A DNA stretch of 32,000 nt from Candidatus Saccharimonadota bacterium (GTDB taxonomy: Bacteria > Patescibacteriota > Microgenomatia > UBA1406 > GWC2-37-13): the NCBI GenBank assembly GCA_001790095.1, contig MGBH01000001.1, positions 60,001 through 92,000 on the forward strand, written 5' to 3'. Of this stretch, positions 1 through 32,000 are shown piece after piece. Position 1 is the stretch's first letter; every line of letters begins with the position of its first letter. The translations under genes and the position numbers were made by a program. The notes under the pieces were generated by a model. That model was not told the DNA's origin. It did no database searches and worked only from the letters and a program-made list of their open reading frames with translations.

Positions 1-970
1 GCAAAAGAATAAATAGTGTGATGGCACGATAGTGGGAAGATCTCTTTTTTTGCCGTATGAAATCAAATATTAAAGCAAATAATCCAAAAGTTCCAAGAAG
101 TATGTGTATTTTTCCTAAAGTAAAAGGCATACCGTCATCTTGGCAGCCCTTGGCTGATCCCGAAAATTCCCAAAGGGGAGAACTCCAGATTTGCCACGCA
201 CAAAGAAAATGATCTTGATAATGAGTGATTTGAGCATTTTGTGATGCATATGTTAGAGGTAACTCTATTACGGCAGGTATTAGAAAATAAGCAGACAAAA
301 GAAGTCCGATACCCAACATCATAAAGTTTCTTTTTTTATTGTTGAGAAGAAGTACAAATACAGAGGCAATACCTACAAAAAGGAGAGAAAACACATTGTG
401 TACAGTAAAAGTAAAAGAAATGATAAGGGATGAAATCGCAAATATATATGGAGACAACTTTCTTGAATTGAGCACTATCAAGTACAGAGCAAGTGGGAAA
501 AGGACCAAAAACCAACACTCAGCAAGGTTTCCCCGTACAAATATTTCAATCGCAAACCATAAGGAAGATGCGTATGTTATCCCTCCCATTACGCTGGGAA
601 GAAATCCAAAAAATAGTCTCAGGAATAAAAACATCGAGGTAAAAGACAGTATCAGACTCAAAAAAAAGGAGAATTTCAATGCCATAGGAATAGGAAGACC
701 AATAAGATGTAATCCTGTTGTTACCCAATATGAAAACGGTGCATAAAAATTGAAGACAGGGAATCCTAGATTATGGGAAAGCTCAGGAGCAAGTCTTGGA
801 GGTATATGGCCAGATTTGATATTGAGAGCCATCTGTTGGATTCGGGCAGCCTGTGTCTCATCGTGAAAATTAAACATGCGCGAATCAAAGGGGTTCAGAG
901 TTTTTCCTAAAGTTATGGCAATAATGCCACAGATAAGAAAAAAGACTACGACTCTGATTCTTTTATCCAT
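1..970 (-). CDS. Polytopic membrane protein, GT-C/YfhO-like candidate; C-terminus lies beyond the window edge
   Basis: Absent from the ORF track because it has no stop inside the window. Hand translation of the minus strand from ATG 968-970 stays open to base 1: MDKRIRVVVFFLICGIIAITLGK..FHDETQAARIQQMALNIKSGHIPPRLAPELSHNLGFPVFNFYAPFSYW..MMLGIGLLLSAYFLIPAVIELPLTYASQ. It has multiple hydrophobic spans. The ATG sits 1 nt after the stop (972-974) of the upstream operon gene. Confidence 0.7.
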   Translation of the reverse strand, partial: MDKRIRVVVFFLICGIIAITLGKTLNPFDSRMFNFHDETQAARIQQMALNIKSGHIPPRLAPELSHNLGFPVFNFYAPFSYWVTTGLHLIGLPIPMALKFSFFLSLILSFTSMFLFLRLFFGFLPSVMGGITYASSLWFAIEIFVRGNLAECWFLVLFPLALYLIVLNSRKLSPYIFAISSLIISFTFTVHNVFSLLFVGIASVFVLLLNNKKRNFMMLGIGLLLSAYFLIPAVIELPLTYASQNAQITHYQDHFLCAWQIWSSPLWEFSGSAKGCQDDGMPFTLGKIHILLGTFGLFALIFDFIRQKKRSSHYRAITLFILL

Positions 971-971
971 T

Positions 972-2486
972 TTATTTAGTCAATTCAAGCAAATGTATGA
1001 CCGAATCGCGATTTGGTTTATAGTAGGATTTAATCAGTTTGACTGGCCAGTTGGTTGGGTAGGTTAGTTGATGTGCAAGTACTACATATACTTTTCTTTC
1101 TCCGATTTCCTTTTGATGGTTAATAAGCTCCTTTTCTCCAAGCGGCCAATATCCAACGATTGAGATAGTGTCATCAGGGCGAAGAAAGGTGTCGAGTATA
1201 TCTCCTGACATACCAAAATTCCCTTCAGCCAGTATAACTACCGGTTTTTCCTTTGTTTGTTCCCGCGCAAAAGCAACTATTTCTTTTGCACCATATCCAA
1301 CCGTTTCTCCAATCACATATTGTCCACGATCTATTGGGGGGAATATTATCCCTTTATAGTTAAACCACATAAAGTAATCAAACACAAGTGTTGATGCGAT
1401 TATGAAAGTGAGAGAAAGCAATACTACTCTGTTGTTTTTTATTTGAGAAAGAAAATATGCAGCAAGTATTACAAACAAAGAACCGAAAAATATGATATAT
1501 CTGGGAAACAACACCCGAGTCAAGAATGAAATACCGATATAAGGAATCAAAATCCATGCACAAATATAAAAGAAATAACGTTTGTTTTTTTGAAACAACT
1601 TAAAGAGTCCAAGGAAACCAAATGGTACGATCACCCACCCAAGCTCAGAAAAAACGTAGTAGGGTATAGTCTTTATATTGCTTATGAAGACGGCTAGAGG
1701 GTTTTTCATCCACTCATCAAAAGTCATAACAAATGTTTTATTTTTTTCTTCAACAAAGTGTAGGAAGGGTGAGAGTCGTTGGATATTGTAAATAGCAAAT
1801 GCAATACATGCGGAGAGAGCAAATAAAAATAGAAAATTTACGAGCTTGATAAGAAATCTTTTTGTATTTTTTTCCCAAAAAAGAATAGGGCCAAGAGTAG
1901 ACAGCCCCATAAATAGCCTTGATGATGACTTGGCTAATAGACCCATACCTCCAAATAATCCAAATAGAAGCGATACATCAAGTCTTTGATTTTTTGCAAG
2001 TAAGATTGAAAAAAACAGGAACCAGATAAAAAAGGCATTCACTCCAGAATCAACAAGTGCAATGCGATCATAAAATAAAAAATAGGGTACAAATACATAT
2101 AAAAGACTTCCTATGTGAGCGGCTTTTTTCCCAAATACATAGTAAAGAAGCGTAAACATACCCGCAAGCGCAAAAAGGCCAGTTGAGACAGAGAAAAGTC
2201 TACCTGCAAAGAGAGCATTATTGGGGAACAGTTTGAGGAATGGTATGGTTCCCCATGTCTGGAGAGGCTGTTTACCGTCAGTCAATGAGATAAACCTCCA
2301 AGAAGCATCGTGCCATGCTATCTTTGCCCAGTGGATATAGATACCTTCATCATTAAAAATAGGTAACTGTTCAAGGTTCACTAGGCGGGTGATAAAGTAA
2401 AGAATTATGAGACATAGGACGATAAAGAAATCTTTTTTTGAAAAATGCTTCTTTACAGAAGAGAAGATCGTGTATATGTCAAACAT
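972..2486 (-). CDS. GT-C fold membrane glycosyltransferase (ArnT/PMT, GT39/83-like), 504 aa
   Basis: Track ORF. N-terminal motif LPIFNDEGIYIHWAKIAW after TM1, which is the Asp/Glu-containing first loop typical of ArnT/PMT_2 enzymes. About 10 or more hydrophobic spans and a soluble C-terminal domain. Confidence 0.8.
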   Translation of the reverse strand: MFDIYTIFSSVKKHFSKKDFFIVLCLIILYFITRLVNLEQLPIFNDEGIYIHWAKIAWHDASWRFISLTDGKQPLQTWGTIPFLKLFPNNALFAGRLFSVSTGLFALAGMFTLLYYVFGKKAAHIGSLLYVFVPYFLFYDRIALVDSGVNAFFIWFLFFSILLAKNQRLDVSLLFGLFGGMGLLAKSSSRLFMGLSTLGPILFWEKNTKRFLIKLVNFLFLFALSACIAFAIYNIQRLSPFLHFVEEKNKTFVMTFDEWMKNPLAVFISNIKTIPYYVFSELGWVIVPFGFLGLFKLFQKNKRYFFYICAWILIPYIGISFLTRVLFPRYIIFFGSLFVILAAYFLSQIKNNRVVLLSLTFIIASTLVFDYFMWFNYKGIIFPPIDRGQYVIGETVGYGAKEIVAFAREQTKEKPVVILAEGNFGMSGDILDTFLRPDDTISIVGYWPLGEKELINHQKEIGERKVYVVLAHQLTYPTNWPVKLIKSYYKPNRDSVIHLLELTK

Positions 2487-2515
2487 ATGTGGATAAATTA
2501 TATCATTTTTACGCC

Positions 2516-3982
2516 TTATTTAGCTATAAAAAGAGCGTACGTTTTATTATCTGAGATTTGTCTGACTATCTGTTTACTTGGTAGCAATAATGGAACATCA
2601 TCTTTTACTACAATCATACATGCATTAGTGAGAAGGTTATCAAACTTCTGTTTTGCCTCATTTAGATCATATATATTGGAAGTTGTGGTATCGGCGTAGT
2701 AAGCGATAGATGGATGGTTTCCCCACCAAGTAGTGGTTGAGATGACAAGGTCCATTGACTTTAGTGTTGCATATGATGAGCGTGTTGAGCTGTCAACGAG
2801 TACATATAATCCATCGCAACGATTCTTTTTTGCATCTCTTGCAATGAGCTGATGATCTTCAAGAGAAGAGAAGGATCGAGTTAAAAGCATTTTTATGGGG
2901 GTAATGGTGAAAAAAAATAACCAGAGTAACGTCGCAAAAGATAGGATAAGCAGGAGGGGTTTTTTCTTTAGAAACGTCAAAGGATAAGAGGCAAGAAAAG
3001 CAAACTGCGGAAGAACTGGATATATATACCATTCGATTTTTGTTTTCGTGAGATTGAGAAACACGAACCATGGCACAAAAAAGACGGCAAGAAAAGTTGG
3101 ATAGACACTCCTCTTTTTTGTAAAAAAAGAATATGCAAAATAAAGAAGTGAGATAAGGGCCGGAATAAGAAGTAGCTTAAATTGATCAATAAGTACGGTG
3201 ACATAGAATGTACGCTGACCAAAGTGTTGTTCGATAGATGCGGTGACTCTCTTAAAATGGCTATCGATGAATTGGTATTGGATAAATGGATATTTATATA
3301 TAAGCATCATGCCGATAAACCATAAAGAAGAAACTCCAAGCTGTATCGCCACTTTTTTTATCAGCGAAACAAAATGCTTTTTGTCAATTTGTTTAGTAGC
3401 AAGACTATAAACATAAAAAGAGGTGAAAAGAAGTGGTGGAAAAAATCCAAGAAGTGATTTGCTAAGTACTGCAAGAAGAAGAAAAAGAGTGCTTATTATC
3501 ATGTTTTCATACCATAAAACATATCCCAGCCATCCCAAAAGGAGAAAAACATCGACATTCAAAGCTTGTGAGCGTTGAAAAAAAATAGGTAGGAAAGCGG
3601 TTATAATGACCGTAAGGAGAGCGGGAATTTTTTGTTTTGTGATTCGATATGCCAGTGCGTATTGGAACAGCAAAACAAAGCAGCTTAATATAAGCGTTGC
3701 AAGCCGTGTCGATATCTCAGGTGCAATAGGTACAAGTTGTACTAGTCCATAGAACAACGAAGGAATAGGGGGTTTATCAAGCCAGGGTTTGCCTTGCCAC
3801 AAAGGTACGAAGAATGATTTTGCACGTATCATTTCTCTCCCGACTTGCGCATAAATTGACTCATCCCAATCATAAAACGGGGGTTTCTGTAAGATGCGAT
3901 ATGAGATGATGGAAAAGTACACAATAAGAAAGAGAATGACTATGTAATGTTTTTTAATAAGCTCAATGTTTATTTTTTTCAT
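2516..3982 (-). CDS. GT-C fold membrane glycosyltransferase (ArnT/PMT_2-like), 488 aa
   Basis: Track ORF. Motif PPFYDWDESIYAQVGREMIRAKSFFVPLWQGKPWLDKPPI closely matches the ArnT/PMT_2 loop-1 signature. Polytopic. Confidence 0.85.
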   Translation of the reverse strand: MKKINIELIKKHYIVILFLIVYFSIISYRILQKPPFYDWDESIYAQVGREMIRAKSFFVPLWQGKPWLDKPPIPSLFYGLVQLVPIAPEISTRLATLILSCFVLLFQYALAYRITKQKIPALLTVIITAFLPIFFQRSQALNVDVFLLLGWLGYVLWYENMIISTLFLLLAVLSKSLLGFFPPLLFTSFYVYSLATKQIDKKHFVSLIKKVAIQLGVSSLWFIGMMLIYKYPFIQYQFIDSHFKRVTASIEQHFGQRTFYVTVLIDQFKLLLIPALISLLYFAYSFFTKKRSVYPTFLAVFFVPWFVFLNLTKTKIEWYIYPVLPQFAFLASYPLTFLKKKPLLLILSFATLLWLFFFTITPIKMLLTRSFSSLEDHQLIARDAKKNRCDGLYVLVDSSTRSSYATLKSMDLVISTTTWWGNHPSIAYYADTTTSNIYDLNEAKQKFDNLLTNACMIVVKDDVPLLLPSKQIVRQISDNKTYALFIAK

Positions 3983-5150
3983 GAGTAAAGCAGTAATGAA
4001 TAAATAAGACGACCTGTATATAAGATGGAAAATATAACATCATAAGGTAGCGAGGTGAGATTGGAATAAAGCACAGATAAAATAAAAACACAATAAACCA
4101 ATAACTTAAGAATATTCCTATTTGAAATGACGCATCTTTTTGATTTTTTTTATCGAGCTTCATTACGAATAATTGATACAGAAAAAAGATAGTAGAGATG
4201 ATTGAAAGAACAAAAAACACCGGCCAGACAAGCGACCAACCCGAGTAGGTAATATAGGGTTTTTCACCCCACCAAACTCTCCAGCGATTTTGCAGAATAA
4301 GGGGTAGTACGTTGGCAAAAGTTTTTGAGCGATCGATTGAGTTATTTTGCCAAAATAAATAAATCCATTTTTGTACTCCAAAAAAGGGAAGAAATGCTTT
4401 AATCTCAATAAAATATCGCAGATATGTTCCTGCATAAGTAATAAATGCAACTGGTAAGATGACAAACACATAGCGGAACATAATACGTACATGCTTTTTG
4501 TAAGAAATGAGCGCAAGTCCGGTGACGCCTATCGCAACAAAGGCAGGAAAATAGAGCTTAATGGAAGATAGACAACCCAAAGCAATTCCCATGAAGAAAA
4601 GCAGTAGCGTCCTTTCTGACTTGAGCCAAAGAGAAAGTAGATATATATAAAGCAAAAGAAAAGATACCTGAATAATGTCCAGAATAGGTGAATGGATTAT
4701 TTGATCAATCAGCATTGGATCAAGAGAAAGAAAAAAAAGTGACAAGCTTGCAAGTAATTTGGAATGGGTAAGCGAAAAAACAACAAGAAAGATGAGAATA
4801 AAGTTCGAAAGAGCAAAAAAAAGGGAGACTATCCGGTTGTTCTGAAAAATGATAGTAAAAAGACCGATTATATATTTACCAAGCGGTGGGTGATCTGAGT
4901 TGATCAGAATGGGGTTTAGACCGTTAATATATTTATATCCCGCATGACTTAGTAACTCTTCATCTGATATAGGATGTTTTGATTGAGGAATCATGTATTG
5001 GGAAGCGTTATATTTTTTTTCATACAAAGCAGGGTCAAATTTTTCCGTGAATCTATACAAGTTTTGATAGACAGGAACTGTAATTCGGATAATTGCAACA
5101 AAAAAGAAGACTGTGGTTGTAATGGTGGATAGATTTATTTTATTTTTCAT
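3963..5150 (-). CDS. GT-C fold membrane glycosyltransferase (PMT-like), 395 aa
   Basis: Track ORF. SDHPPLGKYIIGLF resembles the DxHPPLGK loop-1 motif of protein O-mannosyltransferases. Polytopic. Overlaps the downstream gene by 20 nt. Confidence 0.75.
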   Translation of the reverse strand: MKNKINLSTITTTVFFFVAIIRITVPVYQNLYRFTEKFDPALYEKKYNASQYMIPQSKHPISDEELLSHAGYKYINGLNPILINSDHPPLGKYIIGLFTIIFQNNRIVSLFFALSNFILIFLVVFSLTHSKLLASLSLFFLSLDPMLIDQIIHSPILDIIQVSFLLLYIYLLSLWLKSERTLLLFFMGIALGCLSSIKLYFPAFVAIGVTGLALISYKKHVRIMFRYVFVILPVAFITYAGTYLRYFIEIKAFLPFFGVQKWIYLFWQNNSIDRSKTFANVLPLILQNRWRVWWGEKPYITYSGWSLVWPVFFVLSIISTIFFLYQLFVMKLDKKNQKDASFQIGIFLSYWFIVFLFYLCFIPISPRYLMMLYFPSYIQVVLFIHYCFTHEKNKH

Positions 5151-6414
5151 TTATTTGCTCCATGGGGAGATAACTCTTTAAATCCCTTTCCGCTTCAAAC
5201 GCTTCTTCAAAAACAGTTTTCTGATGTACAAAATAAGTTCTAAGTTCATAAACGGTAGAGACAGAGAAAAGAAGTATTATTGCGATAAGCAAGACTTTTT
5301 GAGGTACATATTTTTTTACCATACCTATATTACTTATAAACTGCAATGATAATCCGATAAAGTACACAACCGATGGTAAAACAGTAAATGTCCGTAGCAT
5401 ATTAGGGTTTTCCCATGGATATGTAAACAAGGTCGGAGCAAGCGAAATAAGAAACCACAATAGGAAGAACTGGTTATATTTATTTTTGATTTGTTTCAAC
5501 GCAAGGATAAGCCCGAACAAAAAGAAAAATCCAAGTATAAGGTTAAGAGCTGGTTTATTTGGATAGTTGTGTCTGCCGTTTACATCACCTTTAATCATAA
5601 AAATACCGACAGTTGATGAAAGATTCCTTACAAAAAATTGTCCCTTTTCTTGTAGCGCCATCTCATGATTGTCAGGATAAAACTGCTGATAAAAACGGGT
5701 GTCTTTATTTATATTAAGATAAATGGAAAGGGGAAGTATCAGGAGAAAAAAAGGAACAAGAAAATATGATAAAGTGGTGATTCTTTTTGCTTTCATTACA
5801 AAAAATGAGTGAATCAATAGGGTAAGCGGAATAAGAATAAATATTCTTCCTGGTTGATATGAATTATAGGCAAGGCCGGCAAATACTCCCGATAAGACAA
5901 GAGGTGACCATTTTTTTGTCTCTATGTGGTGAAGCATAAAGAAAAGAGATGAGAACTCGAGAAAAAGTAAAAAAGTTGCCTCAAATCCAAACCGTGCAAA
6001 GTTAAAATACCATCTCATAGTGACAAAGATAAGGGAAAGTAACAGGGGGGTTAATGCGTAGACTATACTACTAGGTTTTTTATTAAAGACTTTTTTCAAG
6101 ATATTATAAAAAATAAGCGGATTGAAAAGGCCAAATATAAGAGATGGTAAACGAAGAGCAAATAAAGAGATCCCAAATAACTTAAACGATAATAAGATGA
6201 TATAAAAATATAACGTTGCATGACCGGTCGCTAGCTGGCTGTATGGAGTGTATGACTGTTTCCCTAGTTGAATTGCTAGTTTTGCAAACTCAATCTCATC
6301 AAATGTAGTCCTTTTTGGTATGGATAAAAAATGATAAAAAACCACAAATAAACTTACGCCAAATAATAAGATAAGAGGAAGATATTTTTTAATCGTATTT
6401 TTTGGTAAGGTCAT
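5140..6414 (-). CDS. GT-C fold membrane glycosyltransferase-like protein, 424 aa
   Basis: Track ORF. TM1 followed by TTFDEIEFAKLAIQL, an acidic loop-1 motif. Polytopic. Overlaps its neighbours by 11 and 26 nt. Confidence 0.7.
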   Translation of the reverse strand: MTLPKNTIKKYLPLILLFGVSLFVVFYHFLSIPKRTTFDEIEFAKLAIQLGKQSYTPYSQLATGHATLYFYIILLSFKLFGISLFALRLPSLIFGLFNPLIFYNILKKVFNKKPSSIVYALTPLLLSLIFVTMRWYFNFARFGFEATFLLFLEFSSLFFMLHHIETKKWSPLVLSGVFAGLAYNSYQPGRIFILIPLTLLIHSFFVMKAKRITTLSYFLVPFFLLILPLSIYLNINKDTRFYQQFYPDNHEMALQEKGQFFVRNLSSTVGIFMIKGDVNGRHNYPNKPALNLILGFFFLFGLILALKQIKNKYNQFFLLWFLISLAPTLFTYPWENPNMLRTFTVLPSVVYFIGLSLQFISNIGMVKKYVPQKVLLIAIILLFSVSTVYELRTYFVHQKTVFEEAFEAERDLKSYLPMEQINEK

Positions 6415-7138
6415 AATATTTCATAGCCAGAATATCCTTCATGGTTTCAAAAAAATCTTTGAGAAAGTTAACATTCTTCGTTTCTACATGTTTCCAGGTG
6501 ACAGGTATTTCCTTGATTTTATATCCAAGCTTATTGGCAAGAAACAGAAACTCCAAATCAAATCCGGCCTTGACGGATGAGCCCTTTATACTTTGTTGGT
6601 GATTATTAAATACCTTAAGCTTACTCAATATGTGGAGTGCAGCTTTGCGATTGAAGGTTTTGAAACCGCATTGGGTATCTTTGATATCTTTGAGTCCGAT
6701 CATCAGATTACGTATAAAGATAAAACCAACAGCCATAAGTTTGCGAAGAATTGGTGCTCCGGCCCTATGGGTATTGCGGGACCCAATCGCAATATCAAAT
6801 CCATTTTGGAGTGCCTCAATCATTTTTTTACTTTCTTCAATCGGAGTCGCTAGATCAATATCGGTAAACATGACGATGTCGCCCTTTGTTTTTTTTATGC
6901 CTGTAATTAGTGCCTGTGCTTTTCCTTGATGAGCATTCTCTATGAGGTGAAATTTGGGAAACTCAGACAAATACTCATTTTTAATGAGTTTTTTTGTATT
7001 GTCAGATGACCCATCATCAACGATCAGAACTTCGATAAATCGCTTATCATGATGAGTAAAATTGCCGATACGGTCAAGTACACCTTTTTGGATATTAATT
7101 TCTTCGTTGTAACAAGGCACGATGAGTGAGATAGTCAT
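6389..7138 (-). CDS. GT2 family glycosyltransferase, polyprenol-phosphate sugar synthase type (DPM1/GtrB/ArnC-like), 249 aa
   Basis: Track ORF. Motifs ISLIVPCYNEE, VDDGSSDNT and FTDIDLATP (DxD) are the classic GT-A GT2 signature. The size and lack of TM spans fit a lipid-carrier-charging enzyme that supplies GT-C enzymes. Confidence 0.88.
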   Translation of the reverse strand: MTISLIVPCYNEEINIQKGVLDRIGNFTHHDKRFIEVLIVDDGSSDNTKKLIKNEYLSEFPKFHLIENAHQGKAQALITGIKKTKGDIVMFTDIDLATPIEESKKMIEALQNGFDIAIGSRNTHRAGAPILRKLMAVGFIFIRNLMIGLKDIKDTQCGFKTFNRKAALHILSKLKVFNNHQQSIKGSSVKAGFDLEFLFLANKLGYKIKEIPVTWKHVETKNVNFLKDFFETMKDILAMKYYDLTKKYD

Positions 7139-8610
7139 TATTTATGGATAAGTCGATAAACTTTTATTCCCTCAATTTCCCACATTGTATCAATTTTTGC
7201 CTCTCCGAACATATCTATGTTCCATGAATGGGAATCAAGTACGTTGCAGGGTTCTTGATTACACAAGACGTACATCTGTTGAGTTACCTCTCTTGCTTCG
7301 CGGTTCGCTGCTTTAAGACCTTGTTTTTCTAAGAAATATAAGTAAGCCTCTTCGCTGGTAAACTCAATAGGATAAGTTGCAAAATTAAAGGGTTTACGAT
7401 CGATGTAAGGCAAAAGTGTTGATGAGACGCGCTGAGCATGAAGGATTTGATTGTTTGCAGGACCGGTTATGAAGTAGTAATCCTTCATATTGAACACAAG
7501 ATATACTGCAAGGAGTATTGATAGCGCGATCGTTGAGTAAATTTTTTTTGGGATAAAGCCCAGAAGTAAAGCGCAAACAACAAAAAAACTTAAATAGATA
7601 GATCCATAATAGTGTGGGTGACGGGGATTGCTGAGTAGGCTGAAAAAATAGATAAACGAAACAAGATTGATCATGTGTATAAGGGCAAGTAAGTGGACTT
7701 TCCCTTTAATAAAAAGAAAAAGAAAACCCCCAACGAAAAGGATACTTGCGACAATTGAGGCAAAGGCGGGAAGCTTTATCTGTAGGATAACCATCCAAAA
7801 TGCATGATTTGTTTGAATAAGTCTTTCTGCAGGAGAACCACCGGCTATCATATCTTGTTTGGTAAACAAAGAAACAAGGTTTTTAGTATTGAGAAAATCG
7901 TGTTTGAGATCAAATAGGATAAGTGGAGAGGTGACACATAGAAAAGCGATAAAAGCTATAAGGACAGAGAGCAATTGTTTGGTTTTTTTATTTTCACGAA
8001 ACAAAAAGATAGCTGTCACGATACCAATTGGCACTGCGAGAAAGGCAGCTAAATGATGTAATTGAAATGAAAGTGCAAAAAAAGCTCCATATGCGATTGA
8101 GTAATAGTATTTTTCTGTTTTAAGGGATTTGTAGAAAAAATAGAGGGTGAAAAAAGAAAATATAGGGAGTAGATTTGGATTCCATGAAAAACGGGCAAGC
8201 CAAAGAAGTTGAGAAGAAAAACTGGTAAGAATAAGAAAGATAAGAGCAATCTTTTTATCTAAAATTTTTCTTATGATAAAGTATCCTAATACAAGTCCAA
8301 CTATCGAGATAAAAGATACTCCATATGCAAGCCCCGCTGGGTTAAAGGCAAAAAGAAGAAGAAAAGGCGCCATAAGGTAATAAAAAAATGGGCCAAGATA
8401 TACTTGACCTATCGAGCTGGGTGGTCCGATGAGAGGTAGATGTTGTAGTGTTACTATACGCTTAATGATTATGGCGTCTCTTCCTTGATCAGCTAGAAAC
8501 ATGGCAAATTCACCGACACGCCACAGGCGAAGGAATATGGCGCATAGTATAATAAATACAGCTAGTTTATTTTTTTGTATCCATTTTGCTATGTTATTCA
8601 AACGTTTCAT
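7138..8610 (-). CDS. GT-C fold membrane glycosyltransferase-like protein (about 490 aa from M34 of the track ORF)
   Basis: Track ORF is 7138-8709. The first 33 residues (MICKPNQSGDRKRNGAQRRK..) are basic and non-membrane and overlap the divergent gene. MKRLNNIAKWIQKNKLAVFIILCAIFLRLW starting at 8610 looks like a genuine N-terminus plus TM1, followed by the acidic loop FLADQGRDAIIIKRI. The stop shares base 7138 with the GT2 start. Confidence 0.75.
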   Translation of the reverse strand: MKRLNNIAKWIQKNKLAVFIILCAIFLRLWRVGEFAMFLADQGRDAIIIKRIVTLQHLPLIGPPSSIGQVYLGPFFYYLMAPFLLLFAFNPAGLAYGVSFISIVGLVLGYFIIRKILDKKIALIFLILTSFSSQLLWLARFSWNPNLLPIFSFFTLYFFYKSLKTEKYYYSIAYGAFFALSFQLHHLAAFLAVPIGIVTAIFLFRENKKTKQLLSVLIAFIAFLCVTSPLILFDLKHDFLNTKNLVSLFTKQDMIAGGSPAERLIQTNHAFWMVILQIKLPAFASIVASILFVGGFLFLFIKGKVHLLALIHMINLVSFIYFFSLLSNPRHPHYYGSIYLSFFVVCALLLGFIPKKIYSTIALSILLAVYLVFNMKDYYFITGPANNQILHAQRVSSTLLPYIDRKPFNFATYPIEFTSEEAYLYFLEKQGLKAANREAREVTQQMYVLCNQEPCNVLDSHSWNIDMFGEAKIDTMWEIEGIKVYRLIHK

Positions 8611-9724
8611 ACCATATTTTACCTTACTTTTGGTTGTTTTAGCCAGCACTTTTCTTCTTTGGGCTCCGTTTCTTTTTCGATCTCCTGATTGGTTTGGCTT
8701 ACAGATCAAGGACTCAAACTTTATGTATATATATAAACATTTTGATGGACCTCTTTACATAATTCCTGCCAAAACACTTTATGCACCCAACGACATCTCA
8801 CTATTAAGTAGGGACAGCAGCCTAGCTCAAAATCCTATATATTTTACAGCTCATCTACCCCTTTATCCCTTATTGATAAGAGTGGTTTCACCAGTACTAG
8901 GGTATCTTAAGTCAATGATAGCTATTCCTTTATTTTTCTCAATTCTCTTATCCTTTTTGTTTTATTTTTTAGTCAAACGATTAAAGATTTCTCAAAACCC
9001 TCTACTGTTAACATCTATTTTTCTCTTTTTGCCCCGATTTTTAGTGGTGAGATCAGTTGGAGCGCCAGAAACACTCTTCCTTTTTTTAGTACTTTTATCC
9101 CTGTACTGTTTTGAAAAAGGAAAGTATGCGGCCGCCGGACTATTGGGAGGGTTGGCAACAGCGACCAAAACTCCGGGTTTACTTCTTTTTGGGGCGTATG
9201 CTTTTTCTATTCTGGAGCAGTACATGAAGACCAAACAAATCAAGTTTTCATGGTTGTGGATTACACTTATTCCTTTAGGATTTATAGCCGTATGTATGTT
9301 GTACGCTGTACAAACAGGCGACTTTTTTGCCTATTTCCATTCAGGTGACAATATTCATCTTGTTGCTCCCTTTTCCGTTTTTAACTTTCAAAAGAATTGG
9401 GTAGGGACTGCATGGTTAGAAGATATATTGTTCTACTTTTTTCTCTATGGGCTGACGGTTTATCAACTTAAAGATAATAAACATCGAAGCTTTTTCTACT
9501 TTTCCCTTATTTATTGGGTAGCAACACTCTTTGTCCAACACAGGGATATTAGCAGATACAGCTTAATCTTATGGCCGATGGCAGTAATTGCATTTGAGCG
9601 TTTTTTTACCTCAAAGCAGTTTAAGGTAATTTTTATTATCATGCTTTTTGGGATCTATATGTATGCGTGGAATTTTCTTTCCTACAACATAATGCCGATC
9701 AATGAGTGGCTACCATTTATGTAA
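8591..9724 (+). CDS. GT-C-like polytopic membrane protein (about 377 aa from M31 of the track ORF)
   Basis: Track ORF is 8501-9724. MLFKRFIPYFTLLLVVLASTFLLWAPFLF at ATG 8591 looks like the real N-terminus. The internal stretch APETLFLFLVLLSLYCFEKGKYAAAGLLGGLATATKTPGLLLF is typical of GT-C cores. Confidence 0.65.
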   Translation: MLFKRFIPYFTLLLVVLASTFLLWAPFLFRSPDWFGLQIKDSNFMYIYKHFDGPLYIIPAKTLYAPNDISLLSRDSSLAQNPIYFTAHLPLYPLLIRVVSPVLGYLKSMIAIPLFFSILLSFLFYFLVKRLKISQNPLLLTSIFLFLPRFLVVRSVGAPETLFLFLVLLSLYCFEKGKYAAAGLLGGLATATKTPGLLLFGAYAFSILEQYMKTKQIKFSWLWITLIPLGFIAVCMLYAVQTGDFFAYFHSGDNIHLVAPFSVFNFQKNWVGTAWLEDILFYFFLYGLTVYQLKDNKHRSFFYFSLIYWVATLFVQHRDISRYSLILWPMAVIAFERFFTSKQFKVIFIIMLFGIYMYAWNFLSYNIMPINEWLPFM

Positions 9725-9739
9725 ACAAGCAAACTTCTC

Positions 9740-9768
9740 TTGACAAATTGTTACGGTTACCGTAACAT
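9740..9768 (+). promoter_or_regulatory. Promoter (-35 TTGACA 9740-9745, -10 TAACAT 9763-9768) with an embedded perfect inverted repeat GTTACGGT-T-ACCGTAAC (9750-9766), a putative MarR operator
   Basis: Read directly from the sequence. The spacer between the hexamers is 17 nt. The 8+1+8 palindrome fills the spacer and overlaps the -10. The MarR ATG lies 6 nt after the -10. Confidence 0.6.
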
Positions 9769-9774
9769 TGCAAT

Positions 9775-10173
9775 ATGGACAAACGGATCATTTTTTTGTT
9801 TACTCTCTATTTAATCGGTAGAAAGATAAGGAGTCATTATAAAAATAAAAACGAAGATGGGATGTTGACCGCCGCAATCCTCAACCTGCTATATCAACAG
9901 GGTGAGACAGTGACTAAGTTGGCACATAAACTATCGACAAAAGTCTCTGCTATATCAGAAAAGATCATGACGCTTGAAAAAGAAAAACTCGTAAAAAAGA
10001 TGAAGGTTGATGATGGAAGGGAAGTATTTGTCGAACTGACTCAGGAAGGAAAAAATAAGATTGCCAATCTTATAACGATTATGCAAAAACACTGTAGTTT
10101 TGTGACTCAAAAATTAACGGACAAAGAGATTAGAACAGTATTACCAATACTTGGTAAACTTACTGACTCCTGA
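9775..10173 (+). CDS. MarR-family winged-helix transcriptional regulator, 132 aa
   Basis: Track ORF. ETVTKLAHKLSTKVSAISEKIMTLEKEKLVKKMKVDDGREVFVELTQEGKNK shows the wHTH recognition helix plus beta-wing pattern of MarR. The start is uncertain; an alternative in-frame ATG is at 9862. Confidence 0.75.
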   Translation: MDKRIIFLFTLYLIGRKIRSHYKNKNEDGMLTAAILNLLYQQGETVTKLAHKLSTKVSAISEKIMTLEKEKLVKKMKVDDGREVFVELTQEGKNKIANLITIMQKHCSFVTQKLTDKEIRTVLPILGKLTDS

Positions 10174-10198
10174 TTATTATTTTAGATATACTTAGCTT

Positions 10199-11242
10199 AT
10201 GAAGAAGGTTTTTAATGTGTTTAAAAAAAGATGGTATGTTTTTCTAATAATCCTGCTTATTGGTGGTTTTTATCTATATAACAGACAATCTGTAGCTGCA
10301 AAAAAAGAACAAGAATCACTCTATACAATTAAGCGCCAAGATTTACGGGAATTGCTTTCTTTATCAGGCGAAATTGCAGCTGATGAGCATGTAATACTAC
10401 GGTTTCAAACCTCAGGGCGTTTGTCTTGGATAGGCGTAAAAGAAGGAGATATAGTGAAAAAATACCAAGGAATCGCTGCCCTTGACCAACGGGATCTGCA
10501 GAAACGGATGCAGAAAACCCTTAACGACTACGCAAAAGAACGCAACGATTTTGATCAATCAAAAGATGACAATCAACGTGTGGGCGATCAGCCTATTCGT
10601 GAAGAGGGTGATGCTATGAAGCGATTACTTGAAAAAGCACAGTACGATCTTACCAATTCAGTTTTAGATGTTGAGTTGCAGCAGCTTGTTAAGGAATATT
10701 CCTATCTTTATACTCCTATCGAAGGAATTGTGATCCGTATAGACAGTAAATATCCTGGAATAAATATTACGCCAACTGGTGCTGAGTTTGAGATATTAAA
10801 TCCCAGCACTCTCTATTATTCCTTTACAGCCGATCAGACCGAGGTGGTTAAGCTTAAGGAAGGTCAGCGGGGGGTGCTTGCCTTTGACTCGTATCCTGAA
10901 AAAGAACAGAGTGGAGAAATATACTATCTGTCATATACTCCCAAAAGCGGAGAAACAGGTACCGTATATGAAGGACGAATGAAATTGTTAAACGGTGACT
11001 TGATGGATTATAGATACGGTATGACAGGTGATGTAACCTTTACTTTAGAAGAAAAACACAATGTAGTCTCTGTCCCCTCAAGCTATGTATTGTCAGATAC
11101 GAAGGGAAAATATGTAGAGAAAAAAGAGGCAGGAAAAAAAATAAAAACTTATATCAAAGTGGGTTCAGAGATTGATACGATGTATGAAGTGTTAAAAGGA
11201 TTATCAGAAGGTGATGAGATTTATATTGCCACTTCCAAATAA
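10199..11242 (+). CDS. HlyD/MacA-like periplasmic adaptor (membrane fusion protein), 347 aa
   Basis: Track ORF. N-terminal TM anchor, then a coiled-coil-rich middle (DQRDLQKRMQKTLNDYAKERNDFDQSKDD), then a beta-barrel C-terminus. It sits directly upstream of the ABC ATPase and FtsX permeases. Confidence 0.8.
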   Translation: MKKVFNVFKKRWYVFLIILLIGGFYLYNRQSVAAKKEQESLYTIKRQDLRELLSLSGEIAADEHVILRFQTSGRLSWIGVKEGDIVKKYQGIAALDQRDLQKRMQKTLNDYAKERNDFDQSKDDNQRVGDQPIREEGDAMKRLLEKAQYDLTNSVLDVELQQLVKEYSYLYTPIEGIVIRIDSKYPGINITPTGAEFEILNPSTLYYSFTADQTEVVKLKEGQRGVLAFDSYPEKEQSGEIYYLSYTPKSGETGTVYEGRMKLLNGDLMDYRYGMTGDVTFTLEEKHNVVSVPSSYVLSDTKGKYVEKKEAGKKIKTYIKVGSEIDTMYEVLKGLSEGDEIYIATSK

Positions 11243-11245
11243 ACC

Positions 11246-11923
11246 ATGAGCGACATAATCAAAGTGGATAAAGTATGGAAAGAATATATGATGGGGGACG
11301 TGTTGTTTCAAGCGCTAAAAGACATAAATATCTTAGTTAAAGAAGGAGAGCTTTCGGCTATAGTTGGGCCATCAGGGAGTGGTAAATCAACACTTATGCA
11401 CATCATTGGACTTCTTGATAAGCCGACTCGTGGCAAAGTTTTTATTCAAGGAAAAGATATTTCTACTTTCACAGATAATAAGATATCAACTCTTCGTAAT
11501 GAGTTTGTAGGCTTTGTATTCCAACAGTTCAACTTGATCAACAAGTTAACGATATTGGAGAATATCATGCTTCCAAGCATCTATGCACGTAGAAAACTAA
11601 ACTATGATCCAAAAGAAAAGGCGCTTTATTTGATAAAGAGGTTTGGTTTAGTAGGGAAGGAAAATTCTTATCCCAACAAAATATCCGGAGGTCAACAACA
11701 AAGAGTAGCGATTGCTCGGGCTCTTATCATGAATCCCAAACTGATTCTTGCTGATGAGCCAACCGGTAATCTTGACTCCAAAAGCGGTAATGAGATTTTG
11801 AAACTTCTTAAAGAACTGAATCATAAGGAAAAAATGACCGTTATTATTGTTACTCATGATCAACTAGTTGCAAAAGAAACAAAACGAATAATACAAATTC
11901 GTGACGGAGAGGTAGTTGCATGA
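11246..11923 (+). CDS. ABC transporter ATP-binding protein, MacB/LolD/FtsE-type, 225 aa
   Basis: Walker [11 protein letters not shown]-loop FQQFNL, signature [15 protein letters not shown], Walker [13 protein letters not shown] and H-loop VTHD are all present. Confidence 0.95.
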
Positions 11924-13122
11924 GATACCTATCTTTTATATTTAAATCAGCCTTTTTAGATTTTTCCCGCAATAAAGGAAGAACAATCCTTACTTCTTTG
12001 GGGATTTTGATCGGAGTATTATCGGTCGTACTTCTTATGGCGCTTGGGTTAGGGTTAAAGAAATATATTTCAAATCAATTTGACAGTCTTGGTGCAAATC
12101 TTATCTATGTTATGCCAGGTAATGAAAAAGCCATGACAAGCGGGGCCGGGATGATGGGAGGTATTAAATTTGACGATAAAGATGTACTAAGAGTAAAGCG
12201 GATTGAGGGGTGTGAGGTGGTGGCGCCCGTGTTTGCTAAGCCTGGTATTGAAATGGAGGCAAATGGTAACTCAGAGACAGGAGAACTTATCGCCTCAACA
12301 GATGAAATAAATATTGTTATGAATCTTCAGCTTGAAGAAGGTAGACTGCTTGAGCACAGAGACAATGATAAACGTGCAAAGACCATTGTAATTAGCCCAA
12401 AAATAGCCGAGAAGTTATTTGATAATCAAAGAAACGCACTAGGCAAAACTATAACGATAGAAGGACAGAACTTTAAGGTAATCGGTATATATAAATCTAA
12501 AGGAGGAGGGGGTTTGGGAGGGTCGGACATGGACTCGCATGTTTTTGTCTCAAACGCTGCAGCATATGTGTTTAACACAGAAAAAAAATATTTTGCAATT
12601 TATGCAAAAGCGGAGTCAAAAGATTTGATAGACCGGGTAAAAAAAGATATTAAAACTTCACTATTGAAACGTTACGATGAAAAACAATTTTCAGTAGTAG
12701 ATCAGGCAGAGATAATGGGAACGATTAACCAAATATTTAACGTGTTAAATACGGTATTGGTAGCTATCGCTGCAATCTCACTTGTTGTTGGGGGAATTGG
12801 AATTATGAATATAATGTATGTGACCGTATCAGAGCGCATCCGAGAAATAGGGATTAGACGGGCGCTTGGAGCGCAAAGCAAAGATATTCTTTATCAGTTT
12901 CTTATTGAGTCAGTTCTTCTATCTATTTTCGGTGGGATATTTGGTTTAGGACTTGCCTATGGTATCGTCTATTTGTTGCAAAGTCTGTTTCCTGCATATA
13001 TTGATCTTATTTCAATAATACTGTCACTTGGTGTTTCATCAGTTATTGGTATTGTTTTTGGTGTTTTTCCTGCGAAAAAAGCAGCTGATCTGTCGCCAAT
13101 AGACGCGATACGTTACGAATAA
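11920..13122 (+). CDS. ABC transporter permease, FtsX/MacB-type, 400 aa (paralogue 1)
   Basis: TM1, then a large periplasmic domain, then three C-terminal TM spans with the ERIREIGIRRALGA motif. Its start overlaps the ATPase stop by 4 nt. Confidence 0.9.
   Translation: MRYLSFIFKSAFLDFSRNKGRTILTSLGILIGVLSVVLLMALGLGLKKYISNQFDSLGANLIYVMPGNEKAMTSGAGMMGGIKFDDKDVLRVKRIEGCEVVAPVFAKPGIEMEANGNSETGELIASTDEINIVMNLQLEEGRLLEHRDNDKRAKTIVISPKIAEKLFDNQRNALGKTITIEGQNFKVIGIYKSKGGGGLGGSDMDSHVFVSNAAAYVFNTEKKYFAIYAKAESKDLIDRVKKDIKTSLLKRYDEKQFSVVDQAEIMGTINQIFNVLNTVLVAIAAISLVVGGIGIMNIMYVTVSERIREIGIRRALGAQSKDILYQFLIESVLLSIFGGIFGLGLAYGIVYLLQSLFPAYIDLISIILSLGVSSVIGIVFGVFPAKKAADLSPIDAIRYE
13057..13086 (+). repeat. 30-nt exact direct repeat (copy 1) shared by the 3' ends of the two FtsX genes
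   Basis: tttggtgtttttcctgcgaaaaaagcagct occurs at 13057-13086 and again at 14278-14307. Confidence 0.85.
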
Positions 13123-13131
13123 TATTGTTCT

Positions 13132-14343
13132 ATGAATTATATTTCATTTGTACTTGCTTCGGCTCTTTCAGATCTTTTCCGTAACAAATTAAGAACATTT
13201 TTAACCTCTCTTGGTATTCTAATCGGCGTAGCATCTGTTGTGCTCCTTTTAGCATTTGGGCTGGGTCTGAAAGAATTTATCCGTCAGCAATTTGACAGTT
13301 TAGGAACAAATTTGGTTTTTGTTTTGCCGGGTCGAATATTTGGTCAAGGAGGAGGATTTCAAGCCACAGGAGCTTTGGGTGGGATTAAGTTTGATGAAAA
13401 AGATCTTTTCAATCTGAAACGGATAGATGAAGCAAGATACACCGTTGGGGTTTTTTCAAAGACGATGAAGTTCCAGAGTGGCGGAAAATCAGAGTATGGT
13501 TCACTTTATGCGGCATCTGAGGAGATATTTCCTGCACGGAATCTTGAGGTTGAATTTGGACGAACATTTGACAAAACCGACGTGGACAAAAGAAGCAAAG
13601 TGGTGGTGATGGGTCCAAAGATCGCAGAGAAGATCTTTGGAAAAGCTCCCCTTGCTTTGGGGAAAAATATTAGAGTTGAGTCAACACAAACTTATAAAGT
13701 CATTGGTATTTTAAAATCTAAAGGTGGTGGTGGGTTTGGCGGACCAGACTTTGATAGATTTGTATATATTCCCTATAAGACAGCATATGTATACAACCCA
13801 ACAAAATCATTTGTTTCTTTGTTTTTAAGGGGGTCTTCAGAAGAAGATGTGCCAATCATCAAACAAAAAATAAACGAGATACTTTTAAAAAGATATAAAG
13901 AGGATGATTTTACCATCGCTGACTCAAAAGAATTTATTTCAACTATCTCTTCTATCTTTACGATCCTTAACTCAGTTCTTGTTGCCATAGGCGCCGTATC
14001 GCTTATCGTTGGAGGGATTGGAATAATGAATATTATGTATGTCTCAGTCACCGAACGTATCCGAGAGATAGGTATTAGGCGGGCTCTTGGGGCAACAGAG
14101 CAAGACATCTTATATCAATTCTTAGTGGAGTCGGTTTTATTATCACTTATTGGAGGATTTGCGGGGCTTGGACTTGCCTTTGGAGTAGTTATCCTTATTC
14201 AGCCGCTTTTCCCAGCAATTATCGATCTTGTCTCGATACTTATTGCCGTTGGAACGTCGTCGTTTATCGGAATTTTCTTTGGTGTTTTTCCTGCGAAAAA
14301 AGCAGCTACTTTATCTCCGATCGATGCGATACGGTATGAGTGA
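13132..14343 (+). CDS. ABC transporter permease, FtsX/MacB-type, 403 aa (paralogue 2)
   Basis: Same architecture and motif (ERIREIGIRRALGA) as the preceding gene, with which it is clearly paralogous along its full length. Confidence 0.9.
   Translation: MNYISFVLASALSDLFRNKLRTFLTSLGILIGVASVVLLLAFGLGLKEFIRQQFDSLGTNLVFVLPGRIFGQGGGFQATGALGGIKFDEKDLFNLKRIDEARYTVGVFSKTMKFQSGGKSEYGSLYAASEEIFPARNLEVEFGRTFDKTDVDKRSKVVVMGPKIAEKIFGKAPLALGKNIRVESTQTYKVIGILKSKGGGGFGGPDFDRFVYIPYKTAYVYNPTKSFVSLFLRGSSEEDVPIIKQKINEILLKRYKEDDFTIADSKEFISTISSIFTILNSVLVAIGAVSLIVGGIGIMNIMYVSVTERIREIGIRRALGATEQDILYQFLVESVLLSLIGGFAGLGLAFGVVILIQPLFPAIIDLVSILIAVGTSSFIGIFFGVFPAKKAATLSPIDAIRYE
14278..14307 (+). repeat. 30-nt exact direct repeat (copy 2)
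   Basis: Identical to 13057-13086. Encodes FGVFPAKKAA in both paralogues. Confidence 0.85.
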
Positions 14344-15448
14344 CATGATACATAAAATCAGTTATCTGTTTTTTAAAAATCTCTTCTGTATATCGCTCAG
14401 CTTCAAGGCGAGCGTGTTTTCTCATGTCAATATATTCTGTTCCAGAAAGAGACTCAAGTTTCTTTACTTTCTCAAACAATGATTCTTCACTTTGATCTTT
14501 AAAAAGATATCCATTATTTCCCTCTTTTACCGTCTCAATCAAGCCTCCTGATGCATATGCTATGACGGGGATGCCGTGGCCCATCGCTTCAATCGGAGCG
14601 ATACCAAATTCCTCATCAACCGATGCAAAGAGAAATGCTTTTGCACTCGCGTATATTTCTTTTAATTTTTCATCAGACACGTTACCCATGAACTCAACCG
14701 TTTTTCCCGCAAATGATTTCAGATAATTCATATCACGACCCGCTCCGATGATCTTTAATTGGAACTTATATTTATTTGCAGTTTTGATGAGAAGATCTAT
14801 ATGTTTTGCCCGAGCAAGTCGAGAGACAGTGAGGTAATAGTTGGTAGGGAGGAGTTGGTAGAGGGGAGGATTTTGGGGTATAAAAACGGGTGGATAAATA
14901 ACTGTTGATTTACGGCGATAGAATTTTTCAATACGTTTTTGTGTCTCAACAGAATTTGCGATTAAATGATCTGGTCGTTGAGATGCTTCAAAATCCCATA
15001 TGCGAAGGAAAAAATTAATGATGGTTCCGTATATCTTAATGATTGGATTTTTCTGCCATTCAACAGCTGTTTCATAACCATATAAATAGCGAGGGGGGTG
15101 GTGGATATAACTTATATGAAGGGTTGGGTGTTTTGTTTTTATTCCCTTGCACATCCAAGCACCTGTTGAGGAGATGACAAGATCATATGATGAGAAATCA
15201 AATGATTCCCAGATGAGGGGAGTAAGAAAACGAAGGGGTGAATAAAGGCGATTGATAAGGGGAATTTTACCGAACCATGAAGTTTTGACACTCCATGTTT
15301 TAATGAGTCCCTCATGCTCTCCAAGTGAGTTGGGGCTAAAAGTTGATGTATATACATGAGCTTGAGGGAAGATTTTTTTTAACTCAACTAGTACCCGCTC
15401 TGCGCCACCAAATTCACGCAGTTGATCGTGTACAATCGCAATTTTCAT
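14306..15448 (-). CDS. GT4 family (GT-B fold) glycosyltransferase, 380 aa
   Basis: C-terminal EEFGIAPIEAMGHGIPVIAYASGGLIETV is the GT4 EX7E-type motif. Its 3' end converges on and overlaps the permease 3' end by 38 nt. Confidence 0.9.
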   Translation of the reverse strand: MKIAIVHDQLREFGGAERVLVELKKIFPQAHVYTSTFSPNSLGEHEGLIKTWSVKTSWFGKIPLINRLYSPLRFLTPLIWESFDFSSYDLVISSTGAWMCKGIKTKHPTLHISYIHHPPRYLYGYETAVEWQKNPIIKIYGTIINFFLRIWDFEASQRPDHLIANSVETQKRIEKFYRRKSTVIYPPVFIPQNPPLYQLLPTNYYLTVSRLARAKHIDLLIKTANKYKFQLKIIGAGRDMNYLKSFAGKTVEFMGNVSDEKLKEIYASAKAFLFASVDEEFGIAPIEAMGHGIPVIAYASGGLIETVKEGNNGYLFKDQSEESLFEKVKKLESLSGTEYIDMRKHARLEAERYTEEIFKKQITDFMYHVTHTVSHRSEIK

Positions 15449-15454
15449 TTTTAT

Positions 15455-15460
15455 ATTATA
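15455..15460 (-). promoter_or_regulatory. -10 box TATAAT, 6 nt upstream of the GT4 ATG (leaderless-type arrangement)
   Basis: The plus strand reads attata at 15455-15460. The spacer 15449-15454 is 6 nt and contains no SD motif. Confidence 0.45.
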
Positions 15461-15484
15461 CTTGAATGATCAACTTCCCATAAG

Positions 15485-16636
15485 ATGAAAACAAAACTTC
15501 CAAGTAAAAGATATAGAATCGTAGCGGTTATTTTTTCATTTTTTGTATTCGTTCATTTGGCATTTTCTCTCCAAAAAATACTTACGAGCTTAGCTCCTGA
15601 TTTCAGCATTTTTTATTATTCAACCGTTGATTTCATGCGTGGCATTAATCCTTATACAGATATACATTTATACACGGTGTATAACTATCCTCCTCTGACC
15701 AATACATTGTATCTTCCATTGGTATTGCTGCCGTATCATGTATCACAAGCACTATTCATCATGCTAAGTTTTATTTCGGTTTTCATCATCGTTTATTTTT
15801 CAATGAAGTTGTCTCAATTGAAATTGAATTTTGAGATGTATATCACAGTAGTTTCATTGGTTTTACTGTCTTTTCCAACAAAATTTACGCTTGGTATGGG
15901 TCAGTCTAATCTGATCGCATATGCACTTCTTCTCATAGGACTTTATCTGTTTGAAAAAAATATCAGAGTAGGTAGTAGTGTCTTGATTGGGTTAGCTATC
16001 CTGTTTAAACCGATGTTAGTCCTTATATTATTGGTATTTTTCATCAACAGGAAATGGAAAGAGTTGATGATGATTGGAGTTTTTATCGGAGTGTTTGCGT
16101 GCATTGTATTATGGTGGGGTAGAGGTACACTATTTATTTCATTTTTTCAGACGGTATTACCAAAGCTTTTTAAAACACAAGGAATACAGACTTATTACAA
16201 TCAAAGCTTTTCCTCGTTTGTCGCAAGATTAACTACTTCTGAATTTTATCTAAGACTGCTTTCTTTTCTATGTAATGGAACTTTATTGGCATATGCCCTT
16301 ATATTTTTGAAAAAAAACAAGGCAAACAAAGCTCTTCAATATGGCTTTATTTTGACGGTACTTGTGATCATCAACAATTTATCCTGGCAACATCATTTTA
16401 TAGTTCTTATATATCCATTTATTTTTTGTATGAAGTTATGTTTAGAATCAAAATCAAAAATTCACTTCTTGTTACTACTATTTACATATCTTTTAGTCAG
16501 CTGGAATTTTAAAAATCCTATTCCCTTTTCTTGGTTCCCCGCAAATCTATTACTTTCACATCAGTTATATGGTGCTATAATCATTGCATCTCTTCTTGCT
16601 TTTTCATCCCCCCAATCCTCAGCAAAAAATATATAA
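15485..16636 (+). CDS. GT87/DUF2029-like polytopic membrane glycosyltransferase candidate, 383 aa
   Basis: Track ORF. INPYTDIHLYTVYNYPPLTNTLYLPLVLLPY matches the Y-x-YPP loop motif of DUF2029/GT87 mannosyltransferase-like proteins. About 10 TM spans. Confidence 0.65.
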   Translation: MKTKLPSKRYRIVAVIFSFFVFVHLAFSLQKILTSLAPDFSIFYYSTVDFMRGINPYTDIHLYTVYNYPPLTNTLYLPLVLLPYHVSQALFIMLSFISVFIIVYFSMKLSQLKLNFEMYITVVSLVLLSFPTKFTLGMGQSNLIAYALLLIGLYLFEKNIRVGSSVLIGLAILFKPMLVLILLVFFINRKWKELMMIGVFIGVFACIVLWWGRGTLFISFFQTVLPKLFKTQGIQTYYNQSFSSFVARLTTSEFYLRLLSFLCNGTLLAYALIFLKKNKANKALQYGFILTVLVIINNLSWQHHFIVLIYPFIFCMKLCLESKSKIHFLLLLFTYLLVSWNFKNPIPFSWFPANLLLSHQLYGAIIIASLLAFSSPQSSAKNI

Positions 16637-16644
16637 TTCATAGC

Positions 16645-17421
16645 ATGAATTACCTACATGCAATTACGCTTGGAATTGTTGAAGGAATGACTGAATTTTT
16701 ACCCATTTCTTCAACTGCACACCTTATCATCGTGTCAAAACTTCTTCGACTTCCTTCTTCTGATTTTCAAAAGTTCTTTGAAGTATTTATACAGTCTGGA
16801 GCGATTCTTGCCATCATACTTATTTATTTTGAATATATTTTGAAACACAAAGAGATTTTAAAAAAGATAGGACTTTCATTTATACCAACGGCTATTATTG
16901 GGTTCCTTCTGTATAAAGTCATCAAAACAATTTTTTTTGAGTCGGGAATACTTATCATCATGGCAATGTTTTCGGTTGGAATACTTTTTTTTGTGTTGGA
17001 ATATTTTATTTCAAGTAAAAAAATTTCACTTACGCGTTCTCTTAACGGTCTTACCTTTGCGCAGGCTGTTTTTATAGGTTTGGCACAGTCTTTAGCGGTG
17101 GTGCCTGGAGTATCCCGTTCGGGGATAGTGATGCTTTATATGATGCTGGTAGGATATAAGCGTGATGAAGCCGCTCTATACTCCTTTCTTTTGGCAGCTC
17201 CGACCATAATAGCCGCATCAGGATATGATTTGTTCAAAATGAGGCATATTTTTAATGATTCCATACATTACCTACCACTATTATTAGTCGGGCTTATTAC
17301 GTCCTTTTTGGTGGCATATGTCGTTATAAAGTGGTTTATTGGCTTTTTGAAAAACAACTCTCTTGTCCCCTTTGGAATTTACCGGGTAGTACTTGCTATA
17401 ATATTGTTGTTTATTCGTTAA
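16645..17421 (+). CDS. uppP: Undecaprenyl-diphosphatase (UppP/BacA), 258 aa
   Basis: MNYLHAITLGIVEGMTEFLPISSTAHLII and PGVSRSG are the two conserved UppP motifs. The track ORF starts at 16531 inside the previous gene; ATG 16645 gives the canonical N-terminus. Confidence 0.93.
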   Translation: MNYLHAITLGIVEGMTEFLPISSTAHLIIVSKLLRLPSSDFQKFFEVFIQSGAILAIILIYFEYILKHKEILKKIGLSFIPTAIIGFLLYKVIKTIFFESGILIIMAMFSVGILFFVLEYFISSKKISLTRSLNGLTFAQAVFIGLAQSLAVVPGVSRSGIVMLYMMLVGYKRDEAALYSFLLAAPTIIAASGYDLFKMRHIFNDSIHYLPLLLVGLITSFLVAYVVIKWFIGFLKNNSLVPFGIYRVVLAIILLFIR

Positions 17422-17440
17422 ACTAGGATTAGTTTTTTAA

Positions 17441-17515
17441 GTCTCTGTAGTTCAACGGATAGAATGTGGGTTTCCGGAACCCATGATGGGAGTTCAATTC
17501 TCCCCGGAGACACCA
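17441..17515 (+). tRNA. tRNA-Arg (anticodon CCG), CCA encoded
   Basis: Hand-folded cloverleaf. Acceptor GTCTCTG/CGGAGAC, D stem GTTC/GAAT, anticodon stem TGGGT/ACCCA with loop TTCCGGA, T arm GGGAG-TTCAATT-CTCCC, then A-CCA. Confidence 0.85.
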
Positions 17516-17586
17516 GGGCCTATGGTTCAACGGAAGAATGTGGCATTCGCATTGCCAAGATCCGAGTTCAATTCTCGGTAGGTCCA
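17516..17586 (+). tRNA. tRNA-Ala (anticodon CGC), no encoded CCA
   Basis: Acceptor GGGCCTA/TAGGTCC carries the G3:U70 Ala identity pair. Anticodon stem TGGCA/TGCCA with loop TTCGCAT. T arm CCGAG-TTCAATT-CTCGG. It starts at the base immediately after the CCA of tRNA-Arg. Confidence 0.85.
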
Positions 17587-17587
17587 C

Positions 17588-18196
17588 ATGATAAAAAATC
17601 TTATTTTTGATTTGGGACAGGTTCTCCTTTTGCAGGAGAGAATTGAGATGTATGTATATCTTGCTAAAATATTTTCAATTCCTAAAGAAGAAGCCTTAGA
17701 ATTTTACTTCCAATACAAACGAGACTTAGTCACAGGTCGTATCAGTTCGCAAGACATGCTGCAGGTATTGAGTACGAAGTTCAAAACCCACAAATCCATA
17801 AATCAACTGATGGATGAATATAGGGCTTTATATTTGGCTGATTATAAGGGAGTAAACACGGAACTTCTTAATTATGTTGACAAGCTCAAAGAAAAATATT
17901 CTTTGTATATCTTTACTAACACTGTTGATGTACATGATGAAGAGGCGCAAAAACTCCCGATCTATAAGCATTTTTTGCGCGTATTCAAATCATACACTGA
18001 TCACATCATCAAACCAGAAGTACAATCATACCAGTATGTCGTAAACAAGATACAAGCAAAGCCTGAAGAATGCTTGTTTATAGATGATTTAGAGGAAAAT
18101 GTTGAAGGGGCTATAAAAGCAGGACTTATGGGTTTAGTTTATATCAATTTTGAACGGTTAAAAAAAGATTTCAAGGATATTGGGGTAGAAGTTTGA
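17588..18196 (+). CDS. HAD-superfamily hydrolase (subfamily IA-like), 202 aa
   Basis: Motif I IFDLGQVLL at the N-terminus, a TN motif (YIFTNT) and an acidic motif LFIDDLEENVEGA near the C-terminus. Confidence 0.85.
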   Translation: MIKNLIFDLGQVLLLQERIEMYVYLAKIFSIPKEEALEFYFQYKRDLVTGRISSQDMLQVLSTKFKTHKSINQLMDEYRALYLADYKGVNTELLNYVDKLKEKYSLYIFTNTVDVHDEEAQKLPIYKHFLRVFKSYTDHIIKPEVQSYQYVVNKIQAKPEECLFIDDLEENVEGAIKAGLMGLVYINFERLKKDFKDIGVEV

Positions 18197-18217
18197 TATA
18201 CTTGAAAGAGTAAAAAA

Positions 18218-18289
18218 GCGCCTATAGCTCAGCGGTAGAGCGCTACTCTTATAAAGTAGATGTCCTTGGTCCGAATCCAAGTGGGCGCA
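18218..18289 (+). tRNA. tRNA-Ile with anticodon UAU (reads AUA)
   Basis: Acceptor GCGCCTA/TGGGCGC, D arm GCTC-AGCGGTA-GAGC, anticodon stem CTACT/AGTAG with loop CTTATAA (TAT at 18250-18252), T arm CTTGG-TCCGAAT-CCAAG. The T loop reads TCC rather than the usual TTC. Confidence 0.75.
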
Positions 18290-19358
18290 CTAATATTTTT
18301 TGTAAACTTGTCTTCATTTGATCGGAGATATTGTTATATATGTACTCTATCTCTGCTTTACCCAAATTGAGATGCAACGCATGGGTAATAAAAGGATTCT
18401 TCCAAATAGAATATGTACCTAGTTCTTTTGTTTGCGTATTAAGCATGGTCACCAGTATTTGGAGCATCTTTGTGGTCATACTCTGTTTTTTATATAGATA
18501 TGTCAAAAGCGAGAGTGCGCATATCTCAACCGCTACTTGATCTTCGCTTGCCATGATGATTCCGGGATCAAGGTCAACGACATGTGAGGGAAAAAGGGAT
18601 AAAGCTGCATATTTATCAGGTCCAAGGGTGACCTGGGCTTTTGTAGCAGTTAGAAGGGTAAGACGAAGTTTTGATTTGACCGCAAGACTTATCTCAACGA
18701 TCTTTTTAAAGAAAGAGTCGCTTTTGTCATTGACTGTTTTTATACTTCCTTGTATTGCCCGAGTTTTCATAACGAAAGAAAAAGGTCCATTCATATGAAA
18801 TTCTAGTCTACTGTCTTCTCGCAACAGGCCGACAAAGTTCTTAAATCCAAGCGTTACTCCCGCTTGTACATGGGTGCTTAATCGGGGCAGATTGATGATA
18901 TGGTCGACTTTTTTGACCCAGTTAGTGATGAAAAACCCATGTTTCCAGGATAATCCATCAGATTTATATCGATAAAATCCCTTATCCCACCCTTCTTCCT
19001 CAAAAGCGGCAAAAGGAATTTCTTTCATCCTTTTCATACCCGATTTTTCATAGTTGCCCTTAGATGATCCTTTAACAGTCCCGTTTGGACTGTGAAGTAC
19101 ATGTCCGATACCTGATTGGTCACCGATTACGACTCGCGCACCCCTTTGTATTAATAATCGGGCAATTACTTCTATGGTAACTGGATCAGTTGTGGCAGGA
19201 TATGGGTCAGGAGAGTTGAGAGCTGGTTTTAACAATACGACGTCGCCCTTTGAAAGCCATGAAAGATCGTTGGTTGACTTAAGTAATATGTTTTTTATAG
19301 AAGACTCTAGATTCTTTTGTTCTTTTACTCCATATATATAGAGTTTTGATTTATACAT
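18249..19358 (-). CDS. DUF362 domain protein, 369 aa
   Basis: GDVVLLKPALNSPDPYPATTDPVTIEVIARLLIQRGARVVIGDQSG and INLPRLSTHVQAGVTLGFKNFVGLL match the DUF362 family pattern. The last 41 nt including the stop are antisense to tRNA-Ile. Confidence 0.8.
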   Translation of the reverse strand: MYKSKLYIYGVKEQKNLESSIKNILLKSTNDLSWLSKGDVVLLKPALNSPDPYPATTDPVTIEVIARLLIQRGARVVIGDQSGIGHVLHSPNGTVKGSSKGNYEKSGMKRMKEIPFAAFEEEGWDKGFYRYKSDGLSWKHGFFITNWVKKVDHIINLPRLSTHVQAGVTLGFKNFVGLLREDSRLEFHMNGPFSFVMKTRAIQGSIKTVNDKSDSFFKKIVEISLAVKSKLRLTLLTATKAQVTLGPDKYAALSLFPSHVVDLDPGIIMASEDQVAVEICALSLLTYLYKKQSMTTKMLQILVTMLNTQTKELGTYSIWKNPFITHALHLNLGKAEIEYIYNNISDQMKTSLQKILVRPLGFGPRTSTL

Positions 19359-19400
19359 AACAGTTGCCTATGATTTTTTTACTCCGTAATACTTATTTGA

Positions 19401-19409
19401 TGTTATAAT
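19401..19409 (+). promoter_or_regulatory. Extended -10 promoter TGtTATAAT upstream of tRNA-Phe
   Basis: TG at 19401-19402 and TATAAT at 19404-19409. The tRNA starts 20 nt downstream at 19429. Confidence 0.55.
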
Positions 19410-19428
19410 AATCATTGCGGATTATCCA

Positions 19429-19501
19429 GCTGAGATAGCCAAGGTGGTCACGGCGGGGGTCTGAAAAACCTCAGATGCGTGTTCGACTCACGCTCTCAGC
19501 A
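19429..19501 (+). tRNA. tRNA-Phe (anticodon GAA)
   Basis: Acceptor GCTGAGA/TCTCAGC, anticodon stem GGGGT/ACCTC with loop CTGAAAA, T arm GCGTG-TTCGACT-CACGC, discriminator A. The D arm (GCCA-AGGTGGTCA-CGGC) and the 4-nt variable loop are atypical for Phe. Confidence 0.7.
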
Positions 19502-19550
19502 CCTCGGTTAACTCAGTGTAAACACTTCGTCATTTCATTTTTCTATGTAA

Positions 19551-19556
19551 TATAAT
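19551..19556 (+). promoter_or_regulatory. -10 box TATAAT, 6 nt upstream of ATG 19563
   Basis: Read directly. The spacer atcttc contains no SD motif. Confidence 0.45.
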
Positions 19557-19562
19557 ATCTTC

Positions 19563-20174
19563 ATGGGAGCAGAGCATCATCGTTTACCAAAAGAAAACTT
19601 AGGAGTTATAGAGCACAATATTGGCCCAACGATCATTATAGCTAGTTTTTTAAATACTCATAGTGATCCAAGAGGCGAACACCCCAATATAGATATAGCA
19701 ACAAAGAGAACAGGAGTATGGTTGACTACCCCGCACATGATTCAAGATGAACTCTATGATTTCATCATTGGACCGGATGGGTTGGCTTCTTGTATTGCAG
19801 TGAGAAGAAACGATGGTAAACCCGTTATAGTTCAAGGATTTTCAACAGACAGTATTTCTGTTAGTTTAGTTAAAGATGTAGAATCGCATGATAATGCAAC
19901 ATTCACAAATATTCCTGAAGGAGAAGGGACGCAAAGCGTAGTTTCCAAATGGTATAAAAGGGATGGATTTGTTGAGTGCTATACAGTATTAACTCTACCC
20001 ATAAGTCCATCTGACAATCCGGTTAATTCATTTTCGCCATATGCGGAAAGAAAAAATCTTATTAGCGGTATGAACAACAGGGGGTTTCTTAGACTTGTAC
20101 CAAATATGGCATGGCCACTACGAAACACTGACAAAAGCGAGCTACCTTTTGGTCGAGAGCTTGGTAAGCATTAA
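19563..20174 (+). CDS. Hypothetical soluble protein, 203 aa, no family recognised
   Basis: Track ORF with non-repetitive, globular-looking composition and no TM span or signal peptide. It is the first gene after tRNA-Phe. Confidence 0.6.
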   Translation: MGAEHHRLPKENLGVIEHNIGPTIIIASFLNTHSDPRGEHPNIDIATKRTGVWLTTPHMIQDELYDFIIGPDGLASCIAVRRNDGKPVIVQGFSTDSISVSLVKDVESHDNATFTNIPEGEGTQSVVSKWYKRDGFVECYTVLTLPISPSDNPVNSFSPYAERKNLISGMNNRGFLRLVPNMAWPLRNTDKSELPFGRELGKH

Positions 20175-20423
20175 AACTATCTTTTTTCTTCAGTTTATTC
20201 AGTTTTCTTTCAGAAATAGTAGATATTCTTAAACTATGAAATACGGATGAGCCCGTATTTCAAAAAAAGGATAAGGGACGAGTCTGGTACATATACATGC
20301 TTGTTGTTTATGCCAGCCGTATGCTTTTTTTGCTCAGGACATTCAAAACATATGCTCTGAGTTTTATTGTGGAAATAGGTAGTAATAAAAAAAACCAAAA
20401 AAATTTTGAAGAGTTATTTCAAA

Positions 20424-21326
20424 TTAAATAGTTAATTGAAATTGTTGTTTTAACCAATCAATAGCTAAGTTTTTTACATCATTTAATGATCCATAATCTT
20501 CATTAAGTAAATATCCAGCTGCATAGACTATTGCATCATGTCTTTGCTGCAATATTTGACCCTTAGAACGATCAAATGGGTAAAGTTCAAGAGGTAGATT
20601 AATTCTTTCAAGAAACAACTTTTGCAATTCTTCAGTTAATTCATATGGATTTAATCCATTTGGGAGCTTCGTATCAACAAGGAGCAAACTGATAAATCTA
20701 CCTAGGTCCTGCGTGATCGGTCCAATAACAGCATTTTCATAATCTATAACCGCTATTGCCTCTGCAGTTCCTGGTCTAAATAGTACATTAGCTCTACCGA
20801 AGTCGCCATGAATCCATTGATTATTACCTTCATGACTTTCACCTTCAAAAGAAATACATTGTAATGCTCCATGCATTTTTCCCATTAACCCAATTGCAGA
20901 GTCAATTTCAAGTGAATTGTAAGGATATCTATTTTCACCCTCTGTATATTGTGTATGTGTGACTAGCAATCCATCTTCAGTCATAGATACAGGTACTTCA
21001 GGATCAATTAGTTGTCTCCCAGGGATGTCAAAGTGTCTTGACATAGCATCTTCAATAAGAATACCTTTAATTATTTGTGGCCATCGAATGTCACTTTGTC
21101 GCCAATAAATATCAACCTGATTACTTCCTCCTTTTTTAACAACAAGATTCCTATGACCACCATGAAGCAATTCATCTCCCGGTGATAGTACTTTCTGAGC
21201 AGTCTTTTGTTTCCAAACATGTGCATCTTGTGGACATACAGAATTCATGTATGTTGCCTTTTCAGATCCTCGGATAAGCGCTTGAATTGAAGGCGTTATT
21301 TTTAAGTTAACGGTTTCGTGCATCAT
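20424..21326 (-). CDS. Aminoglycoside phosphotransferase / CotS / choline-kinase-like small-molecule kinase fold, 300 aa
   Basis: Catalytic loop WIHGDFGRANVLF (HGDxxxxN, residues 173-180) followed by VIDYENAVIG (D195/E197 metal-binding motif). A Lys-containing strand LVVKK lies in the N-lobe. Confidence 0.75.
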   Translation of the reverse strand: MMHETVNLKITPSIQALIRGSEKATYMNSVCPQDAHVWKQKTAQKVLSPGDELLHGGHRNLVVKKGGSNQVDIYWRQSDIRWPQIIKGILIEDAMSRHFDIPGRQLIDPEVPVSMTEDGLLVTHTQYTEGENRYPYNSLEIDSAIGLMGKMHGALQCISFEGESHEGNNQWIHGDFGRANVLFRPGTAEAIAVIDYENAVIGPITQDLGRFISLLLVDTKLPNGLNPYELTEELQKLFLERINLPLELYPFDRSKGQILQQRHDAIVYAAGYLLNEDYGSLNDVKNLAIDWLKQQFQLTI

Positions 21327-21446
21327 AAATTGTTGAACTAATATTCAATATGAAGGCTTATTATAGCAGATTGCTATAGGATATGTCCACTATACTTATT
21401 AATTTAATTACTTTAATTGAAGACAATACTATTTAATTATCCTTAG

Positions 21447-22682
21447 CTATATTTTAAGAGGAGTAACGGTAATTTCTGGTTTTTGTACTATGGTTTTGGG
21501 ATCATATTGGACATTTATATGATGTTGAGTTACTCTACTTGGAATAGTTATTTCGCCTGATGTTGTTATAAAATCTCCTATTTCCATGGTTTGACTTACT
21601 GCTTTTGGATCTATTAAAATTCTTGAACCCTCCCATGTACAAGTTCTGTCTTGTAAGGATTTTACTAAATAAGGATTATAAGAATTAAACTCAAACCTAC
21701 CGTCTTTAAGCTCACGGTGAACAACTCCAGCTATTGGAAAAGCATGCCCTCCGTTAATAGCAATAAATAATTTAGCCGCTTCAGGTTGAACATGTCCCAA
21801 ATAATACTCAGCAGGACTTATTCCTTTTTTCATCAGCATATGAGCATATCTTGTATTATCGTCACAAACCATCCCCAAATCTAGCCAGTCCACTTCTTGA
21901 AGCGATTTTTGCATAAAAGAATACATTGTTGGTGGGTCAAGAAAGTCACCCAGTTTAAAATTTATACCCAGGTCGTTAATAATTCTATATAAGGGCGAAT
22001 TTTTCTCTCCTTCCCCAAACATCATTACAAGATGATCTGCGATCTGAGAAGCAACAGCATGTTTTTGTTTATAATATCTTCCGTCTAAATTACCTTTCCA
22101 TTTTTCAGGCGGCTCATCTTGGAGTGATCCCTTTCCTCTTTCTTCTGATTTGAGGGGAAAACAATCAACTTTTGTGACTATTAGGGTTTGCTCTGCAAGA
22201 TCAAAATCTATAAATAGTTCTTTGTCAATATTAGAATCTAAGGCAACACCTTCAACTTCCTGTAAATGTTTTAGCATTTCCAGATAACCCATCACCCCAG
22301 CCATTTGAAATTTATATGGTAAATGTCTATTATGATTTTCTGAACCATCCAGTAAAGTTTCACCTTGCGCTCTTTCTAATGCAATCTCATTTGACATTAA
22401 CTGATCACCTTCGATATTCAAAGATTTAACAAGTCTTGTTTTCACTTTCCAACCAGGAAGATGTATTCCTAACTCCTCACATAATGTAACTCTTTCCATA
22501 CCACTATGTTCTTTTAAAAAATCTGCCTCTGCTTTAATAGAGTCCAATTGACCACTACGCGCTCTTTTTATAATGATAGGAGTGTTTCCTAGTGTAGCTT
22601 CATGTATAGTTGCTTGTGATCCTATATCACTTAATAGAGAACCTCGAGTTAATCTATTTGTAGGTGGAACTGTTTCGGACAT
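21447..22682 (-). CDS. Hypothetical 411-aa protein with a degenerate Bud32/RIO/Kdo-kinase-like N-terminal region and an unassigned C-terminal half
   Basis: Track ORF. LLSDIGSQATIHEATLGNTPIIIKRA (loop plus Lys39), AEADFLKE, IALERAQGETL (hinge-like) and ALDSNIDKELFIDFDL (DFD resembles DFG). The catalytic loop does not fit HxDxxxxN. Confidence 0.6.
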   Translation of the reverse strand: MSETVPPTNRLTRGSLLSDIGSQATIHEATLGNTPIIIKRARSGQLDSIKAEADFLKEHSGMERVTLCEELGIHLPGWKVKTRLVKSLNIEGDQLMSNEIALERAQGETLLDGSENHNRHLPYKFQMAGVMGYLEMLKHLQEVEGVALDSNIDKELFIDFDLAEQTLIVTKVDCFPLKSEERGKGSLQDEPPEKWKGNLDGRYYKQKHAVASQIADHLVMMFGEGEKNSPLYRIINDLGINFKLGDFLDPPTMYSFMQKSLQEVDWLDLGMVCDDNTRYAHMLMKKGISPAEYYLGHVQPEAAKLFIAINGGHAFPIAGVVHRELKDGRFEFNSYNPYLVKSLQDRTCTWEGSRILIDPKAVSQTMEIGDFITTSGEITIPSRVTQHHINVQYDPKTIVQKPEITVTPLKI

Positions 22683-22688
22683 CTAATT

Positions 22689-22694
22689 ATTATA
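22689..22694 (-). promoter_or_regulatory. -10 box TATAAT, 6 nt upstream of the ATG at 22680-22682
   Basis: The plus strand reads attata at 22689-22694. The spacer ctaatt is 6 nt. Confidence 0.5.
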
Positions 22695-22762
22695 TCAATA
22701 AAGCTAATAGGACAATATCTTGCGTAATACTCGAATTATACTTATTTGAGTTTGACTCACAT

Positions 22763-23611
22763 TCAAGCATTAATAGACATAAGTTGTCTAGTTATTTGAA
22801 TAGCTCCTTTTCTCACAGGGTCAAATTTTTCAATAAAATCTTCCCATCTTTCAGGTTGAACAAATTCTTCATTTTCAAGAGCTTTTTCAACCGCCTCCAG
22901 ATGCGCTTTTCCAACAACAATTCCTTTTCTACCAGGTAGTTCAGTCATTAAACGTTTAATATTTGGACCCAAATATTCATATTCACTCAGAAATCCTCTA
23001 TAACATATTGCGATAGCAGCTGTTAATCTTAAGATGTCTAACAACACCTCATCTGTAATCGTTTCGGGAAGTTGACCTTTATTTATTACAATGCTCCGTA
23101 GCCGATTTTTTATACTAGCTATGTCTAAAGACTCAACATTGTCTTGTATTGACAAGACTCTTTGAATGCCGTCATCTATCGCCTTAAACGCTTCTTGTGT
23201 ACTTTTTGCATTGATAATAGGTTCTGCATACTGGCTAAGCAACAGATAGGTACCCATTTCGTTTTTATCTAATCCATATTTGTCTGTCATCTCAAAGATA
23301 TTACAACCTTCTTCCAGCGGATGAATTGGAGTTTTATGTTTTTTTTTAAAGGTTGATACAATGTATCTTTCATAAGCGAACTGGTCAAAGTCATACATTT
23401 TTCTAAGGGATGTTGAGGTGCCTTCACATAATAAATTATCACAAGTTCTCAATACAGGAAAAATTTTCATTCTCATTTCAGGTGAAACCTGGGTTGCAGT
23501 ATGATTTAATGCAAAGATGTTAACACTCCCTCGTGAATATATATCTGGTTCAACTCTGAGAGCTATTTTTCTTGGCAGCTCAATTCTTCTTGGTACAGCA
23601 AGCTCAAACAT
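22763..23611 (-). CDS. Hypothetical 282-aa protein, possible TraB/GumN/Tiki-like fold
   Basis: Track ORF. N-terminal IFALNHTATQVSPEMR..LLCEG resembles the GTxHVxxxS..E motif, and C-terminal GIVVGKAHLEAVEKAL resembles the VVGxxHL motif of the TraB/PrgY/GumN family. This is a weak motif-level call. Confidence 0.55.
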   Translation of the reverse strand: MFELAVPRRIELPRKIALRVEPDIYSRGSVNIFALNHTATQVSPEMRMKIFPVLRTCDNLLCEGTSTSLRKMYDFDQFAYERYIVSTFKKKHKTPIHPLEEGCNIFEMTDKYGLDKNEMGTYLLLSQYAEPIINAKSTQEAFKAIDDGIQRVLSIQDNVESLDIASIKNRLRSIVINKGQLPETITDEVLLDILRLTAAIAICYRGFLSEYEYLGPNIKRLMTELPGRKGIVVGKAHLEAVEKALENEEFVQPERWEDFIEKFDPVRKGAIQITRQLMSINA

Positions 23612-23617
23612 ATTTGT

Positions 23618-23623
23618 ATTATA
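23618..23623 (-). promoter_or_regulatory. -10 box TATAAT, 6 nt upstream of the ATG at 23609-23611
   Basis: The plus strand reads attata at 23618-23623. The spacer atttgt is 6 nt. Confidence 0.5.
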
Positions 23624-23708
23624 CTATAAGTTATTCACTACCATATCTCTGTTTGTATTTTTATATCAAGTTTGATAAGATACCATCTTATTACTTTAAC
23701 TAATCAAT

Positions 23709-24266
23709 ATGCCCTCATTACATGAAGACATGCGATATGAAACTGTATTTGGTGTTAATGGTGAATCATTAAAACAAACTCCACATTATTTTCATGTAAC
23801 CATCTCGGAAGGTCAATCATTGTGGGGAGATGCTTTAGGTTTAGCCGAAAACGTTAAAACATCAATGGATCCACTTTTTTATAGTAGAAACGGCGACAAT
23901 CTTGGATTAACCGTGCAGGAAGTAGGAAAATTTGGAGCATCAGCAGTAACATGGAAAGATACTAAAACAAATGAGACGCGTCTTCTTATGATGACAGATG
24001 GTTATAATATTGTTGTTCCAGATCCGAGTTTTCTCCCAATTGGAGATCAGTGCTGTAATGATGCAAGCGGTATCAATATTGGGATACAAGGTCATGATGA
24101 TTTGTCATCTTACCAGAAAAGTATGCCATGGGTTAATGCAGTTCTTACAAAGCTAGGTATGAATAACGGAAAAACAGCAGAACCTTTAACCATTGAGGAA
24201 ATGGCAGGTCATATGAGAAGAAAAATAAACGAGGCTCAGATAAAGAATAGAAGATCTCATTTTTAA
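23709..24266 (+). CDS. Hypothetical soluble protein, 185 aa, no family recognised
   Basis: Track ORF, divergent from the 282-aa gene, with globular composition and a basic C-terminal tail RRKINEAQIKNRRSHF. Confidence 0.6.
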   Translation: MPSLHEDMRYETVFGVNGESLKQTPHYFHVTISEGQSLWGDALGLAENVKTSMDPLFYSRNGDNLGLTVQEVGKFGASAVTWKDTKTNETRLLMMTDGYNIVVPDPSFLPIGDQCCNDASGINIGIQGHDDLSSYQKSMPWVNAVLTKLGMNNGKTAEPLTIEEMAGHMRRKINEAQIKNRRSHF

Positions 24267-24402
24267 CTTCTTAAAGAGACAGTTTACTTATGTAGCCGGG
24301 GACAACAATTCTCTATGTCATAGACATAAAAAAATTTGTGTTGGAGATGACTATTCTTAAGAATTAGCCTGAAGCAAAGACCTTGAGAGGCAAACAGAGC
24401 TG

Positions 24403-24411
24403 TGATATACT
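24403..24411 (+). promoter_or_regulatory. Extended -10 promoter TGaTATACT upstream of the tRNA-Gly fragment/hairpin
   Basis: TG at 24403-24404 and TATACT at 24406-24411. The predicted transcription start falls just before the tRNA-like fragment at 24421/24422. Confidence 0.45.
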
Positions 24412-24420
24412 TTCTTCACA

Positions 24421-24486
24421 TGCGGTGGTAGTTCCCCACTTCGTTCCAATATATATTGGAACTTCGAGGGGCAAGCTACAAACGCA
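24421..24486 (+). other. tRNA-Gly 5' fragment (14 nt) fused to a long imperfect hairpin; a pseudo-tRNA, leader or small insertion remnant
   Basis: tgcggtggtagttc at 24421-24434 is identical to 24534-24547 (position -1 to 13 of tRNA-Gly). It is followed by CCCC (24434-24437), ACTTCG, the perfect palindrome TTCCAATAT/ATATTGGAA (24444-24461), CTTCGA and GGGG (24468-24471). The outer tgcggtggtag can pair 9/11 with ctacaaacgca (24476-24486). Confidence 0.5.
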
Positions 24487-24534
24487 TATAAGTCAGATAA
24501 CATGTTTACACTTCGAAGCTTTATGCAAAGAAGT

Positions 24535-24609
24535 GCGGTGGTAGTTCAACGGTAGAATGTTTCCTTGCCAAGGAAAAGGTTGCCGGTTCAAATCCGGTCC
24601 ACCGCTCCA
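24535..24609 (+). tRNA. tRNA-Gly (anticodon GCC), CCA encoded
   Basis: Acceptor GCGGTGG/CCACCGC, D arm GTTC-AACGGTA-GAAT, anticodon stem TTTCC/GGAAA with loop TTGCCAA, T arm GCCGG-TTCAAAT-CCGGT, discriminator U, then CCA. Confidence 0.88.
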
Positions 24610-24616
24610 GTTGATA

Positions 24617-25168
24617 TTAATAAAAGAATACTTTTAAGATATATAGATCCCACACAATCATCATTCCCAAAAAGAAAGCTTCCCATAAGCCACCATTTTT
24701 ATTTTTTTGATATAAAAACACTGTCCCTAAGGTATAGATTATTGCTATAAAAAGACCGACATAACCGATCGATCTGTTTATCTCAAGTATTAATAGATGG
24801 AGGTATAATAACCAGATCAAAGAAATTGCAAATAGTAAAAAACCAAAAATTAAATGCCCCTTTATATTTTTGTGGGCAGGTATAAATCCCACCATAAACA
24901 TAGACAGATATGCTAAAAGCATCAAGGCAATGACAACAATATTGCTTTGTAGTCCAAGATGGTAAATAAGGATAAATAAATATATGATTCTCATGATTGA
25001 TGTGACGATCACAGTGAGATTAAAATAGATAGCAGTTTCTTTTATGGTGCCAAAGAATGATAATGGTTGTTTGCGAATGCTAAATTTACCATGTTTTTTT
25101 GCACAAAGATAAAAAGAAGTTGCCATGAAGACCGAACTGACAATTCCGATATATTTCAAATACTGCAT
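24617..25168 (-). CDS. Small polytopic membrane protein, 183 aa (about 6 TM spans), family not recognised
   Basis: Track ORF, strongly hydrophobic throughout. It is one of the few genes here with an SD-like AAGAGG about 7 nt upstream of the ATG. Confidence 0.65.
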   Translation of the reverse strand: MQYLKYIGIVSSVFMATSFYLCAKKHGKFSIRKQPLSFFGTIKETAIYFNLTVIVTSIMRIIYLFILIYHLGLQSNIVVIALMLLAYLSMFMVGFIPAHKNIKGHLIFGFLLFAISLIWLLYLHLLILEINRSIGYVGLFIAIIYTLGTVFLYQKNKNGGLWEAFFLGMMIVWDLYILKVFFY

Positions 25169-25178
25169 AAGAGACCTC

Positions 25179-25655
25179 TTATTTTTTCACTAAACATAGT
25201 ATTTCTTCAAACGCTCCTTTGTCTGAAGGAAACGTAAGGATCTTTTTTACTTCTTCCTCTGGCACAAATTTAGCATCCATCATCTCCCAATCATGATCTT
25301 TTGGATCACCTGAGATATATTCCATCAAATAGTAATACACTGTTTTATGGACCATAAAATTCTCTTTGCTTGTTTTTCCATGAGGTGATCCGCGCCAATG
25401 ATACGAGTATTTTGTGATGACAGGTTGGGGGTGGATGATCTTGGCCTTTATGCCCCCCTCTTCTTCTACTTCCCGAAGTGCTGCTGATTCTTTTGATTCA
25501 TCACTATCTTTATCACCGATCAACCCTTTCGGAAAAGTCCAGCCTTTATGTTGTGAATGTTGGCATATCAACCACTCACATTTGACATCTGACATTTGAC
25601 TTTTGACTTTTCTATATACGATGCCTCCTGAGGATGTCTCATTTTTTTCTTTCAT
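25179..25655 (-). CDS. NUDIX hydrolase, about 158 aa
   Basis: Nudix box GLIGDKDSDESKESAALREVEEEGGI (GX5EX7REVXEEXGI). The track ORF starts at a TTG (25664); ATG 25653-25655 (MKEKNETSSGG) is the more likely start. Confidence 0.88.
   Translation of the reverse strand: MKEKNETSSGGIVYRKVKSQMSDVKCEWLICQHSQHKGWTFPKGLIGDKDSDESKESAALREVEEEGGIKAKIIHPQPVITKYSYHWRGSPHGKTSKENFMVHKTVYYYLMEYISGDPKDHDWEMMDAKFVPEEEVKKILTFPSDKGAFEEILCLVKK
25582..25609 (+). repeat. Four tandem heptamers TTGACAT-CTGACAT-TTGACTT-TTGACTT inside the NUDIX 5' coding region
   Basis: Read directly at 25582-25609. Each unit contains a -35-like TTGAC(A/T) on the plus strand. Confidence 0.8.
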
Positions 25656-25663
25656 ACAGTACA

Positions 25664-25669
25664 ATTATA
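25664..25669 (-). promoter_or_regulatory. -10 box TATAAT, 8 nt upstream of the NUDIX ATG
   Basis: The plus strand reads attata at 25664-25669. The spacer is 25656-25663. Confidence 0.45.
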
Positions 25670-25697
25670 GAACATTATTATTTACATAGATTTCGGT

Positions 25698-26006
25698 ATG
25701 CATATACATAAAAACATTCACAAAAAGGTTCAAAACGAATCACTATTAACACCTCCTCTTACCATTCAAACAGGATCGGGATTTGTCCTTTTACACAAAG
25801 GGGAAGAGGTTGGCGAACATACAACTGAAAATAGAGAAGAAGTAATATATATTATTGAAGGCGAGGCCATGATTGAGATGGAGGGAGAAAAAGAATACTT
25901 AGAAGCAGGGTCGATCGCCTATATCCCACCCAACAAAAAACATAATGTGAAAAACGAAGCCGATGAGGATCTGAAATACATGTATGTGGTGAGTCATTTC
26001 TCCTGA
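25698..26006 (+). CDS. Cupin-domain protein, 102 aa
   Basis: GEEVGEHTTENREEVIYIIEGEAMIEMEGEKEYLEAGSIAYIPPNKKHNVKN shows the two cupin motifs (G-x5-H-x-H/E-like and G-x5-P-x4-H-x3-N). Confidence 0.85.
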   Translation: MHIHKNIHKKVQNESLLTPPLTIQTGSGFVLLHKGEEVGEHTTENREEVIYIIEGEAMIEMEGEKEYLEAGSIAYIPPNKKHNVKNEADEDLKYMYVVSHFS

Positions 26007-26746
26007 CTTTTTTTGTAGTATTGTCCACCCATTTCGTATTCAAAGATAGGGGTTCGGATCGGTCCTTTTATGAGCTGGTAAAACAAAGCCTTGAATGATT
26101 TAAACAGACTAGAAAAAAGGCCTTCTTTTTCAAAACGTCTTGTTGAGACATAGAGAATAGGATTTGGAAAGACAGCAAATCTTGCTCCAAGTTTGTTTGC
26201 CCGCTGTATAAGGTCAAAATCTTCTCCAAAGAATATCGTGTCGTCAAATCCTTTTAGCCTCTCAAATAATTCTTTTTTGATAAGTATGCAGGGGCCATTG
26301 GCTGCCGGTTTGATCTTTTGAAACAAAGTCATACTCATATTTAACAAAGCCAGGGTCATAACTCCTTTTACATTTTTTGTTTTAGGTCTGTTCCAAACGG
26401 TTAACGCATCAAGATTATTTGTTTTGATGTGCACTTCTACTTTTTCTATAAAATCACGTTCTACTTCGACATCTGCATCAAAAAAGATAAGCCACTTTCC
26501 CTTAGCGATACTTGCTCCATGATTTCGTGCGGCGCTAACGTTTTTTGTCGGATTGGTTATAAAGCGGAGGGATGGCAGTTTAGCACCAAGATTTTGTGCA
26601 AATTCTTTTGTACGATCTTTTGAACCACTGTCATTGACAATAACTTCAAAGTTTCCCTTTGTTTGAAGAGCAAGACTCTCAAGGAGAAGGGGGAGACGAT
26701 ATTCTTCATTTAAAGAGGGGATGATGACAGAGAAAAAGATATCCAT
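25994..26746 (-). CDS. GT2 family glycosyltransferase, 250 aa
   Basis: [21 protein letters not shown] and FFDADV (DxD) form the GT-A signature. The 3' end overlaps the cupin 3' end by 13 nt. Confidence 0.88.
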
Positions 26747-26753
26747 ACCTTAG

Positions 26754-26759
26754 ATTATA
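26754..26759 (-). promoter_or_regulatory. -10 box TATAAT, 7 nt upstream of the GT2 ATG
   Basis: The plus strand reads attata at 26754-26759. The ATG is at 26744-26746. Confidence 0.45.
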
Positions 26760-26787
26760 ACCGAGTTATCTTTTTGCGGTATTGCAG

Positions 26788-26793
26788 TATAAT
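26788..26793 (+). promoter_or_regulatory. -10 box TATAAT, 13 nt upstream of ATG 26807
   Basis: Read directly. Back-to-back with the minus-strand -10 box at 26754-26759. Confidence 0.4.
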
Positions 26794-26806
26794 ATCAACA
26801 TCTTTT

Positions 26807-28222
26807 ATGAAAAGGATCATCATCATAGGCGCAGGACCAGCTGGTCTCGCTGCAGCATATGAATTATGCAGGACAAAAGATTCAAAGTTATCCATTTCTC
26901 TCTTTGAAACCGACGATCAAGTTGGCGGAATTTCAAAGACACTCCAATATAAAGGTTACCGTTTTGACTTAGGAGGTCATAGATTCTATACAAAGATTCA
27001 GGAAATAGATCAATTTTACAAATCATTTTTAGGAAAGAATCTCCTGAAGAGAAAGAGACTCTCCCGTATATATTACGAAAAAAAATTCTACGATTATCCA
27101 CTTACTTTTATGAATGCTCTTACAAACCTTGGTTTCTTAAGGTCGGTAGAGATCGTTTTAAGTTGGTTCTATAGGCAGTTAAATCGATATAAAATGGAAA
27201 AGACATTTGATAAATGGATTTCAAACAGGTTCGGAGATAAGCTCTTTCATCTTTTTTTTAAATCTTACACAGAAAAAGTGTGGGGAATATCTACTTCTAA
27301 ACTATCCTCAGATTGGGCTGCGCAAAGGATACAAAATTTTAATTTGTTTAGGGCAGTTCTTGGTGCAATTTTGAGTTTGGATACAAGCGATGTAAAAACA
27401 ATAATCCGAACTTTCTTTTATCCAAAATATGGTCCTGGCATGTTGTATGAAGAGCTGCAAAGATACGTTGAAAAAAAAGGAGTTAACGTCTATATGAACC
27501 ATAAGGTAACGGGATTAAAACGTACTAAAAATAAGGTAACCCACGTTTTAGTTAAGGATATTAAGAAAGGCATAGTTACGCACATTAAAGCAGATGCCAT
27601 TATCTCAACCATGCCGTTTAATGAGCTGATCTCACTTTTACATCCACCTGAAAAACTCACAACTCAGGTGAAGTCCTTACGTTTTAGAAATTTTATTACG
27701 GTGAACTTGTTGCTCAAAAAAAACCCTTTTCCAGATCAATGGGTCTACGTACACGAACCAGATGTAAAAGTTGGTCGAATTCAGAATTTTAGAAACTGGA
27801 GTCCGTATATGGTAAAAAAAGGAGGAGGATTAACTCCAGTTGGGATGGAATACTTTTGCTCGGAGGGAGATAAGATGTGGAAAACAACTGATGCAGCACT
27901 AATATCTTTAGCCAAAGAAGAGTTAGCAAGAATAGGGCTAGCAAAAGAAGAAGATATCAGAGAGGGCTTTGTCTACAGAGTTAAAAACGCATACCCTATT
28001 TATAACTTTGACTATGACGGTACTCTTAAACTCTCAAAAAAGTATGCATCAAATTTCAAAAATCTATTTTTATGCGGGAGGGGGGGGCTTTTCAGGTATA
28101 ACAATCAAGACCATTCTATATTGACTGGTTTTTTTGCAGCAAGAAGTGTTTTTTCTACAGATCGTAAACACGATGTATGGAGTATCAATGAAAACAGCGA
28201 ATTTCTTGAAGAAAAACTGTAG
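26807..28222 (+). CDS. NAD(P)/FAD-dependent oxidoreductase (amine-oxidase / protoporphyrinogen-oxidase-like fold), 471 aa
   Basis: [20 protein letters not shown] is a Rossmann GxGxxG dinucleotide-binding motif, followed by [18 protein letters not shown]. The track ORF begins at TTG 26774; ATG 26807 gives the canonical N-terminus. Confidence 0.85.
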
Positions 28223-28305
28223 GGACTATTTGTTTATCCCCCTTGGATGCGGTACAATAGTAAGATTGTTTACGCATATATAAACACAAGATTACAAGCT
28301 CATTA

Positions 28306-28378
28306 GGCGCGTTGGCGAAGTGGAAACGCGGGAGTCTGCAAAACTTCTACTGCGCCGGTTCGATTCCGGCACGCGCCT
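28306..28378 (+). tRNA. tRNA-Cys (anticodon GCA)
   Basis: Acceptor GGCGCGT/ACGCGCC, anticodon stem GGAGT/ACTTC with loop CTGCAAA, T arm GCCGG-TTCGATT-CCGGC, discriminator U. The variable region looks 1 nt longer than usual in my fold. Confidence 0.78.
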
Positions 28379-28383
28379 CACTA

Positions 28384-28473
28384 GGAGGGGTCGCATAGTG
28401 GACTAGTGCGTTAGTCTTGAAAACTAATGTGGGCGCAAGCCTACCGCGAGTTCGAATCTCGCCCCCTCCGCCA
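28384..28473 (+). tRNA. tRNA-Ser (anticodon UGA), class II with a long variable arm, CCA encoded
   Basis: Acceptor GGAGGGG/CCCCTCC, anticodon stem TTAGT/ACTAA with loop CTTGAAA, long variable arm, T arm GCGAG-TTCGAAT-CTCGC, then G-CCA. Confidence 0.88.
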
Positions 28474-28487
28474 CAGTTTTTTAATAT

Positions 28488-29852
28488 ATGAGAAATTTTT
28501 ATATTTTTTTTGTTACTTTTGCATTTATATCGTTAGCCAGCCTCTTTGTTTGTACAAAACAAGCATACGCAATAGATGGATTTATTAGAATTACAAGTCC
28601 ATCGGGCGGAGAAACTCTTCAAGTTGGGAATACTTACACCATCCGTTGGGAATCATCCTCAAATATTGACAAAGTAAATATCGGTTATAAATCATGCCCA
28701 AGCTGTCTTGATTGGGTAGTGTTTACCACTCCTAATACAGGGAGTTACGATTGGAATGTCAATATTGGCAATACTACACAAACACAGTTTACCCTGCAGA
28801 TCACGGGATATGAGACAGGCAAAGGATCTCTTACCTCATCCTCAGGAACATTTACTGTGCTTGGAGGATCATCCCAGACATCCTCATCATACTCATCATC
28901 GTCTACCTCCATACCTTCATCTTCATCAATCAATCTACCAAGCCGCCGCACAGACCTACTTCTTAAGTTGAAAAAGATGCCGACACTCATACCTCCTACT
29001 CCAACCCCCATTCCACTTTCTGTCTATACTATTTGGTTGCCTTCAGAGTTTATTTTTGAAGGATCACAGACGACCAATCTTCATACTATCAAGGACCCAA
29101 GGCATGTCAAAGATTTTACCATTGACACACAATATGGCTGGATAGCTACTTTCTCTGGAGAACTTGATTTGACTGACAAAAGCAAACTTACCATGCTAAG
29201 AAATATGGACAAATACTGGGTTGTCGAATGGTGGTTTATCTGGATAAAAATTGAATGGTGGGAGGTATTTAGTACGCCATGTACTGTCACGATAAAAAAC
29301 AAAGATTTGACAGGAGTACAACCAAAAATAGTCACTACCGAAAATGTGCTGTCTGAAGTGGGCAAACTCACCCCAACTGCTAAACCAGCTCCTCCAACTG
29401 TCAAAAAGACATCTCCAGATGGGATTGTTCTCTCTGTGACCTCGGGTGGGAAATTTGAAGTAGAACCAAACGTATTTTTTAAAGATAAACCCGCAAGTCC
29501 GACAGATAAAGATTTGATACAGCTTACCGCCCTAACATCGCACAAAAATTTAATATACCATCTCTTGGTCAATGGCAAAGAATCAAGTATTTCAGCAGTT
29601 CTTAAAAAGGATGGTTCATTTGATATCAATATCCCAAAACTTACGGAAGGCAATAATTACATTGAGCTTCGATATAAAAAGAATAACGATAGCTCACAAT
29701 TTACAAAAGCAGATGATCTGTCTATAGTTTATAAACAAGTTTACTTTTGGTATATAGTGGGAGGTGTTGTATTTATTGCGCTTCTTATTGGAGGCAATAT
29801 CTTTTGGATAATCAAACATCATAAACATAAAAAAAGAAAGCATAAAGTTTGA
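28488..29852 (+). CDS. Secreted, C-terminally membrane-anchored surface protein with a Ser-rich linker, 454 aa
   Basis: N-terminal signal peptide (FVTFAFISLASLFVCTKQAYA). An Ig-like module GGETLQVGNTYTIRWESSSNIDKVNIGY..GSYDWNV. A linker SSQTSSSYSSSSTSIPSSSSI and a Pro/Thr stretch. A C-terminal TM span (YIVGGVVFIALLIGGNIFWII) followed by the basic tail KHHKHKKRKHKV. Confidence 0.8.
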   Translation: MRNFYIFFVTFAFISLASLFVCTKQAYAIDGFIRITSPSGGETLQVGNTYTIRWESSSNIDKVNIGYKSCPSCLDWVVFTTPNTGSYDWNVNIGNTTQTQFTLQITGYETGKGSLTSSSGTFTVLGGSSQTSSSYSSSSTSIPSSSSINLPSRRTDLLLKLKKMPTLIPPTPTPIPLSVYTIWLPSEFIFEGSQTTNLHTIKDPRHVKDFTIDTQYGWIATFSGELDLTDKSKLTMLRNMDKYWVVEWWFIWIKIEWWEVFSTPCTVTIKNKDLTGVQPKIVTTENVLSEVGKLTPTAKPAPPTVKKTSPDGIVLSVTSGGKFEVEPNVFFKDKPASPTDKDLIQLTALTSHKNLIYHLLVNGKESSISAVLKKDGSFDINIPKLTEGNNYIELRYKKNNDSSQFTKADDLSIVYKQVYFWYIVGGVVFIALLIGGNIFWIIKHHKHKKRKHKV

Positions 29853-29951
29853 TATAATCTACTTAAGAAAGTTCCCATGTCCTCATGCCGATTAAAGTTA
29901 AGTAATACTGCACAATAGCAACTTAAAAGTTATTATCAATAATTGCATTTC

Positions 29952-30545
29952 ATGGAAAATATAGTTAACAGAATAAGTAAATGGTATAGAGATCTTCCCG
30001 AGAAGAAAAAATACGTAGAGTTTATCACTGCAGTGCTTTCAGTACCCGTGATGCTTACGGTTATTATCATCAATCTTTCCAATCTTAATCAACAGAAAAG
30101 TGCGACCAACAAAGCGGCCAATGACAAAACTACACCGATTCAAGTGATTATCACTGAAGGAAAGCAGGGAGAAAGAAAAGAAGTTCCAATAGATGTACCA
30201 ACCACTACATCAGTTCCGTGTACAAGGGAGGTGGGACCAGTCTCTATACTTTCTCCACGTGAAAATGAAGTAGTAGTTCGGGATCCGGTATGTATAACCA
30301 TATCAACACAATCAAGCTATTGTTCTGTCATATGGTCTTATCGTCTGGATGACGGTGATTGGTCTGATTTTACGGACAAGAATATTTGCCTACATAATCT
30401 GTCAAACGGCAATAAAACGATCCAGTTAAAGATCAAAAGTGCTTTGTCAAACGATGAAGTTACTCTTCAACGATCATTTATTTATCAGGGAAACAACGAG
30501 CCTACTTTTGAGCCAAGTCCTGCTACATCCTCAGCTAATTTATAA
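29952..30545 (+). CDS. N-terminally anchored protein with a Y_Y_Y-like (Ig-fold) domain, about 197 aa
   Basis: TM anchor FITAVLSVPVMLTVIIINL. IWSYRLDDGDWSDFTDKNICLHNLSNGNKTIQLKIK resembles the Y-x-Y-x-L-x-G-x-D-x-W motif of Y_Y_Y domains. The track ORF starts at TTG 29943; ATG 29952 is preferred. Confidence 0.6.
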   Translation: MENIVNRISKWYRDLPEKKKYVEFITAVLSVPVMLTVIIINLSNLNQQKSATNKAANDKTTPIQVIITEGKQGERKEVPIDVPTTTSVPCTREVGPVSILSPRENEVVVRDPVCITISTQSSYCSVIWSYRLDDGDWSDFTDKNICLHNLSNGNKTIQLKIKSALSNDEVTLQRSFIYQGNNEPTFEPSPATSSANL

Positions 30546-30583
30546 TACTTTTTTATTCTTTAGTACAATTAATGTATTAAACT

Positions 30584-31141
30584 ATGACTCCTCACAAATG
30601 GAAATTGCTTTCAAAAAAAGACATCTCACCTCATAAATGGTTTCCAATAGAGATGAGAACGTATAGCTTGCCGAATGGAAATATATTGGATGACTTTAGT
30701 GTAACGACATTGGCTGATGTATCAATGATAGTGCCTGTCACAAAAGAAAAGAAAGTTGTTTTAGTAAATCAGTATAAGCCTGGTGTTGACGAGGTTGTTC
30801 TAGAATTTCCTGCCGGACGGATGGAGCCTCACCATAAAGATTTTCTTGAGTTGGCAAAGCACGAGTTGGAGGAAGAGATAGGTATAAAAGTAAAGACGAA
30901 TCAATTAAAACATTTTGCAACACTGAGTGGTTTTACTACTAAAGGTTCAGAAAGAGTATGGTTTTATTTCGCAAAGGATTTGGAATTTAATTCAAAGCAA
31001 AATTTGGACTCAAACGAAGAAATAGAAATTGTTCTATTAAACTTTGAGGAGATGGATGAGTATATCTATAATGGTAAAATTTGGACCTCGCAAACGATAG
31101 CTGGATGGATGCTAGCAAAGAAACGTTTTCTTCTGTTGTAA
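30584..31141 (+). CDS. NUDIX hydrolase (ADP-ribose pyrophosphatase-like), 185 aa
   Basis: Nudix box FPAGRMEPHHKDFLELAKHELEEEIGI (GX5EX7xExxEExGI). Confidence 0.88.
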   Translation: MTPHKWKLLSKKDISPHKWFPIEMRTYSLPNGNILDDFSVTTLADVSMIVPVTKEKKVVLVNQYKPGVDEVVLEFPAGRMEPHHKDFLELAKHELEEEIGIKVKTNQLKHFATLSGFTTKGSERVWFYFAKDLEFNSKQNLDSNEEIEIVLLNFEEMDEYIYNGKIWTSQTIAGWMLAKKRFLLL

Positions 31142-31155
31142 AACTCATAGGGGAG

Positions 31156-31164
31156 TGGTATAAT
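31156..31164 (+). promoter_or_regulatory. Extended -10 promoter TGgTATAAT upstream of the DEAD-box helicase gene
   Basis: TG at 31156-31157 and TATAAT at 31159-31164. This implies a leader of about 120 nt before ATG 31289. Confidence 0.45.
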
Positions 31165-31288
31165 ATAAGTCAAGTAAGTTCTGCTTATTTTGTACTTTCC
31201 AATAGTACTTTTAAGTTCTTCTTAATCTCATATTTTTTGAAGAGCTTTGCGCTCTTACTTCTTTTATCATTTATTTCATGTATTTTGT

Positions 31289-32000
31289 ATGTATACCAAT
31301 CACAGATCTCATTCACGTTTTAATAATAGACCTTCTCGTCAAAGGTCAGGATTCCGATTTAGAAAATCTGCTCCTTCAGTCCAGGACTACATAGCTCGTT
31401 CCTCAGTAAAAACAAGTAGCGTAAAAGAAGTAGTAGCTCAGGAAGTACGATTTGATACTTTAAATCTACCCCCCTCACTTCAAAGAGCGATTACAAATCA
31501 TGATTATAAGGTTTTAACCCCAATTCAGGCTGTAGGAATACCTGCCATACGGGAAGGAAAAGATATAATAGGCATCGCAAATACCGGAACAGGTAAAACC
31601 GCTGCTTTTTTGATACCTCTTGTTGAGAAAATAATGAAAAATCCCTCATACAGAGCTCTTATAATTACTCCAACGCGTGAGCTTGCTCTTCAGATACTTG
31701 AAGAATTAAGGAAATTTTCTCAGAGTTTACCTATTTATAACACTTTGTGCATTGGACAGATGCCTATATACAATCAGATTAGGCAGTTGCAACGTAGACC
31801 GCACGTAGTAGTGGGTACTCCCGGAAGACTTAAAGACCTTATCAATCGTAAGGTACTTCAACTTAATCAGTTTAATATGATTGTATTGGATGAAGCAGAT
31901 CAGATGCTTGATATGGGATTTATACATGACATCAAATATATTATTTCTTTTCTTCCTCCAACTCGTCAATCGCTGTTTTTTTCAGCTACCATATCGACAG
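31289..32000 (+). CDS. DEAD-box ATP-dependent RNA helicase, N-terminal part (runs off the window end)
   Basis: Absent from the ORF track because it has no stop in the window. Hand translation from ATG 31289 gives MYTNHRSHSRFNNRPSRQRSGFRF..FDTLNLPPSLQRAITNHDYKVLTPIQ (Q motif), ANTGTGKTAAF (motif I), PTRELA (Ia), GTPGRL, VLDEADQML (II) and FSAT (III). TTG 31247 is an alternative start. Confidence 0.9.
   Translation, partial: MYTNHRSHSRFNNRPSRQRSGFRFRKSAPSVQDYIARSSVKTSSVKEVVAQEVRFDTLNLPPSLQRAITNHDYKVLTPIQAVGIPAIREGKDIIGIANTGTGKTAAFLIPLVEKIMKNPSYRALIITPTRELALQILEELRKFSQSLPIYNTLCIGQMPIYNQIRQLQRRPHVVVGTPGRLKDLINRKVLQLNQFNMIVLDEADQMLDMGFIHDIKYIISFLPPTRQSLFFSATIST

What the first reader, a model, noticed from the sequence alone, without database searches (positions are those of the whole stretch)
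19502..24534. 5-kb block between tRNA-Phe and tRNA-Gly with five soluble, unassignable or kinase-fold genes
Nearly everything else in the window is recognisable envelope or housekeeping function, packed in overlapping operons. This block differs. It holds five consecutive CDS (203, 300, 411, 282 and 185 aa) with no TM span or signal peptide. They are separated by 80-250 bp AT-rich spacers, and four of the five have a canonical TATAAT upstream. The block starts 61 nt after the 3' end of tRNA-Phe, a classic genomic-island insertion position. It ends at a rearranged tRNA-Gly locus with a duplicated tRNA 5' fragment. Its content is two different protein-kinase-like folds, a possible TraB/Tiki-like protein and two ORFans, and I do not recognise this combination as a described system. 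I could not see an integrase or a clear GC shift, so this is a candidate accessory module (defence, host interaction or signalling), not a proven island.
Basis: partly seen in the sequence, partly recalled or inferred. Interest (0 to 1): 0.72.

Follow-up and report, generated by a model that had tools for sequence, protein, structure and literature searches.

The report
Variable gene block between two tRNAs
The five genes are real and fill a gap between two tRNA genes that varies widely among related groundwater bacteria, but they look like a patchwork of lineage-specific accessory genes (two are kinases), not a new defence or signalling system.

Summary
The window comes from Candidatus Roizmanbacteria RIFOXY*_FULL_38_12 (CPR/Microgenomates). 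The five ORFs, both tRNAs, the AT-rich spacers, the TATAAT boxes and the duplicated tRNA-Gly 5' fragment are all there.

In about 75 related loci, Arg-Ala-Ile-Phe-Gly is a conserved tRNA array. The Phe-Gly spacer runs from 3 nt to 5031 nt across 47 loci. The window has the longest, and the inserts in relatives are unrelated genes.

Total GC is unchanged, but GC3 is 0.21-0.28 in all five genes and 0.28-0.44 in 41 neighbouring genes.

- **Against a single recent island:** there is no integrase and no repeat brackets the block. The promoters are host-type. The 282-aa protein has 54-58% homologues near the same tRNA-Gly in three other lineages, about as diverged as the flanking orthologues.
- **Against a cassette:** the 300/411/282 trio does not co-occur elsewhere. 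PADLOC, PHROGs, phage and IMG/VR searches found nothing.
- **Proteins:** the 300-aa protein is an APH-family kinase. The 411-aa protein belongs to a very rare family (15 hits in 1.84 billion proteins) and has a confident protein-kinase fold with an atypical catalytic loop. TraB/Tiki was not supported. The 203- and 185-aa proteins remain unassigned.

Verdict: this is an ordinary tRNA-adjacent flexible region, and the rare kinase family is the only modestly novel part.

The parts
17441..17587 (+). tRNA-Arg(CCG) and tRNA-Ala(CGC), the first two members of the conserved Microgenomates tRNA array
   Evidence: ARAGORN and Rfam. The same order follows BacA in most related loci.
17588..18196 (+). HAD-hydrolase gene filling the Ala-Ile spacer (lineage-variable)
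   Evidence: Pfam families. A homologue appeared in only one related locus (L051). The Ala-Ile spacer is at most 200 nt in 21 of 39 loci.
18218..18290 (+). tRNA-Ile(UAU), third array member
18249..19358 (-). DUF362 gene filling the Ile-Phe spacer (lineage-variable); its 3' end overlaps tRNA-Ile on the opposite strand
   Evidence: Pfam DUF362 4e-29. No homologue in 76 related loci. The Ile-Phe spacer is at most 200 nt in 55 of 64 loci.
19429..19503 (+). tRNA-Phe(GAA), left border of the block; its 3' end is not duplicated anywhere in the window
19563..20174 (+). P1, 203 aa, soluble, no family assigned; TATAAT ends 6 nt before the ATG
   Evidence: GC1>GC2>GC3 (0.485/0.412/0.279) fits a real coding gene.
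20424..21326 (-). P2, 300 aa, APH/choline-kinase-type phosphotransferase with intact HGDxxxxN and IDYE motifs
   Evidence: Pfam PF01636 at 9.9e-10, 39 bits against a cutoff of 23.2, matching residues 167-214. Weak NCBIfam and PDB hits to MTR kinase, the ACAD10/11 kinase domain and APH. Motifs read from the translation.
21447..22682 (-). P3, 411 aa: an N-terminal protein-kinase-like domain of about 285 aa (K39, E52, D149-S-N151-I-D153, D173) plus a C-terminal beta-rich domain
   Evidence: Only 15 proteins at E<=1e-3 in 1.84 billion. Alignment A2 has D149 and D173 invariant. AlphaFold2 pLDDT 91.7, pTM 0.89. Foldseek PDB gave 106 hits at E<=1e-3; all listed are protein kinases. The profile hits kinase N-lobes in PDB, MLK1 at 3e-4.
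22763..23611 (-). P4, 282 aa, a conserved protein of unknown fold; recurrent resident of the Phe-Gly spacer in related lineages
   Evidence: Four homologues at 54-58% identity over the full length. Contexts L036, L039 and L040. No Pfam or PDB profile hit. AlphaFold2 pLDDT only 52.5.
23709..24266 (+). P5, 185 aa, soluble, no family assigned
   Evidence: GC1/2/3 = 0.478/0.387/0.247.
24383..24411 (+). Sigma-70-like promoter (TTGAGA-17-TGnTATACT) of the ancestral tRNA-Gly transcription unit
   Evidence: The -10 region joined directly to the tRNA-Gly 5' end is conserved in L039 and L040.
24421..24547 (+). Two exact 14-nt direct repeats (24421-24434 and 24534-24547, the latter being the 5' end of tRNA-Gly) bracketing a 99-nt insert with a 23-nt palindromic hairpin (24434-24471); an att-like scar
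   Evidence: Analogous 13-nt partial-tRNA duplications occur in 13 related loci.
24535..24609 (+). tRNA-Gly(GCC), right border of the block

Best explanation
The block is the local content of a recurrent plasticity hot spot. Microgenomates carry a conserved tRNA array, BacA - tRNA-Arg(CCG) - Ala(CGC) - Ile(UAU) - Phe(GAA) - Gly(GCC) - NUDIX, and the spacers between its tRNAs gain and lose protein genes. Phe-Gly is the most variable spacer.

In this Roizmanbacteria species the spacer has grown to 5 kb and holds five independently transcribed, cytoplasmic, non-essential genes of mixed age:
- an older resident (the 282-aa P4 family);
- at least three genes not seen in any sampled relative of the locus (P1, P2, P5);
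- P3, a member of a very rare kinase family.

Inferred mechanism: elements carrying recombinases integrate at the tRNA genes and later decay or are partly deleted. Possibly whole spacers are also exchanged between relatives by homologous recombination on the conserved tRNAs. Cargo and partial-tRNA scars are left behind. The 14-nt repeat with its 99-nt insert at tRNA-Gly would be one such scar.

P2 and P3 keep every catalytic residue expected of active phosphotransferases, so they probably phosphorylate a small molecule and a protein respectively. That is inferred, not shown. The five genes do not form one system.
For: Shown:
- Organism identity comes from source names.
- The conserved array and variable spacers were seen in 32 GTDB and 44 JGI loci.
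- The Phe-Gly distance runs from 3 to 5031 nt in 47 loci. It is at most 167 nt in 21 and at least 1 kb in 18, and the window is the largest.
- Phe-Gly is the most variable of the four spacers.
- Cargo in relatives is unrelated. It includes PEP carboxylase plus an aminotransferase, an MFS transporter, a flavodoxin-like protein, membrane glycosyltransferase-like proteins, a GIY-YIG nuclease and a trypsin-like protease.
- A large serine recombinase abuts tRNA-Gly in L031.
- 13-nt partial tRNA duplications occur in 13 related loci.
- P4 homologues lie inside the same spacer, antisense to the tRNAs, in L036 and L039, and just upstream of tRNA-Gly in L040.
- P4 is 54% identical to its L036 homologue, and the syntenic flanking orthologues are 47-70% identical.
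- The window and L036 fall in one clade in the GT4+BacA tree.
- Neighbours of P3 and P4 homologues elsewhere are unrelated to P2, P3 or P4.
- Each of P1, P3 and P4 has the host's own leaderless-type TATAAT layout.
- GC3 and tetranucleotide composition deviate.
- Kinase assignments rest.
- The same model, additive tRNA-adjacent islands in which most islands hold no intact element, is described for Prochlorococcus (10.1101/2020.12.28.424599).
Against: - No recombinase and no repeat bracketing the 5-kb block were found in the window, so integration at this locus is inferred from relatives only.
- The 14-nt repeat brackets 99 nt, not the block.
- The closest sampled relative (L021) is cut at tRNA-Phe, so its spacer content is unknown.
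- All five genes share the low GC3, including the apparently old P4. That fits a common history or common weak selection better than a strict 'mixed age' picture.
- P1, P2 and P5 were never searched successfully against the large protein databases (one search failed), so their wider distribution is unknown.
- A functional link among the genes cannot be excluded from only five contexts of homologues.
Confidence: 0.6

Rival explanations
1. A single, recently acquired genomic island: one integrative element delivered all five genes from a foreign, more AT-rich donor next to tRNA-Phe or tRNA-Gly and then lost its integrase.
For: All five genes have lower GC3 than any of 41 neighbouring genes, and C at four-fold sites is halved. 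The tetranucleotide distance peaks on the block. The block is absent from 76 related loci. An att-like scar lies at tRNA-Gly. A serine-recombinase element sits at the same tRNA in a relative.
Against: There is no integrase or remnant, and no direct repeat brackets the block. P4 has syntenic homologues in the same spacer, about as diverged as the flanking orthologues. P4 homologues also sit at the low end of GC3 in their own genomes, for example 0.254 against 0.315-0.349 in L040, so low GC3 may be intrinsic to the gene. The promoters are of the host's own leaderless type. No phage, plasmid-like or IMG/VR relatives were found.
Confidence: 0.15
2. A coherent functional module, for example a kinase-based anti-phage defence or a set of effectors acting on the host cell of this presumed episymbiont: two kinases, a hydrolase-like protein and two adaptors.
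For: Two intact-looking kinases of different families sit side by side on one strand. All five proteins are soluble. They lie in a variable region, as defence and effector genes often do. Most of the proteins have no known family.
Against: PADLOC gave no hits apart from one chance-level 0.04 match. Partners do not co-occur in the five available contexts of P3 and P4 homologues. The genes have separate promoters and divergent orientations, so they are not an operon. There are no secretion signals. Cargo in the same spacer of relatives is mostly metabolic or envelope-related.
Confidence: 0.1
3. No horizontal transfer at all: these are vertically inherited, weakly expressed, fast-evolving genes that have simply been lost in most relatives, and their AT-rich silent sites reflect relaxed codon selection under AT-biased mutation.
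For: P4 is syntenic and as diverged as its flanks. P4 and P3 homologues have lowish GC3 in other genomes too. The promoters are host-type. There are no mobility genes.
Against: P1, P2, P3 and P5 were not found in any of 76 related loci, which would require many independent losses. P3's only close homologues (44-49%) sit in unrelated contexts. Other unannotated genes of the same genome have normal GC3. Relatives show clear foreign cargo and a recombinase at the same array, and partial-tRNA scars are common.
Confidence: 0.15

Closest known systems
tRNA-adjacent additive genomic islands (for example Prochlorococcus islands remodelled by tycheposons; classical pheV/pheU islands of Enterobacteria)
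   Same: The block lies directly beside tRNA genes. It is present in some related genomes and absent in others. Cargo is heterogeneous and silent-site composition deviates. Partial-tRNA repeats are present, and most individual islands lack an intact element.
   Different: The hot spot here is the inside of a conserved five-tRNA array, not the flank of a single tRNA. No integrase or bracketing att repeats are present in this copy. The only scar duplicates the 5' end of tRNA-Gly, not the usual 3' end. At least one gene (P4) is an old, syntenic resident.
APH / choline-kinase phosphotransferase family (Pfam PF01636)
   Same: P2 passes the Pfam gathering score and keeps the HGDxxxxN catalytic loop and the IDxE metal-binding motif.
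   Different: Only residues 167-214 align to the profile. There is no equivalog-level match to any characterised subfamily such as MTR kinase, SrkA or AmgK (all far below cutoff), so the substrate is unknown.
Eukaryotic-type (Hanks) protein kinases and atypical protein-kinase-like families
   Same: The P3 model has the bilobal kinase topology: beta1-3 with K39, alphaC with E52, alphaE-beta6-catalytic loop-beta7-beta8 and then D173. It matches CK1, LRRK2, PknG, PINK1 and IRE1 at E down to 6e-6. The family profile hits kinase N-lobes.
   Different: No Pfam kinase model matches. TM-scores are only 0.4-0.5. The catalytic loop reads (L/M)-D-S-N-I-D instead of HRDxKxxN. The close homologues carry an extra C-terminal beta domain. 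The family has only 15 detectable members in 1.84 billion representatives.
TraB/PrgY/GumN/Tiki metalloprotease-like family
   Same: From memory only: one GxxH motif near the C-terminus (G234-K-A-H237) and a conserved His (H37) and Glu (E63) near the N-terminus, spaced roughly as in that family.
   Different: No member of the P4 family hits PF01963 or any related Pfam model even at E<=10. The profile has no PDB match. The N-terminal motif lacks the Gly. The AlphaFold model was too poor to compare folds.

Membership tests
Integrase-mediated tRNA genomic island / integrative element | Site-specific recombinase (tyrosine or serine) gene or remnant inside the element | tested here: not met
   No recombinase family among the five proteins in Pfam, NCBIfam or PHROGs. 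No other ORF of 60 aa or more with such a hit in 19504-24534.
Integrase-mediated tRNA genomic island / integrative element | Direct repeats (att, a partial tRNA copy) bracketing the element | tested here: not met
   Only the 14-nt repeat at 24421/24534, which brackets 99 nt. The tRNA-Phe 3' end is unique even with up to 3 mismatches.
Integrase-mediated tRNA genomic island / integrative element | Presence/absence polymorphism at a conserved site in related genomes | tested here: met
   Phe-Gly spacer 3-5031 nt in 47 loci; block genes absent from 76 loci, except P4 homologues in L036 and L039 and beside tRNA-Gly in L040.
Integrase-mediated tRNA genomic island / integrative element | Compositional deviation from the host genome | tested here: met
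   GC3 0.206-0.279 against 0.281-0.439 in 41 genes (no overlap); tetranucleotide maximum on the block; total GC unchanged.
Known anti-phage defence systems (PADLOC-DB v2) | At least one protein matching a defence-system model | tested here: not met
   No hit except DrmMI at E=0.04, 10 bits, for P5.
Conserved gene cassette (300/411/282 trio) | Homologues of the three proteins adjacent in other genomes | tested here: not met
   The P3 homologue contexts L002 and L003 and the P4 homologue contexts L036, L039 and L040 have neighbours with no similarity to P2, P3 or P4. The sample is small, at five contexts.
APH phosphotransferase family PF01636 (P2) | Score above the Pfam gathering threshold | tested here: met
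   39 bits against 23.2, E=9.9e-10.
APH phosphotransferase family PF01636 (P2) | Catalytic HxDxxxxN loop and downstream metal-binding Asp | tested here: met
   H172-G-D174-F-G-R-A-N179 and I193-D194-Y-E196, read from the translation.
Protein-kinase-like superfamily (P3) | Bilobal kinase fold | tested here: met
   AlphaFold2 pLDDT 91.7; 106 PDB and 46 BFVD matches at E<=1e-3, nearly all listed ones protein kinases, with a few ABC1/UbiB-type atypical kinases and unnamed entries in BFVD.
Protein-kinase-like superfamily (P3) | Conserved beta3 Lys, alphaC Glu, catalytic Asp and metal-binding Asp | tested here: met
   The beta3 position (K39 in P3) is Lys in all 13 sequences that cover it. E52 is at least 90% conserved. 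D149 and D173 are invariant in 15 sequences. Their positions fit the model's secondary structure.
Protein-kinase-like superfamily (P3) | Canonical HRDxKxxN catalytic loop, or a match to the Pfam Pkinase models (membership of Hanks-type kinases proper) | tested here: not met
   The loop is L-D-S-N-I-D-K-E. No Pfam hit for P3 or for ten family members.
Protein-kinase-like superfamily (P3) | Phosphotransfer activity | not testable with these tools
   Needs biochemistry.
TraB/PrgY/GumN/Tiki family (P4) | Match to PF01963 or a related profile | tested here: not met
   No hit for any of the five family members at E<=10 or in NCBIfam.
TraB/PrgY/GumN/Tiki family (P4) | Tiki/erythromycin-esterase-like alpha/beta fold | tested here: inconclusive
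   The model has pLDDT 52.5, and Foldseek returned nothing at E<=1e-3.

The most novel reading that the evidence does not exclude
The two neighbouring kinases (the APH-type P2 and the rare P3 family with its D-S-N-x-D catalytic loop and extra beta domain), together with P4, P1 and P5, form a so far undescribed kinase-centred accessory system of CPR bacteria. It could serve immunity or manipulation of the host cell, and it would move between Microgenomates by exchange of inter-tRNA spacers.
Probability: 0.08. Interest if true: 0.6.

Novelty: new member of a known kind. Interest (0 to 1): 0.3.

Why it matters
The finding shows how very small CPR genomes keep a flexible gene pool. A conserved five-tRNA array acts as a landing strip where genes come and go, much as in tRNA-adjacent islands of other streamlined bacteria.

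The practical gain is modest. It marks one spacer (Phe-Gly) in Microgenomates as a place to look for accessory functions. It also flags a very rare, confidently modelled kinase-fold family with an unusual catalytic loop that could be tested biochemically. It does not reveal a new system.

Tried and rejected
It is uninformative, and P1 and P5 therefore have no valid large-database search.
2. The first genome-contig scan, with the DUF362 flank protein, found nothing. An exact 35-nt tRNA-Phe pattern worked instead.
3. I looked for dN/dS evidence from strain variants. L086-L088 are more than 99.7% identical, so there is no power. An apparent split of P5 in L088 is a scaffold N-gap, not a frameshift.
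4. A possible P4-like 'GTNH' protein next to tRNA-Phe in L007 shows no significant similarity.
5. P1 and P5 are not paralogues. P2 and the P3 family show no profile similarity.
6. A weak P1 tblastn hit in a Pantoea phage (E=2e-3, one record, over a region annotated as hypothetical proteins and DNA polymerase) was judged to be chance.
9. Promoter-like sites are not enriched over shuffles, and the TATAAT layout is not specific to the block.
10. Rfam found nothing but tRNAs in 17000-29000.

Full report
**Origin of the window.** Exact look-ups place all five proteins in Candidatus Roizmanbacteria bacterium RIFOXY*_FULL_38_12 as OGK62056-OGK62060. They occur on contigs up to 1.2 Mb and are seen in dozens of samples. 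This is a CPR/Microgenomates genome of about 36% GC.

**Checking the observation.**
- The five ORFs have the stated sizes and positions. tRNA-Phe(GAA) is at 19429-19503 and tRNA-Gly(GCC) at 24535-24609.
- None of the five proteins has a hydrophobic stretch like the neighbouring DUF998 membrane protein. Maximum 19-residue hydropathy is 0.69-1.52 against 2.59.
- The spacers are 59-268 nt, with GC of 0.22-0.31 except the last at 0.38.
- An exact TATAAT lies at -12 of P1, P3 and P4 and at -39 of P2.
- The tRNA-Gly 5' fragment is an exact 14-nt direct repeat at 24421 and 24534, with a chance expectation of 0.06.

One qualification applies to the promoters. Loose promoter-like matches are not enriched over shuffles, and the TATAAT-at-minus-12 layout also occurs at three genes outside the block. 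It is therefore a trait of the organism, with leaderless-type starts and almost no Shine-Dalgarno motifs, and it does not set the block apart.

**Composition.** Third-codon-position GC does. It is 0.206-0.279 in the five block genes and 0.302-0.376 in the other 25 genes of the window, with no overlap. With 16 more genes from 20 kb of adjoining genome the background range is 0.281-0.439, still with no overlap. Several background genes also lack any annotation yet have normal GC3. C at four-fold sites is halved, 0.086 against 0.176. The block also has the largest tetranucleotide distance in the window.

**Comparison with relatives.** A 35-nt stretch of this tRNA-Phe retrieved 32 loci from GTDB species representatives and 44 from JGI metagenomes, all Microgenomates-like. 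Mapping tRNAs, ORFs and homologues of the window's proteins shows a conserved backbone:

GT4 - BacA - tRNA-Arg(CCG) - tRNA-Ala(CGC) - tRNA-Ile(UAU) - tRNA-Phe(GAA) - tRNA-Gly(GCC) - (DUF998-like) - NUDIX - GT2 ... tRNA-Cys - tRNA-Ser.

In 47 loci where tRNA-Phe is followed by tRNA-Gly on the same strand, the gap runs from 3 nt to 5031 nt. It is at most 167 nt in 21 loci and at least 1 kb in 18, and the window's is the largest.

| Spacer | Loci with a gap of 1 kb or more |
|---|---|
| Arg-Ala | 3 of 45 |
| Ala-Ile | 8 of 39 |
| Ile-Phe | 6 of 64 |
| Phe-Gly | 18 of 47 |

The inserts in relatives are unrelated to the block and to each other. They include:
- an archaeal-type PEP carboxylase with an aminotransferase;
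- an MFS transporter;
- a flavodoxin-like protein;
- large membrane glycosyltransferase-like proteins;
- a GIY-YIG nuclease;
- a trypsin-like protease;
- in L039, aldehyde dehydrogenase and TPP-enzyme genes with GC3 near 0.5, which are plainly foreign.

In L031 a large serine recombinase reads into the tRNA-Gly gene. In 13 loci a 13-nt fragment of a tRNA end is repeated nearby, in one case bracketing a 351-aa ORF. In the window the HAD gene (Ala-Ile) and the DUF362 gene (Ile-Phe) are lineage-specific fillings of the same kind.

**The scar at tRNA-Gly.** A sigma-70-like promoter at 24383-24411 sits just before the first copy of the repeat. The junction of that -10 region with the first 14 nt of tRNA-Gly is conserved in L039 and L040, where it leads straight into the tRNA. 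The first copy is therefore the ancestral promoter-tRNA junction. A 113-bp segment, made of 99 nt with a strong palindromic hairpin plus the 14-nt duplication, was inserted. It looks like the remnant of a site-specific insertion. It does not bracket the 5-kb block. No other repeat does, and the tRNA-Phe 3' end is unique.

**Is the block one unit?** The evidence says no.
- P3 has only two close homologues among 5.8 billion proteins, at 49% and 44% identity. Their neighbours are unrelated to P2 or P4.
- P4 has four homologues at 54-58% identity over the full length, and their neighbours are unrelated to P3 or P2.
- In L036 and L039 the P4 homologue lies inside the Phe-Gly spacer, antisense to the tRNAs as in the window. 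In L040 it lies one gene upstream of the tRNA-Gly promoter junction, as in the window.
- L036 shares the whole GT2-NUDIX ... BacA-GT4-MacB synteny with the window. Its P4 is 54% identical, within the 47-70% range of the flanking orthologues.
- In a GT4+BacA neighbour-joining tree the window groups with L021, and that pair is sister to L022, L028 and L036.

P4 is therefore most simply an old resident of this spacer, lost in some lineages. P1, P2, P3 and P5 were found in none of the 76 loci. P4 still shares the low GC3 of the block, and P4 homologues sit at the low end of GC3 in their own genomes. The silent-site signal therefore cannot be read simply as recent foreign origin. It fits either weak selection on accessory genes or replacement of the whole spacer from a related, more AT-rich donor.

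**The proteins.**
- **P2 (300 aa)** passes the Pfam APH threshold (39 bits, E=1e-9). It keeps HGDxxxxN and IDYE, but only residues 167-214 align and no characterised subfamily is matched.
- **P3 (411 aa)** has no Pfam, NCBIfam, PADLOC, PHROG or PDB sequence hit. An exhaustive profile search of 1.84 billion representatives found 15 proteins. Most are stand-alone proteins of about 285 aa matching the N-terminal part, and none of the ten scanned has a Pfam hit. In the 15-sequence alignment D149 and D173 are invariant, E52, F55, P122 and N151 are nearly so, and the position of K39 is Lys in every sequence that covers it. The family profile weakly but consistently hits the N-lobes of protein kinases in PDB; 72 sequences matched at E<=10, with MLK1 at 3e-4. 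AlphaFold2 with this alignment gives pLDDT 91.7 and pTM 0.89. Foldseek finds 106 PDB chains at E<=1e-3, and every listed one is a protein kinase, including CK1, LRRK2, PknG, PINK1, Abl and IRE1. Target-normalised TM-scores are 0.4-0.5 for the compact kinase domains. Giant-virus kinases match at the same remote level. The secondary-structure order places D149 in the catalytic loop and D173 at the DFG position, but the loop reads L-D-S-N-I-D instead of HRDxKxxN. P3 is thus a divergent, probably active member of the kinase-like superfamily with an extra C-terminal beta domain. Its activity is inferred.
- **P4 (282 aa)** has no profile hit in Pfam even at E<=10 for any of its five family members, and none in PDB. 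Its model is poor (pLDDT 52.5) and gives no fold match. The TraB/Tiki idea rests on one GxxH motif and remains unsupported.
- **P1 and P5** have no hit in Pfam, NCBIfam, PADLOC, PHROGs, PDB or phage genomes. Their codon-position GC pattern fits real genes. Their wider distribution is unknown because the one large search covering them failed.

**Mobile or defence origin.** PADLOC gave nothing, and neither did PHROGs. tblastn against 50,697 phage records gave nothing beyond one chance-level hit. IMG/VR scans for the P2, P3 and P4 families were negative.

**Conclusion.** The evidence does not support a coherent accessory module or a single recent island. The best reading is an ordinary additive flexible region of mixed age, inside a tRNA array that serves as an insertion and exchange site across Microgenomates. 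This matches the model described for tRNA-adjacent islands in Prochlorococcus. The only modestly novel element is the rare P3 kinase family. Interest is low to moderate.

Noticed in passing
window 18218-18290; also L004-L085: A tRNA-Ile with anticodon UAU (TAT) is a conserved member of the Arg(CCG)-Ala(CGC)-Ile(UAU)-Phe(GAA)-Gly(GCC) array in about 75 Microgenomates loci. A dedicated AUA-reading tRNA-Ile(UAU) is unusual in bacteria.
   Followed up: partly
window: starts at 19563, 22682, 23611, 15448, 26746, 2486: An exact TATAAT ends 6-10 nt before the start codon of several first-in-unit genes, both inside and outside the block. Shine-Dalgarno-like motifs are almost absent upstream of the 30 genes examined. 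This suggests widespread leaderless transcripts in this CPR genome.
   Followed up: partly
L031 (CAZPYR010000049.1); re-oriented coordinates 5225-6844 (-), tRNA-Gly 5255-5329: A large serine recombinase (Resolvase + Recombinase + Zn_ribbon_recom) has a 3' end that runs antisense into tRNA-Gly and tRNA-Phe. This looks like an integrated element at the same tRNA array in a relative.
   Followed up: partly
L039 1042-4069: The Phe-Gly spacer of this relative holds aldehyde dehydrogenase and split TPP-enzyme genes with GC3 of 0.49-0.53, next to a P4 homologue with GC3 of 0.31. This cargo is clearly foreign.
   Followed up: no
L008, L015, L024, L043, L045, L053, L058, L063, L064, L070, L080, L082 (re-oriented coordinates): Exact 13-nt copies of tRNA 3' or 5' ends lie 45-1680 nt from the intact tRNA. 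In L058 the tRNA-Phe 5' fragment and the tRNA bracket a 351-aa ORF. Duplication of a 5' end is the less usual geometry for tRNA-targeted integration.
   Followed up: partly
window 18249-18290: The DUF362 ORF (18249-19358, minus strand) overlaps tRNA-Ile by 42 nt on the opposite strand. Unlike its neighbours, the collection lists no NCBI protein accession or name for it, so its true stop or its status as a gene may differ.
   Followed up: no
window 24434-24471: A 23-nt-arm palindrome (83% complementary) sits inside the 99-nt insert upstream of tRNA-Gly. The 198-nt region folds at -61.3 kcal/mol, z=-3.6. It would be part of a 113-nt leader if tRNA-Gly is still transcribed from the upstream promoter.
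   Followed up: partly
P0032 (112 aa): This is a P3-like protein fragment. The catalytic-loop segment (MGYL...LDSNID...KVDCFP) is joined almost directly to the C-terminal strand (GDFVTTS...PEITVIPL). It is either a deletion variant or an assembly artefact.
   Followed up: no
L082 10695-10782 (re-oriented): A second tRNA-Ser-like gene with anticodon ACT shares its first 13 nt with the nearby tRNA-Ser(TGA) and has its own 3' fragment repeated 115 nt downstream.
   Followed up: no
window 7138-8709 (-) and 8501-9724 (+): The longest ORFs on opposite strands overlap by about 200 nt. Gene calls on the same genome start these genes further in (490 and 333 aa instead of 523 and 407), so the mechanical ORF starts are probably too early.
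   Followed up: no

Follow-up and report, generated by a model that had tools for sequence, protein, structure and literature searches.

A member of a new, very rare family with a predicted protein-kinase-like fold, encoded in a hypervariable tRNA-Phe/tRNA-Gly interval

[quoted passage not shown] None of the models of Pfam, NCBIfam, PHROG, and PADLOC represents this family. The protein is probably a catalytically competent ATP-dependent transferase with an accessory role, and phosphotransfer to a protein is its most probable reaction; we infer activity, chemistry, and substrate class alike. A protein kinase is the most likely assignment because the nearest structures are eukaryotic-type protein kinases (ePKs) with full C-lobes.

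If correct, this assignment adds a new family to the PKL superfamily, and a genome without a recognizable Hanks kinase would still encode a kinase fold in its entirety, although neither Pfam nor NCBIfam detects it. For one gene of the fast-turnover regions of Patescibacteria, which resist annotation, it would also provide a fold and a hypothesis that biochemistry can test. The atypical-kinase field may be interested in the family for its unusual catalytic loop and its orphan C-terminal domain. The impact is limited, as new PKL families are now routine in structure-based surveys and the family is extremely rare. It extends a well-known superfamily by a modest amount. One oral-microbiome survey preprint reports 15 PKL families that are entirely new (10.64898/2026.09.18.752743).

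The open reading frame (ORF) is present as initially annotated, according to both the ORF list and the sequence. It starts with ATG and ends with TAG (21447–21449). Homologs at 22–49% identity, invariant motif columns, and a confident structural model indicate that it is a real gene and not a chance ORF. The TATAAT of an extended −10 element ends 6 nucleotides before the ATG (a near-leaderless start), so transcription probably starts from a promoter of the gene itself and gives an almost leaderless mRNA, with the caveat that a consensus match is no proof of function.

21447–22682, minus strand: entire gene of 411 codons, followed by the TAG stop (ORF list, homologs, AlphaFold2 model)
22686–22715, minus strand: putative own promoter, TTGTCC followed by the extended −10 TGaTATAAT (consensus scan and sequence)

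Predicted fold and extent of the kinase-like domain

The structure of the 411-amino acid protein was predicted with AlphaFold2 using a 10-sequence alignment (A2), which yielded a model with pLDDT of 88.2 and pTM of 0.87. Residues ~10–285 of the model form a complete bilobal protein-kinase-like fold. As expected of a PKL protein, the predicted fold has a β-rich N-lobe that includes helix C, followed after a hinge by a C-lobe made of helices, which span residues 123–144, 206–222, 230–243, 250–261, and 269–285.

21828–22655, minus strand: predicted protein-kinase-like domain, residues ~10–285, with N-lobe (β1–β5 and helix C), hinge, and C-lobe (Foldseek, BFVD, hhalign, stand-alone homologs)

A Foldseek search of the PDB with this model returned 139 matches at E≤1e-3. 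The best 50 of the 139 are all protein kinases (probability 1.00) and include LRRK2, DCLK1, CK1, Aurora A, PknG, YabT, IRE1, ULK1, and PINK1. The alignments to these kinases extend over ~280–300 columns, with TM-scores of 0.41–0.54 on target length for single-domain targets; YabT has a TM-score of 0.54. The TM-scores to kinases are modest and the rmsd values large. In a Foldseek search of BFVD, which again matched kinases with probability 1.00, nearly every top match at E≤1e-3 carries an annotation as a protein kinase (viral Ser/Thr) or as an atypical kinase of the ABC1/UbiB type.

Profile comparison by hhalign agreed with the structural search. The family profile aligned with a reference of 11 Pkinase (Hanks) domains taken from Patescibacteria genomes (Prob 87%, E 4e-6, 169 columns, residues 21–222) with a score of 47.7, as compared to scores of ≤18.8 for 30 column-shuffled family alignments and one reversed one. 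Sequence similarity to these Patescibacteria ePKs is absent beyond helix F. A profile of residues 1–200 searched against the PDB gave 23 weak matches (E 0.09–1.6), 22 of them kinases, and all five of the alignments printed cover the G-loop, K39, and E52.

The kinase-like N-terminal fold proposed in the initial annotation is therefore borne out by the AlphaFold2 model, by Foldseek against both PDB and BFVD, and by hhalign. Its limits and its affinity required revision. A minimal fold of ~150 amino acids had been placed at residues 15–165, whereas the predicted fold actually continues to ~285 and includes a full-length C-lobe of helices, and the stand-alone homologs are themselves ~285 amino acids in length. 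As a consequence, the unassigned C-terminal part shrinks from the ~220 amino acids first proposed to ~125 (residues 286–411).

The proposed affinity to Bud32 and RIO kinases did not hold. These kinases have in common with the 411-amino acid protein a kinase-like N-lobe with its lysine and glutamate, and TkArkI (7vnx), an archaeal kinase of 223 amino acids, is a weak match (E about 0.1) over the G-loop, lysine, and glutamate. However, the RIO1 model (PF01163) matches neither the protein nor any gene in the genome, no Bud32 match is found in NCBIfam or Pfam, and the best 50 of the 139 Foldseek matches in the PDB are eukaryotic-type protein kinases with no RIO or Bud32 entry among them. The C-lobe of RIO and Bud32 kinases is truncated (Bud32, the KEOPS kinase and partner of Kae1, is ~220 amino acids in length), whereas the domain described here has ~275 amino acids and a full helical C-lobe. 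To our knowledge, bacteria use TsaD/TsaB/TsaE without Bud32.

The protein also resembles Hanks Ser/Thr kinases (PF00069), such as Bacillus subtilis YabT (6g4j) and Corynebacterium glutamicum PknG (7mxj). The bilobal fold is common to both over ~285 residues, and the β3 lysine, helix-C glutamate, hinge Glu-x-x-x-Gly, and DFG-type aspartate are equivalently placed. The order of elements is also the same, with a long helix E followed by the catalytic loop, β7, β8, and a helical C-lobe. The differences from Hanks kinases lie in sequence and in domain content. The PF00069 model does not match the protein, D-S-[NQ]-x-[DE] stands in place of HRDxxxxN and VDC in place of DFG, the G-loop has one glycine, and the protein carries an additional C-terminal β domain.

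Profile searches against the Pfam PK-like models, as suggested in the initial annotation, gave no kinase match to the protein at E≤1, and neither did the NCBIfam kinase models. At this threshold Pfam as a whole was without a match to the protein or to nine homologs, and searches of these sequences with the models of NCBIfam, PHROG, and PADLOC were empty as well. A phmmer search of the protein against PDB sequences likewise gave no match. In the genome as a whole, PF00069 has no match at E≤1e-3 and RIO1 has none. The superfamily fold and bacterial accessory-gene status are in common with the APH/ChoK kinases (PF01636), but these too give no HMM signal in the protein, and their Brenner motif (H-x-D-x-x-x-x-N) and D-x-E/D are found in the neighboring gene (20424–21326) and not in the protein itself. 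As the protein is PKL at the level of the predicted fold but is recognized by none of the Pkinase, RIO, Bud32, and APH models, it is most aptly described as a new family. In three structure-based surveys (Legionella pan-kinome, PMC9758233; oral microbiome, 10.64898/2026.09.18.752743; KINtaro, PMC10870513), PKL families are described that are likewise invisible to Pfam, were recognized as PKL from predicted structure and profile-profile comparison, and often occur in few taxa. The family described here would be set apart from those by its origin in Patescibacteria and environmental assemblies and by its own C-terminal domain.

Candidate catalytic residues and predicted chemistry

Conservation was counted in the 10-sequence alignment, the homologs in which are 22–49% identical to the protein. 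The elements of the predicted fold and the conserved positions within them are as follows.

Residues 11–41: β1–β3, with G21 of the loop in 9/10 and K39 in 10/10
22566–22568, minus strand: K39, putative β3 (VAIK-type) lysine in IIIK, invariant (10/10)
Residues 46–58: helix C, with E52 in 10/10
22527–22529, minus strand: E52, putative helix-C glutamate, invariant (10/10), within the predicted helix 46–58 and aligned to the ePK helix-C glutamate
Residues around 99–107: putative hinge, ALERAQGE, with E103 in 9/10
Residues 123–144: helix E, a long helix
Residues 146–148: β6
Residues 149–155: catalytic loop
22218–22238, minus strand: D149-S-N151-I-D153-K-E155, non-canonical putative catalytic loop between β6 and β7 (conservation, model, hhalign)
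Residues 156–161: β7, including IDFD
Residues 166–171: β8
Residues 172–174: VDC, with D173 in 10/10 and C174 in 9/10
22164–22166, minus strand: D173 of VDC, putative equivalent of the DFG aspartate, invariant (10/10), located after the strand 166–171 and aligned to iDfg of ePKs
Residues 175–205: activation-segment-like stretch, with PPEKW in 4/10
Residues 206–285: helices F to I, with W266 in 10/10

All of the peptides quoted in the initial annotation (GSQATIHEATLGNTPIIIK39, AEADFLKE, IALERAQGETL, ALDSNIDKE, IDFD161, and the C-terminal strings) are found in the protein, and most of them retain the roles first proposed. K39 is aligned with the VAIK lysine of MLK4, MLK1, TkArkI, IRE1, and the Patescibacteria ePKs, which together with its invariance supports its being the β3 lysine. 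AEADFLKE, which provides the invariant E52, is the likely helix C, and alignment and conservation suggest that K39 and E52 form the lysine–glutamate pair of PKL proteins. The hinge assignment of IALERAQGE(TL) is supported by the fold and the alignment.

The exception is IDFD161, which had been considered the DFG-like element but is instead strand β7 of the model. The first annotation had named K39, D149, and D159/D161 as the positions for which conservation in homologs should be examined. K39 and D149 are indeed invariant, whereas D159 occurs in 3/10 sequences and D161 in 8/10. It is the invariant D173 of KVDC that is aligned with the DFG aspartate, and D173 is thus the candidate metal-binding aspartate that follows β8 in PKL proteins.

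The position of ALDSNIDKE at the catalytic loop is supported by its surroundings in the model, in which the loop sits between strands 146–148 and 156–161 and follows the long helix 123–144. Within the loop, D149 is invariant (10/10), and N151 (glutamine in the remaining sequence), D153, and D/E155 each occur in 9/10 sequences. In comparison with the canonical D-x-x-x-x-N, D149 is invariant yet has no asparagine at +5; N151, D153, and D/E155 are conserved in its place. The HRD histidine and arginine are absent from the loop. In the hhalign alignment, the register of which is uncertain here, the loop lies opposite HrD.KP.N, with N151 (after a one-residue gap) opposite the HRD aspartate and D/E155 opposite the asparagine. 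The invariance of D149 favors this residue as the catalytic base, although hhalign places N151, and not D149, opposite the HRD aspartate.

In the glycine-rich loop, G21 is the one conserved glycine. PPEKW, located 19–20 residues past D173, is APE-like, but occurs in 4/10 sequences only. The helices at residues 206–285 of the AlphaFold2 model fall where the GHI helical subdomain of ePKs would be expected, and Foldseek aligns ~285 columns.

By analogy with the known mechanism of kinases, K39 on β3, anchored by E52 in helix C, would orient the phosphates of ATP, and D173 would bind Mg2+ as the equivalent of the DFG aspartate. D149, along with N151 and D153 in the D-S-[NQ]-x-[DE] loop, would supply the catalytic base and a second ligand for metal or phosphate.

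The conserved residues are more in keeping with an active enzyme than with a pseudokinase. The pattern of β3 lysine, helix-C glutamate, catalytic aspartate, and DFG aspartate is typical of active enzymes and is usually lost in pseudokinases, and in this family K39, E52, D149, and D173 are all invariant, which makes the labels "degenerate" and "pseudokinase" of the initial annotation less apt. We consider it unlikely that the protein is a pseudokinase or scaffold that keeps the fold without phosphotransfer and binds a nucleotide or partner, possibly through the C-terminal β domain. The degenerate G-loop with its one glycine, the absence of HRD and of an asparagine at D+5, and the failure of every kinase HMM to detect the protein are features that a pseudokinase would explain. 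There is also precedent, in that the oral-microbiome preprint describes PKL folds co-opted as non-catalytic scaffolds (10.64898/2026.09.18.752743). Against this, the invariance of the four catalytic residues extends across 10 sequences and down to 22% identity.

An active enzyme might still carry out a reaction other than the phosphorylation of protein. We regard as distinctly unlikely a non-phosphotransfer or RNA chemistry, such as AMPylation (as by SelO), glutamylation (SidJ), or 2'-phosphorylation of RNA or tRNA (ArkI). The non-canonical D-S-[NQ]-x-[DE] loop is compatible with altered chemistry, as is the weak profile match to the archaeal tRNA kinase TkArkI (7vnx, E about 0.1). However, that match is insignificant and limited to the generic G-loop, lysine, and glutamate, and the protein has no specific likeness to SelO or SidJ. 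Altered chemistry is frequent among atypical PKL families (KINtaro, PMC10870513).

The C-terminal domain and the distribution of the family

The C-terminal extension is a small β-rich domain of no recognizable kind, with three sequences in support.

21450–21827, minus strand: C-terminal extension, residues 286–411, with one helix followed by ~seven long β strands and an invariant G-x-F-I-T-T-S-G (369–376)

The domain is carried only by the window protein and two homologs (P0002 and P0003), while a fragment (P0006) retains the last 45 residues with the invariant GDF[IV]TTS motif. Its pLDDT is ~90 in the full AlphaFold2 model and 69 when the domain is modeled alone. The value of ~90 in the full model suggests that the domain packs on the kinase domain. 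A Foldseek search of the PDB with the C-terminal domain gave nothing better than E 0.15 and TM-score 0.29, and a profile search for stand-alone relatives of the domain was empty. The domain may recruit substrate or regulate the enzyme.

The family is extremely small. Among 5.8 billion proteins, a word-indexed search turned up three entries: the window protein itself in truncated form, P0002 (49% identity), and P0003 (44% identity), the latter two of which align with the 411-amino acid protein over nearly its full length. An exhaustive phmmer search of 1.84 billion cluster representatives found just 10 proteins at E≤1e-3. Along with the long forms, these comprise six stand-alone homologs of 277–295 amino acids, which cover residues ~10–280 of the protein; P0011, a 415-amino acid protein with a hydrophobic N-terminal extension ahead of the kinase-like domain; and P0006, the fragment homolog, which is 112 amino acids in length. 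The homolog sources that were looked up are all short metagenome contigs, from Logan assemblies with the exception of one JGI sample. No member of the family was found in 60 relatives, nor in the remaining 222 species genomes of its order or a sample of 400 genomes from the phylum, and scans of viral, genome, and metagenome contigs gave no relatives. Weak tblastn matches in two relatives (G035 and G032; E 0.015 and 0.16) fall on TsaD genes and were rejected as being at chance level.

A hypervariable interval between tRNA-Phe and tRNA-Gly

The genome is a single 1.217-Mb contig that is 98% complete, and the relatives of a permease of the window (see below) place the organism in Patescibacteria as Roizmanbacteria-like. 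It is a tiny-genome bacterium of the groundwater type.

The gene lies within a 5.0-kb block (19504–24534) of five ORFs between tRNA-Phe and tRNA-Gly. Four of the five have no match in Pfam, NCBIfam, PHROG, PADLOC, or PDB sequences, and PDB sequence searches with all four proteins of the block besides the 411-amino acid protein were empty. The same interval in congeners is 1.2–1.4 kb in G003 and G006, each with a different single ORF, 2.9 kb in G005, and 4.2 kb in G004. No gene is common to the block of the window and the intervals of these four congeners. The 411-amino acid gene is therefore a strain-specific accessory gene, as it is absent from relatives and occupies a variable interval without common genes; the interval is a hotspot of gene turnover. 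Two other genes of the block are similarly restricted: the APH neighbor (see below) is absent from the 60 relatives, as is, apart from a single partial match in G038, a gene for a 282-amino acid protein. No integrase was found at the block, nor was the 3' end of tRNA-Phe repeated there as an att-like direct repeat, and a 14-nucleotide duplicate of the tRNA-Gly 5' end is the sole repeat found. The GC content of the block (0.345–0.348) is near that of the window. A likeness of the 282-amino acid protein to TraB/GumN was considered and rejected, as it had no HMM support.

The location of a strain-specific gene in a hypervariable interval suggests an accessory role, plausibly in conflict or host interaction, as opposed to a housekeeping one. 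A more ambitious reading, in which the new PKL family combines unusual chemistry or an unusual substrate with a structurally novel β domain and acts as a strain-specific effector of conflict or host interaction for an episymbiotic Patescibacteria cell, is quite unlikely. If true, this would be a rare case in which an enzymatic accessory function is assigned within the "dark" variable regions of such genomes.

The variable-hotspot location would also suit a member of a known defense system or kin of the anti-phage protein ApeA, which we consider very improbable. In the PDB profile search, Ec2ApeA (9hxe) attained E 1e-4, summed over matches within the helices of residues 182–282. The score is a sum of three insignificant helical stretches (i-E 0.55, 2.7, and 2200), the match vanishes when the N-terminal 200 amino acids alone are searched, and ApeA is not among the best 50 of the 139 Foldseek matches in the PDB; we judged the match spurious on account of the summation. 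PADLOC, which includes ApeA among its models of defense proteins, gave no match at E≤0.1 for the 411-amino acid protein and none for its neighbors apart from DrmMI, at E 0.04, for an ORF of 185 amino acids.

The APH model of Pfam (PF01636) matches the catalytic core of the downstream neighbor (20424–21326, minus strand) with 39 bits, above the cut-off of 23.2 (E 9.9e-10), confirming the initial observation that a second gene of kinase fold adjoins the 411-amino acid gene. The neighbor is one of two APH matches in the genome, the other being a distant gene. A consensus scan indicates that the APH gene has a strong promoter of its own.

The presence of this neighbor bears on the substrate of the 411-amino acid protein. 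APH, choline kinase, and other eukaryotic-like kinases act on small molecules, and many bacterial PKL families are small-molecule kinases. The protein might thus be an active kinase-fold enzyme that modifies a small molecule (an antibiotic, sugar, lipid head group, or nucleotide), maybe in one pathway with the APH neighbor, a serious though still unlikely alternative. The adjacency of an APH-family phosphotransferase, the atypical catalytic loop, the UbiB/ABC1-type atypical kinase among the BFVD matches, and the many bacterial PKL families with such substrates are all in its favor. A protein substrate is favored instead by the best structural matches, which are protein Ser/Thr kinases aligned over ~285 columns including the helical C-lobe, and by the absence of APH, EcKL, and ChoK HMM signal from the protein. 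In addition, the APH neighbor stands under its own strong promoter, and no APH gene is seen beside the homologs within their short contigs.

The contigs of the homologs are 1–3 kb in length, and the neighbors differ at every locus, with none conserved. The neighbors at these loci include an HNH endonuclease, a 273-amino acid HExxH protein, a possible GNAT, and a Cys-rich secreted protein of 380 amino acids, among others. Elsewhere in the window, a MacB-type permease has its best named relatives in metagenome-assembled genomes of Microgenomates, Roizmanbacteria, Gottesmanbacteria, and Collierbacteria.

Gene turnover between tRNA-Phe and tRNA-Gly

The gene for the 411-aa kinase-fold protein is one of five ORFs in the island bounded by two tRNA genes.

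19429-19503, tRNA-Phe
19504-24534, interval between the two tRNA genes
24535-24609, tRNA-Gly

This interval is a hotspot of gene turnover. It spans 5.0 kb in the window genome. In four congeners the same interval measures 1.2–1.4 kb (G003, G006), 2.9 kb (G005) and 4.2 kb (G004), and none of these intervals shares a gene with that of the window. Neither an integrase nor att repeats were found at the interval (19504-24534). At its tRNA-Gly end, an exact 14-nt direct repeat occurs (24421-24434 and 24534-24547); its first copy, located 113 nt upstream of the tRNA-Gly gene, repeats that gene's 5' end. A 23-nt palindrome is located between the two copies (24434-24471).

Relatives of the island proteins

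Neither Pkinase (PF00069) nor RIO1 (PF01163) had a match in the whole 98%-complete window genome, and PF00069 was matched in only 14 of the 151 sampled genomes of the phylum. In the 112-aa homologous fragment P0006, the part of the kinase domain with the catalytic loop and 'VDC' (DFG-aspartate equivalent) runs straight into the final 45 residues of the C-terminal domain, and an equivalent of residues ~197–363 of the 411-aa protein is missing. P0006 may represent a deletion variant or a pseudogene, or it may have arisen as an artefact of assembly.

Upstream of the long-form homologue P0003, its locus (L005) carries the following gene.

L005 121-942, 273-aa protein

This protein has no match in Pfam and is unrelated to the 282-aa neighbor in the window. 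It contains an HExxH-type motif, HELTH, and may be a metalloprotease-like neighbor of P0003. The only relative of the island 282-aa protein among the 60 genomes searched occurs in G038, a genome of the same order.

L020 931-1773, 280-aa ORF (G038)

The two proteins share 44% identity, confined to the last 73 residues. The 280-aa ORF is followed in L020 by a 316-aa ORF of unknown kind.

Other features of the window

972-8709, minus strand, five consecutive genes, all matching PMT/PMT_2
18218-18290, tRNA-Ile, UAU anticodon encoded genomically
18249-19358, strand opposite to tRNA-Ile, DUF362 ORF as listed

The five genes, with their matches to dolichyl-phosphate-mannose-type glycosyltransferases (PMT/PMT_2), form a tandem array of paralogues. 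At its 3' end, the listed DUF362 ORF runs ~40 nt into tRNA-Ile, and its final residues are therefore probably not genuine.
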